IMG/VR virus record: IMGVR_UViG_2537561825_000012
Length of the DNA stretch: 37,368 nucleotides
From: a virus
Taxonomy: Duplodnaviria; Heunggongvirae; Uroviricota; Caudoviricetes
Direction: 5' to 3' (one strand)
The position numbers were made by a program, and so were the translations under genes. The notes under the pieces are model-generated. The model worked only from the letters and a program-made list of their open reading frames with translations, did not search any database and was not told where the DNA came from. Below are positions 1-37,368 of the stretch, piece by piece. The first letter of the stretch is position 1. Each line of letters begins with the position of its first letter.

Positions 1-225
1 GTGGAGAATAAGCTGCACTGGCGTCTGGACGTGGTAATGAATGAAGACGACTGCAAAATAAGAAGAGGAAACGCCGCAGAATTATTTTCAGGGATACGGC
101 ACATCGCTATTAATATTTTGACGAATGATAAGGTATTCAAGGCAGGGTTAAGACGTAAGATGCGAAAAGCAGCTATGGACAGAAACTATCTGGCGTCAGT
201 CCTTGCGGAGAGCGGGCTTTCGTAG
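1..225 (+). CDS. ISAs1-family (H-repeat-associated) transposase, C-terminal fragment truncated by the window edge
   Basis: ORF ending at 225; C-terminal motif [34 protein letters not shown] recalled from ISAs1/H-repeat transposases. Host-side DNA. Confidence 0.55.
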
Positions 226-266
226 TCTTACCCCGACTCTCCCCCAGCCTTAAACACAACCCCCAC

Positions 267-746
267 TCACCGCAACCTAAACTCATCCGCATCCTGCCAT
301 GCCGGAAACTTTTCTCTATATTCCCGCAATGCCATCATCGACAGCTCCGCATCAATGCGCGTTGCCTGATGCGCGTCGGCAGTAGCGATAATCTCGCCTT
401 GTGGATTAATCACCCGGCTGTCACCGCGATAATGGCAGCCGTTGCCATCGCTGCCGACGCGATTGCATCCCGCCACATACGCCTGATTCTCAATCGCGCG
501 GGCCGTCAGCAATGCCTGCCAGTGCAGAGAGCGCGGAGCAGGCCAGTTGGCGACGTACAGGGCGAGGTCATAATCGTTGAGATTGCGCGACCACACAGGA
601 AAACGTAAGTCGTAGCACACCAGCGGCAAAATACGCCAGCCGCGCCATTCCACAATCACTCGCGCATTGCCCGCTTTATAATGTAGATGCTCATCTGCCA
701 TGCGGAACAGATGACGCTTATCATAAAAATGTACCGTGCCGCCCGG
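267..746 (-). pseudogene. yafV: yafV-like carbon-nitrogen hydrolase (omega-amidase), 3' portion only; 5' part displaced by the prophage
   Basis: Translation carries nitrilase-superfamily motifs (YDKRHLF Lys motif, LPLVCYDLRFP Cys motif) but lacks the N-terminal ~80 aa with the catalytic Glu. The ORF-track start at 794 reads through phage-end sequence. Confidence 0.6.
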
Positions 747-824
747 TGATGCGCCGCGCGATAAATGCACTCTATCTTGTGCGATAAATGGCATCCACGC
801 GGCGTTTCATTATTTGAAAAAGAA
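747..824. mobile_element. Prophage terminus (Mu right-end-like) with repeated putative transposase-binding motifs
   Basis: Starts 5'-TG at 747-748. CGCGATAAATGCAC (757-770) and GCGATAAATGGCAT (781-794) are direct repeats 24 bp apart; CGTTTCAT at 803-810. Resembles the Mu R-end sequence as remembered. Confidence 0.5.
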
Positions 825-1397
825 TTACATTTCAGGTTGCGTTATGACAGTCCCAACAGGGTGATAGCGGTAGATCGTTGACAGTCCAATATCATAGATA
901 ATTGCCAGCCGCTTTCTGTCATACCCTTTCTGGAGCAATCTTGCGATCTGCTCATGCTGCTCCTTCGTCAGTTTCGGGCGACGTCCTCCAACTCTTCCTT
1001 GTGCTCGCGCAGCAGCCAGTCCAGCCAGCGTGCGCTCAACTATCAGTTCACGCTCCATTTCTGCCAGTGCACCCATCATATGAAAAAAGAACCTTCCCAT
1101 CGGAGTGCTGGTATCGATTGAATCCGTCAGACTGCGAAAATTGACACCTTTTGCGCGTAGCTCTTCTGTGAGAGCAATGAGGTGTTTCATTCTTCTACCC
1201 AACCGATCCAGCTTCCAGACCACCAATGTATCCCCTCTTTTAAGGCACTTTAAAGCGCGTTTCAGGCCTGGTCGTTCCGACTTGGTTCCGCTCATTTTGT
1301 CCTCAAAAATCTGTTCACATCCTGCGCACATTAATGCATTGCGTTGCAAATCTGTGTTTTGGTCATTTGTTGACACACGTATGTAGCCAATCAGCAT
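825..1397 (-). CDS. gin: Serine DNA invertase, Gin/Pin/Cin/Hin family
   Basis: N-terminus MLIGYIRVSTNDQNTDLQRNAL from ATG at 1397-1395 with AAGGGAG RBS; ~190 aa. The ORF-track N-terminal extension to 1526 is rejected. Confidence 0.9.
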   Translation of the reverse strand: MLIGYIRVSTNDQNTDLQRNALMCAGCEQIFEDKMSGTKSERPGLKRALKCLKRGDTLVVWKLDRLGRRMKHLIALTEELRAKGVNFRSLTDSIDTSTPMGRFFFHMMGALAEMERELIVERTLAGLAAARAQGRVGGRRPKLTKEQHEQIARLLQKGYDRKRLAIIYDIGLSTIYRYHPVGTVITQPEM

Positions 1398-1451
1398 TAA
1401 AAATACTCCCTTTTGAGTGGTTAAAGTACTGAGATAATGTGGGGAGGATTT

Positions 1452-1477
1452 GAGAGATAAACGTTGGTTTGGGGGAA
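1452..1477. other. gix-like 26-bp recombination site C (inverted relative to sites A and B)
   Basis: GAGAGATAAACGTTGGTTTGGGGGAA; its reverse complement TTCCCCCAAACCAACGTTTATCTCTC aligns with sites A and B; sits about 55 bp upstream of the invertase start. Confidence 0.55.
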
Positions 1478-1930
1478 GGCTCTGCATTGCCTGTTGGTGT
1501 ACCGGTTCCATGGCCCACCGCCACACCGCCAGCAGGCTGGTTACAGTGCAACGGAGCTACGTTCACCAAAGAACAATATCCTGTTCTGGCCAGAGTCTAC
1601 CCGACCCTCCGTCTTCCCGATTTGCGCGGTGAGTTTATCCGTGGATGGGACGGTGGTCGCAAGGTTGATACCGGGCGTGCGCTACTTTCATTTCAGGAAG
1701 GGACTATCGTATCCGGTTTTGATGATAATGATACCGGAGATATCAGTTCGCTCGGCTCTACACAATACGGATTTGGTGACGCTTTAACCTCTAATCAACT
1801 GGGGGTCTTAAATGGCAAAAAGTGGATATTTGATGCATCCTCTAAAGGTGCACAAAGATATGACTGGTGGGCTTATGTATCAGCTCGCCCCCGCAATATC
1901 GCATTTAACTATATCGTGAGGGCGGCGTGA
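1469..1930 (+). CDS. Silent alternative tail-fibre C-terminal cassette (Sv3), inverted relative to the expressed fibre gene
   Basis: Shares the conserved LGEGSALPVGVPVPWPTATPPAGW...RGEFIRGWD.GRKVDTGR block and C-terminal RPRNIAFNYIVRAA with the other two cassettes; no promoter or constant part on this strand. Confidence 0.7.
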   Translation: MGEGSALPVGVPVPWPTATPPAGWLQCNGATFTKEQYPVLARVYPTLRLPDLRGEFIRGWDGGRKVDTGRALLSFQEGTIVSGFDDNDTGDISSLGSTQYGFGDALTSNQLGVLNGKKWIFDASSKGAQRYDWWAYVSARPRNIAFNYIVRAA

Positions 1931-1936
1931 TACCGT

Positions 1937-2551
1937 TCAGCCGGCAAGCGCCAGTGGCGCTTCCGGCCAGCTGATTTCAGGTGCCTTGCTGATATCCAGT
2001 GCGTTCAGCTCGTCGATATAATCCAGCACGGCGTTCAGTTTTGCCGTTTCTTCTGGTTTCAGACTGCGACCAGCACGCAGTTTGAGGTTGATAAGATCGA
2101 CGGACGCCATCGCCTGTTTCACCCGTTGCTGGCGTTGCTGTCTGGCAACCTCCAGTTCTGCGGCTCGCTGCCGTTCAGTATCGGTTACCCACGCCTCACC
2201 GTTCCAGGTATCCCATGGCGTGGCTGGCTGTTTTGTGGTGGTGTCCGCCGGGTAATCACCCGGTTGGGTAATCAGAACGGGGTTACCGTTCTCCGTGCTG
2301 TATACCGTCTCGCCGCGGTGATCAGGCACATGCTCCCACCCGTTCAGCGTGGCAGTCCGGCAAACCACGTAACCCGAAATTGCTTCCGGCGGTGCATCGG
2401 CGCACGAATGTGCCGGAGTACCCACCCCAAGGGCGAGATACTCCACAGAGGATGAGGTGTATTCCCGGGTTTCCTCGTCATAGTGATATACAGTGATATC
2501 GCCCGCTACAGTGGCGATACCGTTTTCATCCAGAACTGCAGTGTTACTCAT
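1937..2551 (-). CDS. Tail fibre assembly protein (Tfa; Mu U / P2 gpG-like)
   Basis: 204 aa, position immediately after a fibre cassette; start overlaps the Sv2 stop (TAATG) with a GAGGG RBS. Confidence 0.75.
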   Translation of the reverse strand: MSNTAVLDENGIATVAGDITVYHYDEETREYTSSSVEYLALGVGTPAHSCADAPPEAISGYVVCRTATLNGWEHVPDHRGETVYSTENGNPVLITQPGDYPADTTTKQPATPWDTWNGEAWVTDTERQRAAELEVARQQRQQRVKQAMASVDLINLKLRAGRSLKPEETAKLNAVLDYIDELNALDISKAPEISWPEAPLALAG

Positions 2552-3033
2552 TAAACTGCCCTCACAATGTAATTAAGTGCAATGCTACGGGGTCTGACAG
2601 TGATACCCTTCGCATACCCGCTTCTGATAGAGGTCAGAATAGTAGCCTGCATACCATTGTCTGACATTGCCACGACAGGATCGCTGAATGTTGTCCCGTC
2701 CGGCATTTTAAAGCTGCCCTCACGAAGGTCTGTAATGGAATCTTCATTGTTGAATCCCATGCCGACTATCCCCGAGGTTCCCGTAGTGTCCTGGTTATAA
2801 TAATCCAGCATTGCTGTTCTTAACAGCGTTGCCCCTTGTGCGGACAGCAACTTACGTCCTGTATCAACTTTGCGCCCGTCGTCCCATCCACGGATAAACT
2901 CACCGCGTAAATCGGGAAGACGGAGGGTCGGGTAGACTCTGGCCAGAACAGGATATTGTTCTTTTGTAAAGGCGCGCCCGTCGCACTTTAACCAGCCTGC
3001 TGGCGGTGTGGCGGTGGGCCACGGAACAGGCAC
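2551..3033 (-). CDS. Silent alternative tail-fibre C-terminal cassette (Sv2), same orientation as the expressed gene but out of frame with it
   Basis: Begins inside the conserved repeat block; frame differs from the upstream fibre ORF (whose stop lies at 3074-3076), so it is not read-through product. Confidence 0.65.
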   Translation of the reverse strand: MPVPWPTATPPAGWLKCDGRAFTKEQYPVLARVYPTLRLPDLRGEFIRGWDDGRKVDTGRKLLSAQGATLLRTAMLDYYNQDTTGTSGIVGMGFNNEDSITDLREGSFKMPDGTTFSDPVVAMSDNGMQATILTSIRSGYAKGITVRPRSIALNYIVRAV

Positions 3034-3054
3034 ACCAACGGGTAGCGCCGAGCC

Positions 3055-3080
3055 TTCTCCTAAACCAACGTTTCTATGCC
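3055..3080. other. gix-like recombination site B (direct relative to site A)
   Basis: TTCTCCTAAACCAACGTTTCTATGCC at the upstream edge of the second copy of the ~190-bp conserved block. Confidence 0.5.
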
Positions 3081-4327
3081 GCCCTTACGATGTAATTAAA
3101 CGCAATGTTACGGGGACGAATGGTCACATAATTAACCCCATCGCCTCGCGAAGGACCTGCAAATGAAAAACGGGAGAATCCAGGTTGGTTGTCAAGGATT
3201 TGGTCATAGTTATTGATTGAATGACCAGACCCAATGTCAAAATTACCTGCGTAATGAGAAAAACTTGTACCATCCTGCCGTGAAAGCAGATCGCGCCCTG
3301 TATCCACTTTTCGCCCGTCGTCCCATCCACGGATAAACTCACCGCGCAAATCGGGAAGACGGAGGGTCGGGTAGACTCTGGCCAGAACAGGATATTGTTC
3401 TTTTGTAAAGGCGCGCCCGTCGCACTTTAACCAGCCTGCTGGCGGTGTGGCAGTGGGCCACGGAACAGGTACACCAACGGGCAGCGCCGAGCCTTCCCCC
3501 AAACCAAGGTAATTGAGGACATCTTTTATACTGCCCTTAGCGATAATAGCGCGACCAATAGCTGTAAGGGTTGCCAGCTCTGCGCGGTCTGCTCCGGTAA
3601 AATAAGGCAACCGATCTGCTGCAGTGGCAAGTCCTGCCAGAGCAGTGAGCGTGGCATCTGCCGGTTGTTTTCCGTTTGCCAGATCGTATGCAGCCTTGAC
3701 CGCTTTCGGTGTGGCGGCCAGTATTTCAGACGTGCTGTTGATGGCACTGCTCAATTGTACGGTGCCTTTTGCCGTCAGCGAGGCAGCAGGCACTCCCGTT
3801 ATCTGACTCCACGGGTGAGTGTGGCTGACGGGCGCCTTGCCGGCTGCAAGGTCGTATGCAGCCTTGACCGCCTTCGGCGTGGCAGCCTCAGTTTCTGATT
3901 GACTGTCCGTGGCGCTGCTCAGTTGTACGGTGCCTTTTGCCGTCAGCGAGGCAGCAGGCACTCCCGTTATCTGACTCCACGGGTGAGTATGGCTGACGGG
4001 GGCCTTGCCGGCAGCCAGGTCATATGCAGCCTTGACGGCCTTTGGTGTGGCGGCCAGCGTTTCAGAGGTGCTGTTGGTGGCACTGCTCAGTTGGGTGAAC
4101 CCCTTAGCTGTCAGTGTCGCGTCCGGGTGGTTACGGGAACGTACGTGTTCAGCCAGTGACTGTGCGGCTTCCTCCGTTTTTTTCTTCAGCCATTTCGTCC
4201 TGTTTGCCAGTTGCCGGGGGGCTCGATTTGATATCCCGTCTGCACCACCCAGAACCGGATCTGATGTCTCCAGTTGATAGATATTTTCTTCCCACTTTTC
4301 TGTTTCATTCAGGTTTCCCATAATCAA
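3074..4327 (-). CDS. Tail fibre protein (constant part Sc fused to cassette Sv1 in the present orientation)
   Basis: 417 aa; three tandem 56-aa repeats (TAKG..QLSSA.....AATPKAVKAAYDLA.GK); C-terminus carries the conserved cassette block. Confidence 0.85.
   Translation of the reverse strand: MIMGNLNETEKWEENIYQLETSDPVLGGADGISNRAPRQLANRTKWLKKKTEEAAQSLAEHVRSRNHPDATLTAKGFTQLSSATNSTSETLAATPKAVKAAYDLAAGKAPVSHTHPWSQITGVPAASLTAKGTVQLSSATDSQSETEAATPKAVKAAYDLAAGKAPVSHTHPWSQITGVPAASLTAKGTVQLSSAINSTSEILAATPKAVKAAYDLANGKQPADATLTALAGLATAADRLPYFTGADRAELATLTAIGRAIIAKGSIKDVLNYLGLGEGSALPVGVPVPWPTATPPAGWLKCDGRAFTKEQYPVLARVYPTLRLPDLRGEFIRGWDDGRKVDTGRDLLSRQDGTSFSHYAGNFDIGSGHSINNYDQILDNQPGFSRFSFAGPSRGDGVNYVTIRPRNIAFNYIVRAA
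3494..3519. other. gix-like recombination site A at the Sc/Sv junction
   Basis: TTCCCCCAAACCAAGGTAATTGAGGA; homology between cassettes begins immediately downstream (transcript sense) of this site. Confidence 0.55.
3640..4111. repeat. Tandem 168-bp coding repeat, about 2.8 copies, inside the tail fibre gene
   Basis: GTCGTATGCAGCCTTGACCGCC-type segments recur at 3683, 3851 and 4019 (period 168 bp = 56 aa). Confidence 0.8.
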
Positions 4328-4902
4328 CTGCTCCCGTGGTTATAACTGCCATCATGGATGGCGGTATTGTTATAGCGAATGGCCACAGACTGATACTCCA
4401 GGCTGGCCAGATGGCAGCGGGCCGGTGCAAATGCAGCGAGCGTCTGACGCAGCATCGCGGCCTGATCGTTAGTAATGGGCTGTTTCAGAATAACGCGATA
4501 AACTGCCCAGGCGGCTGCATCTCCATGAACAAACAGTCCGTTATAGCTGCGATTGCCGTCGTAACTGAGACGACCTGTGCCTTCAATCAGATCCACTTCA
4601 CCAAAGCCAAAACGGCGGATAACTTCCCGGATTGACCACGGCGTCCCTTTATACCGGTGCAGTTCGATGGCTGCTTTTATAAGCATGCGGCGAACATCGT
4701 CCGATTCCGCCAGCTCCCAGCCATCGCCAGACAGTGAGAACTGCTCGCCCAGCCATGGCAGCGCGGAACTGTCGACGATATCGACGAGAAAGACCATCAG
4801 TACGCTCAGGTCGATGTTATCCAGCCGTCCTGCCAGTCTTCCCAGCGTCCTGAGACTGATATCACCCTCAAGCGGTGGCGGGAGTTGTAATGGCTCAGTC
4901 AT
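4324..4902 (-). CDS. Tail protein (P2 gpI-like / Mu gp48-like baseplate component)
   Basis: 192 aa ORF directly upstream of the fibre gene in a P2-type V-W-J-I-H-G order. Confidence 0.7.
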   Translation of the reverse strand: MTEPLQLPPPLEGDISLRTLGRLAGRLDNIDLSVLMVFLVDIVDSSALPWLGEQFSLSGDGWELAESDDVRRMLIKAAIELHRYKGTPWSIREVIRRFGFGEVDLIEGTGRLSYDGNRSYNGLFVHGDAAAWAVYRVILKQPITNDQAAMLRQTLAAFAPARCHLASLEYQSVAIRYNNTAIHDGSYNHGSS

Positions 4903-5998
4903 CAGACACTCCAGTCATGTTAAGAGTGATTGCCGTACAGTTTGCCCATTCGTTTTCTGCCACCCCCCGCAGTGCCGGTGTCACCAGTTCAACCTGGTAC
5001 ACCCCGGAAACGGACAATGCACTGATAATCTGGCTGGGGACAATATCGCGCCCCAGCGTGGCGGCACGTGATGCCACCCAGTTCTGTATGGCGCTGTTAG
5101 CGGCATCTTTTACAGACCTGGCATCCTGATCACGATAGATCGTAATCTTGGCTTCAATGGTGTAATCCACCTTCACTGGTGTTTTAGCCCGCACTGTATC
5201 AGTGAGTGGCCTGACTTTCTCATCAGAGCAGAAACTCTCTACCAGCGTGAGAACACCGCCGTCCGGCAGACCGGTACTGAGCAGCGGATACAGATCTACG
5301 GTCCCGGGAACCGGGGAAAGCACAGCAACATCGACAATGTTGGGATGGGCCTGCATGGCATGAAAGCGGTATGCGCCACGGCTTCCGGCATTGGTGAATG
5401 ACTCCGGGGCCAGCCTGATACGCTCCCGGAGCCTGTCATCGTCTTCCTGTTCTGAACCGCCGGAACTGGCCGTCAGATTGCTCACCAGCAGGTCGACGTT
5501 ATCAATCTCATCGAGTAACTGACTGCCCTGCGCAGGTTGCCAGCCGTTACCAGCGGTACCGGGTTCGGTACAGGTGGACGTGACATTGACCAGCAGCAAT
5601 CCGGCCTTCAGTACCACATCTGTATCGGTGGCAAAAATAACGCTGTCGGAAGCGCTGACGCGGGTGCCTGCCGGGATCAGCACATCAATGGCCAGTGCCT
5701 CATCTACGGAGAACTGGAGCGTGGTAGTGGCAGGCTGCGCGGCAAGACGGTATACACCGACCAGTTCACCGAGGTAATCAATCATCGGCTCACGGGCAAA
5801 GGCGACCAGATTCTGCTTTGCTGCCTCCTGTACCGCAACCCTGACCAGCATTTCGCGATAGGCCCACAGATCAATCAGCAGACGTTCTGCCTGTGCCGGG
5901 TACAGCGTTTTGCCGGTATCCGCTTCATACTTCGCAATCATTTCTGCCGTGATTTTGTCGGCATCGCGTTCAATAAAATCGGGTTCTGTCAGCGCCAT
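4895..5998 (-). CDS. Baseplate J-like protein (P2 gpJ / Mu gp47-like)
   Basis: 367 aa; position and size in baseplate cluster. Confidence 0.75.
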   Translation of the reverse strand: MALTEPDFIERDADKITAEMIAKYEADTGKTLYPAQAERLLIDLWAYREMLVRVAVQEAAKQNLVAFAREPMIDYLGELVGVYRLAAQPATTTLQFSVDEALAIDVLIPAGTRVSASDSVIFATDTDVVLKAGLLLVNVTSTCTEPGTAGNGWQPAQGSQLLDEIDNVDLLVSNLTASSGGSEQEDDDRLRERIRLAPESFTNAGSRGAYRFHAMQAHPNIVDVAVLSPVPGTVDLYPLLSTGLPDGGVLTLVESFCSDEKVRPLTDTVRAKTPVKVDYTIEAKITIYRDQDARSVKDAANSAIQNWVASRAATLGRDIVPSQIISALSVSGVYQVELVTPALRGVAENEWANCTAITLNMTGVSDD

Positions 5999-6336
5999 AG
6001 CAGCTCCTGAGTCCGGGTCTGTCCGTCTGAGCCTTTCCAGCTCACCCGGAGCGTAAGATGTTCGCCGTCGACGGCGGGTTTAACTGACATAAGCTGGCAG
6101 CGGGGCTCCCAGCGCCGGATGGCATCGACGGATTCGCGCACCACATGCGGAATGGCCCGGTCTACAGGCCAGTCGATATAAAGATGCAGATTGCTGCCGA
6201 ACTCCGGGCGATGCGGGTCGCTGCCGCGGGGAGTCCGCAGGATAATTTGAATCGCCTGCCGGATATCATCCAGCCCCCGGACAATTTCGCCGGGAGCCTG
6301 CAGGGTCGGTTGCCAGAATACTGAGGTTGTTTTCAT
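5989..6336 (-). CDS. Baseplate wedge protein (P2 gpW / T4 gp25-like)
   Basis: 115 aa, same length as P2 gpW; position between V and J homologues. Confidence 0.7.
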   Translation of the reverse strand: MKTTSVFWQPTLQAPGEIVRGLDDIRQAIQIILRTPRGSDPHRPEFGSNLHLYIDWPVDRAIPHVVRESVDAIRRWEPRCQLMSVKPAVDGEHLTLRVSWKGSDGQTRTQELLWR

Positions 6337-6390
6337 GGGGGCAGTATTGCCCCCGTGCGGGAACGCTGATATTAAAGGCGTTTAAAAAGC

Positions 6391-6987
6391 TCAGTGGGAG
6401 TGGTGGCTGGAGTTTTCGCCATCAGACAACATACTGCCCGTGGCATGGGCATTCCCTTTAATCTCGATATTGCCATGGATGGTCGCGGTAACACCTTCAC
6501 CACCAGAACCCGCCATGCCTCCTTCGTAAATCAGCTTACCCCTGACACGCAGATCTCCGGTAAGTTCGGTTTCCGGTGCGTCAATCGTGGCTTTCTGTGT
6601 TTTCAATACCACATCAGCACCACACTCAATGACAATATGCTCAATGCCGCCCCGGATGGTCAGAGTGTGCGTCTTCCGGTTGTAGCTGTACTCTGCACCA
6701 TCAGCAAACCGGGTTCCCCGGATATTTTTGTCACTGAACGGTGGTTTATCGACGTCTGAATACACCGCGCCCAGAATAACACCATCCTCGCCGTTGGCAT
6801 CGAGCAGCACCTCAACCTGCTCCCCCACGTCAGGGAGCCAGTAATCTTTGTTATCCTGGGTATTGCGCTGCAGCACGTTAAGCCAGTTTGTGCGCAGGTT
6901 ATCGCATTCAGGCAGACGAACGCGGGCCTGAACCCTGTCGGCATCAACGGCACTGACCGTACCGACCTGACGAGTGACACCAGTCAT
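6391..6987 (-). CDS. Baseplate spike/assembly protein V-like (Mu gp45-like)
   Basis: 198 aa; position after the gpD-like gene. Confidence 0.7.
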   Translation of the reverse strand: MTGVTRQVGTVSAVDADRVQARVRLPECDNLRTNWLNVLQRNTQDNKDYWLPDVGEQVEVLLDANGEDGVILGAVYSDVDKPPFSDKNIRGTRFADGAEYSYNRKTHTLTIRGGIEHIVIECGADVVLKTQKATIDAPETELTGDLRVRGKLIYEGGMAGSGGEGVTATIHGNIEIKGNAHATGSMLSDGENSSHHSH

Positions 6988-8138
6988 TTTTTCTTCTCCT
7001 TAATCACCGTCGATGTACTGCCATCCGGGTGATAAACCGTGAGTTTCTGAGTTTTTTGTTTTTTCCCTCTTGTGACTGGCCCCCGTGCCACTTCCAGCTC
7101 TGTGGTGTAGCCGCTGTTACGGTCAAACGCATGGCGGGCAGTGGTTATGAGCCATGGCCCGGATAACTGCCCAAAACCCACCAGTTCAATTTTGTTGCCT
7201 GCTGTCAGTTGAGGTGTTCCCGTCAGCGTCAGGGAGCCGTTCTGCTGGTATTCGTTATGTCTGGCCAGTGCTGAATCCGCTTTAATCCGGGCACTGTCCG
7301 GGTCGCTGACGCGGCTGTTAACTTTAAGTGAGTCAGCGCTGGTAACCTTACCACCTTTGAGCTTTTTGTCGCTTTCACGGGTACCACCATCAGCTTCGTA
7401 GACGATCAGTTTTTTACTGCTGCTTTTCTGGTGTTTTACCTTTGCAGATTTATAGACCCGGTTGATGGTGTCACGCAGGGAAAAGCGGGCCACATCCTGC
7501 GGTTTTAACTGCCTGACCGGCTCCTGACTGCGCAGTGTGGCCAGATGAGAAAAAATCAGCTGGTCACTGACCACTTTCACTGCATAACCATACTCGCTGG
7601 CCAGCCGGCGCAGAAAACCCACGTCGGTTTCAGCATACTGGGTCACCCGGTCGATTCTGATGGACTCAATGCTGCCCACCAGTTTCAGTCGGTGCTTTCT
7701 GGCAATCCGCCCCGCAACAGCTGCCAGCGTGGTGTTCTCAAAACCACGACTGGTTTTAGTCCGCAGGGCACTGTTAACCGAGGTGGCCACCCCACGGATA
7801 GAAACAACGGAAGCGGGCGAACTCACTTCGATCTCGTCTATAGAGAACGTACCGCAGGACAGCAGCTTCTCGCCCTGATAGCCCATTTTCAGCGTCAGCG
7901 TGTCACCCTTGCCCGGATACCATTTATCCAGCCAGCGGCCATCGGTGTCGTCCAGCTCCACCTCAATGGTATCGGACTCATTTTTGATGTTATCGCTCCA
8001 GGTCACACGGGTGACATAAGGCGCGATATCAGAGGTGATGTTTTTCTGCAGATACCACAAAGTGAACACCGGTGTCAGCACATCGCTGACGCCGGTTAAC
8101 GCTGATGTGACTTGCGCAGTGCTGTTTATCTCAGCCAT
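6984..8138 (-). CDS. Baseplate hub / late control D-like protein (P2 gpD, Mu gp44 P-like)
   Basis: 384 aa, size and position match gpD-type proteins. Confidence 0.7.
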   Translation of the reverse strand: MAEINSTAQVTSALTGVSDVLTPVFTLWYLQKNITSDIAPYVTRVTWSDNIKNESDTIEVELDDTDGRWLDKWYPGKGDTLTLKMGYQGEKLLSCGTFSIDEIEVSSPASVVSIRGVATSVNSALRTKTSRGFENTTLAAVAGRIARKHRLKLVGSIESIRIDRVTQYAETDVGFLRRLASEYGYAVKVVSDQLIFSHLATLRSQEPVRQLKPQDVARFSLRDTINRVYKSAKVKHQKSSSKKLIVYEADGGTRESDKKLKGGKVTSADSLKVNSRVSDPDSARIKADSALARHNEYQQNGSLTLTGTPQLTAGNKIELVGFGQLSGPWLITTARHAFDRNSGYTTELEVARGPVTRGKKQKTQKLTVYHPDGSTSTVIKEKKK

Positions 8139-8341
8139 GGGGCAATATCCTCTTCTGTACGGGCTTCTTCAGCCTCAATCACCGGGATCAGTAACAACAG
8201 CCCGGAGGGCAGCACCGGCGTGATGGCCACGTGCGGATTGGCGGCAATAATCCGGGGATAGCCCAGCGGGTCACCGTAGTACTGCCATGCCAGCGAATCC
8301 CAGCGCTCTCCGTCACGGGTAACATGTTCAAGAAACATCAC
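8126..8341 (-). CDS. Tail protein X-like (small LysM-like)
   Basis: 71 aa with W..YYG...........ANP pattern recalled from P2 gpX. Confidence 0.55.
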   Translation of the reverse strand: MMFLEHVTRDGERWDSLAWQYYGDPLGYPRIIAANPHVAITPVLPSGLLLLIPVIEAEEARTEEDIAPWLR

Positions 8342-9222
8342 ACACTCCTCGTCAGTATTCTGGCGGCCATTGCACTTAATTCCGGAGACATGCGGTTGAA
8401 TGCTGTGCCGGCGGCGTTAAGCTGCCCGGAAACGGTATCCAGAGCACCTGCAATATTTCTTTTGTCCACACCACTCAGCGCAGACTGTGCCTGCTGTACA
8501 TACGTGGCTGCTTCGCTGGCTGTTCTGGCCAGACTGATGGCATCGGGCATGGATTCAGAGAGTGCGTTAAACGCCGGAACACTTTTCCCCAGAGCCCCGG
8601 AGATATTACCCAGTCCGCTCATCAGCCCCGGCACACGGGTCAGTGCGACAACGGGGTTATCCTTCATTTTCTGTGTCACCCGAACGGCGCTGATAGTGGT
8701 CTGGAGTACAGACTGCGCCTGTTTCGCATAGTTGACGCCGTTGCGGATGAACTGCGCCACCCCTGAAGGTGAAGGTATGGCACCGGAGACCGCCCCGACA
8801 CCCGGGAGCTTCGTGCGTATTGCCGGTGGTTGCAGAGGATTTTTCGGGTCACCGGTGTATTCCCGGAGAGACACGGTGGCACTGACAGCCAGCACGTTGC
8901 CGGTACTGTCAGTCTGCTCGCTGGTTGCAGTCACATCGGTAATCACGAACCAGCCGCGATAGTCACCGTTGCCGAAGACCAGCGCCAGTGCCTGATGGGC
9001 TTTCATGGCTGTTCGCAGTCTCGCCAGCTCCACATCGGGTACACAATAATGCTGATGGAAAACCAGAGTTATCTGGATTTCGTCCAGCCTGTCGCCGACG
9101 AACTGCAGGCCAGGCTTACCCCCGATGCGGGCATGCTCCGCATAATCGACGCCGAACGTGGCCTCGAAGCCGTCCCAGTAGGTAATCAGCTCAAACTCAA
9201 TATCACCCAGTACGGCAAACAT
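8338..9222 (-). CDS. Tail/DNA-circulation protein (Mu N-like N-terminal domain)
   Basis: 294 aa ORF immediately downstream of the tape measure gene, overlapping its stop. Confidence 0.55.
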   Translation of the reverse strand: MFAVLGDIEFELITYWDGFEATFGVDYAEHARIGGKPGLQFVGDRLDEIQITLVFHQHYCVPDVELARLRTAMKAHQALALVFGNGDYRGWFVITDVTATSEQTDSTGNVLAVSATVSLREYTGDPKNPLQPPAIRTKLPGVGAVSGAIPSPSGVAQFIRNGVNYAKQAQSVLQTTISAVRVTQKMKDNPVVALTRVPGLMSGLGNISGALGKSVPAFNALSESMPDAISLARTASEAATYVQQAQSALSGVDKRNIAGALDTVSGQLNAAGTAFNRMSPELSAMAARILTRSV

Positions 9223-11912
9223 CAGCGGTACTCCTTACGTTGTTTCTGAGCCAGCAGACGCTCCAGCATTTTTTCCAGCTCATGCAGACTCATATTCAGG
9301 GCACCAGTCAGTCCTGCAGGCGCTGTGGTTTCCCTGCCATTGAGGAAAAACTGAGGATTAAAGCTGACCTGGATACCACCAGACGTTCCACCGCCGGTTG
9401 CAGCTGCACCACGGCCTGAATATCCGGCAGCCAGGATTTCAGGCGAGGGGATACGGGGAACATCCGGTGTCATCTCATTTGCCAGACGTTGCCCTGGTAA
9501 AATCGATGCCCGGGTGGAGAGCGGAATAGCGGGCATGGAAGACAAACTATTGATTACGGCTCCGATCGCATTTTTAGCAGACGACATAAACCCATTGATA
9601 TCGGGCAACGGCATACTGAAGCGAACACCTGAAGTGTTATCCCGTATTTCTGGCCCCTGGATGCTCACGGGCATTCTGGGGAGCAGTTCACTGGCCATTC
9701 GCTGCCCGGCCAGAGCTGCAAGCGGAGTGGTCCGCTGCAGGCCAATGGCGGCCCCCTGCGCGATATTGTCACCAAAGCCCATAAACACGCGGCTCGGCGA
9801 ATGAATGCCCAGCTTTTCGCTGACCCAGCCACTGATGCTGTCACCCATTCCGGTTACACTGGATTTGAGCGACTCCCATTTGTTTTTGATACCGTTAATC
9901 AGACCATCGACAAGATGGCCACCGAAGTCGGTAAACTTTGCCGGCAGATCAACACCAAGATATTTCAGCGCAGCTGCAAAGGCTTTATAGAGCAGGCCTG
10001 CCGGCGACCAGTTAATCAGTAACTTACCAATTCCCACAATGCCGCCGTTAAAGGCTTCCTGAATGTCTGCCCAGCGCTGTTTAAACCAGCCACTGACTGC
10101 CCCCCAGTTGCGGTAGATAAGGTAAGCTGCTGCCGCGACAGCGGTGATAACGAGACCGATGGGATTCATCATCAGCGCACGTCCAATCCAGAGAACAGCA
10201 CGTCCGGCGAGCATAATTCCGCGAACCAGCCCCCCGGAGAGCACGCCACTCAGTGTTCTGGCTCCTCTGGCGACGGCGCTAAATCCGGTCACCAGCCAGC
10301 GGAGCTTACCGCCTTGCCCCAGTGCGAGCGACAGACGAAGCCAGTTGGCCCGAAGTAAAACAGCATTTTTCCAGACACTTACAAAGGGGGAAATAAGGAG
10401 ATTCAGCCCCAGTTTGAGACCAACAGTCGCTATCTTAATCGCAAGGAGCGCACTGATGAGCTTAAAAGCCCCACTGACAAATTGCGGGTGAGTCGCTACC
10501 CAGTGTTTTGCCCCCTGAATGAGTGGAAGCAGTTCCTGAGTCAAAGAAATAAAAGATGGAGCTAATTGATCGCCCAGCGTAATTGCCAGATCGCGACTGC
10601 TGACCATAAGTGTTTTAGTGGCTTCAAGGGGAGATTTCAGCCGCTGATCATAAGCACTGGCAAGCAAATCGTTATCCGCAGCCCTGAGAGCACCGGCACG
10701 GATCTCTCGATATCTGTCCATGTTGGCCAGCATCGGGCGGATAAATGCCATGACCTGCATATCCGCGAACATATCGCCCAGACCAAAGTTTTTCGCCAGA
10801 GCCTGAAGTGCCTCATCTCTTGCCGTATCATTCTTTATTTTCATGGCTGATTTGAAGCCGGCCAGCGCTTCGGGGCTTTTGGCATTGAGGTAACGTTCTA
10901 TAACACTCAACATCCCTTCAATCGGAGAGATCCCCGCAGCTTTATAACTCGCAATAGATCCCTGCAAATCAATACCCAGATCAGCAAACTGTTTCTGAGT
11001 ATCGCGGGCAAAAATTTTGGTAAGAAAGTTTTTAAAATTATTGGCTGCTTCGTCGGTGGAACCTGCACCGATTTTTGCTATCTGGAGACTGGCCCCGATT
11101 TCAGCAACAGCCTCTTTTCCACTGGCAATCCCCGCCATCATTGGGGCCAGGGACTGCATCCACTTGACCTGATCCGGGATTTCAAATGACCCCTGGTCAC
11201 CGGCATAAGCCATAATATTCTGAACGGCACCAAAATCTCTGGCCGCACCTTTCAGGGAGTTTTGCCAGACTGCGGCCACTTTTGCCCAGTCCTGAGCAGA
11301 CGTGCGTGTTGCCGTTGCCGCGCGGGCAATATCCGGCATCAGAAAACCGATATCTGACACATTATCAATATTGTCGCTGATGAGTGAACCCACCGCCTCC
11401 TGCAGCTCATCCTGATACTGATTGTATTTAAGCGCCCAGCCTTTTATCTGTCCGGCAAGTCCATCCCGCGTTTTATTGTCATATTTTGCGGTGATCGACA
11501 TATCAATCATTTTGTCCTGAAAAGACATGGACTGCTGAACGGCAGGGGAAACCGTATGATAAACAGTCTGTGCCATGCCATACGCTTCAATCCCCTGACC
11601 ATACAGCGCCATGCGGTTAGCTTTCAGCGCATCACTGGTAGCGGATGCCGCTGACAGACGGCGCTGCTGGCGCTCAATTTGCTCCATGGTGCGGCTTACC
11701 CGCAGCAGCTCGCTGTTGAGATGCTGCATCCGGGAAGAACCCAGTTGACCATAACGTTCTGTTGCACGGGTTAAAGCGTTCTGACGTTCCTGCAGGCGGC
11801 GTGAGGTATCGCTCAGGGAATCAAGCGCACGGCGGGTACCGCTCATTGCAGAACGGAATGTGCTACCAATCATCCCGCCGATAACAACGCCGACTGAAAA
11901 CTGTCCCGACAT
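9222..11912 (-). CDS. Tail tape measure protein
   Basis: 896 aa, coiled-coil-rich N-terminus, Gly/Ala-rich hydrophobic middle; downstream of the frameshifted chaperone pair. Confidence 0.9.
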   Translation of the reverse strand: MSGQFSVGVVIGGMIGSTFRSAMSGTRRALDSLSDTSRRLQERQNALTRATERYGQLGSSRMQHLNSELLRVSRTMEQIERQQRRLSAASATSDALKANRMALYGQGIEAYGMAQTVYHTVSPAVQQSMSFQDKMIDMSITAKYDNKTRDGLAGQIKGWALKYNQYQDELQEAVGSLISDNIDNVSDIGFLMPDIARAATATRTSAQDWAKVAAVWQNSLKGAARDFGAVQNIMAYAGDQGSFEIPDQVKWMQSLAPMMAGIASGKEAVAEIGASLQIAKIGAGSTDEAANNFKNFLTKIFARDTQKQFADLGIDLQGSIASYKAAGISPIEGMLSVIERYLNAKSPEALAGFKSAMKIKNDTARDEALQALAKNFGLGDMFADMQVMAFIRPMLANMDRYREIRAGALRAADNDLLASAYDQRLKSPLEATKTLMVSSRDLAITLGDQLAPSFISLTQELLPLIQGAKHWVATHPQFVSGAFKLISALLAIKIATVGLKLGLNLLISPFVSVWKNAVLLRANWLRLSLALGQGGKLRWLVTGFSAVARGARTLSGVLSGGLVRGIMLAGRAVLWIGRALMMNPIGLVITAVAAAAYLIYRNWGAVSGWFKQRWADIQEAFNGGIVGIGKLLINWSPAGLLYKAFAAALKYLGVDLPAKFTDFGGHLVDGLINGIKNKWESLKSSVTGMGDSISGWVSEKLGIHSPSRVFMGFGDNIAQGAAIGLQRTTPLAALAGQRMASELLPRMPVSIQGPEIRDNTSGVRFSMPLPDINGFMSSAKNAIGAVINSLSSMPAIPLSTRASILPGQRLANEMTPDVPRIPSPEILAAGYSGRGAAATGGGTSGGIQVSFNPQFFLNGRETTAPAGLTGALNMSLHELEKMLERLLAQKQRKEYR

Positions 11913-11987
11913 AGTGGTTAACCTCCGGGGAAGGTGAAAAGACGTGAGGGGATAACGCAGAACAGCCGCTACTGGCGGCTGTCTGTA

Positions 11988-12245
11988 CTATGATTTGTCG
12001 CCGTACTCGCTTTTTATTTGCTCTTCAGCCTGCTCCAGCCACATCTCCAGATCGTCAGTATCGAGGGCATCAATCTCCCCCGGCTGAAACCGGAACCATC
12101 TCGCCAGCAGCCCCTGCGCCTGCGTCAGCGCCCTAGTTGCTCTCACCCATCCCCGTGATGAGCTGAAATCGTTTCTGTAACTGCAGGTAATCAGCCAGAT
12201 CCATATTGTCGAGATCTTCCGGGAGAAGACCAGTACTGCGGGCAA
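11988..12245 (-). CDS. Out-of-frame extension ORF of the tail assembly chaperone (E'-like), presumably expressed by programmed frameshift
   Basis: Open frame overlapping the 3' end of the chaperone ORF in the +1 (equivalently -2) frame, ending 75 bp before the tape measure start; the -1 frame is closed by stops. Confidence 0.55.
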   Translation of the reverse strand: MPAVLVFSRKISTIWIWLITCSYRNDFSSSRGWVRATRALTQAQGLLARWFRFQPGEIDALDTDDLEMWLEQAEEQIKSEYGDKS

Positions 12246-12405
12246 TCAGCGGTTCGTCCCAGTCTGCCGGGTTTTTGCTGATTTTGCGCACCTGCTTCAG
12301 GTCTTTTACCGTCAGGCGTTTCAGTTCAACCTGCTCAATTCTGGTGCCTGCAGCAGTGGTGAAGGGATAAGACAATTTAAAAGTATCGGATGGGGTCTGT
12401 GACAT
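12133..12405 (-). CDS. Tail assembly chaperone (P2 gpE-like)
   Basis: 90 aa ORF between tube and tape measure genes; C-terminal DYLQLQKRFQLI-type motif. Confidence 0.7.
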   Translation of the reverse strand: MSQTPSDTFKLSYPFTTAAGTRIEQVELKRLTVKDLKQVRKISKNPADWDEPLIARSTGLLPEDLDNMDLADYLQLQKRFQLITGMGESN

Positions 12406-12485
12406 GATTGTGCTCCTGTGTAAGTTCAGGGCAGTATGTCGGGAGAAGCGCGTGACGGATATTAAAGGAGATTAAGAAGAAGGGG

Positions 12486-12499
12486 CCGGAGCCCCTGTG
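12486..12499 (-). terminator. Candidate intrinsic terminator between tail tube and chaperone genes
   Basis: GGGGC-CGGA-GCCCC stem-loop followed on the minus strand by UUCUUCUUAAUCUCCUUU. Confidence 0.45.
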
Positions 12500-12502
12500 A
12501 TG

Positions 12503-12730
12503 TCAGCAAGTGCGAAACCCCTTGCAGTTACGCAGGAAAGCGATGAGAAGCGTCTTTCCCTCAGATTTGCCGGTGCCGGAGAACCAGTGGTCGGGAGGCT
12601 CCCATGCTTCAATCAAATCCGCCAGTTTGCGGGCCTTTGAACGTGTGCAGTCAATCGGGTCATTGGTTTTACGGGTATTAAAAAGGGTTTCCACCCCCCG
12701 GAATATCAAGGAGGGTAAACCACGTACCAT
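12503..12730 (-). CDS. Small hypothetical ORF between tube gene and terminator
   Basis: 75-aa ORF from an internal ATG; weak RBS; could be non-coding leader. Confidence 0.25.
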   Translation of the reverse strand: MVRGLPSLIFRGVETLFNTRKTNDPIDCTRSKARKLADLIEAWEPPDHWFSGTGKSEGKTLLIAFLRNCKGFRTC

Positions 12731-12787
12731 TTGACATGCCCAGTGCCGCACATCGTCTTCCTTTATCCGTCAGTTCAACACTCATCG

Positions 12788-13309
12788 TCAGCCCCCGATA
12801 TTGATACGGTAGTCAGTCAGTTGATCAACACCGCCGACCCGGAAGATGTTGGCCAGATAGTCCAGTTGCAGCAGCTCTTCACCATCCAGTACCTGTCTGA
12901 TATACGTGCAGGTGAAGCTACTGGAGAACTCGGCGTTCTCGTGCTGTTTGAACGTCCCCAGAGGGTTCTTCTTGAACATAATCGTCAGGAAGGTGACCAG
13001 CGGGATTTCGTCAATCAGCCCCTGCGAGCTGTAGCGCTGGACGCTGGAACGACACTGCAGTGCCAGCGACCTGTACGGGTTAGCGGCAGACAGCATCGCA
13101 TCGCGGTAAAAGCTGTTCCATTTGATTTCGCCTTCCAGTTTGTCAAAACCAGCCGGGAGTTCCACCTTACCCACCATCCCCAGCGCCTTGTGTTCCTGCA
13201 TAATCATGGAGACATCGGGGAGTTTAACTTCCTCAGCCCGTCCCAGCAGGTTAGTACCATCCAGATAGATGTTGGCATTCGTGATGCGGTTTATCTCAAT
13301 CTTTGACAT
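12788..13309 (-). CDS. Major tail tube protein (P2 FII-like)
   Basis: 173 aa; directly follows the sheath gene. Confidence 0.8.
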   Translation of the reverse strand: MSKIEINRITNANIYLDGTNLLGRAEEVKLPDVSMIMQEHKALGMVGKVELPAGFDKLEGEIKWNSFYRDAMLSAANPYRSLALQCRSSVQRYSSQGLIDEIPLVTFLTIMFKKNPLGTFKQHENAEFSSSFTCTYIRQVLDGEELLQLDYLANIFRVGGVDQLTDYRINIGG

Positions 13310-14736
13310 CAGTTGCCCCCTTTCAGGGTTAACAGGTATTCCGAGGTGATCTCAGTCTCAAACGTCAGTCGCTCCAGCGGCGGTGGTGGCGTATATTTGT
13401 AGCTCAGCAACAGGTGCCCGGCGGCCAGCTCCGTCTCCGGATTGCGGGCCGGATCAAACCAGCAACGGAAGCCCAGTACCGCACCATCACCAGTCATTTT
13501 GCGACCGTAGGCGTTGACCGACTCCGTCAGTGCATCAATCAGCGCCTGAGTAATCGGCATGTCGATGTACTGCTGGCTGAAATAACGAATGGACTCGTTG
13601 ATCACATCACCGGGGCGGCGAACGTTCTCAAAGTTACGCATATGGGTGACCGTTGGCCATGCTGCCGTCCGGTTACCCCACAGACGAAGGCCGCTGCCGT
13701 AACTGCTGAATACCGTGGTGATCCCCTGTTCGTTAAGCAGGTTTACCTCACTCTGCGGGTCATCAATCATCGCGGACAGCTGGCGCTCCACGCCGGTGAT
13801 CCCCAGAATCTCCTGATTGGAGGATGACCACCAGTAGCCCTTGTCCAGATCGACTCTGGCACGCAGACCTGCTGCACGCTGGCTGAGCGGCTCCAGACGC
13901 TCTGTGTTTGTCACCGGGTCATATACCTTCACATGCGGATAGCACAGACGGACGCGGTCGGAGCTGGTATTGAAGTTGATGGTGCCTTCCGGGCCACGAC
14001 CTGCCAGAGCCTGTGCAAAGGTGGTACCGACAGGCGCATCAATGTAGGTTACCGCGCCCAGCTTCTCTGCCATGGCGATAAGCTCAACTGCGACACTCTT
14101 CTGGGTGCAGAACACCGGCGCAATCAGAATTTTGGCGAAATAGCCGTACAGGTTGAAGCTGTCGTTAAGCAGCTTCATGCCGGTTCGGTTTCCGGCGCTG
14201 TTCACCCCGCCGATGATGTCCGCCGCAGTCACCTTCGACGGGTCCGCGTACTCATAGCTCACCTTCACGCTGCCACCGGCCTCAATAGCCTTGCCCAGGT
14301 TCGTGAGCACACCCGCCTGCGCATCAACACGGTAGTCCGTGTTCGCCGTGTGGGTGGTGCTGCCTTCACTGTTTTTCACCACCACATTAGCGACAACCGG
14401 ATGCGCCAGTCTGGCCTGCCCTGTCGATTTGTCAAAGGTAACCACCTCATCCTCGATCGCCGTTTTATGTTTCGCCGGGTCGAGGACGTTAATGACCAGA
14501 ACGGTGCCTGCACCATGGTCATAAATCGCATCCAGCGCCTGCGGAATGGTAAAGCCGGTGAACTGGCTGCCAAATGCCGCTGCGTCTTTCTCAGACAGGC
14601 ACTGTACCAGCGTATTGACATCCCCCATCGGGGCGGTACCAATCAGGCCAATAACGGCAGATTTCACCGTTTTAACCGGGCGGGCTCCGTTTTCCACCTC
14701 AATGGTTTCGGGACCATGCAGATAGTTAGCTGCCAT
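13309..14736 (-). CDS. Tail sheath protein (P2 FI / Mu L-like)
   Basis: 475 aa; sheath-tube gene pair. Confidence 0.85.
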   Translation of the reverse strand: MAANYLHGPETIEVENGARPVKTVKSAVIGLIGTAPMGDVNTLVQCLSEKDAAAFGSQFTGFTIPQALDAIYDHGAGTVLVINVLDPAKHKTAIEDEVVTFDKSTGQARLAHPVVANVVVKNSEGSTTHTANTDYRVDAQAGVLTNLGKAIEAGGSVKVSYEYADPSKVTAADIIGGVNSAGNRTGMKLLNDSFNLYGYFAKILIAPVFCTQKSVAVELIAMAEKLGAVTYIDAPVGTTFAQALAGRGPEGTINFNTSSDRVRLCYPHVKVYDPVTNTERLEPLSQRAAGLRARVDLDKGYWWSSSNQEILGITGVERQLSAMIDDPQSEVNLLNEQGITTVFSSYGSGLRLWGNRTAAWPTVTHMRNFENVRRPGDVINESIRYFSQQYIDMPITQALIDALTESVNAYGRKMTGDGAVLGFRCWFDPARNPETELAAGHLLLSYKYTPPPPLERLTFETEITSEYLLTLKGGN

Positions 14737-14980
14737 GGGCGTCCTCCGTTTTCACTTCGCTGTCACTGCTGCTTCTGCGCTTTGGTGACTGCACAGCCGG
14801 TGTGACGGCGGGTTTAGTATCTTCTGGTACCGGCGTCAGATGCTTCAGCGCCACCAGTACCTTCACGTAGTCATGCTCCTCCGGCAGGGAAACCGCCTTC
14901 CCCGGCCAGAGCAGGATTTCGGTTCCGTCCGACAGCGTGACGCCGCTGGCCGGGCCGGAATAGCGGTATGCTTTCATCAC
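14726..14980 (-). CDS. Small hypothetical protein (Mu gp38 position)
   Basis: 84 aa ORF between the gp37-like and sheath genes. Confidence 0.45.
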   Translation of the reverse strand: MMKAYRYSGPASGVTLSDGTEILLWPGKAVSLPEEHDYVKVLVALKHLTPVPEDTKPAVTPAVQSPKRRSSSDSEVKTEDAHGS

Positions 14981-15441
14981 TCGCTTTCCTCATAGTTCAC
15001 TTCGGTTAACAGCGGGCCGGACGGTAAATCGCTGTCTTCGATAAAGATGCTTTCAGTCGCGAAGTCGAGGGCGTATTGCCACAGCCCCCTGACTTCACCG
15101 ATAAACACCTCGCGGGTCAGCCAGATACGGCGGCGGCAGCCGGGCGGGGTGTGGCCACCGAGAATGCGGCGGACAGCATCCAGGACATTAATCGCCCCTT
15201 TTTTACCGTTGAGCTGGCGGAAGACCACCGTGACGCAGAGCTGGATAGTCTGAGACTGGATCACCGCACCGGTATCATCCGGCCTGTCAAAGCGCGAACC
15301 GGCATAGCTCAGCAGCAACGCGCCAACCGGATGGTTCAGGCGATATTCAGCCGGTTTCTCCGGGAAGTACTCCACCTGCAGTTGCGGCAGCTTCTCGCGT
15401 AACCGGGCCAGTACCGCATCAAGGACGGGCAGAACGTTCAT
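14977..15441 (-). CDS. Mu gp37-like protein (head-tail joining region)
   Basis: 154 aa, start overlaps upstream stop; position after the gp36-like gene. Confidence 0.55.
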   Translation of the reverse strand: MNVLPVLDAVLARLREKLPQLQVEYFPEKPAEYRLNHPVGALLLSYAGSRFDRPDDTGAVIQSQTIQLCVTVVFRQLNGKKGAINVLDAVRRILGGHTPPGCRRRIWLTREVFIGEVRGLWQYALDFATESIFIEDSDLPSGPLLTEVNYEESE

Positions 15442-15887
15442 CAGTATTTCTCCAGTAAACCGTCACGACCGCCGAAAGTGGCCGGGCGACTGCGTACACG
15501 AAACTCGCCAGGCTCAGGCACATCTTTCTGAGTGGACGGCAGCCCCAGCGTGAGCCTGTTATCACGTAACTCCCTGAGTTGCCGCAGCGCTTCTTTGTGG
15601 TCATCCTTCACCGTATCCGGGAGGTCACCTTCCGGGCGGCGGGCGTAGAGCCGGTAACGGACCAGCGTGATGGCAATGTCCCGCAGAACAGTCGGTATCT
15701 CTGCCAGTGGCAGGATATAGCGTCCGCGCAGATGGGCATCAATCAGCTCGTCGGCATAGCGGATACAGCTGTCCACCACACGGGTATTCACTGTTGCAGG
15801 CGAGTCGAAGTCCATCTCTTCACTGGTGAGCTCGATAAGCGTCCGCTCCGGCACCTGCGCAAGCAAATCCTCCAGGGTGCAGTACAT
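15441..15887 (-). CDS. Mu gp36-like head-tail connector/completion protein
   Basis: 148 aa from the internal ATG (MYCTLEDLL...) that abuts the upstream gene stop; the ORF-track extension to 16049 overlaps the previous gene. Confidence 0.55.
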   Translation of the reverse strand: MYCTLEDLLAQVPERTLIELTSEEMDFDSPATVNTRVVDSCIRYADELIDAHLRGRYILPLAEIPTVLRDIAITLVRYRLYARRPEGDLPDTVKDDHKEALRQLRELRDNRLTLGLPSTQKDVPEPGEFRVRSRPATFGGRDGLLEKY

Positions 15888-15888
15888 G

Positions 15889-16227
15889 TCACACCCCGCG
15901 CAGGATACGAATGACGTCGCCTTCCCCCCCGGCTTCATCAAGTGCAATACCACAGGATTTACCGTCGCCGGACTGCGGCACGGCTCTGGCCTGAGCATCT
16001 GACTGAACAGCCACACCACGGCTGACAGCGGCCCCGGCCTCGACAGCAATAATGCCCAGAACGCTCACCGGCGTGCTGTCGCCGGTAACAGCATCCACTT
16101 CGGCAACCCCGAGCGCTGCGGCACCGGCTTTACAGGGGGTATTATCTGCCCCGACAAAACGCTGCTGTGCCAGTGCTGCCCCTGCCGTTACGGTTGTGAT
16201 CAGAATGACCTGCTGAGTGGTTCCCAT
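15889..16227 (-). CDS. Small Ala/Gly/Val-rich head-associated protein
   Basis: 112 aa ORF immediately downstream of the major capsid gene. Confidence 0.5.
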   Translation of the reverse strand: MGTTQQVILITTVTAGAALAQQRFVGADNTPCKAGAAALGVAEVDAVTGDSTPVSVLGIIAVEAGAAVSRGVAVQSDAQARAVPQSGDGKSCGIALDEAGGEGDVIRILRGV

Positions 16228-16236
16228 AACGCCTCC

Positions 16237-17190
16237 TTATTTACTGATACCGGTAATGAGATACCCGGCATCGCCACCAACCACGGCGACTTTGTAGATA
16301 TCGGTATAACGGCAGTACTTCACCTTGCCACCGGCTCCGTCGTATTTGTCGGCAACAGGCATCCCCTTACGACGCAGGGTGTAGCCGAAGGACGGCTCGT
16401 TCTCGTCCGCGCTGTCCGCCCCCGGCTGCGGTTTGCCGACATAGTGCAGCATCAGATTGTCTCCCCAGATATCCGCCGGCACGCTGTTCTTATCCATTGC
16501 CGCTTTCATGGACGGCAGGGAGACTGGGGCACCGATGACGATCTCTTCGATCTGAAAGAGGTCCTGCAGGATTTCTGTGGTGATGCGCTTGCGTTCGTTG
16601 GCTCCGATGGCGGCCTGAATCGCCGGGTGGAACTTCAGCAGCGCCATCACGCCGGCCCCCATGGTCATCAGGTTAGGACGCAGCCCCGTGGCCGTACGGA
16701 CCGCTTCCATACCGGCTTCAATCACCCCGATGGGGTCCCCCTTACCACCGACCCAGCGATCACTGGCTGTCAGTTTTTTGACGTGCCCGGTACGGTAGAC
16801 CTTTTCATCCTGAGCCAGACGGGCAGCGATAAGTTCACGGCGCAGGTTCACGCCATTCGTGGCGCGACGGATGGCCTTGCTCTCTTCGTTAAACATGGAC
16901 TCCGCCTGCTCGCGATAGTCCACCGGCGCAGCCAGATCGTGTTCACCCAGCACCAGGTCCAGCGTGCCTGTTTTTTCACGAACCAGAACATTGCTGTCCG
17001 CCCCGACGGCACGCTCGGTGTCATATTCCACAAAGGCGGTTTTCCCGAAGGTCGGTACACGCACGCCTTCCTTGTCCGTCAGCACGACGGGGAAAATACG
17101 TTCGCCGATGAATGCGGCATTTTTATAGCCACGGGCGATACTGGTCAGTACCGGATCAACGACACGTTTACCTTTTAAGTAATCAGACAT
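16237..17190 (-). CDS. Major capsid protein (Mu T-like)
   Basis: 317 aa; follows the protease/scaffold gene as in Mu (I-Z-T). Confidence 0.85.
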   Translation of the reverse strand: MSDYLKGKRVVDPVLTSIARGYKNAAFIGERIFPVVLTDKEGVRVPTFGKTAFVEYDTERAVGADSNVLVREKTGTLDLVLGEHDLAAPVDYREQAESMFNEESKAIRRATNGVNLRRELIAARLAQDEKVYRTGHVKKLTASDRWVGGKGDPIGVIEAGMEAVRTATGLRPNLMTMGAGVMALLKFHPAIQAAIGANERKRITTEILQDLFQIEEIVIGAPVSLPSMKAAMDKNSVPADIWGDNLMLHYVGKPQPGADSADENEPSFGYTLRRKGMPVADKYDGAGGKVKYCRYTDIYKVAVVGGDAGYLITGISK

Positions 17191-17204
17191 GCTCTCTCCT
17201 TAAA

Positions 17205-17672
17205 TTACAGGCAGCGTGCGACAGCAGCCTCATAGCTGATGCCTTCTTTTTTGGACAGGGCCACTGCTTTCTGATGCAGGGCCAGACGCTCAGGATCGGC
17301 TTCCGCAAACTCTGCCACATCCCCCTTCACCGTGTCGCCGACACGCTCTTTTGTGGCCTGTTCGGCGAAATTCATCACCGGCTCCCCGTCGGAGAGCAAT
17401 GAACGAAAGGCGGTGGCCAGCGGTGTGCGGCTTTCCCCCTCAGCAAACTCCACCGGCTTGTCGCCACCGGCGACGGCATCCAGCAGGGCAACCACCACGG
17501 AGGAGGCGCGGGGAGCCAGACGGCCCTCTGCGACCAGTTTTTCTGCAAAGGCCACATTGTCCTTATGCAGTTGCTCCTGTCTGACCTGTGCATCACGCGC
17601 ATCGCGATCAGCAGCCTGCTGCTTCAGGCGGCGGTTCTCCTCCTGAAGGGCTTCAATCTCTTCTTTTGTCAT
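17205..17672 (-). CDS. Nested in-frame scaffold protein (Mu Z-like) from an internal start in the I-like gene
   Basis: In-frame ATG at 17672-17670 (MTKEEIEALQ...) preceded by GAGGAA 6 nt upstream. Confidence 0.4.
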   Translation of the reverse strand: MTKEEIEALQEENRRLKQQAADRDARDAQVRQEQLHKDNVAFAEKLVAEGRLAPRASSVVVALLDAVAGGDKPVEFAEGESRTPLATAFRSLLSDGEPVMNFAEQATKERVGDTVKGDVAEFAEADPERLALHQKAVALSKKEGISYEAAVARCL

Positions 17673-18320
17673 CGATGATTCCTCGTTACTTGCGGAAGAC
17701 GGCACCTGGCCTGTCTCACTGAATTGCGCACCTGCTGCATCCTGCGACGGTGTGTCGCGGTACGCCTCTTCGCGCAGATTGTTGAGCTGCCATTCCGGCA
17801 GGACTTTTTCTGCTTCGTCCAGACTGAAGCGGGCGATCAGAAAATCGCGCAGCTTTCCCCACAGGGAGGCATTCGTGATGGCCTGCCAGTCGGCGAACTC
17901 CACCACACCTTCTTCCTGCTCACTGAAGGACACCTGTTTCAGCCCCTTGACGGAAGGTGGCTGTGCCCCGAGAAAGCCCACATGGCGCAGGTAGAGCACG
18001 CCGGGCTTCGGATTGGACGGTGAATCCGGGAGGTAGAAAGAGGCGGACACTTTTTTGAATCGTCCGTCGGTGACCATCTCAGCAAACTGCGGGTCCAGCT
18101 GGGCAGGCTCTGCCATCAGATCGACGCCGCTGAGCGACAGGGCTTTCACCCAGCCCCACGCCGGGTCTTCCGTTCTGGGATGACCAATCACGAGTGGTGC
18201 TTCATGGACGGACGGGTCATAGGCTTTCACGCAGGCGGCAAGATCGTCTGGCGTGAACGGCAGTTTTTTGCCGTGCATATCGGTATGAGTACCGGCTTTA
18301 AAAATGTGAATGGCTGACAT
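17205..18320 (-). CDS. Prohead protease/scaffold (Mu I-like)
   Basis: 371 aa; N-terminal protease-like region, C-terminal charged coiled-coil scaffold-like region. Confidence 0.8.
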   Translation of the reverse strand: MSAIHIFKAGTHTDMHGKKLPFTPDDLAACVKAYDPSVHEAPLVIGHPRTEDPAWGWVKALSLSGVDLMAEPAQLDPQFAEMVTDGRFKKVSASFYLPDSPSNPKPGVLYLRHVGFLGAQPPSVKGLKQVSFSEQEEGVVEFADWQAITNASLWGKLRDFLIARFSLDEAEKVLPEWQLNNLREEAYRDTPSQDAAGAQFSETGQVPSSASNEESSMTKEEIEALQEENRRLKQQAADRDARDAQVRQEQLHKDNVAFAEKLVAEGRLAPRASSVVVALLDAVAGGDKPVEFAEGESRTPLATAFRSLLSDGEPVMNFAEQATKERVGDTVKGDVAEFAEADPERLALHQKAVALSKKEGISYEAAVARCL

Positions 18321-18375
18321 TTTGCTGTCCCGCGTTATGTTGTCGGAGACAGTTTGTGAGAAATGCAGGCCCGGC

Positions 18376-18383
18376 GATTTTAA
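18376..18383 (-). promoter_or_regulatory. Candidate late promoter -10-like element upstream of the I-like gene
   Basis: Minus-sense TTAAAATC followed 24 nt later by TGTCTCC (18351-18345); the same pair with the same spacing precedes the holin gene. Confidence 0.4.
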
Positions 18384-18456
18384 TCTGCTTTAGAAAACAT
18401 CAGGGGAGAAGGACAGGGAAAGCAATACGGTGAACCGGAGGCGGTTATAAAACAGA

Positions 18457-18489
18457 GGCTGTAAAGCCTTTATAAAGGTAATACAGCCC
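18457..18489. other. 33-bp imperfect palindrome between G-like and I-like genes (terminator or protein-binding site)
   Basis: GGCTGTA..CCTTTATAAAGG..TACAGCC with perfect 12-bp inner palindrome; U-rich run follows on the minus strand. Confidence 0.4.
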
Positions 18490-18534
18490 CTCATTCGCTG
18501 GCAATGATAAATCACCCGCCTGAAGAGAGAAAAC

Positions 18535-18993
18535 TCAGCGACGGGCCGCTGATTCAAGATGGCGGACAATGGTATCGAGGATGGGGATTACCACTTCAGG
18601 CTGTAGTTCTCCATCCCCCGTCACCGGCAGGAACGGGCGGGCCGGAAGTTCAACAGACTCATTACGCCCCGTTTTACCCCCGAACTGGTGAATGGCACCG
18701 TAAACAACGTTGGTCCCCACAACAGCCTGCCGGTCGTCATGGTCGGTTGATACTGACCCCATCAGACGCCCGGTATCCTGCAGTGTCTGCCCGTCACGCT
18801 CTTCCGCTGCCAGCGAGGGCATCCACCCCGGACGCCCCTCATCAAGAAAGTTAAACTGTGTTTCCGCCAGCAGGGTTCCGGCAATTTTGCGCATCGCGGG
18901 CTCCAGGTCTGTGGCAGCAAGATCCAGCGCACGGAGGCTCCGGCGCAGGGATTTATCGTTAATGGTGATACTGACCAGGTTATCGGAAGCCAT
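18535..18993 (-). CDS. Virion morphogenesis protein (Mu G-like)
   Basis: 152 aa, between F-like and I-like genes. Confidence 0.7.
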   Translation of the reverse strand: MASDNLVSITINDKSLRRSLRALDLAATDLEPAMRKIAGTLLAETQFNFLDEGRPGWMPSLAAEERDGQTLQDTGRLMGSVSTDHDDRQAVVGTNVVYGAIHQFGGKTGRNESVELPARPFLPVTGDGELQPEVVIPILDTIVRHLESAARR

Positions 18994-18995
18994 TG

Positions 18996-19817
18996 TTATC
19001 CTCTCAGTTCCTGTTGTGCCAGTGGCTGAAGCGTACCCTGATAGCGGGCCAGGTCGGGACGGTATGCTGCCCCCGGTGCATAAGACCAGCCGACGTCGGT
19101 GATCACCTTCGTGGTGCCGGTATTAAAGGTGGCCACGTTCCGCATTTCGCCGGTTTTCTCTGAGACCAGTTTCAGTTCCTGGCCCATGGCAGAGCCGGAG
19201 CTGATAACCTTCAGGCCACGGGCACGTACATCCGCCGCACTCAGGGCAATCACACTACAGCGGCAGCGCCAGCCGTTCGGCGGGTAAAATGCCTGCCAGA
19301 ACGGGTCATCCCAGCGCAGCACCAGACCATGCAGCGCCAGATGGCTCCTGCGGGTATGGCTGTCGTTGATGCCGGTATACATCCAGTACGGCCTGTCGTC
19401 GACGTTTTCCATCTGTTCCGCCCAACGACCGGCGCTGTAGAGTACGGACATATTGGTGCGAAAGATGGTATCGAGCCGCCACGGACTGCCCTGCTGAATG
19501 GTGACTGGCTCACCCGTTACCGGGTCAGTCGTGTCACGTGGTCCCCACCATCCCTTACGCTTCAGCACCGGCTCCAGCTCCTGCCGGAACCAGCGATCGG
19601 TTTTTCCTTCATCGACAGCCTGCTGCAGTGCCCCGCGAATATCTTCCAGGATATCCAGGCGGGTCACTTTAGCAACGGTAAAGGCGCGGGCATGGGCCTC
19701 CTGCCACATTTCTTCCCAGTCCCAGGTAATCTGATACCCTTTGGACTTCAGGTAGTTGATTGCCCGCTTCGGGGGAAGCGTCATGCAGTACGCCAGTTCA
19801 GCCGTTGTCACGCTCAT
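18996..19817 (-). CDS. Head morphogenesis protein (Mu F-like)
   Basis: 273 aa, directly downstream of the portal gene. Confidence 0.75.
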   Translation of the reverse strand: MSVTTAELAYCMTLPPKRAINYLKSKGYQITWDWEEMWQEAHARAFTVAKVTRLDILEDIRGALQQAVDEGKTDRWFRQELEPVLKRKGWWGPRDTTDPVTGEPVTIQQGSPWRLDTIFRTNMSVLYSAGRWAEQMENVDDRPYWMYTGINDSHTRRSHLALHGLVLRWDDPFWQAFYPPNGWRCRCSVIALSAADVRARGLKVISSGSAMGQELKLVSEKTGEMRNVATFNTGTTKVITDVGWSYAPGAAYRPDLARYQGTLQPLAQQELRG

Positions 19818-21294
19818 GCAGACGCCCCCGGATATTTGTCACAAAGAGAATGCGGGCCAGCCGCTCCTGCAGATCGTCCGTGTTCATCTGAGGGTAGAGC
19901 TCCGCCAGTTCGCCCAGCAGCTCAGACGGGTTAACCCCATTTTCGACCCGCCTGAACAGAGGTGCCAGGACGGGTTCCAGCGTGCCATTTAACGCGCCTC
20001 CGTTCATCAGAATGTCCAGCGCGTCGTCAAGCTGCTGCTGAGCCTGAATATCAGCATCAATCGCCTCGGCAAATGACAGCGGCAGCATGTTATTCTGTCG
20101 TTCCGACGGTGGTGTCTCGTCAATATCGCCGTCCTGCAGTTGGTACTCACGCTTGAAGTACTGCGGGGTCAGACGCAGACCCGCCCGGGTGAGTTTTTCG
20201 TCGCGGGTGGCACGGGTGTCATCAATGGCCTCCTGTTCCCACATGGCCCAGACCGGACACGGCACATCGCCGAAGTTCAGGGTGACCACCGTTCTGATGA
20301 CCTGATTCACTGCCGCCTGAATGATGTCCGCATCCGCATCGCGGATATCAGCCGTTACCTCCAGCCCGGCCTGTGCAGAGGCCTTGTTACTGTTCGCTTC
20401 CGTGGTCTGATTCTGACCGAGTAATGCAATGGAGATCTCACTGCGTGACAGTGTGATCAGCTCGCGGAATACCTCGCTGCTGTCCGCCTTACCATCCGCG
20501 GCTTTGAGTTCGATGCTGCTGTCATCGGGGATGGCGGCCACCGCGTCCTCCACCATCTGCTCCATGGAGTCCAGCAGTTTTTCAATCTCTGCATCATTTG
20601 CACCCCTCGGGTGCTTACCGATCACCCACGGGGAGCCAAACTTTTCGGCAAAGCGGAGCCAGAATTTCATCCCGCCTTTCTTGAAGGCGACCGGCCAGAA
20701 GCACATGGACAGGTCCGGGAAACCGTAAGGATTGTCATACGAGGCATCCTGTGCCGGCACCACGAATTTTGACGGTGACAGCAGCTCACCCTCCACACCC
20801 GCATCACGCGCCCGGAAGCGCAGGCAGTTGTCCGTATCAAACTGAAACCACTCAGGCGGTTTGCCGACAATATCCGTCACCGCCCACGACCTGACCGAAC
20901 GGCCCCACATGATTTCACAGGGCTGATACCCGTAGAGCACGGCATCGCTCATTTCACCGATGATGCGGGACAGATCCAGATCGTCGAGCATGTCGCGGAT
21001 GAAACGGAAGACCCGGGCAGAGGCGTGACCACGCTCCAGTCCACGCTCCAGCGATTTAAGCGCTGCTTTACGTCTGCGGATACAGCCCCCGACCAGCGGG
21101 TCGGTGCGCAGTTCGCGGTAGATACGGATATCCCGTCCCTGAGCCTTGAGAATGGGATCAGGATTGGGCAGATACATGCCCAGTCCGTAAAAGTCGATCG
21201 CGCGGCTGCGGGAGGCAATCTGCGCGGTCAGTGATTTCTGAGGCTCAGAAAAAGCAACAAATTCATCGGGTGAAACCCAGATACCCCTCGCCAT
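19798..21294 (-). CDS. Portal protein (Mu gp29/H-like)
   Basis: 498 aa, follows terminase large subunit. Confidence 0.85.
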   Translation of the reverse strand: MARGIWVSPDEFVAFSEPQKSLTAQIASRSRAIDFYGLGMYLPNPDPILKAQGRDIRIYRELRTDPLVGGCIRRRKAALKSLERGLERGHASARVFRFIRDMLDDLDLSRIIGEMSDAVLYGYQPCEIMWGRSVRSWAVTDIVGKPPEWFQFDTDNCLRFRARDAGVEGELLSPSKFVVPAQDASYDNPYGFPDLSMCFWPVAFKKGGMKFWLRFAEKFGSPWVIGKHPRGANDAEIEKLLDSMEQMVEDAVAAIPDDSSIELKAADGKADSSEVFRELITLSRSEISIALLGQNQTTEANSNKASAQAGLEVTADIRDADADIIQAAVNQVIRTVVTLNFGDVPCPVWAMWEQEAIDDTRATRDEKLTRAGLRLTPQYFKREYQLQDGDIDETPPSERQNNMLPLSFAEAIDADIQAQQQLDDALDILMNGGALNGTLEPVLAPLFRRVENGVNPSELLGELAELYPQMNTDDLQERLARILFVTNIRGRLHERDNG

Positions 21295-22889
21295 CAGAAT
21301 CCCTCCAGCATACGGGCCGCCTGACGACGACGGCGTGAGCTTGCCTTCACCGGCCCTTTGTTAATTTCACGGCTGGCGAAATACGCCAGCGCCAGTGCGA
21401 TGGCTGAATCCCCGTGGCGTTTACCACCGTCAGCCTTTGCTTTTGAGCGTTGCTCCGGTACGCGGGGGACACCGTTCACCACCTGAACGGCCCGCAGGTC
21501 ATCCAGTGTGTCTTCATCCTTTGGTAAGTCCACCAGGTTGCCGTCTTCCAGTGCAGCTTTGACCGGAGGCATATGCTCCCGGTACCAGCCTTCGGTTGGC
21601 ATCACCTGCTGAACCCGGCCGGAGCCGTAGCGCTGCATGGCGTATTCAGCCAGATAGGCACCATTACCACGGGCATCAAACGCTGCACCCAGCAGACCGG
21701 GCAGGCCATCCATCAGATACCAGGTGATTTGCTCCTGCTGTCTGAACGGCACGTTACGCAGCTCCAGTACGAATGGCACGCGTCGTACCAGGTTCTTCTC
21801 CTGCAGCAGGGGATAGTCCACCGACAAATCACCGCTACGGCCAAAGTCGCGCCCCAGGAAAGAGCGGGCATCAGTGGGGAGTGCCTCCAGCAATGGTTTC
21901 AGATACTCATCAAGCCAGTCCTGCGTCTCGCGGAAGCGAACCTCATCAGACAGCAGTTCATAACCTTCCTTGCAGGTCAGACGCAATACCGGCGTATCAG
22001 CGGACATGCGGGACTCTATCAGGGCACGGGACAGCCAGGCACCGCCACCGTTGGCCGGAATACAGTCAAGCTCTTCGGATGCGCCGGCACCGTAGAATTT
22101 GTACACCGATGCCATCCAGGCCTGCTCGGATGCCTCCGACCATTCCTTCCCGGTGCGCAGACAGACGCGCCGGAACAGCCCCTCAGATACGGCTTCCCGG
22201 AAAGTGATGCGATGTATGCTGCCTCCCTGACGTCCGGCACGGATATCCCCGATAAGCGTATTGAACGGATTGTCGTCACCGTCATGGGTGGAGATAACGC
22301 GTACCTTTCCCCCCCAGATAAGCATCGCCAGCGCCGCTTTCAGCAGTTCGTCCAGTTGCTCATGGAACGCCGCTTCGTCGATAACAATAATACCCTGACG
22401 GCCACGCAGGTTAGACGGGCGGCTGGAGAGCGCAACAATACGAAAGCCGGAGTCAGGAAATTTGATGGTGTAAGTCCTGATGTGTTTGTCGTCGTCGTCC
22501 TCTTCCCAGAATCCTTCTTCAATTTCACTGGCCGCATAGTTGAATGCCCGTGCCCACATCGCACACGCCTGAATGTATTCGACGGTCATGTCCTGGTTAT
22601 AAGCGATGTAATACACATTCATCCCGCCTGCTGGCGCAGAAGAGGCGGCGGTCAGTACGTTATCGGATGCCTCAGCCCATGTAATACCGGTACGACGGCT
22701 CTTTTCTATCACCTTAAGCGGAGAGGTGTCTGCCACCCAGCGCTGCTGGTAAGGCAACAGAACGGGAGGGGCATCCAGCGCCGAGGTATCAGGCAAAACG
22801 GGAGCAAGGTTATTCCTCCCGTCCATGGGACTCATCCCTTCGGGGCCGCCGCCAGCGGCGTTTAAAATCACTCCGGATGATTTTGTCAT
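21294..22889 (-). CDS. Terminase large subunit (Mu gp28-like)
   Basis: 531 aa, between small-subunit-like and portal genes. Confidence 0.85.
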   Translation of the reverse strand: MTKSSGVILNAAGGGPEGMSPMDGRNNLAPVLPDTSALDAPPVLLPYQQRWVADTSPLKVIEKSRRTGITWAEASDNVLTAASSAPAGGMNVYYIAYNQDMTVEYIQACAMWARAFNYAASEIEEGFWEEDDDDKHIRTYTIKFPDSGFRIVALSSRPSNLRGRQGIIVIDEAAFHEQLDELLKAALAMLIWGGKVRVISTHDGDDNPFNTLIGDIRAGRQGGSIHRITFREAVSEGLFRRVCLRTGKEWSEASEQAWMASVYKFYGAGASEELDCIPANGGGAWLSRALIESRMSADTPVLRLTCKEGYELLSDEVRFRETQDWLDEYLKPLLEALPTDARSFLGRDFGRSGDLSVDYPLLQEKNLVRRVPFVLELRNVPFRQQEQITWYLMDGLPGLLGAAFDARGNGAYLAEYAMQRYGSGRVQQVMPTEGWYREHMPPVKAALEDGNLVDLPKDEDTLDDLRAVQVVNGVPRVPEQRSKAKADGGKRHGDSAIALALAYFASREINKGPVKASSRRRRQAARMLEGF

Positions 22890-23431
22890 GTGGCAATCCC
22901 CAGAATCTCGCGACGAAGCGCCTGTACTGCGTCGCTTGACAGTCCCCCCTTACGGGCAATTTTCTCGGCGTTGCTGGCTGCCTGCTGCGCTCTGGCCCGT
23001 ACTTCAGACTGGAACTTTTTGAGGTTGACGGACGCGCGGGACAGCGTAGCCACATTCTTCGCCACCTTCGACAGCAGGGCCACGCGTTCTTTAGGATCGA
23101 CTTCGCCTTCTTCCGCCTCCTGCAACTGGACAATACTCTCGAACAGCTCGGTCTGAATAAGGGCTATCACAGCCTCCGAACGCGCATCCTGATCGTCTGC
23201 TGCGCCTTCGGTCAGCATGCGGGCCGCTTCTGTTGCCGCACGGATAGCACCATAGCGGCGCTCAATCTTCTGTCCATAGCGATGGATAGCGGATTTGCTG
23301 ATGACGTACCCCCGCTCACGCAACAGTGACTCCAGCTCGTTATACCCGCTGAAGCCGGATTCAGTCAGCGCCCGTTCAAGCCAGCGGCGCACGTCTTCCG
23401 GCAGCTTTTCTATTGTGCTGCGTCTGGCCAT
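22886..23431 (-). CDS. Terminase small subunit-like protein (Mu gp27-like)
   Basis: 181 aa, helical charged protein directly upstream of the large terminase, overlapping stop/start. Confidence 0.65.
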   Translation of the reverse strand: MARRSTIEKLPEDVRRWLERALTESGFSGYNELESLLRERGYVISKSAIHRYGQKIERRYGAIRAATEAARMLTEGAADDQDARSEAVIALIQTELFESIVQLQEAEEGEVDPKERVALLSKVAKNVATLSRASVNLKKFQSEVRARAQQAASNAEKIARKGGLSSDAVQALRREILGIAT

Positions 23432-23742
23432 TATTCACTCCAGTACTTTTCCGGGCGGGCAATACCCGGACCACATTCCACGGTGTATTCCACCAGGTCT
23501 ACGCCGAGGCGGGTCAGGTCAGCAAACCAGTCGCCAGAAGGTTTTTTCTCCAGCTCAACCATTTTACGGTCAGCCAGATAATCCAGTTCGCGGCGCAGTT
23601 CCAGCGGTGTGGTGTCCGGGTAGATGGCACGGGACACATCCAGCAGCAGCGTCTCGCTGGCGGTGTAAGGGCGGGTCTTGTTCAGGGCAACCAGCAGACT
23701 CCAGCGCAGGGATTCGCGGCGTACCCGGGTAATATCGACCAT
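23431..23742 (-). CDS. Mu gp26-like protein
   Basis: 103 aa ORF between the lysis cassette and terminase genes. Confidence 0.5.
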   Translation of the reverse strand: MVDITRVRRESLRWSLLVALNKTRPYTASETLLLDVSRAIYPDTTPLELRRELDYLADRKMVELEKKPSGDWFADLTRLGVDLVEYTVECGPGIARPEKYWSE

Positions 23743-24068
23743 TATTGACCTCCGGTATTGCGGTACTGCTGTACCACTTCCAGTTTGTTATAAAGCGCGT
23801 CCAGTTTGGCCTCAATGACTGTCTGGCCACGGATATAATCCTCTCGACGGACATAATTCAGCGGTAAATCCGCTTTAAATCGCATAAATTCTTTTTCCAG
23901 CTCGCCCCAGTTGGAGGCGGATTGTTGCAGGGCCTGTTCAAGGGAGGCGAATCGTGCCGCCTGGCGTTCTTCTGTTTTACTGAACAACCATTTGGCGAGC
24001 CCTCCCACAAACCCCATGAAGGTGAGCAGAAAACTCACCACCGTCCAGAATTCAACCTGCAGTGTCAT
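23742..24068 (-). CDS. Mu gp25-like membrane protein (single N-terminal TM plus coiled coil; lysis accessory)
   Basis: 108 aa; hydrophobic FWTVVSFLLTFMGFVGGLAKWLF segment then charged helical region. Confidence 0.5.
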   Translation of the reverse strand: MTLQVEFWTVVSFLLTFMGFVGGLAKWLFSKTEERQAARFASLEQALQQSASNWGELEKEFMRFKADLPLNYVRREDYIRGQTVIEAKLDALYNKLEVVQQYRNTGGQ

Positions 24069-24715
24069 TTCTGTAATCCTTCCCGTTCATCCAGCAGCGC
24101 GTTTATCTGGTTCCGCCAGCGACGACATTGCCATGCGTTGTCGATGATGTTGGCGAGAACGTCACGCTGGGAGACACCCGAATCGCGTAACCGGGTGTCA
24201 GTGGTTTCAGGTTGCCCGGTCGCTGTGCCAGAGCGGGTGCCAGTGGCGGCAACTGAGTCTGAATGACCGGTGTCGACGGATGCGTTGTCATATCCGAGTG
24301 CGGCGTTGTACTGGCGCACGAAACCGCGAGTAAACACGCACTCAATGGGATGACTCTTACCTTTTTCATCAATCCAGCGCTGTGTGACATCGTTAATTTG
24401 CCCCTGTAGTTGTTTGTTCCGGCTCTCCAGTTGAGCAATCTGCTCAAGATAACCGGCTTCAGCCCGCTGCCCGGCGGCCACCTGCTCCTGATACCGTCTG
24501 GCCCAGGCCCGCAGCGCAGCATTCTCAAGCGTTGCCTGCTCCGTTTTGTACGCGTCAAATGCTGACTGCAACTGACTTAGCGCGGTATCACCGTCACGCT
24601 TTGCAGAGTCATGACCACTTCTGTATCCCATGGCATACAGGCCGACCAGAAAGGCATTGATAAGAATGGCCAGCAGAATGCCGCGCCACGGCAGCTTTTT
24701 AACCAGATGCCACAC
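24065..24715 (-). CDS. i-spanin (Rz-like)
   Basis: GTG start at 24715 with GGGGAGG 8 nt upstream inside the endolysin 3' end; N-terminal TM (LPWRGILLAILINAFLVGLYAMGY) then coiled coil. The ORF-track start at 24817 is rejected. Confidence 0.55.
   Translation of the reverse strand: MWHLVKKLPWRGILLAILINAFLVGLYAMGYRSGHDSAKRDGDTALSQLQSAFDAYKTEQATLENAALRAWARRYQEQVAAGQRAEAGYLEQIAQLESRNKQLQGQINDVTQRWIDEKGKSHPIECVFTRGFVRQYNAALGYDNASVDTGHSDSVAATGTRSGTATGQPETTDTRLRDSGVSQRDVLANIIDNAWQCRRWRNQINALLDEREGLQK
24103..24369 (-). CDS. o-spanin (Rz1-like lipoprotein) embedded out of frame in the i-spanin gene
   Basis: ATG at 24369; MKKVRVIPLSAC lipobox-like sequence, Pro-rich mature part; entirely nested. Confidence 0.5.
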   Translation of the reverse strand: MKKVRVIPLSACLLAVSCASTTPHSDMTTHPSTPVIQTQLPPLAPALAQRPGNLKPLTPGYAIRVSPSVTFSPTSSTTHGNVVAGGTR

Positions 24716-25439
24716 AACTGCTGCCTCCCCATGTGAGATATCGCGGTGCCAGTTCGCGCAGGATGCGCTGCGGATAATGGCGGTTCTCCCGCCAGCTGGC
24801 CGCATTGCGTCCGGCATTCACCGTGGCGACATGTCCGAACCAGCGGGTGCTGTCCAGACCTTTCTGTGATGCAAGCCGCCTGTCCCGTTGTACCCAGCCC
24901 AGACCACCGTTATAGCCCGACAGTGTCATGGCCATACGCTCGCAGTCACTGGCGGCGCTGACACGCTGCCACAGCCAGCGGTCATAGCTGACCAGCGCCC
25001 GGATAGCCCATGCCGGATTAAACGGCTCACGACTGCTCAGCATCGGTATCAACTGGCTTATCCAGTCGGCAGTGGCAGGCATGAACTGCGCCAGTCCCTG
25101 AGCGCCAGCCGGCGAGATCGCATCAGGTCGCCAGCCGCTTTCCTGATGCAGTTGCGCGGCGAAATCGGCCACCGGCGCAGACAGTCCCCATTCAAGCCGG
25201 GCATTACGGATCACATCATCGCGATACTGCAGCGCAGCCTGCGGAGGTTGTGCTGCGCATGCCTGGCTGAAAAAGCCGCCACACCAGAGCAACATTGCGA
25301 CAAAGAATACCCATGCCATATGAACCAGAAAGGTCCCGGCGCGGACTGACAGGCGTTCGGTTCTGATGAAGACCCGAAAGGCTTCGAAAGCCAGTTTCAG
25401 GGACATGCATACAATCCAGGTGATCTGCGGCCAGTTCAT
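24699..25439 (-). CDS. Endolysin, lytic transglycosylase (SLT domain) with N-terminal signal/SAR-like segment
   Basis: SLT motif QLHQESGWRPDAISPAGAQGLAQFMPAT; ATG at 25439 lies 4 nt after the holin stop (alternative ATG at 25319). Confidence 0.8.
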   Translation of the reverse strand: MNWPQITWIVCMSLKLAFEAFRVFIRTERLSVRAGTFLVHMAWVFFVAMLLWCGGFFSQACAAQPPQAALQYRDDVIRNARLEWGLSAPVADFAAQLHQESGWRPDAISPAGAQGLAQFMPATADWISQLIPMLSSREPFNPAWAIRALVSYDRWLWQRVSAASDCERMAMTLSGYNGGLGWVQRDRRLASQKGLDSTRWFGHVATVNAGRNAASWRENRHYPQRILRELAPRYLTWGGSSCVASG

Positions 25440-25441
25440 GA

Positions 25442-25792
25442 TTAAAGCCCCATCGCAACAGCCAGGCAGACCGCTGCAACAATCAGTGCACGGCGGATTA
25501 ACGCAGCAGAAAACACCAGGTGAAGGCCGGTCTGTACCGGGAAACGCCCTTCAGCCATCAGCCTGTCGTCATGTTTCAGGTACTGACCGGGACGGGCTTT
25601 GGGGAAGAGCGAACGGTCAAGCCAGTAACCCAGCACTGCTGCCAGCGTGATGAGTGCCAGCTTGTAGATCACAACAGGCAGCTGCTGTGGTGAGACCAGA
25701 GCGATGGTGCCCAGCAACAGCACTGAGGTCAGCAGCCAGCCGCTGAGGCGAGGTTTTTTAACAGGGGGAATGAATTTTTTCAGTTTTTTCAT
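25442..25792 (-). CDS. Putative holin (three predicted TM segments)
   Basis: ATG at 25792 with AAGGAG 7 nt upstream; three hydrophobic segments; first gene of the lysis cluster. Confidence 0.55.
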   Translation of the reverse strand: MKKLKKFIPPVKKPRLSGWLLTSVLLLGTIALVSPQQLPVVIYKLALITLAAVLGYWLDRSLFPKARPGQYLKHDDRLMAEGRFPVQTGLHLVFSAALIRRALIVAAVCLAVAMGL

Positions 25793-25795
25793 GTG

Positions 25796-25818
25796 TGTCT
25801 CCTTATCTGGTGGAGACA
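25796..25818 (-). promoter_or_regulatory. Stem-loop sequestering the holin ribosome-binding site
   Basis: UGUCUCC / GGAGACA arms (7 bp) with 9-nt loop; the 3' arm contains the Shine-Dalgarno sequence. Confidence 0.4.
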
Positions 25819-25842
25819 GCATCACAAATACAGGGCGCGAAG

Positions 25843-25850
25843 GATTTTAA
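25843..25850 (-). promoter_or_regulatory. Candidate late promoter -10-like element upstream of the holin gene
   Basis: Minus-sense TTAAAATC followed 24 nt later by TGTCTCC (25818-25812), matching the element upstream of the I-like gene. Confidence 0.4.
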
Positions 25851-25922
25851 AGCGCGTTAAGAGAGCCGGGGATACGGGATGTGCAGGATAAACGATGAAT
25901 TATTCACAGAGGAGAATACGAT

Positions 25923-26651
25923 ATGACGCAGACACTGAATCCGGTCATCACTGTCACCGTGTCCGGTCCTGTGGGCAGCGGTAAAAGTTACGTACTGGCG
26001 CGAATAGAGGAAGTGGTGAAACAGGAATTCGGAAACAGCGTCATTGTCGACGCCGCAGACGTGGACGGTGAGCGCCGTATGAGTGGGGATGATCTGAGCA
26101 CATGGCAGAAACCACGGGCTGGCACAGTGATCAGGCTGGAGGAATACACGGGACAGGGCCTGTTGTCATACGGCGAGGAGCGTATCTGTCGGACGAATGA
26201 GCTGCTGGATGTTATATGCCCCACGGGCCGGCAACCCTGGATACTGCCCGATGCACTGCATGCCACCATTGCGGCACTGATGACAGTTTACGATCAGGAG
26301 CTGCTCATGAAGGAGTTACGTAAACTCACTGGTCAGTCAACAGAATGTTGTTCGTCCCCGAAGTACGGCAAACAGGAACACATCCCGATTAACCAGCCTC
26401 CCCGGTTCTTCGACGAATACCTTCTGACACCGGAAAATAAAGCTGAGCATGAAGAGATCAAAGCGGCGTTGTTCCGGGAAATCAGGAAGATTGCTGAAAT
26501 GCAACTGGAGGGCGGGCTGGACAGAGTGATGGCGAGAGGAGAATGGGCATCGCTGTTTGAAAGAGTTTCCCCGGAATTACTTCCCCTCGCACTGGCTATC
26601 GGGATTATGCAGACAGCGGATAAACCTCACTTACGTTCATTAAACACGTAA
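25923..26651 (+). CDS. P-loop NTPase, kinase-like (zeta-toxin / polynucleotide-kinase-like motif arrangement)
   Basis: Walker A GPVGSGKS at residues 15-22 followed about 14 aa later by GNSVIVDAAD; GGAG RBS 8 nt upstream. Confidence 0.6.
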   Translation: MTQTLNPVITVTVSGPVGSGKSYVLARIEEVVKQEFGNSVIVDAADVDGERRMSGDDLSTWQKPRAGTVIRLEEYTGQGLLSYGEERICRTNELLDVICPTGRQPWILPDALHATIAALMTVYDQELLMKELRKLTGQSTECCSSPKYGKQEHIPINQPPRFFDEYLLTPENKAEHEEIKAALFREIRKIAEMQLEGGLDRVMARGEWASLFERVSPELLPLALAIGIMQTADKPHLRSLNT

Positions 26652-27031
26652 CGCATAATCCGGGATACGCATTCAGCGATGACTGCATTTTCACCGGTTT
26701 TTACTGCATCCAGAAGTGACTCTTTAAATGGTACGGGCCGGGGCTGCAGAAAGGTCGGCATGGCATTGAGCAGACAGAGCGTTTTTTCCGTGAGGACGAC
26801 ATCAGCCGCTCCCACAGCCAGCAACTGAGAGTAACGAATATAGCTGTTATCCCGAAGCCATATCAGCGTATCAATAAAACACCGGCACTTTTTCTGGTCG
26901 TGATCAACCTGGTCCGGGATATCGAAAAAACCAGAATAAATCAAAACCTGAGGTGCCGGATGCGTGTTCAGTAATCGGCAGAATATTTTGCCGGTGAGTA
27001 CATAAAAATCATCATTTAAGGAGTGCATCAT
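26627..27031 (-). CDS. Hypothetical 134-aa protein, antisense to the surrounding plus-strand module
   Basis: Only long ORF covering the 380-bp plus-strand gap in moderately AT-rich DNA; convergent 25-bp overlap with the upstream gene. Confidence 0.45.
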   Translation of the reverse strand: MMHSLNDDFYVLTGKIFCRLLNTHPAPQVLIYSGFFDIPDQVDHDQKKCRCFIDTLIWLRDNSYIRYSQLLAVGAADVVLTEKTLCLLNAMPTFLQPRPVPFKESLLDAVKTGENAVIAECVSRIMRYVFNERK

Positions 27032-27245
27032 GAATCCCCGATTAACGTTAACAGAACATCAGCGCCGTGCTGAAGCAGTGAACAATGTTCTGGAAGATAT
27101 TATCCGGTTATACCGCGGAGAACTGAGTGTCTGTCGTGCCGCTTTTCATTTTCAGGGAATACAAAAGCAGTTTGATACTTCTGTTTTTGCAGAAGGTATT
27201 ACTTATGCCCTGGACCGGATAAGGTCAGAAAATCGCCCCGGATAA
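27030..27245 (+). CDS. Hypothetical 71-aa protein
   Basis: ATG with AAGGAG 6 nt upstream. Confidence 0.5.
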   Translation: MNPRLTLTEHQRRAEAVNNVLEDIIRLYRGELSVCRAAFHFQGIQKQFDTSVFAEGITYALDRIRSENRPG

Positions 27246-27300
27246 TCCCTAAACCACATTAACAGAAATCCCGCCATCCCTGCCGCATCATGAAAGAACG

Positions 27301-27330
27301 ACCAGCCCGGCACCCGAAAGCCGGGCTGGT
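27301..27330. other. Perfect 11-bp GC-rich stem-loop between the 71-aa ORF and the methyltransferase gene
   Basis: ACCAGCCCGGC-acccgaaa-GCCGGGCTGGT; no clean U-tract on the plus strand, UUCUUUC on the minus strand. Confidence 0.4.
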
Positions 27331-27435
27331 CATCGCCCCACAGGAATGCGCTGTGAGCCGACCAAGGTTCAGTCAGTCTCGCGAGACCTGACCAGACTGC
27401 CATATTTTTTAATAATTGTAAAAGGCTTGCAGATT

Positions 27436-28200
27436 ATGAAAATGCAGACATTACCCATCGTGCCGTGGATTGGTGGCAAACGCCGCCTTGCAAAACACAT
27501 TCTGCCGCTGTTTCCGGCGCATGAATGTTATGTGGAGCCGTTTTGTGGGGCAGCAGCGCTCTATTTTCTTAAGACACCCGGCAAGATCGAAGTCATCAAT
27601 GATATCAACGGTGAACTGGTGAATCTGTACCGGGTGGTAAAGCATCACCTGGAAGAATTTGTCCGCCAGTTCAAATGGGCGCTGGTCAGCCGTCAGATCT
27701 ACAAATGGCTGCAGATCACCCCGGAAGAAACACTGACGGATATCCAGCGTGCGGCACGGTTCTACTACCTTCAGAAGCAGGCGTTTGGCGGCAAGGTGGC
27801 AGAGCACAGCTTCGGTACCTCCACCACATCCCCGCCACGCTTCAACCTGCTACGTATTGAAGAAGAACTGTCAGCGGCACACCTGCGGCTTTCCAGAACA
27901 GTCATAGAACACATGGACTGGCAACAGTGCATTGAGCGTTATGATCGTCCGCACACGCTGTTCTACTGCGACCCACCGTACCTGGGTACGGAAGGCTATG
28001 GTGTGGATTTTCCTGAAGGGAACTACTCGCGGCTGGCAGAGCTGGCCCGGTGCATCAGAGGAAAAATGATAATTTCGGTGAACGACATCCCGCAGATGCG
28101 CGAGGTGTTCACTGGACTGAACATACAGACAGTGAATATCAACTACAGTCTGGCGGGTAAACCCACGCCGCGCCGTGAACTGCTAATCTGCAACTTCTGA
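27436..28200 (+). CDS. dam: DNA adenine methyltransferase, Dam family
   Basis: WIGGK, EPFCGAAA and CDPPY motifs; ATG at 27436 (the ORF-track start at 27346 is upstream). Confidence 0.8.
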   Translation: MKMQTLPIVPWIGGKRRLAKHILPLFPAHECYVEPFCGAAALYFLKTPGKIEVINDINGELVNLYRVVKHHLEEFVRQFKWALVSRQIYKWLQITPEETLTDIQRAARFYYLQKQAFGGKVAEHSFGTSTTSPPRFNLLRIEEELSAAHLRLSRTVIEHMDWQQCIERYDRPHTLFYCDPPYLGTEGYGVDFPEGNYSRLAELARCIRGKMIISVNDIPQMREVFTGLNIQTVNINYSLAGKPTPRRELLICNF

Positions 28201-28209
28201 AACAAAACC

Positions 28210-28232
28210 GGAAAGCACAATGCTTTCCGGTA
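28210..28232 (-). terminator. Intrinsic terminator between the convergent methyltransferase and repressor genes
   Basis: CCGGAAAGCA-caa-TGCTTTCCGG 10-bp stem; UUUUGUUU follows on the minus strand, so it terminates repressor-strand transcripts and possibly both directions. Confidence 0.55.
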
Positions 28233-28316
28233 AACCAAACAACTTCCACTATGTCACTGGCGATGTTTTCTGAAAGCATCCAGATCAACCACCTGTCCTT
28301 TGTGTCCGGGTCAGTA

Positions 28317-28673
28317 TCAGCCTGCGATTTTTCCTGGTTTTGGCTGAGTATAGAATCGCCCAATCTCAAGAAATGAGCGTTGTTGGTCTGGTGTCATGTC
28401 GTCAAAAGTATCTATTAGTTTTTGTTTTTCTGGGGAAATTTGATTCTGGTTTCTAGTCATACCATCTGTGCTCATTCCAGTGAGCAACCAATTTACATCA
28501 ACATTAAACTCTTGATGCATCTTTAACAGAAACTCCCCTCCAGGCATCGCCTTTCCATTTTCAATCTGACTGATACCACCATTAGAAATACCTAAACGAG
28601 CTGCAAATTCTCTCTGGTTCAACCCTGCTTTCTTCCTCACAGAAATAACGCGCTCTCCTATATCTTTGCTCAT
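28317..28673 (-). CDS. Prophage repressor, HTH XRE (CI/Cro-type)
   Basis: N-terminal HTH LNQREFAARLGISNGGISQIENG; divergent from the early operon; operator palindrome in the intergenic region. Confidence 0.8.
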   Translation of the reverse strand: MSKDIGERVISVRKKAGLNQREFAARLGISNGGISQIENGKAMPGGEFLLKMHQEFNVDVNWLLTGMSTDGMTRNQNQISPEKQKLIDTFDDMTPDQQRSFLEIGRFYTQPKPGKIAG

Positions 28674-28696
28674 AAAAGTGAATCTCTATCTTGATA

Positions 28697-28714
28697 TGCT
28701 CATAATTATGAGCA
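28697..28714. promoter_or_regulatory. Operator: perfect 18-bp palindrome between -35 and -10 of the early promoter
   Basis: TGCTCATAATTATGAGCA, flanked by TTGATA (28691-28696) and AATAAT (28714-28719); a half-site copy TGCTCATAA lies at 28667-28675 over the repressor start codon. Confidence 0.6.
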
Positions 28715-28766
28715 ATAATCTAACACATATAAGGCAAACATCATTGCATCAACAAAGGAGACAACG

Positions 28767-28955
28767 ATGACTGCAGAACAAGTCAAAGCTCTCTTCCGCC
28801 AGCGCGGGATCACTTTCACCCGCTGGGCAGAAGAAAACGGCTACAACCGCAATGAGGTATACCGCGTTCTCAACGGGCAGACCAAAGCCCGTTACGGTAA
28901 ATCCCATGAAATCGCCGTGAAGTTGGGACTGAAATCAACAGCTCAGGCGGCCTAA
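28767..28955 (+). CDS. Small DNA-binding protein at the Ner/Cro position
   Basis: 62 aa; AAGGAG RBS; first gene of the early operon, divergent from the repressor. Confidence 0.6.
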   Translation: MTAEQVKALFRQRGITFTRWAEENGYNRNEVYRVLNGQTKARYGKSHEIAVKLGLKSTAQAA

Positions 28956-29001
28956 ATATTTTGAGTCTTTGTAAAAGGTTATCACATATCGCAAAAGAGG
29001 T

Positions 29002-29316
29002 ATGCAGATGAGTAAGACGAATGTTTCAAGCTCCGGCAGTCGCATCCTCCGGGTACTCAAAGCGCTGCGCGGTCATGCCCTGAACGGTATTTCTAACGGT
29101 GAACTGGCGACAGCACTGCACGAGTCACCGGCAAACATCAACCGGGCACTCAACACCCTCATTGAAGAAGGGCTGGCTCTGAAACTGGAGAACGGACGTT
29201 TTGCACCGGGCATCCAGTTACTGCAGATCGCCATGGCCCACAGTAACGAGATGGCACGTGCACAGGATCGTATTAACGAAATTAACCAACGTGTCATTTC
29301 AGGTAGTCGTTTGTAA
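29002..29316 (+). CDS. Winged-helix transcriptional regulator-like protein
   Basis: 104 aa with an IclR-like N-terminal HTH pattern (GISNGELATALHESPANINRALNTLIEEG); likely start at the second ATG, 29008. Confidence 0.5.
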   Translation: MQMSKTNVSSSGSRILRVLKALRGHALNGISNGELATALHESPANINRALNTLIEEGLALKLENGRFAPGIQLLQIAMAHSNEMARAQDRINEINQRVISGSRL

Positions 29317-29326
29317 GGAGTAATCA

Positions 29327-30247
29327 ATGGGACGTACCAAATCACCGATTAACACTGAACTGAACGCCGATGTACCGCTGTCGGATGATCTCAACGTCAG
29401 CCTGAATGCCATGACACAGCATCGCATGGAGATCATGCAGCAGTTTGGTGATGGACTGCCTTATGAACGTGAACGCATCGTTCACGAAGCACGTTTTTAT
29501 ATGGCGCAGAGTGCTGAATCTATGTTGGAAGCGGGTAAGCGGCTGATCATCTTAAAAGAAAATGAACCGCATGGTGATTTCACAAATATTCTGGAAAACG
29601 ACCTCGGATTAGCACCACAGGTAGCTCGTCGCATGATGCAGGCCAGCGTGAAATTTCTCGGCAATGGAGATGAACAGCCAAAACGCTCAGCGCTGAGCGT
29701 TTTGGGAAAAACCAAGTTATATGAACTGATGGTTCTGGATGACGAAGAACTCGACGCATTAGCTGATGGTGGAACCGTCGCCGGTGCAACGCTTGATGAT
29801 ATTGATCGCATGACCAGCCGCGAACTGAAGGCCGCCCTGCGTGAAGCGCGCGAAACCAACGCAGCTCAGCAACAGGTGCTTGCCGGAAAGGACGAAAAAA
29901 TCAACGAACTGGCCACAAAACTGGAGAAGAAATCGCGCCTGCAACCTCCGCCGCCAGACGAAGAACTGAAAAAATTGCGGGCGGAAGTGACGGCATTAGC
30001 GGTTGAGGCCGAATCGGCTATCGCCGTCCGGCTGTCCAGTGTTTTTGAGACCCTGTGTGAATACTGCACCAAAAACATGATCGATACCCCCAGAGATTTC
30101 ATGGCCGGTCTGGTCTGCCAGATTGAACGCAGTGTTCATGCATTACGTGAGACGTTTGACCTTGAGGCCGCTCCATCGGGTAACGATGCCCCCGCCTGGC
30201 TGACCGAACCGGAACCTGAAATCAACCGACCGGAGGATATGCAGTAA
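29327..30247 (+). CDS. Hypothetical protein (acidic, coiled-coil rich)
   Basis: 306 aa ORF with AAGGAG RBS. Confidence 0.6.
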   Translation: MGRTKSPINTELNADVPLSDDLNVSLNAMTQHRMEIMQQFGDGLPYERERIVHEARFYMAQSAESMLEAGKRLIILKENEPHGDFTNILENDLGLAPQVARRMMQASVKFLGNGDEQPKRSALSVLGKTKLYELMVLDDEELDALADGGTVAGATLDDIDRMTSRELKAALREARETNAAQQQVLAGKDEKINELATKLEKKSRLQPPPPDEELKKLRAEVTALAVEAESAIAVRLSSVFETLCEYCTKNMIDTPRDFMAGLVCQIERSVHALRETFDLEAAPSGNDAPAWLTEPEPEINRPEDMQ

Positions 30248-30564
30248 TGAATACGAATAACACACAAAATACCCTGATGGACAGCCCGGAGGCACTGGGG
30301 CACGCACTGTGTAATCTGCTGCCGGAGATGGTGCAGGGTTTCCGCGTGGTGACCCCTTCCGGTGAAATCTGCGTACCCGCACAGGAGACGCACCCGTTTG
30401 TACTGACGATGGAGGTGATGCTGATGCAGCAGATAAGACGTCTGCAGAATCAGTCAGCATTACGCCCGGTAGTTGCACCGCAACCGGTAAATACCGTGGT
30501 GAAAACCTGCGATGGCGAAACACTGTGCGACCTCGCCAGAAAAATTGCCGCCAGAATCGGATAA
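30247..30564 (+). CDS. Hypothetical protein
   Basis: 105 aa, start overlaps upstream stop (TAATG), GGAGGA RBS. Confidence 0.55.
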   Translation: MNTNNTQNTLMDSPEALGHALCNLLPEMVQGFRVVTPSGEICVPAQETHPFVLTMEVMLMQQIRRLQNQSALRPVVAPQPVNTVVKTCDGETLCDLARKIAARIG

Positions 30565-30579
30565 CAGGGAAGACAAGCT

Positions 30580-32349
30580 ATGACCCCGGCACTGACTGAA
30601 AAACTGGTTGAAACAGCCCGCGCGGCACGTGACGCGGGGCATGGTAAACGCGGTGCAATATACGACGCTGCCTGTGCTGAACTTGGCATGTCCCGCGCCA
30701 CTCTGCTGCGCAGGCTGAAGGAGGTATCTGTGACTGATAAACGCAAAAAACGCGCCGATGCCGGGCGCAGCGCCCTGACCCGCGACGAAGCCGCGCTGAT
30801 ATCTGCCACACTGCGTGAGGCCACCCGCAAGAACGGTAAGCGTCTCTATTCCATCGCAGATGCAGTGGAAACCCTGCGGGCTAACGGCTTTATCACCGCA
30901 GGCAGAACAGATGAAACCACCAGTGAGTTTTTCCCGTTGTCTGAAGATGCCATCAGCCGTGCTCTGCGTAACTATGGCCTGCACCCGGAACAACTGGATG
31001 CCCCTGCACCACATACCGAAGTGGCCAGTCTGCATCCCAATCATGTCTGGCAGATTGACGCCTCACTCTGCACGCTTTACTACCTGAGCAATGGACATAA
31101 AGGGCTGCAGGTGATGGACAGCGCGAAGTTCTACAAGAACAAGCCCGCTAACCTTGCCCGTATCGCCAGTGACCGCGTGTGGAGTTACGAGATTACCGAC
31201 CATGCCAGCGGCTGGATTTACGTTGAGTATGTGACGGGCGCGGAATCAGGTGAGAACCTGTGTTCTGTGCTTATCAACGCCATGCAGGAGCGTGGCGGCG
31301 CAGACGTGCTGCACGGCGTGCCGAAAATACTCTATCTCGACCCCGGCTCGGCAAACACCGCGGGTATGACGAAAAACATGTGCCGCTCACTGGGCATCGA
31401 CCTGATAGCGCACAAGCCGCATAACGCCCGCGCCACCGGACAGGTGGAAAAGGCGCGTGACATTATCGAACGCAAGCTGGAGCCGGGTCTGAAGTTCCGG
31501 CCGGTTCACAGTCTGGAAGAACTCAACGCGCTGGCCGCGAAATGGCGCAGCCACTTTAACGCCACGGCTGTTCACAGCCGCCACGGTAAAACCCGCACGG
31601 ATATCTGGCTGAAGATTACTGCTGAGCAGCTGAAAAAAGCGCCTTCCGTTGAGGTATGTCGTGAACTGGCTGTGGCGGCACCAGAACTCCGCAAAGTCAC
31701 GCCAAAACTTCGTGTCTCGTTCCGGGGCACTGAATTTGACGTATCAACGGTACCGGGCGTACTGGTTGGTGAAAAACTGATGATTACCCGTAACCCATGG
31801 CGCAGCGATGTGGCACAGGTGGTTCTGACCGGTGAGGACGGCCACGAGACGTTCTTCCTGGTCGAAGAGGTCAGAAAGAACGAGTTTGGCTTTGCTGAAG
31901 GCGCGGCGGTATTTGGCGAAAGTTACAAAGCCCTGCCGGAAACCCCGGCACAGATGGCGGCAAAAGAAACCGAAGCGCTGGTTACCGGTACAGACAACGC
32001 CGCAGATGCAGCCGCCGCACGCAAGGCGAAGGCGCTGCCGTTCGGCGGGCGGCTTGACCCGTATAAACATATCGACGACACCACACTTCCGGCCTATATG
32101 CCGAAGCGTGGTCAGGCCTCTGACGTACGCGGGCCGCGCACTGAACAACGTCCCATGACTCATGTGGAGGCCGCGAAAGCCCTGCGCGATAAGTTCAGCG
32201 CCGACGGCCTTACCTGGACGCCGGAACATTACCGCCAGTTAACGGCACAGTACCCGGACGGCGTACCGGAAGCCGCACTGGATGAAGTCATGGCCACGCT
32301 GACCACACCGGCCCGCAGCAGTGTTATCAGCATTGTTAACGGCAACTGA
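30580..32349 (+). CDS. DDE transposase (Mu A-like)
   Basis: 589 aa; integrase-type catalytic core pattern (HVWQIDAS..., YLDPGSANT...); directly followed by the AAA+ B-like gene. Confidence 0.8.
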   Translation: MTPALTEKLVETARAARDAGHGKRGAIYDAACAELGMSRATLLRRLKEVSVTDKRKKRADAGRSALTRDEAALISATLREATRKNGKRLYSIADAVETLRANGFITAGRTDETTSEFFPLSEDAISRALRNYGLHPEQLDAPAPHTEVASLHPNHVWQIDASLCTLYYLSNGHKGLQVMDSAKFYKNKPANLARIASDRVWSYEITDHASGWIYVEYVTGAESGENLCSVLINAMQERGGADVLHGVPKILYLDPGSANTAGMTKNMCRSLGIDLIAHKPHNARATGQVEKARDIIERKLEPGLKFRPVHSLEELNALAAKWRSHFNATAVHSRHGKTRTDIWLKITAEQLKKAPSVEVCRELAVAAPELRKVTPKLRVSFRGTEFDVSTVPGVLVGEKLMITRNPWRSDVAQVVLTGEDGHETFFLVEEVRKNEFGFAEGAAVFGESYKALPETPAQMAAKETEALVTGTDNAADAAAARKAKALPFGGRLDPYKHIDDTTLPAYMPKRGQASDVRGPRTEQRPMTHVEAAKALRDKFSADGLTWTPEHYRQLTAQYPDGVPEAALDEVMATLTTPARSSVISIVNGN

Positions 32350-32359
32350 GGAGGGAAAC

Positions 32360-33526
32360 ATGCTGGTACTGAAGCAGCAACTGAAAGAGGCCCGTATTCC
32401 ACAGGCGGTGGTGGCGAGAGCTGTCGATGTTTCTGAGGCCACGCTGGCCCAGATTGTGAATCATAACGCGTGGCCCCGCACCAGCCCCGGAGAAGTGCGC
32501 CGGCGTCTTGCGTCCTGGCTGGAAAGTCAGGGGATTGATACAACGAAGAGTTTTGATGCTGTACAGGGCGCGGCCACGCCCCGTACAGCGGGTACCACAG
32601 ATAAAACGAGCCTCAGTGAGGAAGAGAATATGTTACTCAAAAAACAGGTGTTATTTCCAGCAACCAAAAAAGCGTTTGGTCTTTTCCGTGACCCGTTCGC
32701 CGACGAAGCCATGCAGGGTTCTGATGATGTGTTCACCACCCCGGATATTCGCTACGTGCGTGAGGCGTTGTACCAGACAGCCCGTCATGGTGGGTTTATG
32801 GCCGTCATCGGTGAGTCCGGTGCGGGTAAATCCACGCTGCGCCGCGACCTGACTGAACGTATCACCCGCGAGAATGCGCCGGTAATTGTTATCGAGCCAT
32901 ACATCATCGCTATGGAAGACAACGATGTGAAAGGGAAAACCCTGAAGGCAGCAGCGATTGCCGAAGCCATTATCAGTACCATCGCACCACTGGAAAGCAT
33001 CAGACGCAGTCAGGACGCCCGCTTTCGCCAGTTGCATCGCGTCCTGAAAGACAGCAGCCAGGCGGGGTTCAGCCACGTTCTGGTGATTGAGGAGGCCCAC
33101 AGTCTGCCCATTCCGACACTGAAACACCTCAAACGCTTTTTTGAGCTGGAGTCCGGTTTCAAAAAACTGCTGTCCATCGTGCTGATTGGCCAGCCGGAAC
33201 TGGCGACAAAACTGTCTGAACGCAATATGGAAGTCCGTGAAGTCGTTCAGCGCTGTGAGGTGGTCGAACTTCTGCCTCTGGACAATAACCTTGAAGAGTT
33301 TCTGACGTTCAAACTGCAACGGGCCGGTAAACAACTGACGGACATTATGGACGCCAGCGCAGTGGATGCCATACGTGCCCGCCTGAGCAATCCGGGAAGT
33401 CATCGTAAAAATATGGTCAGCCTGCTGTATCCGCTGGCCGTCAGTAACCTGGTAATAGCCGCCATGAATCTGGCCGCTGAAATCGGGGTTCCACAGGTCA
33501 ACGCTGACGTTGTCAAAGGGGTTTAA
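32360..33526 (+). CDS. AAA+ ATPase transposition protein (Mu B-like)
   Basis: ATG at 32360 after GAGGAGGG; N-terminal HTH, Walker A GESGAGKST, Walker B VLVIEEAH. Confidence 0.8.
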   Translation: MLVLKQQLKEARIPQAVVARAVDVSEATLAQIVNHNAWPRTSPGEVRRRLASWLESQGIDTTKSFDAVQGAATPRTAGTTDKTSLSEEENMLLKKQVLFPATKKAFGLFRDPFADEAMQGSDDVFTTPDIRYVREALYQTARHGGFMAVIGESGAGKSTLRRDLTERITRENAPVIVIEPYIIAMEDNDVKGKTLKAAAIAEAIISTIAPLESIRRSQDARFRQLHRVLKDSSQAGFSHVLVIEEAHSLPIPTLKHLKRFFELESGFKKLLSIVLIGQPELATKLSERNMEVREVVQRCEVVELLPLDNNLEEFLTFKLQRAGKQLTDIMDASAVDAIRARLSNPGSHRKNMVSLLYPLAVSNLVIAAMNLAAEIGVPQVNADVVKGV

Positions 33527-33528
33527 TA

Positions 33529-33798
33529 ATGAAATCCACCACAGGTATCAACCAGCAAATCAGCAAAGTGCAGTCAGCCATTATGGCGCTTAAGGCGACG
33601 AACACGGATGTACAAAGCATCACCATCAGGGGTAACAAACCTGTCATCCGCGTTTCCCGGAGTGCGCATTGCATGCGCATGCTTGAGCAGGGAAAGGCCT
33701 GTTATCTGTATACCGGTCATGACCACAGGGGACATTTCCGTCAGGGCGTTTTCGAACTGCACGGCTGTCGCGTCGTGTGGCCGGAATCTTTGTGGTAA
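33529..33798 (+). CDS. Hypothetical protein (Mu kil position)
   Basis: 89 aa ORF with RBS, between B-like and Gam-like genes. Confidence 0.5.
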   Translation: MKSTTGINQQISKVQSAIMALKATNTDVQSITIRGNKPVIRVSRSAHCMRMLEQGKACYLYTGHDHRGHFRQGVFELHGCRVVWPESLW

Positions 33799-33825
33799 TC
33801 AGCACAACAGGAGGAGTCATAAAAT

Positions 33826-34356
33826 ATGGCAAAAAGTACAAAAGGGGCAAAACGTATCAAAGCCGCAGCAGCACTCTGGGTGCCGGGGACACGCGAAGAG
33901 GTCATTGAGGGAATCAGACTGCTTGGTGACGCGCAACGTGAACTGGTCAGGGCTGAAACAGAAATGAATGACACCATTGGCGACATCACTGCACGTTATG
34001 CCCCGCTCACCGAGAGCCTGAAAAAACGCATGGCCGAACTGCAGTCCGGTATCCAGACATGGTGTGAGGCGCACCGTGATGAACTGACCGGCAACGGGAA
34101 GGTGAAGTTCGCTAACCTCACCCCCGGCGAGGTGCAGTGGCGAAACCGTCCGCCGTCAGTCAGCATTCGCGGGGCGGATAATGTCATTGAACTGCTGAGA
34201 CGTCTGGGGCTTGAGCGCTTTATTCGTGTAAAAGAGGAAATAAATAAAGACGCTATCCTGAATGAAAAAGAGGCCGTGAAAAATATTCCCGGTATTTCCA
34301 TTAAAAGCGACATTGAGGATTTTTCAATAATTCCTTTTGAGCAGGATGTGCAGTAA
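33826..34356 (+). CDS. gam: Host-nuclease inhibitor Gam-like protein
   Basis: 176 aa; AGGAGGAG RBS; size and position match Mu Gam. Confidence 0.7.
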   Translation: MAKSTKGAKRIKAAAALWVPGTREEVIEGIRLLGDAQRELVRAETEMNDTIGDITARYAPLTESLKKRMAELQSGIQTWCEAHRDELTGNGKVKFANLTPGEVQWRNRPPSVSIRGADNVIELLRRLGLERFIRVKEEINKDAILNEKEAVKNIPGISIKSDIEDFSIIPFEQDVQ

Positions 34357-34453
34357 ACACACCACGTTAATTATTTAATAAAAACATTTTCTTTTTTATT
34401 CCGACGTCAGCGCCGCGGGCTTCTGCACGCCGGAAACAGAGGAGAATTAAATC

Positions 34454-34648
34454 ATGATATTTAAATGTATTCAGTGCGAGAGGGATATAACAGCCCTGCG
34501 TTTTCACAGCGCCATCGCCGTGATGTCCGGTAAATACCACATCCCTGCGGTACGCGTCACCCTGGTCTGCCCGTACTGCAGCCAGCATTTTTCGGCAGAC
34601 GTGCCCGTCATGGAATTCTCCCGCCCTGACAGGGAGGACTCGCAATGA
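34454..34648 (+). CDS. Small zinc-ribbon protein (CxxC...CxxC)
   Basis: 64 aa with CIQC and CPYC pairs; GGAG RBS. Confidence 0.55.
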   Translation: MIFKCIQCERDITALRFHSAIAVMSGKYHIPAVRVTLVCPYCSQHFSADVPVMEFSRPDREDSQ

Positions 34649-34917
34649 TTACCCCACAGGAAGCACGACAGCGCACCCGAACCCTTGTTGAACACTATGT
34701 CAACGAGTGTGAATGCCGCGACCTCACCGATGTGAAGCACGTCCTGACGGCGCTAATCAGCATGACCGCTCAAGCCATTGTGGCGACCAACGGAAAGGCG
34801 GCTGCCCTGCAGGTACTGGTGAACACACTAACCCACACGGCAGCGCATGAGGTGCCGTACCGGATGGAAACCACTGCAGAAGGCGGCCTGCACATCACCG
34901 TCAGCCGGAAGCACTGA
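34645..34917 (+). CDS. Hypothetical protein
   Basis: 90 aa, ATGA overlap with upstream gene, AGGGAGGA RBS. Confidence 0.55.
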   Translation: MITPQEARQRTRTLVEHYVNECECRDLTDVKHVLTALISMTAQAIVATNGKAAALQVLVNTLTHTAAHEVPYRMETTAEGGLHITVSRKH

Positions 34918-34926
34918 GGGCGCGGC

Positions 34927-35223
34927 ATGACACGGAACACCATACTCACCCGCACCGCCCTCTACCGTCTGGCCCTGCAGCGTTTCGGGCCGGACGCACA
35001 GGCCCTGAAACTGACAGAAGAGGCCGCTGAACTGGCGGCCAGTGCTGCCCGCAATCTGAACGGACAGGGCAGCGAAAGCGACCTCGCGGCAGAGCTGGCA
35101 GACGTGGAAATCATGACAGAGCAATTGCGCCTTCAGGGGATGGACCGGCTGATTGACTTCCACAAACAGAAAAAACTGGAACGTCTGGCTGCACGACTGG
35201 GCGTGATTTACACGAACGAGTAA
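34927..35223 (+). CDS. MazG-like nucleotide pyrophosphohydrolase domain protein
   Basis: 98 aa all-helical; EEAAELAAS and ELADVEIM acidic motifs characteristic of MazG-type enzymes. Confidence 0.5.
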   Translation: MTRNTILTRTALYRLALQRFGPDAQALKLTEEAAELAASAARNLNGQGSESDLAAELADVEIMTEQLRLQGMDRLIDFHKQKKLERLAARLGVIYTNE

Positions 35224-35237
35224 CCGGGAGGCATTCA

Positions 35238-35453
35238 ATGGCTGACATACTCAGGGAAATCACCGCATGGATACTGATTCTTACTGGCCTGGCGACATGC
35301 CTCAGTGCGGGGGCAGCCCTGGCTGCCCTGCTGATGCACATAACAACACAGTGGTTATGGGAAAAGCTTAAAGCAGCATACAGCCTGAAAGAGCTGTCCG
35401 ACGCTGTCCGGGCATGGAAACGGCAGAAAAATACCGGAGATACAGAACAATGA
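35238..35453 (+). CDS. Small membrane protein
   Basis: 71 aa with one hydrophobic segment; GGGAGG RBS. Confidence 0.5.
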   Translation: MADILREITAWILILTGLATCLSAGAALAALLMHITTQWLWEKLKAAYSLKELSDAVRAWKRQKNTGDTEQ

Positions 35454-36133
35454 CAGACCAGAATAAACACATTGAGAAACTGAAAAAGTTGCTGGCGCTG
35501 GCCGCATCCGGCAACCCGCACGAGGCCGCTCTGGCACTGTGCCGAGCCCGTAAACTGATGGATGTTCACGGCATCACACATTCCGACATTGCTATGAGTG
35601 ATATTGATGAAACCATCAGTCACTACTGGCCGACAGGCAGTCTCCGTCCACCGCGCTACATGCTGGGCCTGATGAACATCATCCGCGAGGTATTTGGTGT
35701 TAACTCCATCATTCACCCCGGCACGCATCCGTCTGTGGGGTTCTACGGCAACCGGGAACGTGCGGCACTGGCTGCATACACCTGGGAAGTGCTGGCCCGT
35801 CAGCTGAAAAAGGCGCGTCAGCAGTATATCAGTGCACAGAACAAAAGAATAAAAACCGCCACCCGCACCAGCCGTGGAGACCAGTTTGCCGAAGGCTGGG
35901 TGCTGGCCGTTATCAGTGAAATACAGTCCTTTGCCCTGACCGATGATGAGCGTGAACTGATGCAGCAGTGGCTGGAACATAAATACCCGCAGACGCAAAC
36001 CACCAGGGCGCGTAAACCGGGAAGAAGCCGCAATGGCGACGCCTCGCGCTATGCGGGGTTTCGTGAAGGGCAGAACGTCAGACTGCACCGCCCGGTCAGT
36101 GGGCAGGAACAACAGAAACTGGAGGCCAGATGA
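35450..36133 (+). CDS. Hypothetical early protein with KLLALAASGNPHEAALAL motif
   Basis: ATG at 35450 overlapping the upstream stop with GGAGA RBS; the ORF-track start at 35414 is less likely. Confidence 0.55.
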   Translation: MTDQNKHIEKLKKLLALAASGNPHEAALALCRARKLMDVHGITHSDIAMSDIDETISHYWPTGSLRPPRYMLGLMNIIREVFGVNSIIHPGTHPSVGFYGNRERAALAAYTWEVLARQLKKARQQYISAQNKRIKTATRTSRGDQFAEGWVLAVISEIQSFALTDDERELMQQWLEHKYPQTQTTRARKPGRSRNGDASRYAGFREGQNVRLHRPVSGQEQQKLEAR

Positions 36134-36360
36134 TTACGCTATCAGGTAAAAGCCGGAAATTAAAAGCCTGCCGAATATCTGCCAGATACCTTTTTGCCCG
36201 CGCCTTTTTTAAGAACGTCAGGCCGGGGATCACAATTGGTGTTATTGCCGGACGCGAACAGGTTGAAAAATACATGTCAGGTGCATGGTGGAATAACGAC
36301 CCTGTCATTGCTGCCCGTAATATTCATATCGAATGGGGAGGTATTCAGAATGACTACTGA
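36130..36360 (+). CDS. Hypothetical protein
   Basis: 76 aa, ATGA overlap with the upstream gene. Confidence 0.45.
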   Translation: MITLSGKSRKLKACRISARYLFARAFFKNVRPGITIGVIAGREQVEKYMSGAWWNNDPVIAARNIHIEWGGIQNDY

Positions 36361-36556
36361 AACCATTGTCTGTTTTCTTTTCTGGTATATGTACGCAGGA
36401 TCATGCAGCGCAAGACTTCATCGTTCCCTGGGCTATGGCAGGCACTACGACACCGCGCATTACATCCTGTACATGACCGCCGTCATGTTGTTCTGGCCAG
36501 TCCCCCTGCCAGCTGCAACCGACATTGTTGCCGACAGACTGAAAAAAAGGAGATGA
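36350..36556 (+). CDS. Small membrane protein
   Basis: 68 aa from ATG at 36350 with GGGGAGG RBS; hydrophobic segments. Confidence 0.45.
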   Translation: MTTETIVCFLFWYMYAGSCSARLHRSLGYGRHYDTAHYILYMTAVMLFWPVPLPAATDIVADRLKKRR

Positions 36557-36557
36557 T

Positions 36558-37007
36558 ATGCAGAAAAAACGCCTGATACAGCTTATCCATATTGCCCGTA
36601 ATGAACTGGGTATGGATGAAGACACCTACCGCCAGATGTTACAGGGGCTGACCGGTAAAGCCTCAACCAAAGGAATGGATACCACACAACTAAACTGCGT
36701 GCTGGAATCCATGAAAAAGAAAGGCTTTCGCGTTAAACCAGCCAGAAAAGCCAGCTCCGGTTTACCGCTGGATAACCATCCGCAGTCCAGGAAAATTCGT
36801 GCGCTATGGCTTGAAATGGCTGCTGCCGGCATTGTTCGTGACCGTTCAGAAAATGCATTAGCGAGGTGGATCAAGCGGGAAACGGGCATCAGCGCCCTGC
36901 GCTGGCTCAGTACTGAACAGGCAAGCAGTGTTATTGAGAAACTGAAGAAGTGGCAGCGCAGAGCTGCGGGAGTCAAACATGAGCGACCTGAATCAGTTTC
37001 GAAGTAA
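36558..37007 (+). CDS. gemA: GemA-like regulatory protein (Mu gp16 family)
   Basis: 149 aa; N-terminal KKRLIQLIHIARNELGMDEDTYR pattern; overlaps the Mor-like gene as in Mu. Confidence 0.7.
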   Translation: MQKKRLIQLIHIARNELGMDEDTYRQMLQGLTGKASTKGMDTTQLNCVLESMKKKGFRVKPARKASSGLPLDNHPQSRKIRALWLEMAAAGIVRDRSENALARWIKRETGISALRWLSTEQASSVIEKLKKWQRRAAGVKHERPESVSK

Positions 37008-37368
37008 GGGGCCGGAACTCCTGGTGGAACTGGCACAGCATACCTCTGAGACCGTTCGCGAGATTATTGATATTGAGCCCGAAGTTGCCGACCAGATTGG
37101 TCAGGCCGTCGCGAACCGAATGATGCAGGTCTGGGGCGGGCAAAACGTTTATTTCCCGATGGGCATGGTATGGAAGGTCAGTCAGCGCGACCGGGAAATC
37201 TTCAGGGAGTTTAACGGACGCAACCACCACGAACTGGCCCGCAAATTTGGTGTTTCGCTTCAGTGGGTCTACAGCGTGGTTAAGCGGGTAAGAAAAGAAG
37301 AACTGGATCGGATGCAGGGCAAGCTATTTGCTGATGAACCCGATGCAGATACGGAGAAAAAAGAGTAA
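36979..37368 (+). CDS. mor: Mor-family transcriptional activator
   Basis: 129 aa; conserved GGQNVYFP...FNGRN..ELARKFGVS...VY pattern of Mor/C activators; stop codon is the last triplet of the window. Confidence 0.75.
   Translation: MSDLNQFRSKGPELLVELAQHTSETVREIIDIEPEVADQIGQAVANRMMQVWGGQNVYFPMGMVWKVSQRDREIFREFNGRNHHELARKFGVSLQWVYSVVKRVRKEELDRMQGKLFADEPDADTEKKE

Follow-up and report, generated by a model that had tools for sequence, protein, structure and literature searches.

A predicted repressor operator within the early promoter of a BcepMu/B3-type transposable prophage of Escherichia coli

A perfect 18-bp palindrome, termed O1 here, lies in the short region between the divergently oriented repressor gene and early operon of a transposable prophage of Escherichia coli, and the question that it raises is which protein, if any, reads it. 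The DNA that was analysed, referred to as the window, is the whole 37,368-nucleotide stretch of IMG/VR record IMGVR_UViG_2537561825_000012. An earlier reading of this DNA, made from the letters and open reading frames only, had taken the palindrome for a repressor operator embedded in the early promoter and hence for the lysogeny switch, with possible autoregulation of the repressor, and had noted that the operator region of phage Mu also serves as a transposition enhancer. Computational comparison with related phages indicates that O1 is very probably the main operator, where the promoter for lytic growth is shut off by the repressor that the prophage itself encodes, making it the lysis-lysogeny switch. 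The switch is of the ordinary, textbook kind, and the operator of this phage is a new instance of it; no description of O1 was found in the literature on PhiKM, the operators of BcepMu, the regulation of ST131 prophages, or the operators of D3112 and B3.

The prophage, its early operon and its repressor

The E. coli prophage in the window is transposable, of the BcepMu/B3 type, and 100% identical to PhiKM. Of 5426 complete E. coli genomes, 623 (approximately 11%) contain it or a close relative; some 390 of these, with many clinical isolates among them, carry the exact immunity region of the window. The early operon, separated from the divergent repressor gene by 93 bp, begins with a gp16/Ner-like gene and continues through genes for an IclR-like protein, a DUF3102 protein and transposase A and B on to Mor. 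Annotations of PhiKM and of the prophage of E. coli 4/1-1 place a DDE transposase, an AAA+ transposition protein, Gam, GemA and Mor in this operon, and an rve domain found by domain search is consistent with the DDE transposase. The motif CATCATTGCATCA in the leader of the operon is widely kept among relatives. Approximately 1 kb downstream, the DUF3102 protein has a hypervariable HTH-like segment whose type changes in step with that of a 28-bp palindrome (29678-29705) in its own gene; a single-sequence model of this protein was too poor for use (pLDDT 47), and no solved homologue of it was found.

The product of the first early gene belongs to the BcepMu gp16 family, with a match to TIGR04111 (3.2e-28, 97 bits, cut-off 34), membership of PHROG 925, and 59% identity to the ner-like protein of Fc02 (E=1e-25). 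The match to the Pfam family HTH_35 (E=0.0032, 17.9 bits) is under the cut-off of 25. Comparison with Mu Ner gave no significant similarity, either by BLASTP (E=5.9) or by hhalign (probability 8.6%, E=0.004, collinear over 51 columns). The name "Ner-like" used by the sequence-only reading mainly describes the position of the gene.

The immunity repressor gene does not appear in the GenBank record of PhiKM, an annotation that is corrected here. Its 118-residue product matches HTH_3 (4.6e-15) and Phage_CI_repr (1.8e-5) in Pfam and, among PDB sequences, 434 cI (3.4e-8) and P22 C2 (1.3e-5). It consists of a five-helix HTH_3 domain of the 434/P22 type, with the recognition helix at approximately residues 31-38 (NGGISQIE), followed by a linker and, in a single-sequence structural model (pLDDT 73.7) whose C-terminal part is moderately confident, by a helical hairpin and a disordered tail. 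Among the Foldseek matches, 2or1 superposed at an rmsd of 1.4 A and 3jxb at 1.2 A; the top match was SinR (1b0n), with DdrO and the phi106 repressor also found. The modelled arrangement of HTH_3 domain, linker and C-terminal helical hairpin appears to follow the overall layout of the SinR/DdrO-type XRE proteins, but these are cellular or other-phage regulators and superpose poorly on the model at full length (rmsd 11-16 A). A domain search of the 118 residues found no match to Peptidase_S24, and induction must therefore differ from that of 434 and P22.

Consensus and relaxed scans for a promoter of the repressor gene gave no convincing match and only weak candidates (Table 1). Heteroimmune E. 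coli variants retain the plus-strand sequence AATCTA[AT]CACA, which lies over the candidate repressor promoter. Beyond the stop codon of the repressor gene, a hairpin scores as a minus-strand terminator.

Table 1. Features of the immunity region and early promoter, with positions in the window
Feature	Position	Strand	Basis or detail
Hairpin, 11-bp stem	28207-28231		Between methylase and repressor genes
Immunity repressor gene, 118 aa	28317-28673	-	HTH_3, 434 cI/P22 C2 matches, Fc02 RepC homology
Immunity specificity cassette, ~280 bp	28440-28714		BLAST borders against L003, L007 and L008; left border between 28406 and 28441
O3, intragenic operator-like site	28469-28486		TGCTCATTCCAGTGAGCA = TGCTCA-TTCCAG-TGAGCA, perfect arms
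O2, degenerate second operator (predicted)	28667-28684		TGCTCATAAAAGTGAATC, 3 arm mismatches
Pe -35 hexamer TTGATA	28691-28696	+	Consensus scan; same register in relatives
O1, primary operator (predicted)	28697-28714		Perfect 18-bp palindrome TGCTCATAATTATGAGCA = TGCTCA-TAATTA-TGAGCA
Alternative repressor promoter candidate CATAAT within O1	28710-28705	-	Relaxed scan
Pe -10 hexamer AATAAT	28714-28719	+	Consensus scan; bases 2-6 (ATAAT) open the DNA common to heteroimmune relatives
Conserved early-operon leader	28715-28766	+	Shine-Dalgarno AGGAG 28756-28760; CATCATTGCATCA 28739-28751
Speculative repressor promoter, extended -10 TGtTAGATT	28717-28725	-	Relaxed scan; overlaps Pe -10; low confidence
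First early gene ("Ner-like", BcepMu gp16-family small HTH)	28767-28955	+	TIGR04111, PHROG 925, Fc02 homology

The palindrome in the early promoter and its probable partner

O1 takes up the whole 17-bp spacer of the predicted early promoter Pe and overlaps the -10 hexamer by one base, the last of O1 and the first of the hexamer. The two hexamers form the sole sigma-70-like promoter match (TTGATA-17-AATAAT, 10/12) on either strand between 28100 and 29100; the match faces the first early gene, 47 bp upstream of it. Pe is a consensus match only, and shuffled sequences give 1.3 +/- 1.1 such matches, so that one is not above chance. In relatives, -35 hexamers occur at the equivalent register. The sequence-only reading had located the palindrome, both hexamers and a copy of the 9-mer TGCTCATAA at 28667-28675 exactly. 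This 9-mer occurs exactly three times in the 37 kb, as the two arms of O1 and the copy 22 bp leftward; with one mismatch allowed it is not enriched (11 occurrences against 7.1 by chance).

The 18-mer itself is unique in the window at up to 3 mismatches (0.01 expected), and weaker matches to TGCTCA-N6-TGAGCA, at 14292 (1 mismatch) and at 4084 and 28106 (2 mismatches each), are at chance level and outside the immunity cassette. Only two perfect palindromes in the window have arms that reach 8 or 9 bp or more. Simulated windows contain a mean of 0.18 palindromes with arms of at least 9 bp, and because 17% of them contain at least one, the palindrome alone is only modestly unusual. The significance of O1 comes from its position and not from the palindrome itself.

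The position can be followed across approximately 160 related phages. Of 108 distinct upstream regions, 68 have their best inverted repeat, within 130 nt, centred in the promoter spacer, where approximately 13% would be expected by position. A stricter test for a spacer-centred palindrome was passed by 12 of 42 distinct promoter classes, against 1.3% of background blocks, and failed by the other 30, some of whose repeats are imperfect or placed elsewhere. Across hosts, each type of recognition helix pairs with one arm sequence, in a table of approximately 45 natural variants that is nearly one-to-one. For instance, a near-minimal pair joins GASRKSQIRWEKD with GTCCCA and GASYKSQLRWEKD with ATCCCA, and repressors only 64-67% identical to that of the window match it fully in the helix GISNGGISQIENGKAMPGG and are paired with the same arms. 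Among relatives with the helix of the window, the arms of O1 are invariant and the centre reads TAATTA or AAATAA. Furthermore, in a natural domain swap, L076, L077 and L079 retain 85% of the C-terminal half of the repressor, with the HTH domain and the operator exchanged together. These pairings support a model in which the repressor sets operator specificity, and thereby heteroimmunity, with one exception: the Pseudomonas loci L083, L106 and L139 have a different HTH type, GVARNTIYNWMAKGN, yet carry the TGCTCA-N6-TGAGCA arms of the window.

The same relation holds at close range within E. coli. Six prophage types share the -10 hexamer and the DNA rightward of it, and in each of them the repressor and the inverted repeat in the spacer differ; the repeats are ATGAGAAC-N4-GTTCTCAT, TATCCCA-N4-TGGGATA, TATACAC-N4-GTGTATA, GTTGAAAATTTTCTAC, and GGTGAGG-N4-CTGCACC. 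BLAST homology to heteroimmune prophages begins at query base 399, or 28715, the base directly after the palindrome. Leftward of this border, a cassette that comprises the coding region of the HTH domain, two further operator-like sites (O3 and O2), the -35 hexamer and O1 has been exchanged as a single block between prophages that are otherwise 79-97% identical. The arm/helix co-variation, the exact cassette border, and the homology to the RepC/pE system of Fc02 support the earlier proposal of a repressor operator in the early promoter that would act as the lysogeny switch.

In the proposed mechanism, the repressor would bind the TGCTCA/TGAGCA arms as a symmetric dimer without directly reading the six central bases, and the small C-terminal helical module is probably what dimerises it. 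Repressor on O1 would exclude RNA polymerase from Pe, since O1 leaves no part of the spacer between the two hexamers free, and a blocked Pe would silence the early operon from the gp16/Ner-like gene through Mor. O2, a weaker site to the left of O1, and O3, farther left within the repressor gene, probably add cooperative binding and possibly looping. Negative autoregulation of the repressor, which the sequence-only reading had raised as a possibility, is likely, because any repressor transcript must start in or cross O1 and O2.

Three other readings of the palindrome were weighed. It is scarcely credible that O1 arose by chance in a promoter region rich in A and T, or that it serves as a structural hairpin or a terminator to which no particular protein binds. 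The local GC content is 32%, against 55% across the window, and the simulations above show that such palindromes arise by chance; but many independent immunity types carry a different inverted repeat in the same spacer, the centre of the palindrome varies where its arms do not, and extra copies stand at fixed offsets. A hairpin or terminator is also at odds with the placement of O1 upstream of the predicted start of Pe and with its having neither a loop nor a T-run. Also improbable is the reading that the palindrome is a Cro-type lytic site of the Ner-like (gp16) or the IclR-like winged-HTH protein and not a site of the lysogenic repressor. Both proteins are predicted DNA binders, Cro and cI share operators in lambda, 434 and P22, and Ner of Mu binds between Pe and Pc. 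However, both proteins are unchanged in prophages with a wholly different palindrome (in strain 83972 the Ner-like protein is 100% and the IclR-like protein 99% identical to that of the window), and the palindrome follows the recognition helix of the repressor and not these proteins. Because the DNA common to heteroimmune phages starts only after the palindrome, any site for the gp16 or IclR-like protein is more likely in the conserved leader.

The precedent of Mu also suggests that the operator region might double as, or mainly be, a transposition enhancer (IAS) for the N-terminal domain of the transposase, as the sequence-only reading had entertained. The phage in the window is likewise transposable, with a DDE transposase, and in Mu the IAS overlaps O1-O2. 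The logic of the Mu enhancer is that repressor and transposase share a DNA-binding domain, whereas the repressor of the window has no similarity to its own transposase (E=21) or to Mu c (E=0.54), which leaves the analogy without support. Furthermore, the transposase is 97-99% identical across phages with entirely different operators, and so cannot specifically read them. We consider an enhancer role very improbable here, and that part of the earlier reading is set aside.

Second and third operator-like sites and the immunity cassette

The preferred reading, of O1 as the main repressor operator, extends to two further sites that the sequence-only reading had overlooked, in full extent for O2 and altogether for O3. 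That reading had seen a half-site over the repressor start codon, and the 9-mer is indeed there, but it extends to a degenerate full site, O2, that is kept in relatives. The centre of O2 is 30 bp from that of O1, and its left arm overlies the repressor start codon (28671-28673; minus-strand ATG 28673-28671) and codon 2. In three diverged lineages O2 is kept as TGCTCAT[AT]AAA[AG]TGAAT[CA]. Distances of 228 bp and 198 bp separate O3 from O1 and O2, respectively, and the residues that it encodes on the minus strand, L-L-T-G-M-S-T, close the HTH domain of the repressor. All 12 of its arm bases are kept, at equal distance, in lineages with 64-67% identical proteins. Its arm codons are invariant, against 10 of 48 in the background (Fisher p=0.007; three lineages). 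No common helical phase for O1-O3 was found across classes, where the distances range from 175 to 277 bp.

It would be possible to regard O1 as the one true operator and to dismiss O2 as a relic half-site and O3 as a codon by-product of the conserved WLLTG motif, neither being functional. In favor of this, O2 carries 3 arm mismatches, O3 overlaps the strongly conserved WLLTG motif, and the statistics for both draw on few lineages and on zones that were defined after the data had been seen. We nevertheless think it unlikely. O2 stays conserved while the 5-6 bp adjoining it vary, and a weaker second copy of the operator occurs 29-34 bp upstream in 8 of 21 operator classes (0.044 expected). At O3, the Leu, Leu and Ser codons of the arms are frozen across three lineages in which the remaining six Leu/Ser codons that they share all vary (p=0.012), and other repressors with WLLTG use different Leu codons.

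A tentative proposal, which we regard as possible and somewhat doubtful, is that the block from 28440 to 28714 constitutes a self-contained, portable specificity cassette, with an HTH domain and three operators of its own, O3 being placed in its own coding sequence near the left recombination border. Repressor bound at O1/O2 and at O3 would then loop out the DNA for its own DNA-binding domain, and exchange of the whole cassette would diversify immunity in a prophage family that is very common in E. coli. A second cassette of like logic may sit 1 kb downstream, at the DUF3102 gene.

Known switches and what this one implies

The nearest known counterpart is the RepC/pE-pC2/Ner system of Fc02 and the B3 family (Beetrevirus). 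Full-length homology links the repressor of the window to the genetically verified RepC (32% identity over 114 aa, E=2e-19), the first early genes are likewise homologous, and both systems are divergent with a short intergenic region, which is 106 bp in Fc02 (PMC9936078). Heat inactivation of RepC(ts) in Fc02 switches on pE upstream of ner, and the promoters and transcripts of that phage were mapped, with operators not defined there (PMC9936078). As in the window, an inverted repeat (GGGAC-N6-GTCCC) lies in the pE spacer of Fc02 and a half-site beside the repressor start, where it is overlapped by a predicted leftward promoter. The two phages differ in operator sequence, host, and virion module, and repressor expression in Fc02 is maintained from a distal promoter, pC1, which has no counterpart among the features identified in the window.

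The DNA-binding fold is that of 434 cI and P22 c2, with the same five helices (41% identity and 1.4 A to 434; 1.2-1.6 A to P22 c2). As in those phages, dyad operators of 14-18 bp have conserved outer arms and a variable centre and number three sites, the operator overlaps the lytic promoter (in the window, the consensus Pe), and the repressor gene is divergent from the lytic operon. Unlike 434 and P22, the window has one of its operators in the spacer of the promoter and another within the repressor gene, the protein in the position of Cro does not co-vary with the operators, and the RecA-cleavable S24 C-terminal domain is replaced by a small helical hairpin. The resemblance to Mu is one of plan: both phages are transposable and have three operator regions, and in both the repressor gene is divergent from an early operon that begins with the gene for a small DNA-binding protein and goes on to the transposase genes. 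However, the repressor of the window has no detectable similarity to Mu c, nor its Ner-like protein any significant similarity to Mu Ner; in contrast to Mu, the operators are simple palindromes, and the switch lies inside the prophage instead of at one end of the genome.

Knowledge of the switch tells which prophages are mutually immune, and it provides a handle for the induction or curing of a prophage. The table of approximately 45 helix-to-operator variants is also a set of natural data on how specificity changes in HTH domains of the 434 type, and its entries are candidate orthogonal repressor/operator pairs.

The predicted early promoter and its probable operator

The sequence-only reading had placed a perfect 18-bp palindrome between a -35-like and a -10-like hexamer, and the coordinates of all three elements proved accurate. 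The palindrome, designated O1, starts immediately after TTGATA and its final base is the first base of AATAAT. Together the hexamers (TTGATA-17-AATAAT) form the sole sigma-70-like match on either strand between 28100 and 29100, and constitute the predicted early promoter, Pe. No other copy of the O1 18-mer occurs in the window at up to three mismatches (0.01 expected), and perfect palindromes with arms of at least 8 bp number just two in 37 kb. Because ~17% of simulated windows hold at least one perfect palindrome with 9-bp arms, O1 by itself is mildly unusual, and it is its location that counts. No description of this operator was found in the searchable literature.

Over the window, identity to Escherichia phage PhiKM, which is classified as a Bcepmuvirus, is 100%. 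Of 5426 complete E. coli genomes, 623 contain a matching prophage (~390 of those at 99% identity or higher). In gene order, a DNA adenine methylase gene (+) is followed by the divergent repressor gene (-) and by an early operon (+) encoding a small gp16-family HTH protein, an IclR-like wHTH protein, a DUF3102 protein, a 105-aa protein, a DDE transposase, an AAA+ transposition protein, Gam, GemA and Mor; the switch is internal to the prophage, whereas that of Mu is at the genome end. In strain 4/1-1 the prophage adjoins ycaL, and since ycaL begins there 144 bp beyond the window, which stops exactly at the Mor stop codon (37368), the window does not reach the right end of the prophage. The GenBank record of PhiKM (PQ738613) annotates a 126-nt plus-strand 'hypothetical protein' in the region 4818-5333 (window 28251-28766) and leaves the 118-aa repressor on the opposite strand without a CDS; the repressor is annotated in RefSeq E. 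coli genomes as WP_000031013.1.

Features in and around the immunity region, in window coordinates, with offsets from the first early gene in three lineages
Feature	Position	Strand	Sequence or offset	Remark
O1	28697-28714		TGCTCATAATTATGAGCA; -70	0 arm mismatches
Pe -35	28691-28696	+	TTGATA	
Pe -10	28714-28719	+	AATAAT	
O2	28667-28684		TGCTCATAAAAGTGAATC; -100 or -99	TGCTCAT[AT]AAA[AG]TGAAT[CA]
Second TGCTCATAA	28667-28675			over repressor ATG
Repressor ATG	28673-28671	-		118-aa ORF
O3	28469-28486		TGCTCATTCCAGTGAGCA; -298 or -297	0 arm mismatches, centre variable
Weak repressor-promoter candidate	28725-28717		TGtTAGATT	extended -10, overlaps Pe -10
Weak repressor-promoter candidate	inside O1		CATAAT	
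Exchanged block	~28440-28714			BLAST borders
Repressor tail	28317-28350	-	QPKPGKIAG or QPKPSKFAG	residues ~108-118
Leader motif	28739-28751		CATC(A/T)TTGCATCA	directly upstream of first early gene's Shine-Dalgarno
Direct repeat, copy 1	28721-28730		TAACACATAT / TATCACATAT	upstream of gp16-like gene
Direct repeat, copy 2	28980-28989		TAACACATAT / TATCACATAT	upstream of IclR-like gene
DUF3102 gene	29327-30247	+		
DUF3102-gene palindrome	29678-29705		CCAAAACGCTCAGCGCTGAGCGTTTTGG	28 bp
Operator-like site	28106-28123		TGTTCACTGGACTGAACA	symmetric variant of operator arms, 3' end of methylase gene
Operator-like site	14292-14309		TGCCCAGGTTCGTGAGCA	one arm mismatch, structural region

The closest studied precedent is Pseudomonas phage Fc02 of the B3 family, whose repressor is 32% identical to that of the window over its full length (E=2e-19) and whose ner-like protein is 59% identical to the first early protein. 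Work with a temperature-sensitive repressor mutant and strand-specific RNA-seq showed that a heat shift in Fc02 induces transcription from pE, upstream of ner, on into the transposase operon, that pE and a repressor promoter, pC2, overlap in the short region between the divergent genes, and that most repressor transcription in the lysogen comes from a distal promoter, pC1 (PMC9936078). Inspection of the Fc02 DNA identified pE as TTGACT-17-CAATAT with GGGAC-N6-GTCCC in its spacer, an additional GTCCC beside the repressor start, and a leftward TTGATA-17-CATAGT overlapping the same DNA. To judge from sequence, the two promoter regions have the same architecture.

A survey anchored on the conserved gp16-family protein covered 160 loci from viral and genomic collections. 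Of 108 distinct upstream regions whose promoter match was good, 68 had their strongest inverted repeat within 130 nt centred in the spacer, against ~13% expected by position alone. By a stricter criterion, 8 or more pairs out of 10 contiguous ones centred on the spacer midpoint, 12 of 42 distinct promoter classes qualified, against 1.3% of equivalent blocks elsewhere. An inverted repeat in the promoter spacer is therefore common, though not universal, in the family.

Probable reader of the palindrome and exchange of the cassette

The repressor contains an HTH_3 domain (4.6e-15) and is closest by sequence to the DNA-binding domains of 434 cI and P22 C2. A single-sequence model (pLDDT 73.7) predicts five helices, with the recognition helix at residues 31-38, followed by a linker, a C-terminal helical hairpin and a disordered tail; the modelled N-terminal domain fits 434 repressor (41% identity) at 1.4 A and P22 c2 at 1.2-1.6 A, and the overall layout resembles SinR and DdrO. 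Sequence comparison found no relationship of the repressor to Mu c or to the phage's own transposase, and a domain search found no S24 autocleavage domain. Given the latter, the tail may serve induction, as a candidate degron or as a candidate contact for an antirepressor. It is predicted to be disordered, hardly varies among heteroimmune repressors and is reminiscent of the protease-controlling C-terminus in Mu repressor.

When helix 2-turn-helix 3 of all homologous repressors was tabulated against the promoter spacers, recognition region and operator arms paired almost one-to-one across hosts.

Recognition regions and the operator arms with which they occur
Recognition region	Operator arms
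GISNGGISQIENGK	TGCTCA-N6-TGAGCA
GVSRE[IM]WG[RK]YERG	GAGAAC-N4-GTTCTC
ELPYRTAQSYLNG	TATACAC-N4-GTGTATA
GVAKRTFIDWEKD	GGTGAG...CTGCACC
GASRKSQIRWEKD	GTCCCA-N4-TGGGAC
GASYKSQLRWEKD	ATCCCA-N4-TGGGAT

Repressors with just 64-67% overall identity to that of the window have an identical recognition region and identical arms, and differ in the six central bases (TAATTA or AAATAA). Three related loci (L076, L077 and L079) retain 85% of the C-terminal half of the repressor but have a different HTH domain and a different operator, evidently a natural domain swap. The rival candidate readers do not follow the operator in this way: in strain 83972 the gp16-family and IclR-like proteins are 100% and 99% identical to those of the window and yet the palindrome is another, and the transposase keeps 97-99% identity between phages with different operator types. 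The exception to the pairing comes from three Pseudomonas loci (L083, L106 and L139), whose repressors carry a different HTH type (GVARNTIYNWMAKGN) although the neighbouring operators, at ~-91 to -123 from the start of the first early gene, have the window's TGCTCA-N6-TGAGCA arms, in what looks like convergence. In two of them, L106 and L139, the repressor start is covered by a second, nearly complete site.

Many E. coli genomes match only from query base 399 (window 28715), the first base past the palindrome. In the six heteroimmune prophages inspected, which have another predicted immunity, the -10 (nATAAT) and all DNA rightward are common, and to the left each has its own repressor and its own inverted repeat occupying the same 16-17-bp spacer (ATGAGAAC-AATA-GTTCTCAT; TATCCCA-TTAT-TGGGATA; TATACACA-TT-TGTGTATA; GTTGAAAATTTTCTAC; and the imperfect GGTGAGG-TAAT-CTGCACC). 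The exchanged block comprises the HTH-domain coding part, the predicted operators O1, O2 and O3, and the -35, while the C-terminal third of the repressor gene (91-97% identity) is common to prophages with exchanged blocks. In L076, L077 and L079 the junction between foreign HTH and window-type C-terminal half lies inside the O3 position, where only the right arm, TGAGCA, survives.

The first early protein had been called Ner-like; it is a member of the BcepMu gp16 family (3.2e-28), and shows no significant similarity to Mu Ner. The motif upstream of its gene is kept from E. coli to Pseudomonas, Xanthomonadales and Photorhabdus relatives despite differing operators, and is a candidate site of a conserved regulator (perhaps the gp16/Ner-like protein) or a candidate mRNA leader element. 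The direct repeat that precedes both this gene and the IclR-like gene may be a shared regulatory site.

A second palindrome in the DUF3102 gene

Just one other long perfect palindrome occurs in the window, within the DUF3102 gene, and a palindrome of 24-28 bp stands at the equivalent position in ~25 distinct relatives. All share the outer CAAA...TTTG and the central CG, and changes in the inner arms compensate one another, with both sides changed in 7 of 14 pairs and 61 doubly changed cells against 19 in shuffles; these sequences were chosen for palindromy, which inflates the fraction paired and not the diversity. The innermost pairs, also among those doubly changed, could not form in an RNA hairpin. 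The transposase, TnpB, IclR-like and gp16-family proteins showed no co-variation with the palindrome, and a hypervariable HTH-like segment of the DUF3102 protein (~residues 84-108) switches type with the palindrome encoded ~10 codons downstream. The palindrome may be a binding site of the protein encoded by the same gene; alternatively, tight linkage would explain the joint switching. Database searches returned no function and no solved homologue for DUF3102. Six loci of a second clade (L036, L042, L045, L063, L073 and L145) carry odd-centred palindromes, AAAAC-N5-(A/C)CGG(T/G)-N5-GTTTT, at the corresponding point downstream of the early regulators (~+803 to +815 from the start of the first early gene), so that the phenomenon seems wider than one DUF3102 subfamily.

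Probable additional operators and the predicted switch

The recurrence described earlier as a half-site over the repressor start is real, but repeat analysis extends it to a degenerate full site, O2. The same analysis revealed a third site with perfect arms within the repressor ORF, O3, which had been missed. All three sites occur at matching offsets in three diverged lineages of the window's specificity. O3 codes for LLTG(M/V)S, and its clade always uses TTG CTC ... xTG AGC A, whereas other repressors with the WLLTG motif use many different Leu codons. Synonymous divergence among the three lineages is high (51-63% of same-residue codons differ), and the 10 of 48 shared codons that are invariant include all three O3 arm codons (Fisher p=0.007); for Leu and Ser codons alone, 3/3 arm positions are invariant against 0/6 others (p=0.012). 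Clade-specific Leu codons and arm-codon invariance despite this divergence argue that the DNA sequence of O3 is under selection. Among 21 operator classes, which are not fully independent, a weaker second copy lies 29-34 bp upstream in 8 (0.044 expected) and a distal copy within the repressor gene, 175-277 bp upstream, in 7 (0.42 expected), both zones having been set after the data were seen. O2 is likely, and O3 probably, a true operator. The two operator-like sites elsewhere in the window were rejected as further operators, being within chance expectation and outside the immunity cassette.

In the best-supported step of the proposed mechanism, a repressor dimer on O1 would fill the entire Pe spacer and exclude RNA polymerase, keeping the transposition and lytic operon silent. 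O2, centred 30 bp from O1, and O3, 228 bp from O1 and 198 bp from O2, would probably stabilise occupancy through cooperative binding, possibly with looping. O1 is just 23 bp from the repressor ATG, which O2 covers, and because any repressor transcript must start in or cross O1/O2, bound repressor would likely also curb its own gene by negative autoregulation.

O1 appears to be an element of an ordinary type, an operator for a 434-type prophage repressor within an immunity region of the B3/BcepMu type. Modestly interesting additions are the specificity cassette, compact at 280 bp, the intragenic O3 and the natural helix-to-operator table.

Follow-up and report, generated by a model that had tools for sequence, protein, structure and literature searches.

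The 2.2-kb interval between the Gam and GemA genes of a Mu-like prophage is occupied by seven small genes (O1 to O7), and an earlier note on this DNA proposed that they likely serve host takeover or anti-defence. We asked what these genes and the DNA around them can be assigned to and how far that proposal holds. Annotation labels every one of their proteins hypothetical or a domain of unknown function, and such a set of mostly uncharacterised genes is ordinary for Mu-like phages. The window, that is, the whole stretch of DNA analyzed (37,368 nucleotides), comes from a BcepMu-like transposable prophage of E. coli, a Mu-like type that is common there: the 2.2-kb stretch was found in 629 of 5426 complete E. 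coli genomes, or about one in nine.

Seven genes in the distal early operon

The gene order is MuA-MuB-small ORF-Gam, the seven-gene cluster, GemA and Mor, followed by the host gene araH. The early operon ends with GemA and Mor (36558..37368), which also make up the right end of the prophage. The features of the interval and its flanks are as follows.

33826..34356, + strand: Gam (flank), a Mu Gam-type DNA-end-binding protein (Pfam Phage_Mu_Gam, E 1.2e-39)
34364..34456, + strand: conserved leader element of ~90 nt, between the Gam stop and the O1 start (alignment and covariance model)
34454..34648, + strand: O1, 64-aa predicted zinc-ribbon protein (phrog_3401, E 1.6e-40)
34645..34917, + strand: O2, 90-aa protein (phrog_3691, E 7.4e-55)
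34927..35223, + strand: O3, 98-aa predicted MazG-type (all-alpha) NTP pyrophosphohydrolase (phrog_2245, E 2.8e-34)
35238..35453, + strand: O4, 71-aa single-pass membrane protein (phrog_3958, E 1.7e-41)
35450..36133, + strand: O5, 227-aa DUF2786 + DUF7168 protein, the largest in the cluster (both Pfam domains)
36130..36360, + strand: O6, 76-aa protein, optional cassette (phrog_3681, E 6.5e-55)
36350..36556, + strand: O7, 68-aa protein with two hydrophobic segments (phrog_6436, E 5.2e-45)
36558-37007, + strand: GemA (flank; Pfam GemA, E 8.3e-41)
36979-37368, + strand: Mor (flank; PGAP "Mor transcription activator family protein")

The seven short, packed ORFs described in the earlier note are all present on the + strand between Gam and GemA and equal the RefSeq/PGAP calls in the E. 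coli EcPF7 prophage, which is 100% identical. That description was borne out, but the largest member of the cluster, the DUF2786 + DUF7168 gene O5, had not been singled out. All seven proteins matched a PHROG family over their full length (E 2.8e-34 to 2.7e-76), and dN/dS against divergent homologues was 0.11 to 0.54. On the basis of these matches, the dN/dS values and the agreement with PGAP, the seven ORFs are genuine genes beyond chance ORFs. Overall, selection on each of the seven is purifying and not positive. Gene spacings in the cluster range from -11 to +14 nt with three ATGA overlaps, and each of the seven genes has a purine-rich Shine-Dalgarno-like stretch 5 to 12 nt upstream of its ATG. 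No promoter-like or terminator-like sites were found on the + strand within the cluster. Tight coupling, good ribosome-binding sites and a promoter- and terminator-free cluster support a single-operon layout, and the gam-gemA interval is best explained as the distal portion of the prophage's single early operon.

Presence and absence of the genes were scored in 79 IMG/VR loci and an HSP60 prophage variant. O1, O3, O5 and O7 form a conserved backbone, and O2, O4 and O6 are swappable cassettes. What was observed here is that the genes are real, which families they belong to, how they are conserved and in what gene contexts they lie. We hold with moderate confidence that the distal early operon consists of a leader, a four-gene backbone and three cassettes, with the roles for O3, O5, the variable genes and the hairpin that are proposed below.

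The leader hairpin, O1 and O5

The leader runs from an AT/U-rich tract through a GC-rich hairpin to AAACAG, the Shine-Dalgarno sequence and the ATG, and its hairpin core (34401-34433) reads CCGACGTCAG-CGCCGCGGGCTTC-TGCACGCCGG. Alignable counterparts occur in the gam-gp11 gap of phage Mu and in two further Mu-like lineages. Across Mu and three Mu-like lineages it follows either Gam or a DUF3164 protein, the latter standing in Gam's place in a sister lineage. Searching 64 loci with the covariance model R1 yielded 39 matches, every one on the + strand; 38 lie at one equivalent position after Gam or DUF3164, and the extra match is a second copy in one locus (L132). The exact hairpin pattern occurred in 62 viral contigs, in 61 of them directly after Gam (23) or DUF3164 (38) and 18 to 24 nt upstream of the next ATG. 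Changes on both sides of the inner helix were seen in seven of its 14 pairs (e.g., U-A in 28 sequences and C-G in seven). The Rfam 15 covariance models gave no match at E <= 1 on either strand of 33400-37368, and no literature on a post-gam hairpin was found. The leader is a conserved hairpin, at the RNA or DNA level, that phage Mu also carries.

No promoter or terminator was found in the Gam-O1 gap, and the leader, whose U tract lies 5' of the hairpin, is for that reason no intrinsic terminator. The Shine-Dalgarno sequence was hidden by the leader in single folds of the window, Mu and one further locus (L043). A general role as a Shine-Dalgarno mask was rejected, since over 32 distinct sequences the mean pairing probability was 0.55 versus 0.57 in shuffles; pairing clearly exceeded shuffles in the window's own lineage only (0.85 versus 0.53). 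The outer helix, which pairs the U tract with the Shine-Dalgarno sequence, is thus not supported family-wide. The hairpin may influence in cis how the distal early mRNA is expressed or how stable it is.

The gene directly downstream, O1, had been described as a CxxC...CxxC zinc ribbon, and this description held. In 11 homologues, the most distant at 23% identity, all four cysteines of its two CxxC knuckles (C5xxC8 ... C39xxC42) are invariant, so that O1 is a predicted zinc ribbon with two conserved knuckles. Its dN/dS was 0.16 to 0.19, and 0.57 against a 30%-identical copy in locus L072. No Pfam family scored above threshold for O1; the matches at E <= 1 were eight weak zinc-finger families, with the Com family absent. 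The leader also lies 5' of unrelated genes (gp11 in Mu, a MazG-like gene elsewhere), so O1 cannot be its universal partner.

O5 is the conserved anchor of the interval. Both of its domains passed the Pfam gathering scores, in the order DUF2786 (residues 8-44, 39.4 bits, cut-off 23.9) and DUF7168 (residues 46-189, 90.3 bits, cut-off 25.5), and the block R117-R142 is conserved and basic. Homologues were found in Pseudomonas Mu-like phages, in one SPI-7-type mobile element (pSGI4) and in conjugative plasmids (244 of the 303 plasmids with a homologue are conjugative). JBD24 gp17, with 36% identity, occupies the same slot, one small gene before gemA. The gene order in pSGI4, the one SPI-7-type element inspected, is parA-dnaB-parB-DUF2786-...-STY4528 replication protein-Topo III. 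These likenesses give context without mechanism because no DUF2786 or DUF7168 member has a known function. A search of the PDB with the single O5 sequence returned nothing relevant, and matches in BFVD were uncharacterised DUF2786/DUF7168 phage proteins only. A profile of the N-terminal DUF2786 domain, run in a large protein search for domain architectures, recovered just fragments of <100 aa; the literature holds passing mentions of DUF2786 in five papers, and DUF7168 was not found there. In the working model O5, a basic and probably nucleic-acid-binding protein that many mobile elements encode close to replication and partition genes, would serve the element's replication or establishment.

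Hairpin and O5 can be combined in a bolder reading, which we put forward only tentatively: that the leader is an undescribed cis-acting RNA common to Mu and several Mu-like lineages and that DUF2786-DUF7168 is a new nucleic-acid-binding replication or establishment factor. A conserved factor of phage or host might then bind the RNA, or the RNA might signal processing or stabilization; accessory genes would be swapped in and out of the slot that begins at this element, and whichever gene sits there would have its expression controlled by it. Transposable phages would use DUF2786-DUF7168, and so would integrative conjugative elements and conjugative plasmids.

Variable genes, O3 and the host-takeover question

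Genes O2, O4, O6 and O7 were lost, gained or replaced by other alleles among prophages otherwise 95 to 100% identical. O2 is variable or absent in relatives, with alleles of 74 to 80% identity within prophages otherwise at least 95% identical; its dN/dS was 0.13 to 0.54, and its central motif QAIVATNG is conserved. O4 is missing from the HSP60 prophage variant and from many loci (dN/dS 0.38 to 0.42), and in an allele of 67 to 70% identity the divergence is confined to the transmembrane part. O6 is present in some lineages only among the 79 IMG/VR loci (dN/dS 0.14 to 0.17 versus homologues of 72 to 73%). O7 always lies directly upstream of gemA and has highly divergent alleles, including one of 40% identity within prophages otherwise ~97% identical; against alleles of 81 to 83% its dN/dS was 0.13 to 0.14.

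Two small membrane proteins had been claimed for the cluster, a claim that O4 and O7 bear out. O4 contains a single clear transmembrane segment; its hydrophobic span covers roughly residues 4-36, and its Kyte-Doolittle maximum over 19 residues is 2.02. O7 is less hydrophobic, its maximum of 1.47 being under the usual hydropathy cut-off, but homologues of 32 to 47% identity share its two hydrophobic segments and the motifs AELHR and WPxALP. The turnover of O2, O4, O6 and O7 is compatible with host interaction, without being proof of it. The high turnover of alleles at O2, O4 and O7 is explained by an arms race no less well than by neutral mosaicism. These small variable genes, the membrane peptides above all, are plausible host-interaction genes.

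The third gene had been called MazG-like on the strength of EExxE and ExxD motifs, an assignment that stood up. Membership of the superfamily was judged by an acidic, metal-binding EExxE followed 12 to 28 residues on by ExxD; O3 has EEAAE at 31-35 and ELAD at 56-59, 20 residues apart, and E31, E32, E35, E56 and D59 are invariant in 58 distant relatives (32 to 54% identity). O3 passed no curated Pfam threshold (best PRA-PH, 14.5 bits, cut-off 21.3) and stayed below the NCBIfam cut-off (hisI, 14.3 versus 42.7); indirect support comes from phrog_2245 and from 13 of the 58 relatives, which matched Pfam MazG at E <= 0.01. Against PDB sequences, the single sequence and the narrow profile A2 found nothing relevant, and the broad profile A3 gave weak matches to 5ie9, 2q73, 2q5z, 2gta and 1vmg (E 0.02 to 0.6). 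The subfamily is a large group of ~95-aa proteins with 10,760 cluster representatives. Distant relatives adjoin genes for VapE-like primase-helicase (seven loci) and ThyX (four loci); some 20 other Mu-like phages have them in the interval from DUF3164 to GemA. In the sister lineage the O3 slot is taken by a dATP/dGTP pyrophosphohydrolase of family PF04447 (E 5e-44). An hhalign comparison of the O3 family with that PF04447 protein gave a probability of 0.1%, so that by this method no homology of the two enzymes is seen. O3 is probably a metal-dependent enzyme that splits (d)NTPs into (d)NMP and pyrophosphate, and it may clean or adjust the nucleotide pool during the phage's transpositional replication.

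The whole cluster could instead be a host-takeover or anti-defence island whose small proteins, early in lytic growth, would inhibit host defence or repair systems or reprogram the cell; we regard this as unlikely. Its position is that of the semi-essential region of Mu, from Gam to GemA, and a preprint (PMC12407980) on JBD30, a Mu-like Pseudomonas phage, reports that its Gam and GemA individually sensitize DNA to the Gabija defence system. The gain, loss and allelic divergence of O2, O4, O6 and O7 in near-identical prophages, a relatively raised dN/dS in two of them (up to 0.54 for O2, about 0.4 for O4) and a content unrelated to that of the same interval in Mu, as expected of fast-evolving accessory genes, also speak for it. 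Searches of each ORF against Pfam, PHROGs, NCBIfam, PADLOC and the PDB, however, returned no characterised host-directed or anti-defence match. NCBIfam gave nothing for O1 to O7, and the PADLOC models of known defence systems gave only a chance-level JetC match for O6 (E 0.026, 10 bits). No literature tying MazG, prophages and anti-defence together was found. Selection is purifying overall in all seven genes, and what refills the O3 slot is a further nucleotide pyrophosphohydrolase and not an unrelated gene. The conserved O3 and O5 occur in replication or nucleotide contexts of unrelated mobile elements; with a VapE-like primase-helicase and ThyX as neighbours of the one and a parA-dnaB-parB block around the other, gene context points to DNA replication and nucleotide support instead of host takeover. 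The proposal of likely takeover or anti-defence functions for the whole cluster is therefore not supported as stated, and nothing here shows that the seven genes fight host defences.

A narrower version confines the counter-defence role to O3, acting on (p)ppGpp, on defence messengers or on one host NTP. Activity on (p)ppGpp has been proposed for MazG-family enzymes, O3 sits in an early operon beside fast-evolving genes, and the dATP/dGTP-type enzyme in the sister lineage indicates that the slot concerns specific nucleotides. Against this, a cyanophage MazG is reportedly a pyrophosphohydrolase unable to hydrolyse magic-spot nucleotides, and a mycobacterial MazG is said to serve housecleaning of 5-OH-dCTP (both by title; PMC6850273 and PMC3855555, respectively); in other phages the genes beside O3 relatives encode ThyX and primase-helicase. 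We consider this version quite improbable. That some short ORFs are chance or annotation artefacts, with the true gene on the opposite strand, is effectively refuted: the PhiKM depositors annotated a - strand CDS where O1 lies, and long antisense ORFs exist (e.g., 35111-36112, - strand), but the + strand O1 matches its PHROG end to end, keeps its four cysteines in homologues at 23% identity under a dN/dS of 0.16 to 0.19 and is called by PGAP, and the same types of evidence hold for all seven ORFs.

The preferred reading is thus a distal early operon with a backbone linked to nucleotides and replication, made up of O3 and O5 together with O1 and O7, and a swappable side consisting of O2, O4 and O6 plus the divergent alleles of O7. 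The biochemical roles of all seven proteins are ones that we infer. The sorting into backbone and cassettes shows experimenters where to seek host-interaction functions and where not. The leader hairpin, common to Mu, offers a simple handle on distal early gene expression in transposable phages and is directly testable in the classical Mu system.

Comparison with known systems

The MazG/all-alpha superfamily includes E. coli MazG (3cra), integron MazG (2q73/2q5z), B. subtilis YpjD (2gta) and PRA-PH/HisE. O3 differs in falling below the Pfam and NCBIfam cut-offs and belongs to a separate large subfamily of its own. DUF2786/DUF7168 proteins are held in common with O5 by Pseudomonas transposable phages (JBD24 gp17, B3), pSGI4 and Acinetobacter conjugative plasmids. 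The pSGI4 gene lies inside a partition and replication block, unlike O5 in its phage early operon.

O1 resembles Com of Mu in being a small CxxC...CxxC protein of a Mu-type phage. According to PMC6483171, Com binds mom mRNA and activates mom translation. Com, a zinc-finger activator of translation, has a leader hairpin as its binding site, and here a structured leader lies directly 5' of a zinc-ribbon gene; O1 differs in having no Com-family match in Pfam at E <= 1.

A further counterpart is the gam-gemA region of Mu itself (gp11-gp15). The claimed equivalence to the semi-essential early region of Mu is borne out by position (MuA-MuB-small ORF-Gam ... GemA-Mor), and the claimed difference in content by tblastn against Mu 1-11000, in which only Gam, GemA and Mor matched and O1 to O7 had no match better than E 0.095. 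None of the gp11-gp15 genes has detectable similarity to any of O1 to O7; gp13 is Cys-rich like O1 but unrelated, and Mu has neither a DUF2786/DUF7168 gene nor a MazG-like gene in this interval. The two regions share the same place in the operon and homologous bounds in Gam (60% identity to Mu Gam), GemA and Mor. Both are packed with small function-unknown genes, and both carry the same leader hairpin after gam.

An accessory early-gene interval in a BcepMu-like prophage

The window is a transposable E. coli prophage of BcepMu-like type (genus Bcepmuvirus). Its late genes lie on the minus strand (267-25825) and its early genes on the plus strand, from ~25.9 kb to the window end, in the order transposase, MuB-like ATPase, 89-aa ORF, Gam, a cluster of seven small ORFs (O1 to O7), GemA, and Mor. 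The EcPF7 prophage is 100% identical to the window, and there the host gene araH is next after Mor. The window end is thus the right end of the prophage, where Mor (36979-37368) adjoins host DNA. The final 3.6 kb (33800-37368) showed 98.8% identity to Escherichia phage PhiKM, and the 2.2-kb interval was found in 629 of 5426 complete E. coli genomes, nearly full length in 621.

Early-region features. dN/dS was computed against divergent homologues drawn from 79 IMG/VR loci, with dS saturated in the most distant pairs.
30580-32349, plus strand: transposase, early series
32321-33526, plus strand: MuB-like ATPase, early series
33529-33798, plus strand: 89-aa ORF directly 3' of the MuB-like gene, in the position of Mu kil
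34454-34648, plus strand: O1; dN/dS 0.16-0.19, and 0.57 against the 30%-identical copy in locus L072
34645-34917, plus strand: O2; dN/dS 0.13-0.54
34927-35223, plus strand: O3; dN/dS 0.13-0.14
35238-35453, plus strand: O4; dN/dS 0.38-0.42
35450-36133, plus strand: O5; dN/dS 0.11-0.16
36130-36360, plus strand: O6; dN/dS 0.14-0.17
36350-36556, plus strand: O7; dN/dS 0.13-0.14

The cluster recognized in the earlier note was correctly observed. The region, an accessory early-gene interval made up of known but uncharacterised gene families, is nothing unusual for a transposable phage. O1 to O7 are genuine genes. All seven ORFs claimed were present and coincided with PGAP calls, and the tight packing and good ribosome-binding sites described for them were borne out by a purine-rich ribosome-binding stretch before each, spacings of -11 to +14 nt, and three ATGA overlaps. 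Over its full length, each ORF matched a PHROG family (E 2.8e-34 to 2.7e-76). All seven proteins were already in public databases, under names such as "hypothetical," "DUF2786 domain-containing," and, for O3 in IMG, "NTP pyrophosphatase (non-canonical NTP hydrolase)." No promoter-like or terminator-like site on the plus strand breaks up the cluster, which agrees with a single operon. The 89-aa ORF matched phrog_2041 (E 1e-36) and, weakly, the Kil family phrog_6381 (E 0.023), and is kept after the MuB-like gene in most related loci.

In the PhiKM record (PQ738613), a minus-strand hypothetical protein (23520-23741; 4568-4789 in compared locus L001) occupies the position of plus-strand O1, Mor is named "protein C," and a short ORF is named "Fe2+ ABC transporter permease." All three are likely annotation errors.

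Retained and variable genes

Across related phages, O1, O3, O5, and O7 were broadly retained, and O2, O4, and O6 were gained or lost. O3 (98 aa) had been called MazG-like for its EExxE/ExxD motifs, which are present as EEAAE and ELAD. Residues Q25, E31, E32, E35, E56, A58, D59, and L87 were invariant in 58 relatives of 32-54% identity, within a family of 10,760 cluster representatives at E <= 1e-3. O3 itself scored under the Pfam and NCBIfam cut-offs, one formal criterion of MazG membership; Pfam MazG was matched by 13 of the 58 relatives. The family profile matched five solved chains (E 0.02-0.6), namely 5ie9, named nucleotide pyrophosphohydrolase, 2q73 and 2q5z (integron MazG), 2gta (YpjD), and 1vmg, which we take to be MazG-type proteins. 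The AlphaFold2 model has four helices (pLDDT 76). These individually weak lines of evidence converge, and we accept O3 as MazG-like in its predicted fold and chemistry. The MazG of a cyanophage is reportedly a pyrophosphohydrolase that does not act on magic-spot nucleotides (PMC6850273), and a mycobacterial MazG is said to function in 5-OH-dCTP housecleaning (PMC3855555).

Some O3 homologues (P0076, P0095 [169 aa]; locus L066, 4331-4951) carry a ~70-aa C-terminal extension (..LLEDWCGAVPNSAFIGA..). In homologue P0100, an O1-like zinc ribbon is apparently fused to O3, and the garbled C-terminus is probably frameshifted sequence. O2 (90 aa, 34645-34914) and O3 (34927-35220), though unrelated, fell into one cluster of a 90%-identity protein collection, which may be caused by a fused or mis-called representative.

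O5 (227 aa), not singled out earlier, scored over the Pfam thresholds for DUF2786 and DUF7168. Its confident model (pLDDT 86.6) combines a helical hairpin at the N-terminus with a beta-alpha-beta-beta-alpha core and more helices. A conserved basic block (R117, R123, K132, R133, K135, and R142) suggests nucleic-acid binding. Homologues occurred in 205 phage records, including Pseudomonas, Ralstonia, and Xanthomonas phages, and in 303 plasmids (244 conjugative). On pSGI4, an SPI-7-type element, parA-dnaB-parB is followed by an O5 homologue, upstream of the STY4528 replication protein and topoisomerase III. Two settings were seen for distant O3 relatives (36-50% identity): between DUF3164 and GemA in ~20 other Mu-like phages, and in unrelated phages adjoining a VapE-like primase-helicase (seven loci) or ThyX (four loci). 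Both conserved genes are thus found in the neighbourhood of genes for DNA replication and nucleotide metabolism.

O1 (64 aa) is a zinc ribbon, as the CxxC...CxxC pattern had indicated: C5, C8, C39, and C42 were retained in homologues down to 23% identity. It does not belong to the Mu Com family, for which a Pfam scan gave no match at E <= 1. The two membrane proteins noted before were also recovered, O4 (71 aa) with one clear transmembrane segment and O7 (68 aa), which is less hydrophobic than O4, in a family with two hydrophobic segments and the motifs AELHR and WPxALP. For O2 and O6, PHROG families were the sole clue obtained.

Among near-identical E. coli prophages, O2 alleles were 74-80% identical, O4 was missing or replaced by a 67-70% allele differing in the membrane segment only, and an O7 allele had 40% identity. 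An anti-defence role is a possibility for the cluster genes that best fits the variable O2, O4, O6, and O7, but poorly fits O3 and O5. In a sister lineage (MuB 93% identical), a DUF3164 protein (E 3e-80; L042, 3408-4019; L043, 3782-4393) stands in place of Gam, and some members have a PF04447 dATP/dGTP pyrophosphohydrolase (E 5e-44; L042, 4507-4998) in the O2/O3 slot. In each case a non-orthologous gene has taken over a fixed position, and the exchange of one nucleotide pyrophosphohydrolase for another argues that it is this enzymatic function that the slot needs. Mor was 80-100% identical among prophages with MuB, O5, and GemA at 96-100%, indicating that mosaic exchange reaches past the cluster to the prophage right end.

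A conserved leader after Gam or DUF3164

The sole element outside current catalogues is a conserved post-gam hairpin. The 97-nt Gam-O1 gap is more than a spacer: it could be aligned with the 98-nt gam-gp11 gap of Mu and the post-DUF3164 gap of the sister lineage. In Mu and in three Mu-like lineages, Gam or DUF3164 is succeeded by a leader of ~90 nt that contains a GC hairpin and ends at the ATG of whichever gene is next.

Leader copies.
Window, 34364-34456
Mu (L087), 6330-6426
L043, 4379-4475
L126, 2894-2985
L132, 2894-2982 and 3513-3602: two copies, before two successive genes

A covariance model based on four sequences matched 39 times in 64 loci, always on the plus strand. Of these matches, 38 lie at one matching position immediately upstream of the gene after Gam/DUF3164, among them those of a third Mu-like group, where the MazG-like gene comes next; the other is the second copy in L132, before its following gene. 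Of the IMG/VR contigs of phage-genome size, 62 carried an exact hairpin pattern; in 61, it came straight after Gam (23) or DUF3164 (38), and the next ATG, 18-24 nt past it, opens an O1-type (40) or O3-type (21) gene. The leader has no Rfam family, and no description of the hairpin was found in the searchable literature, older Mu papers excluded.

Our preferred guess is a predicted RNA-level binding or processing site, although a DNA-level site is possible. In the model-fitted alignment, pairing occurred in 86% of cells, versus 35-58% with slid partners, and both sides of the inner helix were changed in seven of 14 pairs (for example, U-A in 28 sequences and C-G in seven). Since the alignment itself leans to the structure, these counts are supportive rather than conclusive. 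Folded singly, the Mu, L043, and window sequences independently gave the inner hairpin. Masking of the Shine-Dalgarno sequence by a U tract failed as a general rule (pairing 0.55 versus 0.57 in shuffles) and holds in the window's own lineage only.

Comparison with Mu and JBD24

Mu has a single orientation, whereas in the window late (1-25825, minus strand) and early (25923-37368, plus strand) genes diverge from ~25.9 kb. The impression that the content differs from Mu was well founded, with no likeness of O1 to O7 to anything in the Mu early region. In Pseudomonas phage JBD24, O5 alone has a counterpart, gp17, which is placed like O5, one small gene upstream of gemA.
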